From positions 44,516,001 to 44,580,000 of the forward strand of contig CM060733.1 in the NCBI GenBank assembly GCA_030704615.1: a stretch of 64,000 nt of DNA, written 5' to 3'. The DNA is from Takakia lepidozioides. Its lineage: Eukaryota > Plantae > Bryophyta. Each line of letters begins with the position of its first letter. The first letter of the stretch is position 1. Made by a program: the position numbers and the translations under genes. This document shows, in pieces, positions 1 to 64,000 of this stretch. Under the pieces are notes generated by a model, which worked only from the letters and a program-made list of their open reading frames with translations, was not told the DNA's origin and did no database searches.

Positions 1-873
1 ACTGCCACACTGAACGCCCCTCAGGGAAGACTAGAGAATATCTCCAGTCATCTCAACTGCCTGAAAGGCCCTCTCGCAAGAGTGGAGAGTTTCCCCTGAT
101 CTCTTCTCGGTCTGACAGGCCCTCTTTCAGGGGTGGGGATTTTGTTCAGAGATCTTACTGCCCTGACGACTTTTGAAAGGCCTATTAATGATTTCTTAGT
201 GCTGCTACAGACAACTACTTGATTGTGCTGTTTTCATCTGTCAATCGAGCATCCACAAATTTACTGCTAAAACACCAGATCTATCAAGGCCTTACTTTGC
301 ATTTATCCAACATAACTTGTAAGTGTGTAGTCATACTTGATACAAGACATCCAAGGGGTAGTGTCCAGTTGGCAACAGACCAATTGCAGGCTGGAGTGTC
401 CCCACTCCAAGGCTGGCAATACCATGATGTGGCCAGAGCTTATGATGCATCAAATGCAGAGCCCATCTAAAAGGGACCAAACCACATGCTGATTGCTTCC
501 AAGGCCGAACCCCATTTAGAACTGGTTGATCTTGTAAGTGTTTGCATTTCTCAACTACGCATCCGAGTGAGCCTTCAATTAAACTCAAACCCAGACTAGC
601 CTCTATCCAAGAATTGGGAACTTGGGAGTTATAGTGTACACCAATATGAGACAAAAGTCCAGGGTGACACTCACAGCTAAGTTGTCTTATCGGAGTGCGT
701 CTCTTGAACATTCTGTTGGATTGGTCAGGAGTATATTGCGATCAAAATTTGATCCAGAACATCGCATTACATAGAAGTGAATCTAAGTTGTCCCAGTTCG
801 GATTGGATATGCTTGCTGAAGAAGCTGATTTACATGCCTCTCAAGAATTGTACTGGGCAGACAGACCCCTTCA

Positions 874-1135
874 TATACCCTGTTTTCCAACCAGACCAAC
901 ATCCATCTCTCACCGTCACTGTACTTCAAAGGGATGATGTCCATATTCAGTCAAGCTCAATACCTTCAACCTGTCTTCCAAAACTTGGTGTAACACTTGG
1001 TCAATACCAGTGTTGTTCTGGTATTATACCTTGTTTTCCAAACAGACCAACATCCATCTCTCCAAGCTCAATACCTTCAACCTGTCTTCCAAAACTTGGC
1101 GTAACACTTGGTCAATACCAGTGTTGATCTGGTAT
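874..1135. repeat. Imperfect local tandem duplication (874-1024 repeated as 1025-1135 with an internal deletion of about 40 bp)
   Basis: TATACCyTGTTTTCCAAmCAGACCAACATCCATCTCTC occurs at 874 and 1025. CAAGCTCAATACCTTCAACCTGTCTTCCAAAACTTGG...CTGGTAT occurs at 952-1024 and 1063-1135. Confidence 0.85.
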
Positions 1136-2718
1136 ATAGGGTTTTATCAGGTCACAATTCTCAGCCATGGTATGAAAAGACCGACCCGGCTGGTATGCAG
1201 AGTTCCAATACCTGAATAATCCTGAATAATTATCTACCATCCGCGCGGATCGACCAATGAAACGCAGAGAGGATACAAAGATAAAACTTTTTTTTTTTTT
1301 CGTTTTTCGCCCAACGGGCTTTTCCTTCGGCCCCGTATTCTCTCTTTGCGTGTCAGGGGATGTACAGAGGAAAATAAGCAGGGAGTTCTTTTCGTTAACT
1401 CACTTCGTGGCCCTCACCCTTCGTCAAGCCCGTGAAGGTGGCACGAAGTGAAGAATACTTAATGGCTTTGCCATGGTCGCCTCGCCCCGCTTGGCCGGTT
1501 CCGGATCGACGATAAACGATCTGGGGTGGGGGAAGCGATGCGCGAACAGAAGCTGTTGGGCTCCTGCGCCTCCTCTCCCTGTATAACCCGGAGACAAAAA
1601 AAGGCTAGCCAGACGAAAGGGTGGGGAGGGGATAGATTGTTAAGGCTCCGCATGTGGCAGCGAGCAGAATTAGGCCAAAGATCAGACAGATCAATAAGAA
1701 AAATCTATTTTTGTTGCGCCCTGCAGCCTAGATGAGGAACCTACCAGACTGGTATTATTGGACAGAAAAACATTCTAATACCGAATCAATTCCAGGTTCA
1801 TACCCTGTTGATACCCGTTGATTTTGACCTGGTATTCAGAACCAAATGGTATCAACATCATTTTAGTTTTGAAATACTTAGAACCAGCTGTTAGTAAAAA
1901 CTTTCAAAAAAACAAAAAATAGACCCGGGGTAATGTGAAAAATGTAGGACCACACTCAAGACCCCCATTTTCAATACTGCTCACTTCACTAAATTACAGG
2001 AGAAAATTTACTGACATTGTAATGCACACACACTTGTCAGCAGGATTGACATAAAATTTCTTGGTTCTCAATCCATTATTTCTGTCAGACTTCCAAAAGC
2101 ATCATGGAAAAGCAGATAAATCAGAACAGACATTCTGGAGAATTGCAGAATTCGTATCATAGTGAACAGACTTTTGCCAAGCCTGTTAGAAGTCAAGAAA
2201 AAGCAGTAGACAGTAAACAGCTCCCTAACCTTTCACTGAACAAAACACCCAAAACACAAAACTCCCACCTCAAGGACGAAGGTAACTGTGATCCTAAATT
2301 AAAAGACAAACTAAATTGAGAGTAAAGTGAGATCCATTCTGCGAATGAATTAGAAGCATGACATCTAAATGAGTGTGCTGCCTAACACAGATTAATGTTT
2401 TATACTTCGAAAGTTTTTGTCCTTTAACCTTAAGACAGCAGTCACACAGGATTGGGACAGTTCAACACAATGTTTGGCCATGCCAGGGTAGCCTACTGAT
2501 ACTGGGAAGTATCTGCACTTTCCAACAACCTCAAATAGTGCAAGCTAACAAGAGCACACACTGCCGTGAATCTGTAGAGTATAGTTTTAAATTCTTGCAA
2601 TCTAACAACGGTTAGGGCCAGGCCTTACAGCATATTTCAAGAACAAATGGGCCCAATTCCCACACTATCCCAATCCCAAGGGTCCAGCTGCTTGTAGTAC
2701 ACTTCCTCAATGTCAGCT

Positions 2719-4130
<1,412 letters not shown>

Positions 4131-5905
4131 GTTTTCCAGCCCCTTCCACTCCCAACCACTTCCGCAGCTCCTCCTCCGCCAACCTTCCTCCGATTCAAGA
4201 GCTCGAGATCTGCCGAGCTCGATCCAGCGACGAGACGAGCGAGACGAGCGAGACGGGCACGCAAGGGTTGCAAGCGTGCGAGCCAGACCGAGGGAGGCGC
4301 GCTTCCCTCTCTCTCACTACTAGTCACTTGCTAGTAACTTCACCGCCTGCACCCGGTCACCCTCGCCAGCTGGCCGCCTACCACTGTTCCCACGTTCCAA
4401 ACGTGTTCCCACAGCTTTAGGGTTCTCACACATTTGAGGGTTTTCGAAGCGAGAGAGACGAGGGTTTCGTGTTATTTGCTGCAGAGGAAGCCGCGATGGT
4501 GGAGCGTCAAGAAACAAGAAACCCACAGCAGTGGGTCATCGGGAGAGCTTGGCAGGCGTTGGAATTGATGAGAGCATGCGTGCTCATCGTTAAATTGATA
4601 AAGAAAACAGAAAGCAGCACGCAGGAGGGGCCGGATTGGTGCCATGTGGGAACCCACGCTTGCTGCGAGGGGTATATGCCATGGGTGCTGCACAGCGCAG
4701 CTCCACAACTGTCAACACTTCTCTGAGCCTGGCCGTCAACAACCCCCAATGCATGTTGCGTGTTGTGCATGCAGGTGACGTGCAACATCTGAACGCTGTG
4801 CCAAAAACTTAGGTCAGGTGGGAGATGTGGCCGTCACTGGAATGGACATGGGATGACCTAGCTCGCGCTCGCTTAGCGTGCGAGAGGTTCGGGGATATAT
4901 ACGCGGCATCTCACGCAGCGTGTGTGATAAGTTTGTTTCCAAAAACGTTGCTCATCCTAAGTTATATGCCCGCACCTCTCGCATGCTAAGAGCGAGCGCG
5001 AGTCCAGGAACTTGCGCATCCTTCATCGTCGTCACCCTCAACCACATCCGATGCGAGGATTCCTTGTTTGATCGTAAAGCTCATCATGATATTAGAAACA
5101 TCTAATATCAAACCAAGATCTTCAGAGAATTGCTCATTTATGAATCTCTCAGGGAGAACGAAAGTTTGGAGAAAGAAAGATTTTAGGCAATGTGGGTGGA
5201 ATGTGTTAGGCGAGTGTGTTCGCTCATCTTTGGCTTCCATACTACTTACCCCTTTTTTCTCACGTTATCATGAGTTGTCTGTCATTTCCAGGTGAGAGAA
5301 TGTGATTGTGTTTGACGCCATGCCCGCGACGCCATCTACTCTAAGAAAAACATCTCTGCAGAAGAAATTACCATCAACCAAGAACGCCAATTACAACTCA
5401 AGAAGAAGAGACAGCAAAGCTAGCTCATTAGCTAGCACAAAGAGAAGAATTGGAAGAATGGAAAGAATCTTCGTAGAGAAGCAAGTCAGTCTGCTTATAT
5501 GACGGATGGAAGGCTCTGAAACTAGAGATTCACCATCGTGGCTGCACTGTCAAGGTGGTCTCTGTTTATGGGCTCTAATGGGACTTATTACTTCCCAACC
5601 CAGACTAGAGGTAAGCTGAATGGAAAGTATGGAGTCTGTTTCGGGCACATGATGTCATTCAAATTCTTCACTGATTTGAATCAATGCTGTCCTGACATGA
5701 CAGCTCTGTATCTACTCCTGTCTCTTGGACTGCGATTGACAGAAGCTACATTCACCACACGCATTTAGTTGTGGCGCTATCCCATCTTATCTTGATCGTG
5801 ACCGACGGTTGGGGATCGGACGGCGAGAAAGCCGTCTCTCTCGGCAGAAGGCGAAGGCCTGAAGAAACTGGGTTGGGTTTGGCGTTGTGGGAGGGAGAGG
5901 GAGAG

Positions 5906-6682
5906 ATGGCGAGCGTGCAGCAGACGGTGGCGTTGGGAGGAAGGAGACAGGCCGTGGCTGTGGTGGGTTCTTCGGGGTCTGCACTGCCTCGGGTGGGTGT
6001 GGTGAACAAGGCGTGGCTGTCGGGGGGTTCGGCGTGCTTGAGGCACAATGCATTGGTGGCCAAGGTGCCGGGAGCGGTGGGGCAGAGAGCGGGGCACAGG
6101 GCTGTGGTGGTGATGAATACAGACACTGCGTCAGGGTCGTACGCGACTGCGCTGGCAGAGCTGGCGGAATCGAAGGACAGCTTGGAGGCAGTGAATAGGG
6201 ACCTCGAGTCGCTGGAGGATGTGGTCAAAAGCGAGGAGATTTACAAGTTCTTGGTGAGCCCTGTGGTGGAGGAAGACAAAAAGAAGGACATACTGAAGGG
6301 GCTGGCGAAGGACGCCCAGTATACTGTTGATACCTTGAGCTTCTTGGATCTTTTGGTGGAAAAAAGGCGGATTAACCTCATCAAGGACATTATCAAGGAG
6401 TGGGAGGTGATCTATAATGAGAAGACCGACACCCAGGTGGCCACTGTTACGTCGGCGGTGAAGATTGAGAAGGCGCAACTGGCGTTAATTGCCAAGAAGA
6501 TTCAGAGCCTGAGTGGAGCCAAGAATGTGCGCATAAAGAATGTGGTAGACCCATCTCTCATTGCAGGTTTTGAAATCAAGTACGGTAAAGATGGCTCGTG
6601 CTTCATTGACATGAGTGTTAAGGGTCAGCTTGATAAATTGGCTGCACAAATTGAGTTTGCTGATAAGGTTGCAGCCTTTTAA
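5906..6682 (+). CDS. ATPD: Chloroplast ATP synthase CF1 delta subunit, nuclear-encoded, intronless, with transit peptide
   Basis: ATG at 5906 (MASVQQTVALGG..., transit-peptide-like). Mature part SGSYATALAELA...ATVTSAVKIEKAQLALIAKKIQSLSGAKNVRIKNVVDPSLIAGFEIKYGKDGSCFIDMSVKGQL is typical of delta/OSCP. Confidence 0.95.
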   Translation: MASVQQTVALGGRRQAVAVVGSSGSALPRVGVVNKAWLSGGSACLRHNALVAKVPGAVGQRAGHRAVVVMNTDTASGSYATALAELAESKDSLEAVNRDLESLEDVVKSEEIYKFLVSPVVEEDKKKDILKGLAKDAQYTVDTLSFLDLLVEKRRINLIKDIIKEWEVIYNEKTDTQVATVTSAVKIEKAQLALIAKKIQSLSGAKNVRIKNVVDPSLIAGFEIKYGKDGSCFIDMSVKGQLDKLAAQIEFADKVAAF

Positions 6683-6909
6683 GATCAATCCTGTAGCGAT
6701 TGCCACCAGTGTTCTCAACAGTGGCAATGTTACCTGTTGTCATCATTTGATCGAGTGTCCATAAACCTGGAAGAGGAGAGACTTCGGGAGCTGATGATGA
6801 TATGGGTGGGGTTCAGATTGTGTCTCTGTAAAGGAGCCTTAGACCTGTGCTTAGATAGAGCACTGTTCTCGGAAGCATTCATATGTGTAATTTTATGGTT
6901 CAGCAGTAA

Positions 6910-9364
6910 TGTTGCCAATTCGCGATTGTGCTCATCTTCTGTGCATATACTTTCCTCAGGCAAGCAAGAAGAAGATTTGTCATGTAAACGTGCTGCTGAG
7001 AGTTCTCACGCACAGGTTCTGGGCTTCCATGTATTGTGGGTCCACTGGACACTTTCTGGTTGCTCAAAACTCTCATGTGTTGCTATTCCAGTGGGGTGCA
7101 ATTCTTCTGAAGGGATTTGTTCAAGTGTATCTCTTTCGTATGGATATGTAAAAGCAACACAAGAGGAAAAGTGCTGTCTGCAAGCTATTCCCTGATACCA
7201 TGATTCTCAATCTCTGATCCCAAAATGCTCAGCAACAACAGGCAACTTTTGCTTTTAGAAGTTGGTCCCTCAAAGGCCATTTGACTGTGTGTAGATGATG
7301 AGTGTGAAGGTGGTAAGTTGATGACAGTCCATATAAAATTCCATGTGTAGAGATGTGGGAAGGAAGGTTGTGCAACTGGTGCAGTCCTCAGCGATGGCGA
7401 TATGCCACAATAACCGCCCTCCCAATCTACAGACCCCACTGCTGCTGCCCTGCCATTGTGCAGGCACAAGAAAACCTCAGGAGTCTCTATCTTCTCCTGC
7501 TGAGAGGTCACAGAGATGCAATTGATACTGGATGGAATATTACCCATTCCGTGGACTGCATGCAAACCCAGCTACTCCAGTAGCTCAGGAATCAACATCC
7601 AGGCTAAAAACACACTAGGTTCACAGGAAAGAAGATTTTCCAGACTGGCAAAACCCACTGCTTGCCCAATATAGCCTAGTTAGTATGCAAGGATTTCGGA
7701 ATTGAAATCACATCCTCAGCTGATATTCTCATCAGATAGTAACAATGTCCGTCCAAAACTCAAGCTGCACACTCCATGTTCCTAGACCTCACTATTGACT
7801 CTTGACCTTCTCTCATTCCCAGAGGTTGGGATCAGGCAGAAGATTACTTGGTTTCCATTTCTGATATCCATGGGGACTGCAAGCCTGGTGGTTGATTGCC
7901 CCTCCATACAGACCTGCATATGTGACAGAACCGACCATGATAGTATCTACCACTAGAATTGGGGATACCAGTTTTCTCCGCAGTCAGCTGCAAATTTCAG
8001 AGTGAGTTTTATGGTCAAGAAGGGAGTGGGGAGTGATGAACTATCAAATACTTCTATCCCAGTCACAGTTATCCCTTGGTGTGGCAACCCTTAATAATCT
8101 GACCCCTTTAATTCTGCCCTCCTATAGTCAAATTGGTACAATGGTTCAGGAAATAAAGTGCTAGAAAATATGTACATCCGTTGCATGTACTTGTGATATA
8201 TGTCAGATGTACTTCGCCGCCTGCCAATATATGGTGGCCTTCTTGCATGGTTTCAAATTCGGAAGTGCCGTAGAAATCTAATGCTAGTTCAATTTGGAGC
8301 AGTTCTTGCAGATTCGCCATAAATGTTGTGCTTCACGTATGCATCCACGTGTGTCGTACTGCCTGCCCTGTGCTTTGCATTTTGCCGTCATCGTCGCCAT
8401 GGGGTCATTCGGCATAAAGGGTTGTGTCGGAAATGATCTTGTGTTGCACACATCCGTGCGAGGTAACTCTTGGAGTGTCAGTGTTTGTGCTGTGCTCTTC
8501 TGGCACGGCACAACCTCATTACATTTGGGGTCTTCCTGTTTACTGCTCTCCAGGGTTGTTGCCGTCTTTCCATAAAGGATGTTTTCATGTCATGTTCAGG
8601 GTTTGTTTTTCATCCAAAAACAGCACGGCTTCTTGTGGCTTCCTGTATTTGAAAACAGTTTTTCTAGTTGGTGTCTCTCAGCGTGGTTGTCTGCGAAGTT
8701 CAGTGCATGTCATTCCTGCATCCTTTTGATGCATCACCCGCAGCCTTTGGGTTAGTGCTACCCTTGTTGACCTCAATTTTTTTGTGGTAGATCCCCTTTC
8801 GAGAATTGCGGGCTATCAGTTCGGGGATTCCGTTGTGAATCGAAAGTTTCGGTCAGAACACTTCTTTGTCTGTGTTTTGAGCAGTGGTGAGAACACTAAG
8901 TATCTTCAAGAGTCACATCTTCCTCTGCTGTTTTTATGTCGATCTGGAAAACCATTCTAGTGACACCTGCAAACTCCAGAGATCATCTTTTAAAGCAAAC
9001 AAGCGATCTTCTTTTATCATCTTTTATGCTTGGGCTTTGCTTATCTTTGTTTCGCACTTGCCCTTATCTCTGATAACATATTAACAATTACGGATACATG
9101 CTGCCTGCCTGCAGGGAAAACCGATACTGGCTGGGCCTGAATGTGCTGATGTGGTCATCCTACAACTTGAGACGATCAAATGCACCTTCTATAGCTTGAG
9201 CCTTCCAATCCCTTCATAGACTACTGCTGCATACCTCAAAGATGCCCTTTAACGGTGATCACATCATTCATTGCACAGTCCAACAACCTCAAAATCTAAG
9301 ATCTCTTTTTTTTTCACTTGGAAACTAGAGAAGACGCCAGTTTGCATGATGATGAAGAAAAAAA
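6910..9364. repeat. Dispersed duplicated segment, copy A, with about 700 bp of extra sequence at ~8150-8852
   Basis: Colinear high-identity match to 31784-33516 in the same orientation. The same spurious ORFs (e.g. ...LSGCSKLSCVAIPVGCNSSEGICSS...) appear in both places. Confidence 0.9.
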
Positions 9365-9554
9365 TGAACGAAACTGGCGGCCTTTCTCTTCTAAGAGATT
9401 CTTAATCTTCCAGAGATCTTATAAAGGCTCAGTTTTGTGTGGCTGGGGCAGGAGTGTATCTGGGGAGGAGATCTTCACAAAAGTGTTCTTTTTGCTCTCA
9501 TCCATCTCACTGATGTAGGTGTAGGTATACCCAATGGTTACCTTATGAGTAATG

Positions 9555-10092
9555 TGTCGTGCACCTAAGCATCGTGCCACAACATACATCATTGTCCACC
9601 ACACAATCTAAGCACACAATCCTAGAAAGCTATACCACAATGATAATGGAAGTGAACATAATGGAAACCCTCCACTCATGAATCCACTCAATCACATAAA
9701 CTAAGTCAAGCCAAGGGCACCCTTGCTAAGGGAATCCACCCTACAAAGCCCTCACCACACTCCCTCTCAATACCTAGAGCTATGGAGGTGAGAGAAGCTC
9801 ATGGAGGCTCAACTACAAGAAGATGAGCCTCCTCCATCCTCACAAGGGGAAAACCTATCCCCATGTCCCAAGTGAGGCTCGACACCTCATTTGGCATGTG
9901 AGACCAAATGAAGTCCCAACACACAAAATATAAATATAAATATCTAAAATGTCTTAGTTAACTAGAAGAAGGTAATTCTAGATAACCATGACTAAAACCA
10001 TGACAGCTGTCGTGCACCTAAGCATCGTGCCACAACATACATCGTTGTCCACCACACAATCTAAGCACACAATCCTAGAAAGCTATACCACA
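9555..10092 (-). repeat. 3' LTR of copy 1 (a-b-a structure, 85-bp terminal direct repeat), with PPT-like AGGGGGCGA on the minus strand at ~10094-10102
   Basis: TG...CA ends. Close match to 20197-20773. Purine tract immediately upstream on the minus strand. Confidence 0.8.
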
Positions 10093-10353
10093 ATCGCCCC
10101 CTAGCTGGTGATTAGGTCCTCTAACACCGGATAGCTGACAAGTATTCATCCCAATAAGATCATCGTTTGGTCATCAATCGCCCAAGTCCCAGTATCTGAA
10201 GGCAATAGATCAAAAGGCCGGGTGCAAAAGTAGCCCCATCGTTACTCGCCTTCCTGCAATCCATGGCTTCAATTGAGTGTCCATGGCATTGAACTCCCGT
10301 TAGCTAGACCTTGGATCACTTGTCAACCTCACCACTGTCATGCCCCACTACCT

Positions 10354-10505
10354 CTATCTAAGGCATCGTGGACACAACCATTCTCCACTAGGAACCTCCT
10401 CAAGTGGCGGTGTCAAGCATCCCATGTGCCCACCCCTTGAGCATTTGTCACACACCAACATGGTCGCGGCACCACCAGCATGCCCACATAGCATGCAACG
10501 CAACC
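10354..10505 (-). other. PHD finger at the integrase C-terminus, copy 1
   Basis: RCMLCGHAGGAATMLVCDKCSRGGHMGCLTPPLEEVPSGEWLCPRC is C4-H-C3 with the PHD-typical CLxPPLxxVPxGxWxCPxC. Confidence 0.93.
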
Positions 10506-13500
10506 CTGCAGGTACCACTGCAAGGTTGGGATCTATCCTCCCATCCACATGTGGAAGGTGACATGGCGCACAATTGCGCACATGGTCCTTCCATACCATG
10601 CCATCTCGACCCTCCAGAATCAACACTCCTGAAGACAACACCTCCCGGACCCTTAGAATCACACAACTTGTTGTGACATCCAAGGTCGTAGGCGCTGTCT
10701 GCTGCAGATACACATAGTCCCCAGGATGGAAACGCCGAACACCTGGCCGATATCCCCCTCCACGTATAGTGGCGTACCTCAATGTGTCTCGGTGTTGGGC
10801 AATAGCAAGGTTTTCAAAAGCCATAGGCATGACTCTCTTGAACAACTCTGCCTGCTGGGCACATGCTTGTGTCCACACATCCGGATCATCAAGGTTGAGG
10901 ACTACTGCAGTCTCCCTGCGAATAGATGCAGGCAAATCTGGCTCTCGGCCAAAGAGAAGGAAATAAGGCGAGAACGAGGCAAGTGATGCTTGCTTGCTAA
11001 ACCTGTAGCCCATGGCCAACCAAGGTAGCTGAAGGTCCCAATCTCCCAAGTGTCCCTTCTGCAAGCCATACTTGCGCAAGCCTCGTTTGACTGTTTGCAC
11101 AACCCTCTCGGCCAAGCCATCAGCCTCGGGATGATCCCGAGAAGTAGTGCGGTGATCTATCAAGGCTTGCTCACAAAGCCTGAAACTCCCCAAGAACTCT
11201 CTCCCCTGGTCCGTGAGTACCTCGGCTGGAGCACCAAATTGGCTAAGCACTCGATCTAAGAATGCATACGCAGCCCCCTCACTTGCCTTGTCAGGCAATG
11301 CCACCAGTTCAATCCATTTGGAGAAATGTTCCACCATCACCAGCACATACTTGTTATGGCGAATCGTCAGTGACAATGGGCCTGCGAAGTCAAGACTCCA
11401 ACGATAGCCCAAACCCATAATGGTAAAGGATGCAATTGTGGAGTAGGTGCATTGAAAGAAGCCCGCACTCTATCACACACCATGCACCTTGCCACTAACT
11501 GTTGCACATCCGTGTGCATGCCCCGCCACCAATACTGTCTTTGCAGCAAACTATGAGTGCGCCGCACCCCAAAATGTCCCAACTCCTCATGGGCATGACG
11601 TACCAATCGCGCTCGTTGTGTTGGATGAGGCACAATCCTCACTCGTCCATCCTCCCATACTCGGAGTAGATGAGTCCCCTCCCACTTGAACCTCTTGGCT
11701 CGTTGTAGGATCCGATCTCTCTCCTTAGCAGTCACACTGGCTGCTGTCTCTCCAGTACGAAGGTAGGCCAACACTGCTGCATCTTCATGTACATCCTTAG
11801 CACCACCAAGCTCCTCACTGATCTCTGGATCGTCATGCACACTATCTCTATGACCAATCACATGGGATGGACCAGCTTGAGCTCCCATTGCTAGAATGCA
11901 TAAAAAGGCAGATGTGTGCCATCCTGGCACCATCTCCTCGTCCGTCTCACCATGCCAACGAGCTCATGTATCATCAAGCTCACTTGTGCATGGATTGCGA
12001 CTCAATCCATCCGCATCCCGGTTGACTATTCCGGCTCGATGCACCACCTGGAAGTCGTACTCTTGAAGTGCCCACCGTGCAAGCTTCCCTGTAAGCTTGT
12101 CTGACTCCATCAACCACTTCAATGGTTGGTGATCCGTGACAAGGGTGAAGAGATTGCCATAGAGGTAGCATCTAAAATGTGTCACTGCCCATACTGCAGC
12201 TAGACACTCCCCTTCATAGGAACTATACTTCGCCTCGGCATCATTGTTCGAGCGGCTAGCATATGCCACTACGAACTCTCTCCCTCATCATCCACTGTGT
12301 GAGCACTGCTCCAATCCCCAGCATACTCCAATCCGTATGTAGCTGGAAAGACCGCCCCGAATAGGCCGCCTCAGAATAGGCGCAGAAGTCAATCGAGCCT
12401 TGAGTTCCTCAAAGGCTTCCTCCTGCTCCTCCTCCCACTGCCACTCCTGACCCACCTTGGTCAACTTGGTAAGAGCCTTTGCAATGCTGCTAAATCCCTT
12501 GACAAACCGTCGATAGTAGTTTGTCAACCCCATGAAAGCACGAAGAAAACACAATGGGGCGTGGAATGCGTGCAATGGCCTCCACCTTCGTCTTTTGAAC
12601 ACCCAATCCTCCAGGGTATATCATGTGGCCCAGATACTCAATCTGGTTGTGGAAGAACTTGCACTTCCCAGGTGCAATTTCAACCCATGCGCTCTCAAGC
12701 GCTCAAACACCATCTGAAGGTGTTCTCGTGCTCCTCAATCGTAGCACTAAAGATGATGATGTCATCAATGTAGCACCGGGCGAAGTCTAGCCCCGCAAGA
12801 ATCCTATCCATGACCCTCTGAAACTCTGCAGGAGCATTCTTCAACCCAAACGGTAGGAACCGCCATTGGTACAAGCAATCCTTCCATGTTGGTCAATCCC
12901 CCAGAATGTCGTCTTTTGCTTGTCAGCCTCTTTGATTGGCAACTGGTGGTAACCGGATCGCAAGTCCAATGTGCTAAACACCTTTGCATGCCCAATGGCA
13001 TCAAAGATCTCCTCTGGAGTTGGCATGGCATATCTATCGGACTTAGTCTGACGGTTCACAGGACGGTAGTCCCACACATCCTCCTTTCTGTCCAATTGCC
13101 ATATATCCTTCTTAGCTGGCATCACCGTTGCCGAGGCATACTCCCCGCCTGACAACTCCACCAATCCAGCTTCGAACAACTCCATAGTCCGTGACTGGAT
13201 CAAAGACCTCTCCATATCACTATACCTGTAGGGCCTTCGAAAAATTGGCGTGTCACTTGCCAAATCAATACGAATCTCCTGGCCCTTCAAACTCCCCAAA
13301 TCCTTCAAACCGAAGGCAAAGCAATTTCTATAAGCCCTTAGAAATCGCTGGATCCTCCGCCTCTCTCCTCCGGTGACTGTAGGTCCAACATCTGGTTCCC
13401 AGTTGTCCTCAGTGACTGCAACCTTGGGTACACCAGGCTTGGAGGTAGGAGACGCATCCTTTGGTTGCTAGATAGCAACCTCTTGGGCCTTGTCCGCCCA

Positions 13501-13749
13501 CCCTGACTGTGGCGTAGCCTCCACTTGCTCCGCCATAGCCACCTTGAGAACATCCTCTGGGGAAGAAACATCTTCAACCTCTTCAAAAACCTTAGCCACC
13601 TTGGCCTCCAACTGATCCTCAGTGTATGGCTCTCCCCACTCCTCATACTATTGCTTGAGAGATCCGTCTCGGTTGGCAGAGAGGGTGCAATATCCAATGG
13701 GAGAGCGGAAGTAGCCACCAATGCTTGCAATCTCCATTGCTCAGCCATA

Positions 13750-14670
13750 CACAAGCCATGACCCATGTCAAGCAATTGAGATCAATTGCCTGACCCAACA
13801 CCTGGCGTCGTGATGCCTCTGACAGAGCTGGCACAGCTGTAGTGCCCGTGGCAAATCCCATTGCCCGCTCTCGCTCATCCGCATTGGGCTCCACCAATTG
13901 CTGTAGCACACTGTCCCAAATCAACCCAGGACCATTGTCTCAAAAAGCATGAGACGAGGGAAAGCTCATGAGCGTAGGCAAGGCTGCACGTGGCTGCCCC
14001 ACTCGATTGACCACCGCCAAAGATGGACGATCATCATGTCGCACTCTCTGTGGTTGCCTCCCTTGGTCCAAAATGCCCTCAACCGTGAGGTTGGGTGGCC
14101 GTTGAATGGAATCATAGGCTCTCTTGAGCAACTCTGGTGGTGCAAGATTGGTCCACCACAACCTAGGCCTATGTGCCCGTGAACCCACTGCAGCTGCATC
14201 CAATAATACAGCTGGTCCAATCCATGACCGGATCTGATGTACACTGGCCATAACCCTGGCTCGAGAATCCCCCATGAGAGGAACATTCTCCAGGATGTAA
14301 GCTGGAGGTTGCACTTGCCTCACTGCAAGTCACGCAACACTCGCACATCTCCCAAAACAATGCGATCGTGCATCATGCAAACCATTACCATGACCTGCGG
14401 GTGAATGTCCTTGGCAAGGCCATCCAGCTATCACCAAGTCAATGGCACCATGCTGGTCCAAATCATCCGCCTCCAGCAAGGTAATGTCTGCTGGCAAGGC
14501 CTTTTGGTACCCTTGAATTGCTGAGAGAGGCAACAACTCAGGATACATGGCGCATGGAAACACGCCGAGCAATCTCATCCTTCTCCACTACTTGCGTACT
14601 TTGATTCCTGCTTGCAACACTCCTGCAAGCCCAGTGCTCATGCCTCCAAACAGGTCTAGCAAAAATGCTG
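13750..14670 (-). pseudogene. DNMT3-like C5 cytosine methyltransferase domain within pol, copy 1 (frameshifted)
   Basis: Motif I LLDLFGGMSTGL (~14625-14665), motif IV DLVIAGWPCQG, motif VI YILENV, motif VIII AAAVGSRAHRPRLWWTNL, motifs IX/X ERERAMGF...RRQVLGQAIDL. Confidence 0.9.
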
Positions 14671-17600
14671 AGTCAGGTTGTTGCCAGATAATAGGCACTG
14701 TCCAATGGAGCTAATTGAGGAGGTCCAGGTGATGTAACTGAACTCCCCTCACCTACCGATGGGAAGGCCTCCTGCCATGCTTGTTGCACACACTGGCTTG
14801 CCACTCGCTGCAAATCCCCAACTGTATTCCATAGTGAGCTATGCACAGGAACATGAGGAAGCAACTCAGCCTTGTATGCCAATTTCTTATCCTCATCAAG
14901 TGGTGGCCTATCATCTGCATGGTGATTGCCCTTCCAAGCGCTAACCACCCCAAGCCACCCACCTTGAGAATGCAGCCAATGTGGGCATCATTATTCCTAT
15001 GATCACCGCTACATTCCAATAAACCGCACTGGGAATAGTGCACGTCGACCATCCCTGACGCCATTCCGGCCTGTAGGATGTCGTTTCCGCCCAAAAGTCC
15101 AAAGTAAAGCCCATGGGTACAACACAGCCCCACCAACAAGCACATCATAGGACATCGCGTCCGTAACATGGCTTTAGTTCATGACTGAGCGTCGTAAGAT
15201 GATCCGGCTTGCAATCGAATTTAAGAGAGCTCATGGCGTGAAATCCTCGCGTCTTTTCTGACACACCCAAAGATGTTGAATTTGGAAAGGGCAAGGCTCC
15301 AATCCGCCTCTATAAGGCCCAAGCCTGCAAATTGCTGCTCTCCCCAACATCAATGGCTGGCTCCTGAGTCCAACAAGACCCGCGTGGCCTATACCTCCTC
15401 CCGGTGGCCCACCCAATTGACAACACTCCATCCTGATTGTCCACCGGACTACCCCAGAGTCACCATACTTGCGTTCAATGACTGGCCTAGCTAGCAATTC
15501 CTGCAACCTTCCAGTCTACCGCTGCCATGGCGTAGCTGTGGCTGTCTTCACCCTTGAATCCAGGGCATCTAATGCATTGCAACTAATCCGCTATCCCCGC
15601 AGATAGTCCAATGCATCACCACTCTAACAGAGTATAGTGCCAGTCTAAACACTGCAGCTGGCCACATCCGACATTGCCTTGTCGTGGCAGAAAACAATGG
15701 AGCTTGGTAATTGTCGTAGCCGCCCCAACAATGTATGGCCGCACCTTGCTTTGCCAGTACCACCCACTGCATTTCCCGAGCCATACCGGTTTGTCTCCCC
15801 AATGGCACTCGTGCTCACCTCTAATACAATGGGGGGAGCGGGTGCCATGATGGCATTAGTTGGCACGTCTCAGCCAATGTGAAAGACTGTGGAAGCCTTG
15901 TCTGCCGACTGGCTTCCCATCTTTGGGATCAAAATCCACATCTGTTCCTCTGGTTCAGGAGCAGCGTTGCTGCTCGGTGACAGAGCTGCAAAGTCCACAT
16001 GCAATGAGTCATGCAAGTGCGGCTCCACAGGGCTTGAACCTCAAGCCTTGGAGCTCGCGCAACATGAGTAGTGGCCATGGCAGCAGGACGTTGCTCTAGC
16101 TGGGCAAAGTCTATCCACCATGCCTTGGTATGACCTAGACCCTGACCTTGTGCTCCTTGGTTTTGGTTACGACCTCCACCCCGGCCTCTGCCTCCTCTAC
16201 CTCTCTGGACTACTGCCTCGTCCTCGGCCACCATTGTTCCTTGGAACTGGCCTGGCCATAGCTCAGGATGCAAGCCATAACAATGGGCCTCCTCATGCCC
16301 TACTTTCTTACAATGCCCACATTGTAGTTGTGTAGGCTGGGCCTTCGTGCCGACCCTTTGCCTCTCTCCGGGCAAATCTTTCCTTGACATGGGGCCCTCC
16401 AAATCCAACAAGTCACACCCAACTGTTGTTGGCCTGAGAATGAGAAAGAGACCTCTGCATCTGAGATCCTATTTGCCTTCCTTCGGCTCATCTGAGCCTC
16501 ATTGTTGCCTTGAACACGTTGGGATAGTGGTTGTTGTTGGCTAGAGCCCACTTTGTTGTGTCTCTTGCCAAACCCCACATAACCACTCGACCTCCACCAT
16601 ATTGAGCTCTTCCGCTCTGCCAGCAAAAACACATTTGCTAAGGTGGGTGGTCCACTTGTAGGAGAGTTTGCATCCCGCACCCTTCTCCTAAGCTCCTTGT
16701 CCAGGATCCCATACCAAAACTGACTGCCTGAGCTTCTGTAACCCATTGGGTCTTACGTTTATCAAGTGTCTCATGCGGGTGTAAGCCTCCCTCAAACTCT
16801 CAGTAGACCTTCGTTAGAACTCTTGCAAAGCTCCGCACACTTCTCTGTCATTATCCCTTGGTAGTTTCTCTCAACTCCTCGAAAGAACTCCACAACTGGG
16901 TTAAAGGCAGGAGGCACGGGTGTTGGGTGTGTTGCGAGCAGGAGCTTGAGTGGGATTTCCCAGCTATTGTTATACCACTTGTCCCACTACTAGTGCTTGC
17001 AGTTGGAGATGTTTGTATAGCTGATGGGTGTCGTCGTGCCCTTGTGCCTCTAGTGATGGAGACATAGGTAGGTGACTAATACTCTCGCCATGCTCATCTC
17101 CACCGCAGTCCCGCCTAAATCATGGTAATCATCCTGGGCGGCCCTCAAGGGGCTGGAATAGCCCCTTCCACGCCATAAAGGGCGTAAACAGTTGTGGATT
17201 CGGCATTGTTGCAAATCACACCAACTGTCAACTCTGTATGAAGTCATCAAGCTCGAGGTGCCCACAGCTCCAGAGTTACCTACGTGGCCCCCTTGGTAGG
17301 CTCATACATCTCCTCCATCGTATCCCAAAGAATGGCACGAAAAGACTTGCACCCTCGGCGAGGAATCCTCCCGACTCCGAGTCTGAACCTGTGACCTTCC
17401 TCAAGAAGACACTGAACGGTGAAGGTGGCCTAAACCGCACACCTCATCTTGTGTACCACTAGTATCGCTGGTGCTCGCATACGGCACTCCCATCAGCAAT
17501 TGGTGGCACCTCCGTGATGAACTCACAAACCAACGGTTGTCAACCTGTCTCTAATCCCCACTCTCTACAATGGTAAACCGGCACTAGTACATATTAACGT

Positions 17601-18179
17601 TTTTAGACTACGGGTGATATAAACCGTGGTAACCATGACTAATACGTGACTACATATGTGACGAAAACCATTGTTGGGCGAAATTTAATATATTTTAATC
17701 TAAACATATTACTACATGACTAGGAGCCGCGGCAAACGTGTTGCCAAGAACAGAGGCTTGGTTTATATAACTAGTAGTCATATGCACTATTACACGTAAA
17801 CAAGTGCTACATAAGCTTATGACTAAATGACTACACCATTACTACACATTGATGACATGCCATACAAGCTTATGACTACATGAGTACATGAGGTTTCACA
17901 GCTCTGTTTTAATGAATACACAACTACACGTGGCATCTTAAAGCATATACATGAAGGGTCATCAATCGGATGACCTCATCCATCTTATTCTAACGAAGCA
18001 CTTGTGTCCATTGGAATGACACAAAGTGCCAAAAAGTTAAAAAAATTCAAAAAGTTGCTTTAGGGTTGCCCACGTTGAGCCGTGAAACAGGGTTGGGACT
18101 TAGCCTCCTTTTGACGCCCGTGCTACGATCTGTTTTATTTTCGTAGTATCAAGCCGAAGCAGTGAGAACTTGTGTCATG

Positions 18180-19180
18180 AAACGCCATGATCGCATGATA
18201 TGCAATGCAGGGGCGTGGGATAGAGGCTTTGCGAGCAAATGATGCAGGAAGGGCGAGGATATGCAAAGGGGGGGCATGGTACATATAGGTTCGGAGAACG
18301 TATGAGCAAATAATGAGGGAAATGATGAAGCCGGGCCGGGTTGTGTTTGCAATGCGTGTGCGGGCCTGGCAGCCCTGGAAAAGGGTTAAAAGGTCCATGG
18401 TGCCATTGTCAAATTTGGAATGTACCAATGGTCATTCTGAACAATACCTAGTGGACATGTATGCCAAATGTGGCAGTATTGAGGATACAAACGGAGTGTT
18501 TGAGAATATGACTGAACGAGATATCGTGTCCTGGAGTGTGATGATCGATGGATAATCCCCAGCATGGAGGCCTTGGAGATCTATGAGCAAATGATGCAGG
18601 AAAGGTAAAGCCAGACCTGTCACATTCGTTTGTATATGCAATTCGTGTGTGCGAGCCTGGCAGCCCTGGAAAAGGGCAAAGGTGACATCATCAGAGCTGG
18701 AATTGTACCCGACATCATTATGAACATGCACTCGTGGACATGTATGCAAAATGTGGTGCATCGAGGATGAGAGGGAGTTTTTCAACAGTATGGTTAAACG
18801 AGATGTGGTGTTGTGGAACACGATGCTTGCGGGGTATGCACAACAAAGCCGCGGGAAGGAGGCTATGGAGACCTATGATCAAATGATGGCGGAAGGGGTG
18901 AAGTCATCACGTTTGATGGCATTGGAAATGCATGTGCAAGCCCTGGCAGCCCCTGAAACGGGCAAAGAGTCCATGGTGACTTGTTCATAGCAGGAATTGT
19001 ACCCGATGTCATTCTGACAGTCTCTCGTGGACATGTATGCAAAATGTGGGTGCATCGAGGATGCAAAGGGAGTGTTCAATAGTATGGTTGAACGAGATGT
19101 GGTGTCGTGGAGTGCGATGATTGCTGGATATGCACAACAAGGGCGCGGGATGGAGGCTTTGAAGACCTATGAGCACCTTC
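18180..19180 (+). pseudogene. Degenerate PLS-class PPR gene fragment
   Basis: Repeated LVDMYAKCGSIEDA..VF..M.ERD(I/V)VSWS.MI.GYAQQG.G.EAL motifs across frames, with stops and frameshifts. Similar to the intact gene at 47340-50012. Confidence 0.88.
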
Positions 19181-20196
19181 TTCAACACATTTCAGCCTGT
19201 TTTCCCTGTTATCAGAGTCGTCCTTAATTTTTAGGTTGAATTCTACAGCAACAGCAACACAACTGATAAAATCAGGCACTGGTAATCAATGCATTCACCA
19301 TTCATTGCACCTCCCCTTCTCACTTTTCCCCCTATTTTTTTTGCTCTTATCAGAATTGGCCCTAAATTTCTATGTTGAATTCTGCAAGTTAGCTGGTTAG
19401 TTTGGGTGGAGTATGGGGGAGATGTCAACCCTGATTTGACAGTTTTAGTGTATTATGATAGGATGTTCTTTATCTCAGAAGTGTATGTTTCTCTTGCACA
19501 CTTTGTCAGAATCACCTGGTCTGGGCTCTTGGCTCCTGTTAGTACCATGATTTGGTATGCTTCCTGATGTTTACAAGGTTCTTGGGAGAGTCAGCTTGTA
19601 GGTCTTAACAGACCGGTTTCAATCTGTGCCCGCTCAGCTGCACCGTGGTGGTTCTCACAAACCAATTCGACATTACCTGACTACAGACACAAGCAACACA
19701 CACAAGAGGTCCTCTTGGATTCACGGTCAGTCAAATCCTCCATGGGTCATGACACAAGGTTGAGGACAATGTGGTGAGGGAACCTTCTTCTGTCCACCTA
19801 TTTCAACCTGTTTTGCCCTCTCATCGGACTCGGCCCTGAGATGCATATTGAATGTTGTAAATTAGCTCGTTGGGTGGATCTGTGGTGGTTTGGGGTGACT
19901 TGACAAGTTTCTGCCGATGTGGCAGCACAAACAGCACACACGAGGTCATTTTGGGTTGATGGTCGGTTAAATCCTCCATGCGTCATGAACAAAGGTCAAG
20001 GACATTGTGGTGAACGCACCTTCTTCTTCAACCTTTTGGCGGTCTGTTTTGCACTCTCATCATTAGGGTTGGGGTATTTGCTGGAAGAACTTCACGCAGT
20101 CGGTGTCAGCTGAAGGACTGTCAGGCAGGGATAGCTGAAAGACTAGGGATAGAGGTCCAGATCCATCCAAGAGGACCGGGTTTCAAACATAAGATT

Positions 20197-20773
20197 TGTC
20201 GTGCACCTAAGCATCGTGCCACAACATACATCGCTGTCCACCACACAATCTAAGCACACAATCCTAGCAAGCTAAGAGATGAGAAATGAGAGAAGTAGAG
20301 GACAATGAAAGCTCTCAAAGCATGAAGCAATCACATGAAGAACAAGCCCTAGTCCTTCCAAGTGAAATCCACTCTATCACATAAACTAAGTCAAGCCAAG
20401 GGCACCTTTGCTAAAGGAATCCACCCTACAAAGCCCTCAACACACTCCCTCTCAATACCTAGAGCTATGGAGGTGAGAGAAGCTCATGGAGGCTCAACTA
20501 CAAGAAGATGAGCCTCCTCAACACTCACAAGGGGAAAACCTATCTCCATGTCTCAAGTGAGGCTCGACACCTCACTTGGCATGTGAGACCAAATGAAGTC
20601 CCAACACACAAAATATAAATATAAATATCTAAATGTCTAGTTAACTAGAAGTAGGTAATTCTAGATAACCATGACTAAAACCATGACAGCTGTCGTGCAC
20701 CTAAGCATCGTGCCACAACATACATCGTTGTCACCACACAATCTAAGCACACAATCCTAGAAAGCTTACCACA
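20197..20773 (-). repeat. 3' LTR of copy 2, same a-b-a structure, with PPT-like tract at ~20775-20785
   Basis: TGTCGTGCACCTAAGCATCGTGCC at 20197 and again at 20691. Homologous to 9555-10092. Confidence 0.8.
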
Positions 20774-21029
20774 ATCGCCCCCCTAGCTGGTGGTTAGGTC
20801 CCTCTAACTCCAGATAGCTACAAGATGTAATAGCCACAGCCGTACTAAGTCCTCCATCACTGTCCCTATTGTACTCAAACTCTATAGACCAAGAGGCCGG
20901 GTAAAGAGCAACCCCATCGTTAGTTGCCGTCTTGCAATCTGTGAACTTGAGTCAGGATCTCGTGTGTTGGTCTCCTAGTAGCTTGGCCTTGCATTTCTTG
21001 TTAGCCTTCCATGGTTGTATCCACTCCCA

Positions 21030-21180
21030 CTATCCAATGCAATGCGGACATAACCAATCCCCATCAGGAACCATCTCAAGAGGTGGAGTCAAGCATCCCA
21101 TATGCCAACCTCTAGAGCATTGATCACACACTAGCATGGTGGCTGCCCCTCTAGCAGACCCACACAACATGCACCTCAAA
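21030..21180 (-). other. PHD finger at the integrase C-terminus, copy 2
   Basis: RCMLCGSARGAATMLVCDQCSRGWHMGCLTPPLEMVPDGDWLCPHC (C4HC3). Confidence 0.93.
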
Positions 21181-24100
21181 CTTGCAGGTACCACTGCCAG
21201 GTTTGGGTCAACCCTTCCATCAACATTTGGAAGGTGACATGGCGCGCAATTACGCACATGGTCCTTCCAAATCATGCCATCCCGACCCTCCAAGATCATG
21301 ACTCCTGAGGGAACACCTCTCGAACCCTCAAAATAGTACGTCCTGCAGTCACATCCAAGGTCGTAGGAGCAGTCTGCTGCAGATAAACATAGTCACCAGG
21401 GTTGAATCTCCGAACCCCAGGACGATAGCCCCCACCACGTATGGTAGCTTACCTCAACGTATCACGATGTTATGCAATGGCAAGGTTCTCGAAAGCCATG
21501 GGCATGACTTTCTTGAACAACTCTGCACGCTGCTCACATGCACGTGCCCACACGTCCGGATCGTCAAGGTAAGAACTGTAGCAGCTTCTCTGCGAATGGA
21601 TGTAGGCAAATCCGGCTCTCAGCCAAAGAGAAGAAAGTATGGTGAGAAGGAGGCAAGTGATGCTTGCTTGCTGAACCTGTAGCCCATGGCTAACCAGGGT
21701 AACTGAAGTCCCAATCTCCTAGGTGTCCCTTCTGCAAGCCATACTTGCGCAAACCCCTCTTTACTGTCTGAACAATTCTCTCTGCCAAGCCATCGGCCTC
21801 AGGATGATCCCGAGAAGTGGTGCGGTGGTCTATCAAGGCCTTGTCACACCAAAGCCTGAAACTCCCCCAAGAACTCTCTCCCTTGGTCCGTGAGTACCTC
21901 AGCTGGAGCACCGAATCGGCTAAGCACACAATCCAAGAATGCATACGCAACTCCCTCACTAGCCTTATCAGGCAATGGAACCAATTCAATCCACTTGGAG
22001 AAGTGCTCCACCATCACCAACACGTACTTGTTGTGGCGCATGGTCAGTGGCAATGGCCCTGCGAAGTCAATACTCTACCTGTAGCCCAATCCCATGATCG
22101 GAAGAGGGTGCAATTGTGGAGTAGGGGCGTTGAATGAAGCACGCACCCTGTCACACACCATGCACCTAGCCACAAATTGTTGCACATCTGTGTGCATACC
22201 ACGCCACCAATACTGCCCCTGCAGTAGACTATGAGTGCGTCGCACCCCAAAATGCCCCAACTCCTCATGGGATGCCGCACTAACCGTGCCCGCTGTGTTG
22301 GGTGAGGCACAATCCTCACTCGACCATCCTCCCACACTCGGAGCAGGTGTGTCCCCTCCCACTTGAACCTCTTGGCTCGTTATAGGATCCGATCCCTCTC
22401 CTTGGCAGTCACAGTGGCTGCAGTGTCTCCAGTGCGGAGGTAGTCCAACACAACTGAATCCTCATGTATATCTTTGGCGCCACCTTGCTCATTGCTAGCC
22501 TCAGGGTCCTCAGACACTTGATCTACAGTCATCCCTGTTGCAGGTCCAACCTGGCCTTCCGCTGCCAAGATACACAGAAATGCAGATGCATGCCATCCGG
22601 GCACCATCTCCTCGTCCGTCTCACCATGCCACCGAGCTCCAGTGTCATCCTGCTGGCTCGTGCATGGATTGCGACTCAACCCATCTGCATTGCGATTGAC
22701 CAAACCCGGTCGATGCACCACCTGAAAGTCATACTCTTGAAGGATGAGTGCCCACTGTGCAAGCTTCCCCGTAAGCTTGTCTGACTCCATCAACCACTTG
22801 AGTGGTTGGTGATCCGTGACAAGGGTGAAGAGATTGCCGTGTAGATAGCACCTGAAGTGTGCCACGGCCCACACTGCAGCTAAGCATTCTCCCTCATATA
22901 AGCTATACTTAGACTCTTCAACGTTGTTCGAGCGGCTAGCATAAGCCACTACGAACTCTCTTCCCTCATCATCCACCTGTGTGAGCACCGCTCCAAGCCC
23001 CAGCATGCTCCAATCTGTATATAGCTGAAAGGACGCCCCCTGATAGGTCGTCTCAAGATGGGCGCCGAGGTCAACCTCGCCTTGAGCTCTTGAAAAGCTT
23101 GTTCTTGCTCATCTTCCCACTACCACTCCTGGTCCTCCTTGGTCAGCTTGGTTAGAGCCTTTGCAATGGCACTAAATCCCTTAACAAACCGTCTATAATA
23201 GTTTGCTAACCCCATGAAAGCTCGAACTCGGCTCACATTCGTGGGGTGTGGAACCTGTGCAATGGACTCTACCTTAGTTTGTTGTATCCCCAATCCTCCA
23301 ATGTGACCCAGATACTCAATCTGGTTGTGGAAAAACTTGCACTTTCCCGGATGTAACTTTAATCCGTGCACCCTCAAGCGCTCAAATACCCCCTGAAGGT
23401 GTCTCTCATGCTCTTCCACCGTAGCACTAAAGATGATGATGTCATCTATGTAGCACCGAGCAAACTCCACCCCGCTAGAATCATGTCCATGACTCCTGAA
23501 ACTCTCTGTGGAGCGTTCTTAAGCCCAAATGGTAAGAACCGCCACTGGTATAGGCAATCTTCCCGTGCTCATTGATCCCCAGAATGCCGTCTTTTGCTTA
23601 TCCGCCTCCTTGATCGGCAACTGGTGATATCCAGATCGTAAATCCAACATGCTAAAGACCTTGGCATGCCCAATGGCATCAAAGATCTCCTCTGGTGTTG
23701 GCATGGCATACCTATCGGACTTGGTCTGACGATTTACAGGCCGGTAATCACCGCACATACGTCTCTCCGTCCAATTGCCAAAGACATCCTTCTTGGCTGG
23801 CATCACTGTGGCTGAAGCATACTCTCCCCCAGATAGCTCCACCAAACCAGCCTCCCAAAGGTCATGAGTTCTCATCTGAATCAAGGACCTCTCCATGTCA
23901 CTGTATCTATAGGGTCTCCGAAAGATTGGCGTGTCAGTAGCCAATTCAATGCGAATCTCTTGACTCTTCAGTGCTCCTAAGTCCTTCAAACTGAAGGCAA
24001 AGCAGTTCCTATAAGCCCTCAAGAACCGCCGTATACGTCGTCTCTCTCCTCCGGTGACTATAGGTCCAACATCAGGCTCCCAGTTGTCCTGCGTGACTGC

Positions 24101-24439
24101 AACCTTGAGTCCAGCAGGCTTAGAGGTAGAAGACGCGTCCCGTGGTTGCTATGCTGCAACCTCTTGAGCAGTGACCACTGCCTCCTCTGTCAGTGACAAT
24201 GTCTCATCCTGCCCCATCATCCCATCCTTGAGGACCTCCTCAATCCGAGAAAAATCCCCAACCTGATCCATCACCGCCGCCTTGGCTGCCAACTCCTTCT
24301 GAACCTCGAGCACCTCCCATGTGTGCCATGGATGCGGCCTGCACCTCGTGGTCCTTACCTGCTCGCCCCCACTCACTGCCTGTACCGTCTCGGTAGGCAG
24401 GGAGACCATGAAGGGAAGTGTACTCCGTACTCTGCGCTG

Positions 24440-25400
24440 CTCAGCCATAGCCAAGCTGATAATCCAGGTCAAGCAATTGAGATCCATTGCTTGCCCCAAC
24501 ACCTGACGACGTGATGCCTCAGAAAGAGATGGCACCGCCGTGGTACCTGTGGTAAAACCCATCGCCCGCTCGCGCTCGTAGCATTGGGCTCCACTAATTG
24601 TTACAACTGGCTATCCCACAAGAGGCCAGGTCTACCATCCCGAAAAGCATGGGATCCTGGGAAGCTGAGCAGTGTAGGTAATGTTGCTCGTGGTTGACCC
24701 ACCCTGTTGACCACTGCCAAAGACGAACGGTCATTGTGTCTCATACGTTGAGACTGCCTCCATGTGTCCAAAATGCTATCCATTGTGAGGTGTGCTGGCC
24801 GCTGCACCCCATCAAATGCACGCTTGAGCAGTGCGGGTGGCATCAAGTTAGTCCACCATAGCCGTGGACGATGAGCCCATGACCCCACCGCAGCTGCATC
24901 CAGCAACACTGCTGACCCAAGCCACGACCGGACTTGATGCACACTGGCCATCACCCTGGCCTGAGAATTACCCATCAGTGGCACATTCTCCAAGATGTAT
25001 GCTGGAGATACAGCTTGATGAAGCTGCAAGTGGCGCAAAATCCGCACCATCTCCCAAAAAGACCCGTCCTCGAGTCTCGCAATCCATTGCTATGCCCGGC
25101 TGATGAATGCCCTTGGCAGGGCCAACCTGCCACTACCAGATCAATGGAGCCAACTCGCTCCAAATCCTGCGCCCCCAGCAACGAAATGTCTGCTGGCAAG
25201 GCTTGTTGGTATCCACGAACTGCAGACACTGGCAACAAATCAGGGTACTGCTGTACCAACTGAGCAACATGGCGTTGTGAGACGCGTCGTGCAGTCTCAT
25301 CCCTCTCCACATACAGGTAACGTCGAACTCGTACACTGCCTGCAGTACTGCAGCCAATCCAGTGCTGATCCCCCCAAACAAGTCCAGAAGGCATATGCCT
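24440..25400 (-). pseudogene. DNMT3-like C5 cytosine methyltransferase domain within pol, copy 2 (frameshifted)
   Basis: ICLLDLFGGISTGLAAVLQA (I), VRRYLYVERD (II), IDLVVAGWPCQGHS (IV, catalytic PC), YILENV (VI), AAAVGSWAHRPRLWWTNL (VIII), AMGFTTGTT...RRQVLGQAMDL (IX/X). Confidence 0.92.
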
Positions 25401-27924
25401 TCATCCGGGCACTGCCACACAGAGGTGTGGTGTCCAATGGCGACAACTGAGGTGGTCCTGGTGCAATCACCGCACTCTCCTCTTCTCCTGACGGTACGAA
25501 GGCCTCTACCCAGACTTGTTGTACCCGTCCATCAGCAGCCTGCTGCAAATCCTTGCTCGTACCCCATAATGGAGTGTGAGCAACCATGGCAGGCAACTCC
25601 GCCGTACCATGCATGTCATCCTGCTCTGCTGGAGGTGACACATCCTCTGCATGGGCATTGCCTTCCAGCAACTCTCCAGGCCAACTAATTGCAGCTGTAA
25701 AGGCGGCTAGTGTTGGCATCTTGCCCCGCTGGGCAGCCGCAATACCCCCAATGAATGTCATAGGGAGCTGTGCACAACGACCATCCCCTGACTGCCATCT
25801 AGGCCTGTAGGATGCTGACTCCTCCCAAAAGTCCAGGGTGAAGCCCATGGGATATAACACTGCCCCACCAACAAGGACATCGTAAGAGACCGCATCTGTC
25901 ACAATGGCCTTGGCTCGCATCACTGAGCCATCTACAGGATGATCTGGTTGTAGTCCAATGACCAACTCACGCCGTGTCATGCCCCGAGCATGCTCTGATC
26001 CTCCCAGAGATGTCTGTATCTGGAAATGACAAGGCTCCATATCCGCCTCCATGAGGCCCAAACCTGCAATAGCAGCTCTGCTCAATATCAGTGGCTGAGC
26101 TCCTGAGTCCAACAAGACCCGCAGTGGCCGATACTTCTTGCCTGCCGGTCCACTCAAAGTGAAAATGCCTCCCTGGTTGTACTTACTATGTCCGTTGGGT
26201 GATGTTTATTTTATCACACTAGGTACAGCAAAGAGACAGATGTAGGCATGGAGGACGTGTGACTGGGTTTCAGTGTCTGAAGCTGTGTTGTGGGCCGGGC
26301 ACACTGGGTGGGTCCGGACAATTCTCATTGACAATAACATGATGCTTAGGTAATTTATGACTCAATTAGAAGCAAGTGGGATACATGATCAAAGTAGGAG
26401 AGAAGTAGTTGATTTGGTAGGGAGGGGGCTCTGAGAGGAGGCGGTGTAGAGTAAAGGAAGTTGCAGAAAGAGTTTTGTTGACTGAGATTAGATTTGTCCT
26501 ATGTCGGCTCAGTATGTTGTTGGTTGGTGCTGCAATTATGGGACCCAGTGCAGCCTGCAACTGAAGAAGAGGACAGGGATGCTCATGAACAAGAGGACCG
26601 GGATGCTCATGGAAGTGCATGAAAGATGAAGTTTAAGCATATGGGAGACATCTAGCTTTTCAAAGGTAAGTCCTGCTTGTGTTCCACATCAAGACCTTTC
26701 ATGTGGGCATATTGTCTCCCTCTTGAAGAGAAGCTAGAGACAAAAAGAGAGACATTAACAGTTAAGAGTGGCAAAAAGAACTACACTCAATATGATTTGA
26801 GAAATATATCATTAGACAGAAAAATGTCCAAATACTTGAAAGTCTCTGGATTGCACCAATTACAATATAGATTGGAATATGTCTGTCTGGGAGGGGATGT
26901 GCTTGCCACAGCCGTTGGTGGACGCCTTTACTATGCAACTGCAGATGGGTAAGTCAGCCCATGAACTTACAAATGTGTGCCATCCTCTCTTTCTCTTTCT
27001 CTCTCTCTCTGACAATGTTTCTGAAAATGTTTCACAACGTTTGCAATTCTGTTCACCAACTTTGAAAATCTCTAGGCTGAGCCTGAAGCCCTTGCCGGGC
27101 ACCCCCACACACGGCAGATTGATGCTTGTGTAAGGGGCTTTCTAGAGGATATTTGGAAAGCCCAAACTAATTGGTTCTACCATGGTAAGCCCCGCCACTG
27201 GAGTGAGCCCCTCGCAAAGGTAGTGTCTGTTCCCTTCTGTTCCACTCAAATTGGGCATGGGGTCTATGGCCACAAGGCTACGGCAACAAACGACGTCTTT
27301 TGAGTACATTGCTCTCCTCAAAGAAGGCTTTAGCTGGGAGCATTGGATACATAAACGACCATACTGTCTATGATTAGGTATCAGATTGCTTCTGTAATCT
27401 TGCATGTTCCATCTACCCAGATAAACAACAGAGAAGTGCTTAGCACCTTATGAGACACTTTGCCTTTGTGCCTTGTTGGTGGCTCCAATTGTTTTTGGGT
27501 TTCTATGGCTCTCTAATTTGGTTTTTAGTGGTTCTACTGTTTTGCTGTACATATGCTTTTGGACTCTTTATCTTATATATGAACATGCTGCCATTTTACT
27601 ATGTTTTCTCTGGTCCATGGCTCAGAAATGGTCTTCAATTTGTCACAGGAATGCTGGATGAAGTCTTTTGAGTTTTTGTGGCAGGATGCTACACATGTGG
27701 CTTCTTGCACCAAGTAGGGACAAAATGGCAGCTAGCAGTTTTAAGAAGATGACATGTATTCAAGCCCATGAGGGTATCTCAAACAACTACCAATCTTTTC
27801 CTTCTCAGAAGCACCTTCCATGAATTAGATGGACTTGTCAATACTTAAATGATGAAACCCTGTAAGACTTTATTTACAACATGTACAATGGGTGAACGTA
27901 TATAGGATGAGAAGTTCCTATAAA

Positions 27925-29510
27925 AAGGGGGGGGGGGGGGGGACAAGAAACAAGAGAAGAAAACAAAAAGCTATAGTAAGCTACTCAGCTAGAGAAGAAA
28001 ACAAAAGCTATAGTAAGCTACTCAACCAGCAACGAAAACAGAAGCTATAGTAAGCTACTCAAGCAGAGTGACCCTCCTAGCCAACAGCCTGGAGGAGATC
28101 AGGCAAGGAGATAGACAAATTGTCAGGCATAAGCGGAAGATGAGATGACGCCGAGCTAGCCACATCAGCCCGATGCAAAATAGATATGGCTTGTGCTCTC
28201 TGCAAAAGCAGTTGAAACACGTTGTCGATAGTAGGCGACAAGGACGGAGGCATGTGGGATGCCAGTGGACCTGCTCTTGGCTGCATGATGTACATATGTC
28301 CGCAGGAAATCGTCGAAGTGCTGGTGCAATGAGCCAAATATCTCGACCGCCAGCGGAAGAAATCTGTCGGTGGGGTGACGATCGCTGTAGTCGCGCTCCT
28401 TGGCCTGAGCTGCTACAGTGGCTGCCGTGCCTGGTGTGGTAGCTGCGCAAGATAGCAGATCCACTCGAGTGGGGTCGGCGAGAACGACATCTGCTAGGGT
28501 ACGCAAACCATCTCTAGATAGGATGATGTCAACACGATGGCGTGTAGAGTGGGACGTGAGCGTGGGTCGTAGATATGGTTGCTCACGCAGTATATGATAT
28601 CCTGCCTCCCGAGCAATATATGCCACCGCATCGCGAACCATATCATGAGACGCAATGCGCTCACCACCGCATGGACAGCGGAGGAGATGGATGGCAAGGT
28701 CATCGATGGGCTGATGACAGACGCGGCGCTGAAGGCCCAATGCCGAAGGATGAGACAAACCAAGTTGAAGGCGGTCAGGCTCGATGCAACTCAGAAGAAG
28801 CACTTGAGAGCATGCCGGAAAAGGAATGACGGTGCACACGCTCGGAAATGGACTCCTGAAGATGGCGAGGCCTTGAGCAACCAACTGCTCAAATGGTGGT
28901 AGACATGCTCGCGCCGGTGTTGGAAGAAGATCTCGTGCAGAGCGGAGATGCTGCTGGAAGGGTAAAATGCCACTGTCGACATGTGCAACGACGTCTATAA
29001 GGATGTGACAATGGTCACAGAGAAATCGTGAAGCGAGGGCTGGCGCAACCAATGCCCAACTGCCAAGGAAAGCTGACGGGGCGGTAATGACAATAGACAA
29101 AAGACCCACACCACCGGAAGAGACAGGCAAGGTGGCTTGCTGTCATGCCCAAAGTCCCTGAGCACCCTCCACAGCTCCTGGTCCTAACAATCTCCCGAAG
29201 ATAGTCATCATGGTAGTATCAAACCCAGATAAGAGGTGTAGGAAATTTGGGCTGGGTGGAACGGTGCGCAAGAGATACGAGGGACGCTGAAGGAAACATT
29301 TGGTCAAGATTCCGTATGCTACCTGTACATCTCCGAATCTAGGAAGGAGATCAGCGTGGGTGACATCTTCCAAGAAGGACGTTGTGAACTGGATGGTGCC
29401 AAAAGGGACTCCCATGATTCTGAAGTGAGCAGGGAGGACAAAATCTGCAGGGAGACCGGACGGAGACCACACCGCAAATTTGCGAGGTTGCATTGAAAGG
29501 CCCATGGGTA
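27925..29510 (-). mobile_element. 5'-truncated non-LTR retrotransposon with restriction-like endonuclease (CRE-like)
   Basis: RT thumb region (MGVPFG...RPSYLLRTVPP, PVSSGGVGL), Zn-knuckle region CHQPIDDLAIHLLRCPCGGERIASHDMVRD, RLE core RVDIIL...LADVVLADP...AKERDY...FLPLAVEIFG. The 3' UTR has three copies of a ~27-bp repeat. Confidence 0.8.
27960..28064. repeat. Three copies of AAAACA(A/G)AAGCTATAGTAAGCTACTC at the 3' end of the non-LTR element
   Basis: Directly visible at ~27960, ~27998 and ~28035. Confidence 0.85.
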
Positions 29511-30033
29511 CTGTGCAAATTAGGTCACTAAAAACTGAATTTTGAACCTCACCCTTGTTCTATCATTGCTGTAAAAGTTACAGTTTGTAGTAACATATAT
29601 ATAAGCTGAAAACTAACATGTGGAGCTGGAAAAACTGTAGTAGTGAAAATGTGGGTCTATGTCCTAATTGTTCCGGCGTCCACTGAAGGAAGTGTCCAGG
29701 TTATCCATTACATTGCACATAAATCAAGCAAGTAAAGCTCAGGGTACCTCCTCAGCTGTGGCATCAAACAGAGCAACATAAGAGCTGCACTATTTGTTCC
29801 GCTTCTACGCTTCGGATGCACAATCCCTCTTTGAACTCAACTTTTCTAAGTAGGCTTCAATTCAGTTGTAGTGGATACCACCACCACATGCTGTGAACCC
29901 GAGTAGTTGTAGACGGCTGTGGATGGAGAGTTCGTGTTACTAGGCTTCTTCTGCCATCTCCCTCCCCGATGCACACGGAAGGATTTTTCAAGGACTTTTA
30001 GGGTTTCTATGTACAGACCACAAAATACACAGC

Positions 30034-31282
30034 ATGGCTGGAAATAGTAAAAGGGAAGTGGATGGCGTGCAAAGAAGGTTCAAGTATCAGAGGCTCAAGG
30101 CCGAAGCTCTCTTTCCCAACACGTCTCTTTTCCCAAGCTCCGTGTTAGGATCACAAGAACACCTTAGAGAGGTTTTGTGGGTGGGCAATATGGAGGAGGA
30201 GATTTGGAGCAGGCTGCCTTTGGAGTTAGTGATGGTAGTGTTGGCCTGCTTGCCGTATCGAAGTCTGGCCCGCTTTAAGTCGGTGTGCAAGTTGTGGAAC
30301 TCCCTCCCATCCACTGCTTGTTTCCAACAACTCTGTCAGCACCTCCCTCTTCACCAAGACTCCTATCTCTTGGTTTTTGACAGTTACATACGCCAAAATG
30401 TTTGCCCCCACATGTCGTATGCCCCCACAACTCGACGGTGGGACAAGATCGCCCTCAAACTCCCGGAGGAGAATTTTGTAAACAGAGTTCGTGCTGCAGA
30501 TGGAGGCTTATTTTGCGTAACGGGCAAGGGCAACTGTGACTTCTCATGCACTGTGTACAATCCTCTGTTGACCACTTTCAGACAATTGCCTGCCCTGCCT
30601 CACACTTCAACACATTTCGACGGGGAAAGCGTGAATATGATTGTGGATAGATGCAGCAACACCTACAAGGTCCTTGTGATACGCAATGACGGCGACGACG
30701 ACGGAGGAGGACGTTGGAGAACAGACATGTATGACTCAACTTGCGAGTGTTGGACCGAGACTGGAAACATGTCCTCAATAACCTTTCCGCGTTGTTCAGG
30801 AAGTGTGATATGTGGCCCTACTCTCTTTGCTCTATTTTGTACACCAGACAAAGCCAACCTTGATAGACACGAGAATGACATTGTGATGGCTTGTGACATT
30901 GGCACGGGTGTGTGGACTAAAGTCGCTGCACGAATGCCTCCCTTTGGAGGTTGTTGGTATTGTCCACTTGTAGAGAGTGAGGGGCGGCTGCTGCTGGTTG
31001 GGTCGCCTCGCGATCAAATTCACCCCTCTCCAACAGTTTGTGTGTGGGAGTTGAAAGTTTCTACAGCGAGTGCAGAGTGGCTGGAGATTGCAAGAACTGA
31101 GATTGCAGGAACTCGTGGTTTGGCCTACATGCAAGTGGTTATTCATGTGGAGGCCCCATGAAGTACTTGTGATGTATGACATGAAACAACACACATGTAC
31201 ATCCACTGGAGTTCCAGGTGATTTAGGAATGATACTAATACACATGATGGTTGGGGGTCTTAGTTTAGGTGCAAAAGTGTAG
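30034..31282 (+). CDS. F-box protein with kelch-like beta-propeller region; probable frameshift near 31100 (possible pseudogene)
   Basis: F-box IWSRLPLELVMVVLACLPYRSLARFKSVCKLWN (possible start M at 30190). Downstream AADGGLFCV, VYNPL...LP, LVESEGRLLLVG, VWEL...WLEIAR. A plausible C-terminus (VLVMYDMKQHT...LSLGAKV*) lies in another frame, ending at 31282. Confidence 0.8.
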
Positions 31283-31783
31283 ACAAGCTTTTCTTTTGTT
31301 TTAGAACATGTTCCAATTCCATCAGAGTGCAAGAAACTGGGAGCCTCCTTGTATGGCTTCTTTTTTCCCTTTCCTTGTTGGGCTGCCATGAGCCATGTGC
31401 TTGGTGCACGTGTTTGCTTTGAAAGAGATTAGTTTCTCAAAAGTTGTGGTGGGGCAAGATTAGATTAGGTGTGCAGCCTGCATATTGATGTGATGAAGTT
31501 GGTTGTCCCTTATGTGCTCATAACTCTTGAAAGCCTCCTAACCAGCATCTAAACCAAGATCCCCAAAACCAAGAGTTTCACATTGGAACCCTCGAAGCTG
31601 TCTAGGTAAAGCAAAAACAGAATGTAGGAAGACGGAAGTAAGTTCACAAGATCTGCAGAAAGCCCAAACGGTGAGGGACACACGTGAAACAACACAAGGA
31701 AACCCGGGAAACCAATGCCTAACTCAAACTTGCTTGAAGGTATAGTGCCTGATAGCGATGCTGCGCAGGTAGCATCGTCTCTT

Positions 31784-33516
31784 TGTTGCCAGTTTGTGAT
31801 TGTGCTCATCTTCTGTGCATATACTTTTCTCAGGCAAGAAAGAAGAAGATTGGTCATGTAAGAGTTCTCATGCACAGGTTCTGGGCTTTCGTGTATTATG
31901 GGTCCACTGGCAGTCAGAGACACTTTCTGGTTGCTCAAAACTCTCATGTGTTGCTATTCCAGTGGGGTGCAATTCTTCTGAAGGGATTTGTTCAAGTGTA
32001 TCTCTTTCGTACGGATATATAAAAGCAACACAAGAGGAAAAGTGCTGTCTGCAAGCTATTCCCTGATACCATGATTCTCAATCACTGGTCCCAAAATGCT
32101 CAGCAACAACAGGCAACTTTTGCTTTTGGAAGTCGGAACCTCAAAAGGCCATTTGACTGTGCGTAGATGATGAGTGTGAAGGTGGTAAATTGATGACAGT
32201 CCATATAAAATTCCATGTGTAGAGATATGTGAAGGAAGGTTGTGCAACTGGTGCAGTCCTGGGCGATGACGATATGCCACAATAACCGCCCTCCCAATCT
32301 ACAGACCCCAATGCTGCTGCCCTGCCTGAAAACCTCAGGAGTCTCTATCTTCTCCTGCTGAGAGGTCACAAATATGCAATTGATACTGGATGGAATATTA
32401 CCCATTCCATGGACTGCATGCAAACCCGGCTAGTATGCTAGCTCAGGAATCACATCCAGGCAAAAAGCACAGTAGGTTCACACAAAAGCAGATTTTCACT
32501 GGTAAAACCCGCTGCTTGCCCAAAATAGCCTGGTACTGTGCAAAGATTTCAGAGTTGAAATCACATCCTCAGCTGATATTCTCATCAGATAGTGACAATG
32601 TCTGTCCAAAACTCAAGCTGCACACTCCTGTTCCTAGACCTCACTATTGACTCTTGGTGCCGGTTTTTGATATCCAAGCCTGGTGGTGGATTGCCCCTCC
32701 ATACAGACCTGCATATGTGAAGAAACTGACCATGATAGTACCTAAGATTAGAATTGGGGATAGTAGTTTACTCGGTAGTCAGCTGCATCTTTAACAGAGA
32801 GTGGAATTATGATCAGTCCTGTTTGGGTCATCAAGAAGGGAGTGGAGGGTGATGAACTATCAAAATACTTCTATCCCAGTTACAGTTATCCCTTGGTGTG
32901 GAAACTTTTGGTAATCTGACCCCTTTATTTCTGCATTCCTACAGTCAAATTGGTCCAGTGGTTCATGATCTCTCCCTTCAGAACACTTTTTTGTCTGTTT
33001 TGAGCACTAGTGAGAACACTAAGTATCTTCAAGAGTCACATTTTCCTCTGCTGCTTTTGGAAAACGATTCTAGTGACACCTGAGGAGATCATCTTTTAAC
33101 CAAACAAGCACACAGTCAAAATTTCAGGTAGAGGACTGTCAAGTGGGCCATTGACCTTTTATGCTTGGGACTTCTGCTTTTCATTGTTTTGCACTTGCCA
33201 TTCTCTCTGACAACATATTAACAATTATGGATACATGCTCCCTGCCTGCCTGCCTGCCTGCAGGGAAAACCGACACAGGCTGGGCCTGAATGTGCTGATG
33301 GGGTCATCCTACAACTCGTGACGATCAAATGCACCTTCTATAGCTTGAGCCTTCCAATCCCTTCAAAAACTACTGCTGCATACCTTTTGGGGGCCTTTTA
33401 CTGGTACGGTGATCACATCATTGCACAAAGTCCAGCAACCTCAAAATCAAGATGTGTGTTTTTTCTCACTTGGAAACTAGAGAAGGCGTCAGTTTGCATG
33501 ATGATGAAGGAAAAAA
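31784..33516. repeat. Dispersed duplicated segment, copy B, abutting the 3' end of psaK
   Basis: Colinear match to 6910-9364, lacking the 8150-8852 insert. Confidence 0.9.
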
Positions 33517-33579
33517 CGTTTTAATAATGCACAGAAAAGTTTTACAGTGGTGAGAACTGAGAACCCGTTGGTCGACAAT

Positions 33580-34702
<1,123 letters not shown>

Positions 34703-35472
34703 TCTCGCTACGTCGTAATGCGACACCTACACTCTGCACACGCGATTGCAGGAGAGAGAGAGCACACAAATGCGTCTGAGCAGAGCTCTCCAAACAAGCA
34801 AGACGAGGCCCGGGCAACCAGGGCAGCTACAACACTTCCAACCAAAAACATTTAGGACTCAACTTGAGCTGGAAACTTGAGGGAGGGCAGTTTGGGCAGA
34901 TGTTAAATATTAAATAACGGGCACGGGCAGCGGAGTAGATAGTGGAGCATATCTGCTATATCCGCACGGCCAATCGCACGCCCCGCCTAAGCTTCAGGGT
35001 ACCAAAAGGATGAAAAGAGTTCATCCACATCCCATTCTTGCCAGCCAGATCGATGTGGATGAACAATATACTAGCCATTGGATGAACATCGTTTGTTTCG
35101 TGGCACGGCATAAAGACCTCGCTCAGATACGTGCTTTTACTATTCATTTAAAATTTATTCCGTCACTACGGGTTAATTATTCTTACGGTGTAAGAAGAAC
35201 CGATGTCCGTTCGTCCGTTCCCGGCCGTTCTCCTCCGTCGGGTCTCGTAGATAAAAGGATCGGAGAACTCAGGGGAACGGACGACAGAGTGAGCGCAGTA
35301 ACAGAAGTTACTAGTGTGTTTGAATGAGTGACTAGTAGCCGTTGCCGTACTGCTTCCCTCCTTCGCAGGCGTCCTGTTTACTGCGATTTCTGAGGAGAGA
35401 TTCTCCATAGACATTGCGAGGAGGAGCTGTGAGAGAATGCATGCTTTTCGCGAACTTTATGAGCATTGATTG

Positions 35473-38400
35473 ATGCCCAAAGCTCTCGCTGATCGCTCTG
35501 TGGCTCCCACACCTGTTTTGAGTGAACTTCGGAGTGCATGCCCAAGCTTTAGAGTACAAAGAGAGGGCAAGATGCTGGAGATATCGGTGCTGACGGAGGA
35601 GGAAAAGGTGGTGGACCCGCGTTTGGGATACCCGCATGGCTATGTCAAGCTGTGCAGGAATCCGGCCGCGCAGCTCTCGGGCCTGATTACCCCCTTTAGT
35701 GATGGCCCTCCCCGGCGCTTTCTTCCGTATACTCCTCAGGCTCAAGATGTATGCTCGCCCTCCCGATGAGTGAGAGAGAGAGAGGGAGAGAGAATGAAAG
35801 ATAGGCTGAGAATGCATTTCTATAGCTCTTACAGGTCTCACAGGTTGTGAGATTAAGTGGTCCTGGAAGAGGTATGACCATTTCTCTGTGTGGGGTCAAC
35901 GATGCAGCAGCAGAGAAGGCCACTGTATAGATGAAGTGTCAATGAGGTCCTGCAATGACATTTAGCTGTAAAGCAGTGATATAGTATGTGGACATTTCGC
36001 ATGAACCAGACGTCGGGATGAATTTGCTCAAAGGACAAACCAAGTGATACTTTCATGGTCTAATATTGGCAAGGTCTTTGAGATTATGTAGAATTAGGCA
36101 CAGTAATGACTCTCTCTCTCCCCCTCTCACTCACTCACACAGTCAAAACTATGTTTCACTGCTTCTGGGTTAATCCCATCGCCTACTGGTACGGTCCTGC
36201 ATTTGTATCTTTGTCTAATGAAAAGGATGACCATAGGTTTTGAATGTAGACGGTGTAAGCAGCCTTGGCTTGGATTGTAAGTTGCTGGAATTGCTGGGGT
36301 CAGCTTTGTAGTTAACCATTACCTTAGGTCTACATAATGCTGTCACGAACCTACTTTCTGTAAGTAGAGTCTGCAGAGACAGAAATGGATTCATACTACA
36401 TACTGCAGATAATTGTTGCCTGTTGCACTATAGGGGTTGCTGTGTCTCAACAATGTGTGCTAGTATGCACCTGTTTAACTTTGAGACTATTCGAGTGTCC
36501 TTTTTCCAAGTTCCGATGCTTACAAATAACAGGTCGGCATAATCGAGTCTTACTTTGGGGTTTGTCACTCGGGACTCTTTTGATGGGGCCATGAAGAGCG
36601 ATGTGATTGAGTAGTAACTCTGATGTGTCTCAGTTATCAAAGCTGAAGGAGTGGGACGATTTGTTCCCTGCTGTTGTGGAGGCGGAGAGGGAACCCCCCA
36701 ACGCTCACAATCATGCCGAAGAGCTATGGCTGCAGCTGGATCACCTTGGGTTTGTAGTCACTTTCCTCTCAGATTACCCGGTGTTGACTTTGTTCATATT
36801 GTTGGCTCTCCCCTTTTGTGGCAATAAGATGCTCAATGTTCAATTTCCTGCTCCAAGTAAGTGGTAAAGTGGCTCGGATGTTGGCCAAACTTTTCTATTC
36901 TACCTAGACAATTAGGAGATTTTGATATGTAGACTGCCATGAAAATGGATGGCTGCCATCTTTTAGGGCGTGAATTAAATGTACCAAAGATTGCAACTGC
37001 ATGGGGACAGCTTGCACGTTCCGTTTTTTCCGGAATCTAGGCTAATGCATTGCATCTACAGAATGTAATCATAGAGAAAGTTCCCAAATTGACATGCCAG
37101 CCTGCAGGGACTCGCATGTATCTTTATCTGTTATTACTTGTAATACCCATGTTTGAAAGAGAATAGAGTGATCTGTAGAACATCCACGAGCCAAAAGGGC
37201 TTAAACAAATAATTAAACAAGGAGAGAATGAACAAAAGAAGAAACAGCGATGACCAAAAGCTTGTGGATATGCAGGAACGCAGGATTTGATCCCGCAAAG
37301 TTTAGAGTGGATGCTTATGGCAACGTGGTGTACTGGAATGCCGACCCCTCCTCTCCACTTGCGTGGGAAGTTGACCATTGGTTTCCTCATACAAGTACAT
37401 CAAACCAACTAAAGCATCTCCATTGTTCTATTCTGTGACCACATCTCTGTTGTAATTGGAATTGCAAAATGAGTGCAGTCTCACTTCTAGCACCTCACCA
37501 ACCTGATGTATATGGACGGAGCAATCTGAAAGAGCACTGAAACAGCTAGATGGTTGATGAGAAATCTCAAAAACAATTGCTCGAATAAAATGTGTTTCGT
37601 ATTCTTTTCAGGAGGGGGCCAGACAGTGGTTAGCAATCTGCAAGTGGTTCAATGGCAAGCTCACCAACGTAAGAAGAATCGTCTGGAGTTTTTGGTACCA
37701 TGGTGGGACCTCCAGCATGGTGTGTCCATCAACCAGTTCCTTTCTGCCTTTGCTGCCAAAGATGCCAACTTCAGGTAACAGCCTTTTAGCTCCAATCTCC
37801 ATCTTCATTTGAATCTTTCTCCAGGACATAATGATGGAGAGGCAAACAAAACGTATTTTGTACTAAAGGTTGGTGGTTTTGCTCATGGAGAACTTTGATA
37901 GCATATGTGTGTGACGGGAAGAAACTCTTTACATCTGCTGAAGGCCCATGGGACACAGAAACCAGGATAAATCAAATCCCAAATGGAGTATCAAGGCTAA
38001 GTGCTCATGCAGATAAGCTGTTAGACATTTCAGTTCCTCACTAGTAAAGGCTCTGTGAGAGACAAGGATCAACCAGTCTCTTCCACGAATCTAGTAGTAG
38101 GCAGGGCACAAGAAGAAGCAAGCAAGAAAGCAAGAACTTACAAAATAGTTAAGTCCACATGAGGCCCAAAGCCTCAGGGATACAGTGGATGATACTTATA
38201 AGCGCCCTTAGGGTCGATAGGAGAGGACAAAGTGGATTCCAAGAGAGAGCTTGCTGTTCCCTCTTCCATAGAGTCCATGCTGGGCGCGATAGAGTGCTTT
38301 GTGTGAAAACTCAATTGCAATGTTTGGTTGATTGTAACAGGCGTCGGTCATTCGCATTGTTCTTTGCTGGAGGGGAGGATGAGAAGGTAGTGAAGCAGCA

Positions 38401-41400
38401 TGTGGGTGATTGCCGCCCATGGCCTTCACAATTTCGTGAAAGCAAGGCACAGTGCGGCCTGGCTGCAGCTGCCATTGTGTATTTGTCTGCAGACATGGAG
38501 AATGCACGGAAAGTCGTCCCCAAGTCTGCGATAGTCAACTCTGATTTGCAGGCTGGTAAGGGGAAAACCTCTTGAAGAAATCACTTTTTGAATTCTGTCC
38601 TCTCTTCACGAGGATAGGACTCGTAACCTCCTGTGAAGTGAAGACACTACATTCCTTCCTCTTGTGCCCTGTCTACTTTGAGATTCCTTGCAGGTGTTGG
38701 TGTCTTTTCAGAGATAGCTCCTCCCGAGCTGAACCCTTCAGTCTTGAGGTCCCTAAGGGCTTAGCAGCTTACCTGCATGAGACAATCCATCTTTGTGAAA
38801 GGCTTGGGGTGCTGTTCTTTGGTTTCACTGGTTCTCTGTTTCTTTCTTTTCTGTCTCATCGGCCATGGGTGTTATAAAGTTTGCTTCTTTCTTTTCTTCT
38901 CTCTTTGAGATTTCTGTGGAGGTTATAGAGTAACATTCCATTTCTTTTCATTTCTTGTTTCCTGCTTTCTCTTGTTTCATGAGCTCTTTGAGCTTTCCGT
39001 AGATGGTAGAGAGTGTCATTTCATTCCATTCCATTTATTCATGTCTTTCCTTATCTGTTACAAGTGTGATTTGATGGTTTCTGGTTTCTCTATTTTGTCA
39101 CATGGGCAAGGCCCTCTGGGGTTTTCTTTTCTTTCGTTCTATCAGATACACCGATGGGTCTGAAGCATATATGGATTTGGATCTGGTCAGCAGGAACAAT
39201 GGCTGCCCGACAAGGATGGAGTGCTGAAGAAGAGGAGGCTTTGCGGCACGCAGTGCAAAGATTTGGACCGGGCAGCTGGAAGGAGATCAAGCAATCTGAA
39301 CCTGCCCTGGTGAATCGTACTACAGTCCAAATAAAGGATAAGGTGAACAGATAGTTCTCCCTTCCAATGTTTAATCTGAGTTTAAGATACAGGAGAGAGT
39401 CATGAATGTTGTCATGTTGGTTTCTGATGCAGTATCGATTGATGAGGGGCGACTGGCACTTTGGTAAGGAGAACAACAGAAGTGCTCCAAAACCCAATGG
39501 CCGGGGTGAGTACGATCGGCAGACAAGTGCACTGCAAAAGGTGGACATCTAACTGACCTTTGTTCTTCACTGTTAACGGTAATGAGTAAGATTGGCAGGG
39601 ATATATAGTCTTGTTATATTTATACAATGCACTACAGCTTTGTGTCATATGTACTGCTATCTAGTTATTCATATTATCTCCAGAACTGTGATTTTTAATC
39701 ATGGCCAACAATGTGTATGAGTACAGCCATGGCCCCAACCTTGCATGATGTCCTCCAGTTGTAGCAGAGCTTGACCTGCCACAACTAAACTGTCACAGTT
39801 TGATTTCACTTGTTCGTTTGTGCAACTAACAGAGGCATAATCTTCTACCAGTTTTAAACAAACCACTGTTACCTATGTCAAGCATCATAAGGACATAAGG
39901 TCTGATAAGCTGGGCTGCCTGTGTCTAGGAGCTGCGGCTGAAGATAATGAGAGAGGAAGAGAAAAGGGAGAAAGAGGAGGAGATAGCACAGCTGGAGGAA
40001 ACAGTGCGCACTTTGAAGCAACAGAATGAGAGAGAGAGAGTAGCTTTGCTGGACCTTGAGGGCGTGCTAACAAAGCACCGGCAGCGGGTTGAGAAGCAGC
40101 GTCGATGGGCAGAGACCCAATCTTCTTATCGATTATGCCTCGAGCGAATGATCCGTGACACTATGCACCAGTATGCCCTCTATGGCCTTCTGTCTCTCTA
40201 ATTCTCCGAACCCCCATCAGATGTAAAGGTAGAGAGCCACGTAGCAGAAGTTGGATTGAACATCATATTGAGTGTTGGATTCAACACTCTATCCTTGCAA
40301 TAGGTTTGTTATTGGCTCTGTGAGTTCTCTGAGAAGTTCCAGCTGAATTTATATCCTGGATCTGAAAACTCCCCAATTGCCTCTTGGATTTTACTACCCT
40401 GGTATTTTGTCCACAGGGTTACATCGTGGACTGTATCTATCATTTCTCTTTCTTAATTTTTATCTCTATATTGCCTTGCATCCAGGTATATGCCAGTCTT
40501 TTTTCAGTGATGTTGAATGTGTAGAAAACAAAAGAGGATTTGTCATAAGCATTGGTGAAGCCTCTTGTAGACTGAGATGTACTTTTGCTATGTTGTGAAA
40601 GAGAGGGTTGCAATGGGATAGAGAAGAATCAAGCTTCATAATGTTAATAGAGGGCCAGGAGACCCATGGGGGACATGGTACAATAAACGAGGAAAGAAAG
40701 AAACCTTGTAAAGCCCAAGGGGGCCCATGGGATACAGAACAAGAAACAGAACCAAGGAAAAATGAAATGGGGCAAGATGGACTTGAATCTAATAGTGTGT
40801 TGTGGACAGGAGCATATCATACAAGGAGCAAGCTCGACTGAATCAAGCTGCATGTAATGCCCTGATGGCTCGGCTTGACTGTCAGAAGATGACGTGCGAA
40901 ACTGCTGAGAAAGACCTCCTCCAACGCTATTCCCATAGGGAGGCCTTGGCAGTGTTGGCCCAGCCAGATCTGACGGAGACCGACCAAAAGCGGTTGCGGG
41001 GCAGGGATATTGTGGATGTTAGTAGTTGTCTGTCACAGGCTCTCACACCCGAAAAGATTTTCTTTCCTAAAGATGGAGATAGTGGCCACTGTAGTGAGAG
41101 TGACGACGGGGAGCCTGATGAGGTTTACTCTCTACGGATGCAACATCGTTGGTCGAAGGACTTAATACAGCAAGAGAAACAGCAGGTGGTGCCGGAATGT
41201 CTAGATGATGATGGAATCCAAGGTGAGTGCTGAAATCAGAGGTACTGTGTGTTTACACACTGAAGTCTTTACTGCACAAGGTCTATTGCAAATGTTAAAC
41301 ACTTACATTGTCGCATACGGATGCTGTGCTCTGCAACCAGTACTAGTGTAGGATGAAGACTTTGGTGATAGACTATAACACAAATGTTTCCCTTGGACTT

Positions 41401-44400
41401 ACTTGCTAGCCTTGACATATACCTGGGGCCCATTTTAAGCAGATTGAAAAAGGAGGAAGAGCAGGCAATACACTCACCTAAGGCTTAATAGTGAGACTCT
41501 CGCTTTTGAATGTTCTTTGTGGGTTACAGATTGCCCAAGGCCTGTACCAAGCATCTGTAGTCTTGTGGCAGGTCTAATTGGCTTAGGCGGAAAAGAGTTT
41601 AACGAGAGTAAAGTACAAGACTACTGCTGCTAGCAGTTGAGGGATTTCAGTGTACATTTCTTGTAAGCCAATATGTCTGTGTGCAGACGGATCACAAGAG
41701 GTGGAGGCCAAAGGGCCAGCTGCTGTCTTGGAGTCCCAGGTCTTGGGTAAAGTGGAGCAAAGTTTGATTGCACCAGTTGCCCCAGAGAGAGACTCTGACT
41801 GTGAGGTCGGCTATGAGGGCCAGATCTCTTCCAGTACCAACCAGGAGAGTGAAGGTAAGATAGATTAAGTGGAGGTACCGTTTGACTGTTTCCTGTGATG
41901 GCATCCTTTACAGCAGAGTTCAAGTTTTGCTGAGCTTCCTGGAACTGATTTTTGGGCGTTATCCAGCTGGATATGACTGTGCTCATGTCAGCAGGATTTG
42001 ATTCAAACTGTACCTGATGGCAATGCCTATCTGGGATTTTAATATGGGCTGTCAGTTAGAGGAATAGTACAAGGAAGAGTGAGGTCGGCTATGAGGGCCA
42101 GATCTCTTCCAGTACCAACCAGGAGAGTGAAGGTAAGATAGATTAAGTGGAAGTACCTTTTGACTGTTTCCTGTGATGGCATCCTTTACAGCAGAGTTCA
42201 AGTTTTGCTGAGCTTCCTGGAACTGATTTTTGGGCGTTATCCAGCAGGATATGACTGTGTTCATGTCAGCAGGATTTGATTCAAACTGTACCTGATGGCA
42301 ATGCCTATCTGGGATTTTAATATGGGCTGTCAGTTAGAGGAATAGTACAAGGAAGAGTGAGGTCGGCTATGAGGGCCAGATCTCTTCCAGTACCAACCAG
42401 GAGAGTGAAGGTAAGATAGATTAAGTGGAAGTACCTTTTGACTGTTTCCTGTGATGGCATCCTTTACAGCAGAGTTCAAGTTTTGCTGAGCTTCCTGGAA
42501 CTGATTTTTGGGCGTTATCCAGCAGGATATGACTGTGCTCATGTCAGCAGGATTTGATTCAAACTGTACCTGATGGCAATGCCTATCTGGGATTTTAATA
42601 TGGGCTGTCAGTTAGAGGAATAGTACAAGGAAGAGTGAGGTCGGCTATGAGGGCCAGATCTCTTCCAGTACCAACCAGGAGAGTGAAGGTAAGATAGATT
42701 AAGTGGAAGTACCTTTTGACTGTTTCCTGTGATGGCATCCTTTACAGCAGAGTTCAAGTTTTGCTGAGCTTCCTGGAACTGATTTTTGGGCGTTATCCAG
42801 CAGGATATGACTGTGCTCATGTCAGCAGGATTTGATTCAAACTGTACCTGATGGCAATGCCTATCTGGGATTTTAATATGGGCTGTCAGTTAGAGGAATA
42901 GTACAAGGAAGAGTGAGGTCGGCTATGAGGGCCAGATCTCTTCCAGTACCAACCAGGAGAGTGAAGGTAAGATAGATTAAGTGGAAGTACCTTTTGACTG
43001 TTTCCTGTGATGGCATCCTTTACAGCAGAGTTCAAGTTTTGCTGAGCTTCCTGGAACTGATTTTTGGGCGTTATCCAGCAGGATATGACTGTGTTCATGT
43101 CAGCAGGATTTGATTCAAACTGTACCTGCTGGCAATGCCTATCTGGGATTTTAATATGGGCTGTCAGTTAGAGGAATAGTACAAGGAAGAGTGACTGAGG
43201 GAATGACGTATGTATCTAGTTCAAACGTCCTTGGCTGGGCCCCTTGTATCTCTAAGATCATGGGGAATATTTTCCCATGTGACCCTCAAGTAACTTTGTT
43301 TGTAATGGTTCAGATGGTGAAAGAGAGGGTGATATTGCTGCTTCAAAGCTATGCTGTGACTCGATCAAGGTCCATGATTCCCAGGGTATGAAGGTGGCAA
43401 AAGCTGGAGCTTCAGATGGGAGGGAAGGCCAAAGAGGGAAGAGCTTGGTGGGGGACAATAATGACCTAGATGTTGTGCTTCTTGGTCATGAGTATGAGAG
43501 TAATGGTCGGCCACCCTCAGCAGTAGGAAACAAACCGCTCTCAAAGGCCAGTGATGCCTTACTTGATTGCAAGCAGAAGGATGTAATAATGGTGGAGACT
43601 CAGTCTCCCAACGTTTCGGGGATTGGAGTTGATGTTGGCCCTCCACTTCAAGAGGAACATCTTGATGAACTGCTACAGGAGGTCAGATGGCAAACACTAA
43701 TATCTCTGTCTCTCTCTAACTTATGTGGATGTAATAATTTCCGTCATGGATGTTGTAGAGTCCATCTTTCTCATTCGTTTTTTTCCTCTTTTTTCTTTTC
43801 TTCCTGTCTAGTGTAGGAAATGGTCAATTAGTACATCTAGCTTCATCCTCCTTTGGAATGGGTTGCAGGTGTTGACAACCCATGTGGAGCAAGTACGGAG
43901 AGCTGAAGCTGCTGCAGAAGAGGCCACAAACATTGATGATGAGAAGTTGAGGGAAATTGGCAAGTTAAATTTAGACAAGTGGCTTCATGTCCTGCTTCAC
44001 AAAGAGAATGAAATAGACTCCAATGATGCCACCCCTTCCCCGCAGAGTCCTTTGCATGCAGCCCTCTCACCAGCTCTATCAACTCTTAGCATGGCTGCCG
44101 TACGTGGGAGCATGGAGCTGTATGAAGGCCATGATCATGTAATAACCTTTTTGCTTGACTTCCATCCTGGGCTTTCGTCTTCCAAGCTTGATTGGCAGTG
44201 CAAGCATCACATCTTATTAGGAAGAGGGCTTCAAAAGCTGCATATCATTATTACGGATTCTAGTATGATGTCAAGATTTTCTTGTATGACCAACACGAAA
44301 TCCCTCTTCACCGGATTCTGATTGGCTGCATGGTATACTGCTTTCAGAGGGTTTATGCTCTGCACATTTGTTTGTGCCCCATGGGTATGTGATATCAGCT

Positions 44401-45200
44401 GTTCACTAGGGATTGTAAGCAAGTCCATATCAGCATACAGATAGCATATTCTGCATAAGGAGTTTCATGATGTTATGGTGGTGACGACATTGCCAAGAAG
44501 ACTAGTGCTAACAATGTTGACTGTATTTGTACAGGAATTCGGAAAGACAAATGGGGTTGAGGAGAGGCCCAAGCGTGGGTGGGGCGCATTGCTGCGAAAG
44601 CTGAGTGTTAGGCATCAATCTGATCAGAGCTTCTCAAAACAAATTGATTTTGACTCTGATGAGGAGACCCTTGAACCTCAGACTGAAAATGGGAAGGATA
44701 TCAGAGGTGTTTTGAAATCTTTGGGAAATTTCAGGTCGAACAACAGCAACCCTCAAAATCTTGAGGCTGTGTCATTTGAAGGGACTGAGCCAGAAAACCG
44801 AGCGAGTGCCACAGAAAGTGCAATCAACATCCCAGAATCTGTAAAGAACTGGCCAGAGGGTGGGATGAATTCAAGGGGAGTGGCAAGCCAGTATTGGCAA
44901 AAAGAGACAGCGAATGAGGCTGAAATTTTCACAGATCTTGAGCCAGCACTCTCTGAAGAAGATGCAACTTATGTGCTTGACAGCAATATCCAGAAACCCT
45001 CGCCAATGTCAGTAGCCGAGGATGATGAAACTGAGAGCCTGAATAGCTGCAATCAAGACGGACACTTCCAGGTCATGGAAGGCAAGGATCTGGCCAAGAA
45101 TGGTCTTAGAGCGTCCTTCAAAGCATGTACTCTTAAGTGGAAAAGAGTTGTGAAGAAACTGGATGTTCGATTGCAAGAAGGTGGTATTCCCTTAAACTGA
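35473..45200 (+). CDS. Uncharacterised plant protein: HNH-like domain + single Myb/SANT (telobox-like) + coiled coil + acidic region. 13 predicted exons: 35473-35748, 36634-36749, 37276-37394, 37612-37774, 38341-38555, ~39191-39342, 39433-39540, 39929-40170, 40810-41222, 41687-41854, 43314-43681, 43869-44099, 44535-45200
   Basis: Frame-consistent GT-AG chain. FRVDAYGNVVYW...WEVDHWFPHTRGGQTVVSNLQVVQWQ is HNH-like (DH.FP..RGG....NL). WSAEEEEALRHAVQRFGPGSWKEIK...RTTVQIKDKYR is Myb/SANT. EEEKREKEEEIAQLEETVRTLKQQNE is coiled coil. Confidence 0.8.
41801..43190. repeat. Tandem array, 5 x 278 bp, nearly identical units
   Basis: Unit starts GTGAGGTCGGCTATGAGGGCC at 41801, 42079, 42357, 42635 and 42913. 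A few SNPs distinguish units (gtgctc versus gtgttc). Confidence 0.97.
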
Positions 45201-47339
45201 ACATCTTGTGGGCTTTGTCTGTCCTCGGTATTAATCTTTCCAGGTAGTTTTATCGACACCTTTGGAGGTTGAGTGTTGATTAAGCTTGCCATCGTAATTT
45301 TGGTTGAAGAATTGGTGAAACAGACTGGGAAACACTCAACAGTGACAAAGAATGGCTTTGCAGCTATTTTTGGCACTCTGCAAACATGTAAACATTCTAT
45401 GTGTTTGACCATTGCGCAAAGTGTCAGTCTTATATAGAGTAAGGTCAGCTGAGGGGTCGCAGTCCACCCCTTCTGCTTTGAGGTCAGATAGGGTAATTGT
45501 CAACCTTGTTCCCTCCCGAGCAAAGAAAGGCATATGTGACATAGACACAAATTGCATCTACGTATGCAATCTGTGTTGGACTCTTACTGCGAAGTTTAGT
45601 CTCTCAAGAGGCATGAAATATCTGTGTACTCTGTTAATCTATGTCAATTTATAATTGTGAAGTTGGACTCTTTAATTCTGAAGTCGGTCCCTTGTTTGTC
45701 CACTCAAGAGGCAAGGAAGTTGGTCCCTTGTTTGTATGAGCAAAGAGGCCAGGTAGGTGTACACTGATTTACAAGTCTGATTTATCTCTGTGGCTCCAAC
45801 GCACCCCGGGTGAACAACCCCCAGTTGATGTAAACTAAGGGTGTGCATTGCTGGCAAGAACCAAAGAAGAAAGAGCTCGCTGTCTGTAAGGTGTCTCGGT
45901 GACTTTCCATTCCGAGAGACGCGACACCATCACCTTCACTTGCCCGGAAACACCTCCTCCACTTGTAGGAAGAATTCATGCAGCGAAGAACACGAATCAA
46001 CAGCCATCAACACCCATGATTCAGACACATAGACAGCTCTGACAGAGCTTGACAAGGTATGGGCAGGTACTCTCGTTCCCGCATCAACTGCACACAAGGG
46101 CAGATGCCAGAGCCTACTTCTTAAGTACTTGTGGACTTCTCCCATCTCAAATCCATGGAACGAAGTCGGCTCATGCACAACGACAAGTGAGAAGAAAAGA
46201 AAGAAAAAAACAAGTGTGTGTAGCAGACTTTTACATCCTGCATGCAAATGGAAAACATGTGTGATGTTCGCATTCGTCCTACACGACGTTTTCTCTCACG
46301 AATTGTAGGACCTTTTGAGCTTTGCTACTTTCGAGCATCGGCTTGGCAGCGATGGCAGCGAGTTGCGGTGAACGGGGGAGAGGCCTCACATCATGCAGCA
46401 GATTAACGGAGCAGGCTGTGGATGTGACATTAGCATCCAGCTTGGTGATGCCGAGCCCGACAATCTTGCAGGGAATAATCACGACGCCTCCCAAGCCTCC
46501 AGGGGCGATGGAAGGTATGAAATGCACTCTTTGCGTTCTTTTTGCGATCAGCATGCTATGCGAGGGGGGAATTCACCCTCCATATTGTGCCAGCAGGAAG
46601 CTCACATATTTTGGTCGCAGTATGGTCATAGAGGACTGCATGTTTAATCGACACCATCGTGTGCTCCCTCGGTTTCCCGGGGCGTGACCTTCTTTCTCGT
46701 GCTGCAACTGCAAGCCTCCATGTAAACGAGCTAACAGAGAGAGATTTGCACAAGGGCGAGATTTCCGTTGCCCGAAGCTCCTGTCGGGTAATTTGTCTCC
46801 GGGTGTAAGTTGGAAGAGGTTCTACAATTCGCGTCTTAGTGTGTAGGTGCTCCCGGCGTGGGTCTGGTGGCCTGGAGCAGTTGAGGGTCACAATTACCAC
46901 ACATTATCATCATGGATACGGGCTAAGAGAGATGTGCACATTAAGGGTTCCTTGGGACGTTGGCTTTGAAGTTTGCTTTTTGGGTATCAACCTTCTCAGA
47001 GACCATATCGCAAGACAGGTTAGCTACAATCCAGTTCCAGGGAATGGTGTGTCCATGTAAGGGATCGCATAGGCATCACGCCACAAAACCCCACCTTGAC
47101 TCCAGAGTGTGTTCGAGCCTTCATCTCATGTACGTTTTTGTGATCACACTACCATTATATGAGAGAGAATGTACTCATGAGACGCCGTTTGCCATATCCT
47201 TGTGGCCCATTATATGAGAGAGAGAATTTACTCATATGAGAGAGAGAGGAGAGGAGGGGGGGCGAGAGAGTGAGCATTCCTCAATAAATCTCAAACAACT
47301 AGGACTGTGTTCAAGAGGTGTTTTTATGCAGGTCAAAAA

Positions 47340-50012
47340 ATGAGCCAGGACTGTCTCTGGCAGAGGTTCTTCTCAGATCCTTCAGTGTGGTGGGACAATA
47401 GGTTTGATAAGGTAAGCCTATCTTCATTAAGGGTATGAAAGAGTTTGTCAAGGAGGGCTTGTGACTGAAACCAGCATGATAAGTTTTGTGGACTGGATTG
47501 TATCTCCACTTCCTGACCTCTGTCTACAATAGCAGGGCATGAAAGGAAGTTGCTGGACGTTGTTTCCTTTATTTCAAAGATGCTTGGAGCTCTGGGGGCT
47601 GTAGCCTGGTCTATGCGAGGCTGCGGTTGAAGCTATGGCTGCTCAGGTGCCCACTGGTCGTTTTCGCAGAGGAGTCCAAGGTCACCTGACTTCAAACATA
47701 AGCGCACAAAGGAGGTCCTTTGGATTGAGGGTTCATCAAACCCTCCTTGGGTGAAACCGGAGCTAGCTGCCCTGATACAAGGTCAAGCACAGTGTGGCGA
47801 CGTGAAGACACACTGTACTGCAGGACAACTGAAAGAGGCCCTGCGCATATTGAACGAACGAGGCATTTCGGCAGACTCCGCTACTTATATCTGTCTCTTG
47901 CAGGCATGCATCAACATGCAAGGCCTTGCAGAGGGAAGGCAGGTGCACGCCCACATGATGCAGAGTGGGTTCCAGCCAAACACCTTACTACTTAATTCCC
48001 TTGTGAAGATGTATGCCAAGTGTGGAGGTGTGGTGGAGGCACGCGAAGTGTTTGACAAAATGCCTGAACGAGATATGATTACATGGACTACGATGATATC
48101 AGGGTATGCCAAGCATGGGTATGGTAGGGAGGCCTTGGAGATGTATGAAAAGATGAAACGTGAACACTTGACTCCCAACAAGGTCACATTCACCTGTGTT
48201 CTCAAGGCGTGTGCCAGCCTGGCAGCCTTGGGAAAGGGCATAGAGGTCCACGCTGACATTAGCAAAGCTCTAATTGTGCCAGATGTAATTCTGGAGACTG
48301 CACTTGCTGACATGTACGCCAAATGTGGGAGCATGTTGGATGCACGTCAAGTATTTGACAATATGACTCAAAGAAATGTGGTCTCATGGAATGTGATCAT
48401 CACAGGATATGCTCAGCATGGGTGTGGTAAGGAGGCTTTGGAGATCTATGAGCAGATGATACGGGAAGGGGTAACGCCAGACAACGTCACGTTTATTTGT
48501 GTTCTCAATGCTTGTGCCAGCCTGGCAGCTCTCGAAAAGGGCATGGAGGTCCACTCCCGCATCATTAAAGCTGGATTTGCACCAGACATGATTTTGGAGA
48601 CTGCCCTTGTCGATATGTATGCCAAATGCGGGAGCATTCAGGATGCACGTCTTGTGTTCGACAATATGGCTAAGCGAAATGTGGTATCCTGGAATGCCAT
48701 CCTAGCAGGATATGTGCAACATGGGTGTCACAGGGAGGCACTCCAACTATTTGAGCAAATGCAACAGGAATGCGTGAAGCCTAATGTGGTCTCCTGGAGC
48801 ACAATGATTGCAGGATATGCTCAACATGGGTGTGGCAGAGAGGCTTTGGAGATGTATGTGCATATGATACAGGAAGGGGTGATGCCCGACAAGGTCACAT
48901 TCGTTTGCATCCTCAATGCGTGTGCCAGCCTGGTAGCCCTGGATAAGGGCATAGAGGTGCATGCGGACATCATCAAAGCTGGAATTGTGCAAGATATGAT
49001 TCTGGAGACTGCCCTTGTCAATATGTATGCCAAATGCGGGAACATGAAGGATGCATGTCAAATGTTCAACAATATGGCTGACCGAGATGTGGTTTCATGG
49101 AGTGCCATGCTCGCAGGATATGGTCAGCATGGGTGTGGTAGAGAGGCCCTCCAACTATTTGAACGAATGCAACAGAAAGGCTTGAAGCCAAATAGTATCA
49201 CCTTTACATCTCTTCTCTCTGCATGCAGCCATGTGGGCCTTACGGACGAAGGCTGTCACTATTTTGATTCCATGTGTCAGGATTATGGCCTCGCTGCTAC
49301 ATCAGAGCATTTTGGCTGTATGGTTGATCTTCTTGGGCGTGCAGGGCGATTGCATGAGGCGGAGGGCTTCATTACCAGAATGCCAATCGAACCGGGTGCT
49401 GTGGTGTGGATGGCCTTGCTTGGGGCCTGCAGAATTCATGGGAATGTCGAGATAGCAGAACGAGCAGCTAAATTCCTTCTAAAGTGGGATCCACAGAATG
49501 CTGCAACTTATGTGCTGCTATCAAACATCTATGCTGCTGCGGGCAGGTGGGATGATACAGCGAAGGTGAGAAAAATGATGCAGGACAGGGCTGTCAGAAA
49601 GGAGCCAGGGCACAGCTACATTGAGGTGGATAATCAAGTGCATACATTCACTGTAGAGGACCAATCACATCCAAAAATTGCGGAAATCCATGCTGAGCTG
49701 GACAGATTGTCTGGGCAGATGAAGGAGGCAGGCTACGTCCCTGACACACGCTTTGTATTGCATGATGTGGAGGAGGAGGGAAAGGAATTCTCTCTTTGCC
49801 TGCACAGTGAGAAGCTGGCCATTGCTTTTGGGCTCATCAGCACACCCCCTGGCAATCCTCTCCGCATAATCAAGAACCTTCGGGTGTGTGGTGACTGCCA
49901 CACAGCGACCAAGTGCATCTCAAAGATTGTTGGACGAGCAGTCATTGTACGCGATGCAAACCGCTTTCACCACTTCCAAGATGGGGTTTGCTCTTGTGGA
50001 GATTACTGGTAA
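47340..50012 (+). CDS. PLS-class PPR protein with E/DYW cytidine deaminase domain (C-to-U RNA editing factor) and N-terminal PDF motif; exons 47340-47411 and 47670-50012
   Basis: P-L-S triplets (LVDMYAKCGS..DAR.VFD.M..RNVVSWN), PG box PGHSYIEV, HSEKLA, CGDCH, terminal CSCGDYW. Exon 1 ATG at 47340, donor AAG|gtaag at 47411, acceptor ttttcgcag| at 47669, in frame. Splicing removes the in-frame TGA at 47628. Confidence 0.92.
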
Positions 50013-51006
50013 AACACTCAACATGCACGAAAGCAAGTGCAGCCCTGAAAGATGAGAGGGGAAAGGAGGTAAATGTCACAAGCAAAGACGAATTGATTTG
50101 TATGAAACAGACAGTACTTCACTTACTGGTAGCTGCCCATTGGCAAGAGGCTCACAAGTGATCAAACAGCAGGAGTGGTGAAGTGACAGAAAACCCTGCT
50201 GCAGACGATGCGCCTGCAGATTGCAGGAAAAACAGTAGGCATCCTCAAGCTACATCACTCAAAGTACTGATTTAACAGGATGATCCTTGGAAAGACAGCC
50301 TCACAGCGGGACTTCCTTGCGGTAGCCTCGATACATGCAGGATATCAAAACATCTCCTCCATTCCTCACATTCGCCTCTACGGCGCTACAGTGCCCTCAA
50401 CATCTTTGCATGGCTGGAAATTGTCATCGGCCATGCTATGAACCCCAATCTTCCACTACACATTGCAATGCGAAGCTCTTTCAAGTCCACATTGGGACTA
50501 GTCATGTGGACTCTCTCCAAGTCCGTCGCTCAGAACTGTGTGTTACCCAAACCCCCACCATGTCTACTGCAGCTCAACTGGCAGGTTCATGGCCCAAAAC
50601 AACATGCCCGTCGTGGCTCGTAACCAGAATAGTAAGTCACTAAACCGACCGACTGACTAGTAACTAGTTAGTAACTTCACACCAACAACTTACTCCAGTG
50701 GTTAGTGAGTGTATTATTGTTATGTGTGCATGTAATCATGCATGAGCCACAATCATATAAAGCGCATGCCAGTCCATGCCATCATGACCCATGGAGGTGC
50801 GCACGATGCTGACATGGCGCTCTCTCATTGGGCGGAGGGAAGGGGTCGGGGTAAGCTCACTACCCCTCGTCTCCTTCTCTCCTCTCTCTTTCTCTGTCGG
50901 TGTGTGTGTGTGTGTGTTGTGGGAGCGCGTTGAAGATCGCGGGCAAGGTGCAGTGCTCTGCAGACAGGGAGTGGATCGTCTCTGTGAGCGGCCGTGAGCG
51001 CTGCTC

Positions 51007-54000
51007 ATGGCTCCGGGTGTGGCCGCTCTGCGGCTGCTGGCATGCTTGGTGCTGCTTCTTCCAGCTGTCACGGCCTTCTATTTGCCCGGAGTTGCGCCTC
51101 TCGACTTTCCGAAGGTGTTCTTGCACTCCTATCCCTGTGTTGCTGCTGGATCGGAGCGGTGACTGCGATTGCGGATGTAGAGCTTCTGTATTGTGTTCGT
51201 GTCTGTCTTTTTCTGGCTAGGGTTGTCTTCGAGCGACGTGATTGAGGCATTGCATTGGTCTGGATCTCTGCCGTCACTTCATGGTGGAGGTTTTGTGTTT
51301 TCTTTGTCGGGTAGATGTCGCAGGTGTCAAATCTACTTGTCCGGAGTATGTTGAAATCATAGTGAGTTAGGCGTGTTAATGTCCACTGCAACTGCGTAGA
51401 CACGAAATCTCAACGGAATGGCCGTTCCGGTTGTGAGTACCTGAGCCCTAGATGGAGACAAGCCCTTCCCAAAAGTTGGAGTTTGAACACTAGATCGGTA
51501 ATTTTTACACATTCTCTCGGGAGATGTCTTCGACCCATGGTGTTCATGGCTGCCTTGATCCCTGCTGCCCGTCCCTCCCTCGATGTCATGTTTTCTGGGT
51601 ATAGGTTTGACCAATACTTCAACCTTTTCTTTGCTAACTCTCTAATGGTCTGGAGGGAAGTGGTCTACACACCTTGAGCTTGTTGGTTGAGAATAAAACA
51701 GATCTTCCATAAGGTCATCGAGGATCTGTTGTCCCAGGGCGACTAGTAGTAGGACTAGTCTCAGCCATCAGTAACCAAGAAGCCAACTCACGTTAATGCA
51801 AGGGTGAGCTCACAGCTCCCGATGGAGACCTGATGGAGACGACCTGGAGATGTGCAATCAACTTTGAATATTCTATCCTCATTGGGAGTGGGTCGTTTTG
51901 CAGAAGTCGGAAGTATACGTGAAGGTGAACAAGTTGACGTCCATCAAGACACAGTTGCCATACGAGCACTACTCACTGGACTATTGTAAGCCTGAAAAGA
52001 TTGTGAACAGTGCTGAGAATTTGGGGGAGGTTCTCAGAGGTGACCGCATTGAGAATTCACCCTATGTGGTAAGGTTTTGATGCCTTTCCTGAGTCTCTTT
52101 CTCACAGTAGTGATGCGTGTGAAAGCTGCACTAGGCATATGATGTATGCAGCATGCTGAGATGTGGGTAGTATCACATCTGGTAGCTGCATTTGAGACTG
52201 CGATGATCTCTTCGGTTGGCCTGGTAAGCCACCACCATTGATTTGAAGGGTTTGTTATTGCTTTGTCTCTGGAGAAATGACCCTTAGTGGCAGTGTATCC
52301 CAAGAATTCAAGAGGTGAGATGTAGCTTTGATGTTTGCCTTTGACTTTTGAATTGTGCACATCCAGCTCTTGGTAGAGGATAAACTTAAGATGCCACTAG
52401 GTAAGCTAGTCAACCAGGCCCTTAGTTTTGTACTCTCAGCAAATGCGTGGTGAAAATTAAAGTTGGCGGTGCTGGTAGTTAACAAGCATTTCCGTGCGCC
52501 TTGGTCAAACAGTGGCTGTGAAGCTCTGTGGAGTATCTGTCCACCTTTCAACAACTAGAATGTTGGCTGCATGTGGCTACTACAGTTCTGTTCCTGGGAG
52601 TTCCAATTGTGTACAATGAGAGACACATGGTCATGATGCAATGTTGGAGTAATCAGCTAATTGATGCCCAACTGTGTTTATGGCAGTTTGGGATGCAGGA
52701 GGACCAGTTATGCAAGATCGTCTGCAAACGCCCACTAACGCAACAGACTGCAAAGAGCTTCAAAGAAAAGATTGAGGATGATTACCATGTGAACATGTAG
52801 GATTTGCATTTGAAAGGGTACTTGTTTCTGATTGCTCCGTATGATGCACTAATATCGGTGGAAATGTCACTGCTTTGAGAGTGGTGAGTACACTGCAGTT
52901 TGAGAACATGTAAACATTTTGGTGTACACATTTAATCTTGTATGTCACATGTCAGCTTCTGACCGGCAGTTAGGTTTGACGTGGGCTTGTATTGAACTTG
53001 CAGGATATTGGACAATCTCCCGGTGGTCTATATCAGAAAGAGGGGTGACCTTAGCCAGAGTTATCCGATCTATGGTCGTGGTTTCCCAGTTGGTTTCAAG
53101 GCATCTTATGAGGTAAGCACTCCCTTTTCTTTTGGGTGCAATGATGCTTTCCAACATCATTTGACGCAAAAACAACTTTGGAATGGTTTTAGGGGCTGAC
53201 AGGGCCTCTGTCTCATTTCGCAGGGCACTAAGGAGGAGAAATACTTCATTTACAACCACCTTAGCTTTACTGTGCTTTATCACCAGGAGATTGAGTCTCA
53301 GCCTTCTCGGATCGTGGGCTTTGAGGTGACACCTTACAGGTGTGTGTAACTGCGAGATTACCAGGGCATAATGTAGTGGATTTAGTCAAGTGGCAAGAAA
53401 CTGTTCTCCAAAAGTGTGCTTTGAAGTAGCTGCTGAGTCATAGCTGAGAGACTCGCGCATGGCTGGACCTGACTAATTGTATGTGCCCCCAGCATCCTAC
53501 CAGGGGAGCATGAGAGTCCTGTCTGTGCTTGGAAATGTGAAGGCATTAGAAAACGGGCATCATTCTCCAGTGCAAGAGATTTTCCCTGCTAAAGTTGGGG
53601 ATAAGCTCTTCCTCATTCTGCTGTTGAATCATGACTGCTATGAAGTAACCCAACACAGAATAAAGGTCTGATCCAAGGTTGTCTTAGTTCTATGTACGGA
53701 TGATGCCTTGAGCATCAATCCTTTGCAACAAAGGCGTCAATCCCTCATCATAGTGATGTTTGATGACAAATCTATTTTCCATTTGGTGGCACAAACTCAG
53801 ATGTTCATTCTGGTGCTGGTTGTATGTGGGTTTGCAGTGTGAACCATATGTCTGATGGTGACAAATTAAAGACGTGCAATCCCAACACCAAAACTTTCGT
53901 GGACAGCAGTATGCCTCCCCAGGAAGTGGAGCCAGATACAGATGTCTTTTTTACTTATGATATACAATTCAAGGTACATGCTATACTTTGCGGTATTGTA

Positions 54001-55668
54001 TAATGGGAAGTAGATTGGGGTGAGGAGCAGGGCGGCTGCATCATGGTGTTGCACAGGGAGGATATAGACTCTAGAGAGATGGTTTTCCCTTTATACGCTG
54101 TTGGAACGAAATCCTTTCTGGTGTATTGGGTCTTATGTGGCCCCAGTAAACCAGTTGTATGTTGGAAAAGAGATTACAGTTGCTACGAGGTTTTACAGGT
54201 ACGCTAAGGAGTGACGTGCAGCTGCTACATCTTACTTCTTTCTCACCTTGTCACTATCCATCAACGGTTCCTTTGGGAGAACCTCCACTTGCTTCTTGGC
54301 TGTTCCACACTGTCAAGCACAGCTCTGACCTGGGTGTCTCATTCATCAGTCCCAAGGGCCAGTCACGGACAGTCAAAACCACTTCATTTGGTAGGGAATC
54401 ATTGGATGTTTGTTGTCAAGACTCAAGGGGGCCAGCGCAGTTGTAAAATGTTCTCGTCTCCTGTGAGCACATTTTCTGATTGAAGCGTGGATGACTGTTG
54501 CATTGTGCAGAAGAGTCCTTTGAAATGGGCATCCAGGTGGGATAACTACCTGCTGATGTCAGATGATCAGATACACTGGTTTTCTATCATAAACTCTCTC
54601 ATGATTGTCTTGTTCCTTTCGGGCATGGTGGCGATGATTATGATGCGTACGCTACATCGGGACATTTCAAAGTATAATCAGCTTGAAACACAAGAAGAAG
54701 CGCAAGAGGAGACTGGCTGGAAGCTGGTCCATGGGGATGTATTCAGACCGCCAACACAAGCTGGGCTGCTCTGTGTGTACATTGGCACAGGGGTCCAGTT
54801 TTTTGGAATGACACTCGTTACAATGGTCTTTGCTGTCCTTGGTTTCCTATCTCCAGCAAACCGTGGTGGACTGATGACGGCAATGTTGCTGCTTTGGGTG
54901 TTCATGGGTTTGCTTGCTGGTTATGCCTCCGCACGGTTGTACAAGATGTTCAAGGGCACTGACTGGAAATTGAACACCTTGAAGACGGCTTTCATGTTCC
55001 CAGGAATCATCTTTACTGTTTTCTTCATTCTGAATGCCCTGATCTGGGGTGAAAAATCATCGGGTGCTGTGCCATTCGGGACTATGTTTGCCCTTGTCCT
55101 TCTTTGGTTTGGCATCTCTGTCCCGCTGGTTTTTGTTGGCAGCTACTTTGGGTTCAAGAAGCCGGTCATCGAGGATCCAGTTAGGACCAACAAAATTCCC
55201 CGTCAGATTCCCGAGCAGGCTTGGTACATGCGCCCTGTGTTTTCCATTCTTATTGGAGGCATTTTACCATTTGGGGCAGTATTCATTGAGCTCTTCTTCA
55301 TCTTGACTTCAATCTGGTTGCAACAATTCTACTACATTTTTGGCTTCTTGTTCATCGTGTTTTTTATCCTTATCGTCACTTGCGCGGAAATCACAATCGT
55401 GCTGTGCTATTTCCAGTTGTGCAGCGAGGACTACAACTGGTGGTGGAGGGCATATTTCACATCCGGATCATCAGCTCTATATCTCTTCCTCTATGCAACT
55501 TTTTACTTTTTCACAAAACTTGAGATTACAAAGGTTGTGTCAGGGATCCTGTACTTTGGATACATGGTAATCATTTCGTATTCGTTCTTCGTGCTCACGG
55601 GCACAATAGGCTTCTATGCTTGCTACTGGTTTGTACGCACTATCTATGCGTCGGTCAAGATCGACTGA
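51007..55668 (+). CDS. TMN: Transmembrane 9 superfamily / endomembrane protein 70 (TM9SF), 7 exons: 51007-51114, 51904-52068, 52687-52796, 53004-53112, 53224-53339, 53838-53973, 54511-55668
   Basis: Signal peptide plus [92 protein letters not shown]-terminal YASVKID. Confidence 0.96.
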
Positions 55669-57379
55669 GAGGGACATGGTTGGAATTATCGGCTGTTCTG
55701 ATCGGGGAGCTATTTTGCCTAAGGGCCATGTACATTCTTGACAGGTCGGTGTTGAAGGAAGGCTTTATTGAATGGAGGTGTGAAGTAAAGCTCATAGGCA
55801 TTCATTTTAGAAGAAAAACCCCGGAGAGAGATCGAGTATACTTCAGACAAGTGGTTCCGAGTCTTGCCAGCAGTTGCTGCTAATGTTAGAGTTTTGCAGG
55901 GAAATACGCTTTATGACATCCATTTTCACTGGGATGGTACAGATTTTTTTTGTTGGGAGTAATTCCAACACAGCCCCCAGGAGGAGTGGAGTTGACATTC
56001 ATGTGCTTTTAAAGATACCTCTGCCATAAGGTATAGGCAAGTGGCATCAGTGCTGTTTTAGAAAGATTTCTCAAGCTAAGGGGGTTGAACTACTGTGATA
56101 TGTAGCCTGCTTTTCTGCCTTGTGCAGCTTGTTAGGGTGGTGGGTATATTGGAACAAGCTGCTACTTTGTCAAAAATACTATGTCGTGCTTGTGTAGTTG
56201 TTCAATGAAATTTGTCATTGTCTATCCAGAAATGGCCCCTTGTATGTGGATTAAACTTGCAGTTTGGTTTAGAATTTCCTTGCCTGCTTGTGTATGTGAT
56301 CCCTTTTGCCTGCAGGCGTGTAACAAAGACTGCTTGGAGGGTAGTATGCTGCCCTCCAGCCCCCAATCTGATGTGGTGATAACTGACATGATTTTTCAAG
56401 TCTGCTGTGTTTCAGTATGCAATAAGGAGAACTAGTCATGAAGACGATTTGGACAAGATCAGCCATATGGTACCAAATCAATGCATTGCAGACCAGATGG
56501 TACACTGCTCAGAATACAATTGAGGGTAAAAGAGAGGTCGCAACAGGTGATGCTACAAGTCGTTAGGAAAATATGTTGGAAAATATGTCGGAGAGCCAAC
56601 AATCCCACAAGAAACCAGGTTCATCATCGGGTATGTGGTCATATGGTGTGAAGGACGAACTGGCTTTGTTCTTGATGAATACAACAATGGAAATAAATGG
56701 TGATTTCTTTTTCATATGATGCCACACCGCCTCTGGCATGACAGAGCACCAAGCCCTTCATCTTTGAGGAGATTAGCTGCCAAATATCAGGTTGAAAAGA
56801 GCATCCAAGTTTGCAATTTTTGAAGCTACTCCTCGGAGCAGATCAAATCAGATTCACTTACAGCCTCTGGATTTTAATATTCTGGAGCAATACTAATCGG
56901 AAGGGACATTCCAGCCAGCATAGGTACTCCCAATATCATCCTATCAAACCTTTGATTGTCTCCAATTCCAATGCTATCTCTGGCATCCACCTCCGACACC
57001 AGCACATGACGCCTCAACAGCTACAATTGCTTCAACAAAAATCTTTCCAAGTATGCCTTGTGTCCTCTTTGCTTGGGGAAGAGTTCACTACAAGCCTGTG
57101 GTAGAAACTAGAAATGTAGAAACTTGCATCAGAGTGACAAGCGCAAGAACTTTGCCAGTGAATGCTCATCACCTAGGCTGCTACAATAACCCAGAACCTT
57201 AGCTAAGGAAAACCTATTATCCTCTCCCACTTCCTATCCCATGAGCCTTGTGCTCGGCCAGTAACTCCTCTCACTATGATTAAGGATGAGCACTCCTGGT
57301 GTTTCCCTTTTACCTGTGTGATCCACTGTTGCACCGGTATATACTTAGGTCCAACGGGTATCAATATATGAAGCGAGAC

Positions 57380-57427
57380 GTTTGTTTGTTTGTTTGTTTG
57401 TTTGTTTGTTTTGTTTTGTTTTGTTTT
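57380..57427. repeat. (GTTT)n/(GTTTT)n microsatellite
   Basis: Directly visible. Confidence 0.9.
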
Positions 57428-57679
57428 ATAGCATTGAGATGTCCCGAACCGCAAGGCCCCAGCGCCGGTGCTTGGTACCGTTGGAAAGCCCTCGACAAGG
57501 AGGGGTGCACCGGCTTGGTCCCATCTTTTTTGGACATGCGGTGTGGGAGATATGACATTTCAAGTACTTTTGGTCACTGGAAATCGCGAAGAATAGCAAA
57601 GTGGGCTTTCCTGGGAGCCTCGACGGGAGATTTATCAATAATAAATGGATATATAACTACTCAATAAATTAATAGAAAA

Positions 57680-60460
57680 AAATAAATTGGGCCTTGACAT
57701 GGGAGACGTATTTGGATACACAGGAGATTGCACTTGGGCAAGTTACATGACACTGGACACTTGGGCCTCTACACGGGAGATGCACTTGGATATATATATA
57801 TATATGACGCCAGCCGAAGCCAGCGTAAATAAGAGCCTCTTCCCCATGTGGGTACTGCCCCCTTTCGGGGGTGGGCTCTATGGTAATAAGAACCAGTTAC
57901 TAAGCAGCAAGCAAGCTGGCCACTTTCAATCTTTCCTTTGTTGAGGATAATGGTTGTTAGTGAAGTGATGGCCGTGAGGTGTAATGATCGTAATAGGGGG
58001 GTGTATATTATGAGGTAGTTTAAGGTTTTCTTTTAGGATTAGACTGTTGTGACAGTGAGCTCCCCCTCTGACACCAGCGGTGATAATTGTCAGAGGGGCA
58101 GTGTTCCATCCATATTGACGGAGTGCTAGAACTAGGGGTTCGTATTTTTCACGTTTGAACATAATGGATTGGTCGGGATGTCTGTCATGACAAAAGGCAA
58201 ATTCAATGATGTGAATAGTGAGGGAGGGGAGTGGACCTGTTGGTGCTGCCAACGAAACGGGGAGTCCTTGGACAAGAAGAATATCTGGGCATAATCTTGT
58301 CAGACAGAGGCATGGGTGATTAGCGCATGTACATGGTAGCAACCATGAAGGTATTGTTTGGTCAGGTGGCCTACCTTGAAATGTGCCTGCATTAATGAGG
58401 TTGTACCATCTAGTTTTAGGGTGTGTGAGAAGAAGTTTATGGAGTTGCCAAACTCCTTGATTATGTCGAGTAATGTGAAGTCCATGGATAATGGGATGTT
58501 TACAGTGGAGAAGAAGATGCGGCCATGTGTCCACTCGAGGGGGTTGGGAATAGCATAACGTGCAGTGCTTGTTAGGATATAATAGAGGCCAAAATAAATT
58601 ACGTCGTTGATTGCCCATGTATTGTCCGTATCGAAATCGGAGCGTTTGTTTAATTTGGGCATCAGTGATTATTGGAGATTTTCAGATTAGACATATGGTG
58701 GAGCAGCTGAGGTGGCGTAACCCATTTGGATATGTAGGGTTCTAGATAGGTGGGCGATGCACGGATTTGGTCCATAGTTTTTTCTGTCATATATGCATGC
58801 AGGTCCCGAATGGGGGCTATGTCTGGGAATCTAGCTTTAGTGGATGTCAGTCAGAATGGATACGTGTGTGCCAGGTGAATAGGATCAGTCGTGGGGTAAG
58901 TAGTAGGTTGGATGGTTCCAAGCTTGGCAAGTTCGTCTGCTGTCTCATTACCCGTGATTCCTATATGGGATCTGACTTTGTGGAGATGAATTTGTATTGG
59001 GGATGAATGTACAATATCTATGATGGCCTTAATGAGGTGAAGGTCAGGGTGATGAATTTGGGAGGAGGGTTTAAGGTTTTGGTTAGAGAGGAGATACAAA
59101 GAGACTAAGCTATCCGTAAAGAGGTAGTAGCTGGTCAAACCAAAATGTTCAAGGCATCATGTATAGCCATGAGTTCTGCACGTAAAATATTTTGACGACT
59201 TGGAAGACGGTTGTATGTTCTTGAGTTGTTATTTGGAGAGTATGTACCATACCCTGCATGTGCATCTTTTAGGGAGCTATCTGTATATACACATTGGTGG
59301 GGAGGGAATTTTAAAGGGCTAAGTTTGTAAAGTCCGGCATTTGTCCAAATGGGTGTTGTTGTTCTGTTGACCAAGGTGGTCGTGGGGTGGCCATATTCCA
59401 TGGTTTGTCTTGGTTGATGCGAGGGTAGATGTGGGGCACTTGTTGCGGTTCATAGACTATGGCAGTAGGGCCAAACAACTGGTTTAGTATTTGTTTTAAT
59501 TGTGAAAAAAAAGTACATGGTATTTGTGGGTTGCCTGAATGGTGTACATAAACTAGTTTAGTTAGGGATGGCTCTGGATATTTCATATACTTTGGTAATG
59601 GTGGGGTTGATTCATAGATGATCGTACGTGGGTCAAATATAGCAAATGTGAACATTCCCGCGGGGGGGGGGTAGCCAACATAGGGTGATCAGTGTTATTG
59701 TGCGGGATGTACAATACGGTAAAGGCTTATGTGGATATATGGGCAGCTATTCTTGCCCAATGGATTGCTTCGGTAGCTGCACTTGGATACATAAATAGAA
59801 GATTGCACTTGGGCTTAAATGGACCTTGACATGGAGACGCGCACGTGGATACGTAGGAAATTGCACATGGACTTAGATTTCAATTCTTCACACATGGGCC
59901 AACGGCATAGGCTACACTAGGCTGGAAATTCACAAAAAATAGCAAAAATGGCAAAGTGGGACAATGGTTGGAGCCTCGACGAGAGAGATATAAAGGGAAA
60001 GGTCTCCGGTTCAAATATGGTCGTGGGCTCTCTGGAAAAAAAAACATGATTAGATATGGGATTTCACTTGGACTTAGATGACACTAGACACTTGGGCCTG
60101 AACATGGGAAATGCACTTGGATACATGAATAGAAGATTGCACTTGGGCTTAGATTTCAATTCTTCATGCATGGGCCAACGGCATAGGCTACACTAGAGGT
60201 CGCACTTGGGCCTTGACATACGACACCCATTTGGATACATAAGAAATTGCACTTGGCTTAGATTTCAATTCTTCACACATGGGCCTTGCATAGGAGATGC
60301 TACTTGAATACATAGGCACTTGGACTTAGATTTCAATTCTTAACACATGGGCCAATGGCGCAGGCTACCCTAGGCCTTGATCTCCCAAACATGAGGGTCT
60401 CTAGATACATAGGGGATTGCACTTGGACTTAGATGACACTGGACAGTTGGGCCAACGGCA
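57680..60460. repeat. Degenerate tandem repeat with core TGCACTTGG(A/G), interrupted by the LINE insertion
   Basis: GATTGCACTTGG, TTGGATACAT, ACTTAGATTTCAATTCTT and ATGGGCCAACGGC recur many times at 57690-57790 and 59780-60460. Confidence 0.75.
57793..59777 (-). mobile_element. 5'-truncated non-LTR retrotransposon with RNase H + CCHC + restriction-like endonuclease (Dualen/RandI-like order), 12-bp TSD, (TA)n tail
   Basis: RNase H: VYTDSS, RAELMAI, LFTDSLVSL, HKVRSHIGITGNETADELAK. Zn knuckle CTLC...HLLLHC..P.IHGLHITRHN. RLE: RLCPDILLVQG...IIEFAFC...KREKYEPL. TGCACTTGGATA is duplicated at 57781-57792 and 59778-59789. Confidence 0.85.
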
Positions 60461-63350
60461 CAAGCTACCCCAGTCATCACTGATATCAACCCAGGTAGGT
60501 ATGACCATACCCGGCTGGTAGGTAGGGTGGCACATTTGCATGAACTGAATAGGACTGAATATACTGGTTCTTACAGTATCCACTAGTATATTCAGTCCTA
60601 TTGTTTTCCTGACGAGTACATCCTATATTTTTTTTTTTCCTTATTGCTTTTTTCTTAAAAACAACATAAACATGGGAGCAACAGCTCACTATTCAGACCC
60701 TCTCTAAGAAACAGAGGAGGGGGAAAAATGAACCCCCTAAGAGCCAATGAAGCATACAGGAGACACAATCCCCATAGGCGAAACCACACCAAACAGGACA
60801 AAGTAGCAGGATTTGAGCCCCAGACCACTGCAATGACACAAATGTGTACTTTTCTTTCTTTCTTTTTTACTTTTTTTTTAAAGAAAGGGTATGGAAGCCC
60901 TGAAGTTTTATAGCAAGGGGGCAAAATGCCAGAAAGAGTAAAAAATAACCTCTTAAGTGGGGTCCCATAAAGGCTGACCCACTACTGTGAGCCTACGAGT
61001 CTAATTTTTACAGTAAAAGAAAATAAATTAAATACGAATTCGGTGAATGCACAGAAGACGTGGCCACAGGAACGCGTACGATCATACAGGATCTCAAGTA
61101 CGCCTGTTCCAACCGTTCGATGTGCAGAGTCTGGCCACCCCGTTGGATGTCCAAGTGGGATACAGAGCAGATCTGCGGTACGGTCACCTGGACTGGAAAC
61201 CGGCTGATGCAGCCGGTAGAACGTCAACTTGTGTATGCAGTATGCACCGCACCGGCGTATCCGGTCGCCTATTTTGGCGCCCAAACTATTCCAGTCGCAA
61301 AAACCTGCTCTAGATTTTCCTTTGTACTTTTTAGGGCATTTTGAAGCAGGGTGGAACCAGGTGAGCAAATTTTTACACCACCGGAAAGTTCCTGCCCGCG
61401 GACTTTCCGCCGTTTAAGGGTGGGCCCGAGGGCGGGACTTTCCGCTATACGAAGGCCTCCCGCGTGCCCCCCCTCTGTTACGCCGGGTTATTGTTTTTCT
61501 CTATTTTTTTAATTATTTATTGTTTCCTTAAATCCTTTTCCGGATAAAGGTAAGGTCACTTTTTCCCTATTATTTAAAAAACTAAAAACTAAAATAAATG
61601 CCCAGAGCCGCTAGAGTGCCGGGTCGCCCGTCGTCTCCTTGCTGTGGGGCTGCTTCGCGATGGCAGCGAGCGTTGGAGGGACAGAAGCGAGTGGGAGATC
61701 TGTCGATGCGCAGAGCGCGTGCGAGGGATGTGATGGAGTGAGGGACATTGTTTGGTGGATAGCACGGATAGGAAATCGTTCACGTTGGGATCGTGGCCCC
61801 GCGTCGTGGTTGCAGCTCGGTGCCCGGGGATCACCACTTCCAAGGATCCATCATGTGCTGAGGGGAGAATCCTAGGAAAGGGCGCTGGAGGATTTGGCAG
61901 GTGATAGAGTAGGAGGGACGAAGTAGTGTGCGTGCCAGCATTGGTATTCAGGGAGGCCAGGGGCTGGCGGTGGAGATTGCAGAGTAGGGAGATTTTTTCC
62001 AGGAATCCTTGGTCTCTCTGCTTGGATTGGTGGTCTGGGCCTTGCATCTGCTGCTTACCACATGGATTTACTGTTTTAGGAAGCTTTTCCTCAGATGCGG
62101 ATTATGCTGGAGTTTGCTATTTTAGATTTTGGGACCCTGCGTACATTTCGGGACTTATGACTGGTGAGATTGAGTAATGCTGGTGTTTTCTCGAGGCTTC
62201 GAAATCTCCAAGCTTTGCTGATCGAAATACGGGGGGTTTAGGGTTTATTGTGCTGCAAAGTTCTCTGCATTCCTGTAGAAGAGGGCTGATTGCAGGAATC
62301 GAATTTCGAGACTCTGTCGCTCACAGCTCTCGTCAGTGGAACCTGCGATCTTAACCAGGTATGCGTGGATTCAGCATATACAGTTGTACATATTGGCTTT
62401 GGAGAAAGAGTAAGATAGCCAGCATTGTTGGTTCGAGTTTCTCGTTTTTTTGTGTTTGATCTGGATCCGTGAAGCACAGTGCTGCCGGTCACGAGTGGAG
62501 AGAAGTCTTCCTTTATGTTGACTCCTCACCATACACCTAACACCTGGCACACCTGGCACGTAATGTAGAAGAACCTGATTCATGTGAAAGCTAGAGGGAT
62601 CCGCATTGTGAAATAAAAGTAAGCGGGAGTATTGTGTATCACAGAGCGACAAGGTTAATGACTCTCACTAGACGAGGGAGTCACAATGTCTCAAGAGTGG
62701 GTGCCCTCTTGCCAACCGACTTACGTGATCCTCACTTATCCGCCGGCAGCCTCCTTGTATGAACTTGTCAATGTGTTCGAAGTTGTTTGAACGGAGGAGC
62801 ATGCTGGTTGTGTCATTCTTCGTTACGATCCGTTCAGTACTCTCTGCTAGAGTCGCAGAGAAGCTGAATAGGTGCTTGACCTCTGGCTCTAGCCTTACAC
62901 GCACCTTCCCGGGTCATGAGCCAGACATATGGGGACAAGGAACAAGCTATAGTGCAGTGCCTAATGTGAGGGGAAGGTATTTCTAGTAGCATCGCTACCA
63001 TTCTTGATGGCAGATATGGATGTCTCTCCCGCAATCTGGTAGCATGGTCCGCCCACATTCTGACGCATAATACAGTCGCCTACAGACATAAGTCAGACTT
63101 GAAAAAAATTCCTGTATCGGACCATTTTATTTACATGTCAGTTGTAGCATCATTTGCATCTTTGAGATTCAGCCAGTGGCATTGGATAAATGATAAGTGA
63201 GGTTGACTCTGGTAGTAATATATATTGGAGGTGAGGTAGACCCCGTGGGCCATGGGCTAATATCTTCTCATCCTGGTATGCAGAGGGGGTAATGGATGGG
63301 ACGGAACTGGCAGCACTGAATTTGTAGGGAGGTGGGTGTATATAGACAAG

Positions 63351-64000
63351 ATGGGTTCAATGTGGGAGGCCGAGGTCTACCCAGAATGGCAAGACTACTA
63401 CCTTGTCTGCTACTTTTCCCTAGCATTCCCAGTTGCCCGTGTCCTTCTGGACTGCTTCTTTTACCAGGTGAGTTATCATCTAACGTTTATGTGATCATAT
63501 TACTCTAATTTCAACTGAAATGTCAGATGTGATTATGAATTCACAGATGCATATGCAGTTGTTGTCTCTGGCATCTCAAATTTTGCTCTTATTGTGAAAG
63601 TTTGATATAACCATCTCTAGAAATGACAGAAGTCTGCTGTTTTCTGCAATTTGGAGGGGAAGGTGTGAGAGAGGGCATTCAATTGCTCCTTTGTTGAATT
63701 TTCATGGGAGCCTGTCAAATACATCAAGGGCTTAACAACTACACCAATGCATTTCACAGTATCTCAGTTGTATGTGTCTATCTGAGCAATCACAAGCCTG
63801 TCAGGCAGCTTATTTTCAGCAGAGAGAGACTTGTGAGCAGATGCAAACATTCTCTAAGAATTTGAAAGATGGCCTTGCATTTGGTCAAGTGTGTGGCAGA
63901 AGCTAGCAAGGTGGCTCCTTTTTCCAAATGGCGAGAAGGGGATGAAAAAGATATTGCGGGAGGCTGCAGAGAAGAAGATCCCCAAATTTACAGAGTCAGC
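63351..64000 (+). CDS. LOH: Ceramide synthase (LAG1/LOH, TLC domain), 5' part only; exons 63351-63467 and 63900 to window end
   Basis: Not in the ORF track. MGSMWEAEVYPEWQDYYLVCYFSLAFPVARVLLDCFFYQ|KLARWLLFPNGEKGMKKILREAAEKKIPKFTES matches the LOH N-terminus pattern (WE.E.YP..., FP.vR.lLD.f.f.kla, ..KF.ESaWK). Phase-0 GT-AG intron. Confidence 0.82.

Follow-up and report, generated by a model that had tools for sequence, protein, structure and literature searches.

Two questions are raised by this locus: why a Ty3/gypsy-type retrotransposon should carry a cytosine methyltransferase, and in what amount the enzyme would be made relative to the rest of the polyprotein. The window is the whole 64 000-nucleotide stretch of the Takakia lepidozioides (Bryophyta) assembly that was analysed. 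An earlier note on this DNA had described 9555..26180 as a single family span. The family assignment stands; the span itself consists of two separate damaged copies on the minus strand (9555 to ~17575 and 20197 to ~26200), with PPR-gene fragments lying between them (table 1). Both are frameshifted and dead, as that note had it; chains of HSPs against intact relatives include approximately 10 + 7 frame switches in copy 1 and 4 + 8 in copy 2. Pfam matches in the copy 1 ORF2 remnant (RVT_1, Integrase_H2C2, rve and PHD) accompany the PR-RT-RH-INT order and DDE integrase typical of Gypsy elements. Gag is absent from copy 2, and an Rfam scan of positions 9000-27500 gave no match.

Table 1. Features of the two element copies (positions in the window; all on the minus strand).
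Feature	Position	Strand	Remarks
Copy 1 repeat B2 (87 nt)	9555..9641	-	right end of element, ...CACGACA; 86/87 identical to B1
Copy 1 repeat A2	9642..10005	-	starts TGTCATG; 312/323 aligned positions identical to copy 2 A
Copy 1 B-A junction, 2-nt spacer	10006..10007	-	CACGACA-GC-TGTCATG, palindrome-like, end-to-end
Copy 1 repeat B1	10008..10094	-	
Copy 1 G run adjoining B1	10095..10103	-	polypurine-tract-like; putative function
Copy 1 ORF2 remnant: RT, RNase H, integrase (H2C2 + rve), C-terminal PHD finger	10354..13467	-	~7 frame switches; YIDD 12772
Copy 1 PHD finger	10363-10497	-	Pfam PHD E 1.9e-11
Copy 1 in-frame stop and leaky context	13462..13470	-	TAG CAA CCA; TAG at 13470-13468
Copy 1 C5-cytosine methyltransferase domain, DNMT3-like	13754..14731	-	motifs I-X in canonical order; stops and compensating frameshifts; LDLFGG 14659, GWPCQG 14425, ENV 14290, HRPRLWWTN 14173, ERAMGF 13870, RRQVLGQA 13810
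Copy 1 aspartic protease region	15018..15563	-	LLDSGA 15376
Copy 1 gag remnant	15830..17293	-	CX2CX4HX4C knuckle ~16321-16280
Copy 1 leader, beyond gag	to ~17575	-	resembles leader of intact-ended loci
Copy 2 repeat B2, shortened	20197..20273	-	...CACGACA
Copy 2 repeat A2	20366..20688	-	~80 nt of unrelated sequence separates A2 from B2
Copy 2 repeat B1 and preceding G run	20691..20785	-	
Copy 2 ORF2 remnant: RT-RNase H-integrase-PHD	21030..24148	-	~8 frame switches; YIDD 23452
Copy 2 in-frame stop and context	24143..24151	-	TAG CAA CCA; TAG at 24151-24149
Copy 2 methyltransferase domain, DNMT3-like, frameshifted	24440..25408	-	motifs and Pfam; LDLFGG 25387, GWPCQG 25127, ENV 24990, HRPRLWWTN 24873 (motif VIII in full WAHRPRLWWTN), ERAMGF 24571, RRQVLGQA 24511
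Copy 2 protease and linker	25420..26205	-	LLDSGA 26115; element truncated 5' of this point

The earlier note had claimed a full, unpermuted set of C5-methyltransferase motifs between protease and RT in both copies, and every motif it named was recovered there in that order. The Pfam check that it proposed was positive: translating copy 1 in a single frame, with X for each stop, gave a PF00145 match at E 1.4e-9 (38.3 bits against a cut-off of 22), and one natural fragment of each copy also scored above the cut-off. Its likening of the domain to DNMT3 was borne out by profile and fold. A profile built from 28 family members and searched against solved structures placed DNMT3A first (E 1.4e-21), with HhaI at E 1.8e-8 and DRM2 (7l4h) at E 1.4e-5. 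The predicted structure of the domain from an intact relative, L026 (pLDDT 94.5), best matched DNMT3A/B (Foldseek E 5.6e-19; VIA Z 28.8 with 273 residues aligned at rmsd 2.7; HhaI Z 24.1). The class assignment is a ranking by profile and fold, our trees having been built without host DNMT3, DRM, CMT or MET1 sequences. Comparison of copies 1 and 2 gave dN/dS of 0.12 across 250 methyltransferase codons (dS 1.3) and 0.055 for RT; six pairs of diverged loci gave 0.09-0.13 for the methyltransferase, and three Sphagnum-type near-copy pairs, which are dead copies, 0.9-1.1. The domain is kept by purifying selection, and motif content and modelled fold identify it as a real, DNMT3-like, unpermuted C5-methyltransferase in an element of Gypsy order.

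Where the earlier note needs correcting is in placing the methyltransferase inside pol, within a continuous PR-MTase-RT frame. In the window's lineage the Gag-PR-DNMT frame closes at a conserved stop, found at the matching place in both copies (in copy 2, 49 codons ahead of the CFAF anchor), so the domain does not share one open frame with RT. A junction probe matched 31 of 80 loci, of Sphagnum type (the loci are mostly near-copies), and the stop was present in all 31: 20 read TAG CAA CCC, 10 TAA CAA CCC and one TAG CAA CTC. Distant loci carry TAG CAG TTA (L026 and L028) or TAG CAA TCA (L040). The UAG with a CAR-YYA context is exact in both window copies and in these three loci; the CAA CCC of the Sphagnum type departs from it in the last base and is followed by an ATG two codons past the stop. 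The frame is unchanged across the stop in intact L026, where 1369 open codons precede the TAG and 1047 follow it. Random decay as the origin of the stop was rejected, given its conservation across loci, the invariance of the nine positions in copy 1 (no variant at or above 1% listed across 261 contigs) and the rarity of CAR-YYA as background: of the 29,387 stop triplets that these loci contain, 52 (0.18%) are followed by it.

Protein data are in line with a closed first frame: 38 of 163 protein matches are PR-MT without RT, and among five unbroken Marchantia models of 1278-1281 aa, four end 98 residues past motif X, the stop being read here from gene-model ends rather than junction DNA. The first ORF2 methionine lies inside RT at codon 85 in both window copies and codon 117 in L026, so these ORF2s could not start independently with an intact RT; L028 and L040 have early ORF2 methionines. 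At six junctions, no significant, consistent downstream RNA structure was predicted (z -0.4 to -2.9). In TMV, CAR-YYA by itself directs readthrough (PMC2194720, available text), and the accessible account of the retrotransposon Tca2 indicates that an in-frame stop need not act as a portable readthrough signal.

On balance, we favour the view that both copies in the window are dead members of a Gypsy-type element family abundant in bryophytes, with a Gag-PR-DNMT frame and a probably leaky UAG, which would make its enzyme at Gag level and probably methylate its own cDNA. The first frame would yield Gag, protease and the DNMT3-like cytosine methyltransferase, ending at the conserved UAG, and there is good reason to expect that a small share of ribosomes pass this UAG and go on to translate RT, RNase H, integrase and PHD finger. 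Because the domain closes the first frame, intact relatives would make it in Gag-level rather than RT/INT-level amounts. That it is catalytically active on cytosine seems likely; that its substrate is cDNA or a fresh insertion has perhaps a little less than an even chance of being right. Its release by the protease and its packaging, which the note had proposed, may also take place.

The canonical Ty3/gypsy pair of full flanking LTRs was not found, the repeats being split. A complete A-coding-B-A-B layout is present in four loci (L048, L051, L068 and L037), the whole element running TG...CA, with a 4-bp target duplication that is exact in two of the four, has one mismatch in another and is absent from the last. 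The window copies keep B-A-B and lack the 5' A, none lying upstream of copy 1 gag; the junction word CACGACA-GC-TGTCATG occurs in both of them and in 11 of 97 loci. The internal B-A junction could serve as the template that rebuilds both ends of a linear cDNA, which the DDE integrase would then insert. Such ends probably confuse LTR finders. Intact copies, having both the stop and the split ends, would escape the search proposed in the earlier note, whose target was an uninterrupted PR-MTase-RT ORF and paired LTRs. No complementarity between leader and 3' repeat was detected in window copy 1. A single 21-nt inverted match between leader and 3' repeat is present in L037. The REM1 element of Chlamydomonas reportedly has unusual repeats. 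Troyka was rejected as a source of the odd ends, having CG...CG termini and a 3-bp duplication and being described from animals only, against TG...CA and 4 bp here (PMC12440569, available text).

DNMT-carrying Gypsy elements are present in land plants, with relatives in Marchantia, where several ORFs are intact, and in Calypogeia and Sphagnum. The best named matches of the host's ATP synthase delta are likewise a liverwort and Sphagnum, at 66-67%, which by itself would make the host a likely non-seed land plant. Intact natural ORFs of Marchantia polymorpha include Mp4g09160, Mp5g06330 and Mp5g06860. Family breadth was assessed by two word-index searches and one metagenome scan, and the loci are those listed, a lower bound. 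Kinship to the kind of Klebsormidium DNMT element that the note had cited is also likely: the K. nitens protein KFL_009030040 has the order PR-MT-RT-RH-INT, is 45% identical to L026 and groups with the window elements in the RT tree when this is rooted on the chlorophyte type. K. nitens P0275 reads PR-MT-RT-IN. With the same domain order, the window elements belong to the KnitGypsy-Dnmt3 kind. The two share a DNMT3-like unpermuted domain, a Gypsy-order polyprotein under purifying selection and DIRS-like A-coding-B-A-B repeats (PMC5890265, text and figure 4 legend); the window lineage differs in having land-plant hosts and many copies, and in its leaky-context stop before RT where the K. nitens model is open. 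The Klebsormidium-like clade L047-L080 is likewise open through the junction. In chlorophyte relatives the methyltransferase lies between RNase H and integrase, and 22 PR-MT-RT rows split from 7 RT-MT-IN rows (100/99 in the RT tree, 100/100 in the methyltransferase tree), with the root assumed and K. nitens represented by one gene model. The stop-bearing clade is monophyletic (100/99 and 97/96, respectively); two tree rows (P0009 and P0025) are gene models in which the linker is spliced out, and support at deep nodes is weak. Viral contigs contributed 17 loci of weak, generic methyltransferase similarity (best E 3e-14), too short for trees.

Might ORF2 be expressed otherwise? An Ogre-like intron that removes the stop, re-initiation and an internal transcript would each leave the methyltransferase at Gag level, and Ogre does have a partly spliced intron that parts GAG-PROT from RT-RH-INT (PMC6317226, available text). 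In favour of such routes, five land-plant gene models (P0009, P0010, P0013, P0025 and P0053) jump the junction, and Sphagnum-type loci have an early ATG. We nevertheless consider such expression unlikely: the two frames adjoin directly, in the same phase and parted by one stop instead of a 170-270 bp spacer, and the four skipping models with junction sequence exit the linker at four different places, as predictor artefacts would. The window copies and L026 have no methionine ahead of RT, and the 3' hexamer holds to CAR-YY even though the amino acids it specifies vary (QP, QL, QS).

Readthrough of the UAG remains our preferred reading, and two further alternatives concern the enzyme itself. Less probable still than another route to ORF2 is that the domain is retained for a role that involves no catalysis or is not exerted on cDNA, for instance to bind element RNA or DNA, to methylate RNA or to interfere in trans with host silencing. 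CpG observed/expected ratios are 0.48 and 0.51 in the window copies against 0.44-0.59 in three host genes, and, being no lower, give no extra signature of self-methylation; a Gag-level dose would exceed the need of one cDNA. K. nitens P0275 has EHV where others have ENV, and the Klebsormidium domain produced no methylation in yeast, a result its authors call inconclusive (PMC5890265, available text). Against this stand the invariance or near-invariance of G-W-P-C-Q, E-N-V and the motif VIII arginines in a 28-row alignment, and the de novo CG methylation demonstrated for Symbiodinium DIRS Dnmt3 domains (PMC5890265, available text). We regard it as highly improbable that the elements of land plants took up a host DNMT3 in an event separate from that of the algal elements, or carry a passenger fragment. 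The trees lack host DNMT3, their deep nodes are weak and identity to K. nitens is modest, all of which leave room for separate capture; yet the K. nitens element has the domain at the same PR-MT-RT position and the same repeat layout (PMC5890265, figure 4 legend), the RT and methyltransferase trees are congruent and dN/dS is about 0.1. On the last two findings and the relatives elsewhere, a nested host-gene fragment was rejected.

Parts of this design recur in known systems. TMV-type readthrough, MuLV gag-pol and SIRE1 pol-env also use UAG with CAR-YYA to part a high-level from a low-level product, the stop in MuLV and SIRE1 following gag or pol whereas here it follows protease and methyltransferase (PMC2194720, available text). 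Ogre and Bianca similarly have GAG or GAG-PROT in ORF1 and the other domains in ORF2; they differ in ORFs 172-274 bp apart, the Ogre intron and ordinary paired LTRs, and the word methyltransferase has 0 occurrences in the available text (PMC6317226). SymbioDIRS-Dnmt3 shares a retrotransposon-borne cytosine methyltransferase and the split repeats, but is integrated by a tyrosine recombinase (PMC5890265, available text). The EpiLTRs also bear cytosine methyltransferases, in their case DNMT4-related DNMTs with DAM and a chromodomain; the accessible part of that preprint treats 'streptophytes (Gypsy-DNMT3)' as a separate case, already described (bioRxiv 10.64898/2026.05.21.726589). Chlamydomonas REM1 and Gypsy-7a_cRei, compared by description only, resemble the window elements in a PHD finger within a green-lineage Gypsy polyprotein and in LTR 'subparts', and differ in that the available text mentions no methyltransferase (PMC9940879).

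The 2018 paper counts the K. nitens domain within the Pol ORF, acquired in the K. nitens lineage, and left the role of retrotransposon-borne methyltransferases open; its Gypsy example came from an alga in which copies were few and activity was not detected (PMC5890265, available text). In the literature searched we found no land-plant report of these elements, or of the stop or its readthrough; most subscription papers, Repbase reports and the 2018 supplementary figures lie outside that literature and could show bryophyte sequences. An element kind known from a green alga is shown here to occur in liverworts and peat mosses as well. Its copies are abundant in bryophytes, with intact ORFs in Marchantia polymorpha, a genetic model with methylation mutants, and the role of the element-borne methyltransferase is therefore directly testable. 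If leaky, the conserved stop would be a new readthrough site, at the PR-DNMT/RT boundary, by which the element tunes enzyme dose to Gag level, and this would constrain the enzyme's role. More speculatively, and with rather long odds, these elements may form an old lineage, spread across green plants, that combines a DDE integrase, a PHD finger and split A-B-A-B ends with a DNMT3-like enzyme; streptophytes would have the enzyme ahead of RT, chlorophytes between RNase H and integrase. The leaky UAG of bryophytes would then give a Gag-level product, and expressed elements would supply active de novo methyltransferase for their own cDNA and, in trans, for the host genome, several Marchantia 'hypothetical genes' being such intact enzymes. 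In annotation the Marchantia element ORFs pass as hypothetical genes of the host, and DNMT counts can be inflated by them.

The two retrotransposon copies, both of Gypsy type on the minus strand, carry every methyltransferase (MT) motif listed by the earlier note, in the order I-IV-VI-VIII-IX-X, between the protease LLDSGA and the YIDD of reverse transcriptase (RT). With stops written as X, a single-frame translation of copy 1 matches PF00145 (E 1.4e-9; 38.3 bits against a cut-off of 22); fragments of each copy, left unjoined, also exceed the cut-off. The Pfam search further shows a C-terminal PHD finger (E 1.9e-11), RT, RNase H, integrase and, weakly, protease. Identity between the copies is approximately 80% across the 3' 4.1 kb and 70% across the protease-methyltransferase region, and both copies are broken, as the same note had it, with approximately 17 (copy 1) and 12 (copy 2) frame switches in the HSP chains. 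Its placement of the MT inside pol has to be revised: an in-frame TAG divides MT from RT in both copies. Related copies are numerous (32,791 contigs at 80% identity or more on the copy 1 region in one DNA run, which is not a copy number). Only 0.64 of copy 1 words are present in the best DNA run.

Features of the window (window positions)
Feature	Position	Strand	Remark
ATP synthase delta gene, chloroplast type	5696-6682	+	intronless
Dispersed repeat, ~2 kb	6910-9364; 31784-33516		79-83% identical; adjoins copy 1 right end
Copy 1	9555 to ~17575	-	with gag remnant
Copy 1 B repeats	9555-10094		1 of 87 positions differs
Copy 1 coding region	10354-17293
Terminal repeats, copy 1 versus copy 2	9681-10094; 20366-20775		~97-100% identical
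PLS-type PPR fragments	18200-19175	+	decayed
Copy 2	20197 to ~26200	-	without gag
Frames with zinc-finger and endonuclease-like wording	28165-29142; 57926-58681	-
Tandem array	41801-43212		five 278-nt units, 99% identical
DYW PPR gene	47631-50012		intact

A profile of 28 family members placed DNMT3A and DNMT3B top among solved structures (E 1.4e-21), with HhaI (1.8e-8) and DRM2 (7l4h; 1.4e-5) trailing far behind. The intact MT domain of a related metagenome locus, L026, was predicted with a pLDDT of 94.5; this model, which is of L026 and not of the window copies, yielded DNMT3A/B as best Foldseek matches (E 5.6e-19) and a VIA Z-score of 28.8 (rmsd 2.7 over 273), against 24.1 for HhaI. The resemblance to DNMT3 originally read from the motifs is thus borne out by both family profile and predicted fold. 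Between the window copies, MT mismatches number 60/19/123 at codon positions 1/2/3, giving a dN/dS of 0.12 on hand-picked in-frame blocks, on which RT gave 0.055, RNase H 0.069 and integrase 0.079. For the MT, diverged loci gave 0.09-0.13 in six pairs, and near-identical Sphagnum-type copies (loci near a Sphagnum protein) 0.9-1.1 in three, the pattern expected of dead copies. By sequence and model the MT domain is DNMT3-like, and it is under selection.

The dividing stop reads TAG CAA CCA at the equivalent place in both copies, 49 codons upstream of the RT-linker anchor and, in copy 2, approximately 116 codons past motif X; the stop and the hexamer after it are kept although synonymous sites between the copies are near saturation. 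Among the best 80 of 341 confirmed metagenome loci, the junction probe matched 31, all with a stop (20 TAG CAA CCC, 10 TAA CAA CCC and one TAG CAA CTC); because these loci cluster with the named Sphagnum protein and are largely near-copies, we treat them as a single lineage. In a distantly related second lineage the stop reads TAG CAG TTA (L026, L028) or TAG CAA TCA (L040). Here L026 is intact: 1369 open codons with protease and PF00145 precede the TAG, and 1047 open codons with RT, RNase H, integrase and PHD finger follow in the same frame. The third lineage (L047-L080) is open, with no stop between MT and RT in 10 of 11 in-frame loci. CAR-YYA is rare after stop triplets in these loci (52/29,387). 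No variant at 1% or above was seen at nine stop-context positions among 261, 152, 78 and 8 aligned contigs of the host DNA runs, a listing biased towards matches by its short contigs, with a single sample behind three of the four runs; neighbouring positions 13455, 13459 and 13475 do vary in the same runs.

In TMV, CAR-YYA by itself directs readthrough, according to PMC2194720. We propose that most ribosomes would release Gag-PR-DNMT (ORF1) and a minority would read through the stop, adding RT-RH-INT-PHD (ORF2). The second frame might instead be reached by splicing, as in Ogre, which handles the same split in this way, or by initiation at an early Met. Against readthrough, the Sphagnum-type hexamer ends in C, with an ATG two codons after the stop, and early Mets are present in L028 and L040; in its favour, the first Met of ORF2 falls inside RT in both window copies and L026. 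Under readthrough, since most ribosomes would stop after Gag-PR-DNMT, the MT would be present in particles at Gag level, where methylation of cDNA could take place ahead of integration or during it, such that new copies would arrive marked; the PHD finger may steer integration. The Klebsormidium domain gave no activity in yeast, which its authors deem inconclusive (PMC5890265), and the window copies have no CpG depletion beyond that of host genes.

Land-plant names are borne by 20 of 83 longer homologues (17 Marchantia, one Calypogeia and two Sphagnum; identity up to 64%), and a profile search adds K. nitens KFL_009030040 and the chlorophytes Hariotina, Tetradesmus and a Chrzof-labelled model, which we read as Chromochloris. 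The two homologue lists contain no seed-plant or fern name, which is weak evidence given that the search behind them was by word index. Among the Marchantia models, five (1278-1281 aa) have an unbroken Gag-PR-DNMT frame, and four of these retain all motifs tested. The domain orders of 163 distinct hits split into RT-MT-INT-PHD (75), PR-MT without RT (38) and PR-MT-RT-INT (8, including K. nitens), the rest being partial, so the MT occupies two positions: ahead of RT in streptophytes and, in the chlorophytes named, behind RNase H. In chlorophyte relatives P0060, P0091, P0236 and P0282, and in many unnamed hits, a PHD finger is present and the MT is flanked by RNase H and integrase. A full RT-MT-INT-PHD protein labelled as a Minisyncoccia bacterial MAG (P0270) is probably algal contamination.

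Careful RT and MT trees used 29 rows, with six rows excluded as long-branched or redundant and seven of 72 chlorophyte-type rows as outgroup. One clade (RT 100/99, MT 97/96) unites the window copies with the Marchantia, Sphagnum-type and L026/L040 rows, two of its Marchantia rows being spliced models with a presumed stop; in these trees the stop-bearing clade sits among open-junction relatives. A larger, quick MT tree resolved neither sub-clade. Chlorophyte-type rows form a separate clade in both the RT and MT trees, and therefore the domain moved or was captured twice.

Elements of this kind are already published as KnitGypsy-Dnmt3 of Klebsormidium nitens (PMC5890265). In their accessible text, PMC12344493 and bioRxiv 10.64898/2026.05.21.726589 both cite the kind as 'streptophytes', naming no land plants, and 10.1101/363937 and PMC10952607 describe neither a land-plant element nor the stop. 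The open text covered neither describes such elements from land plants nor mentions the stop or the chlorophyte MT placement. The additions are the conserved stop and the apparent chlorophyte position switch; the MT question becomes testable through the occurrence in land plants and the ORFs of Marchantia.

At the right end, terminal repeat parts A and B are ordered as a G run, B (87 nt), CACGACA-GC-TGTCATG, A (~364 nt) and B again. Loci with both ends run A-coding-B-A-B, beginning TGTCA and ending ACA, the layout stated for KnitGypsy-Dnmt3 in the Fig. 4 legend of PMC5890265. Target duplications of 4 bp are exact in L048 and L037, have one mismatch in L068 and are absent from L051. Of 97 loci, 11 carry the junction word, with all three lineages represented; the internal B-A junction would be the template for both ends of a linear cDNA inserted by the DDE integrase. 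Copy 1 lacks the 5' A, and loss through microhomology would fit, because CATT lies at both flanks and at the A/leader border. A 21-nt inverted match between leader start and repeat A in L037 may form a fold for self-priming in Sphagnum-type elements; none was found in window copy 1, L048 or L051. The B repeats of copy 1 look young, yet its coding region is broken, which assembly indels in repeats or a mobilised defective template could explain. Since the terminal repeats of the two copies are far closer than their coding regions, exchange of repeats between subfamilies is suggested.

Also present in the window are an ATP synthase delta gene and, judged by their motifs, genes for a DYW-type PPR protein and a 14-3-3 protein. 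The best matches of the delta gene are only 63-67% identical (best named, Calypogeia 67% and Sphagnum 66%); this low identity points to a deep-branching host, and the named matches make a non-seed land plant likely. The PPR fragments occupy the stretch between the copies and are related to the intact DYW gene. The two zinc-finger frames have no Pfam match at E 0.05; their wording is of the sort that non-LTR or Penelope-like elements typically have at their ends. A second dispersed repeat and a tandem array complete the features tabulated.
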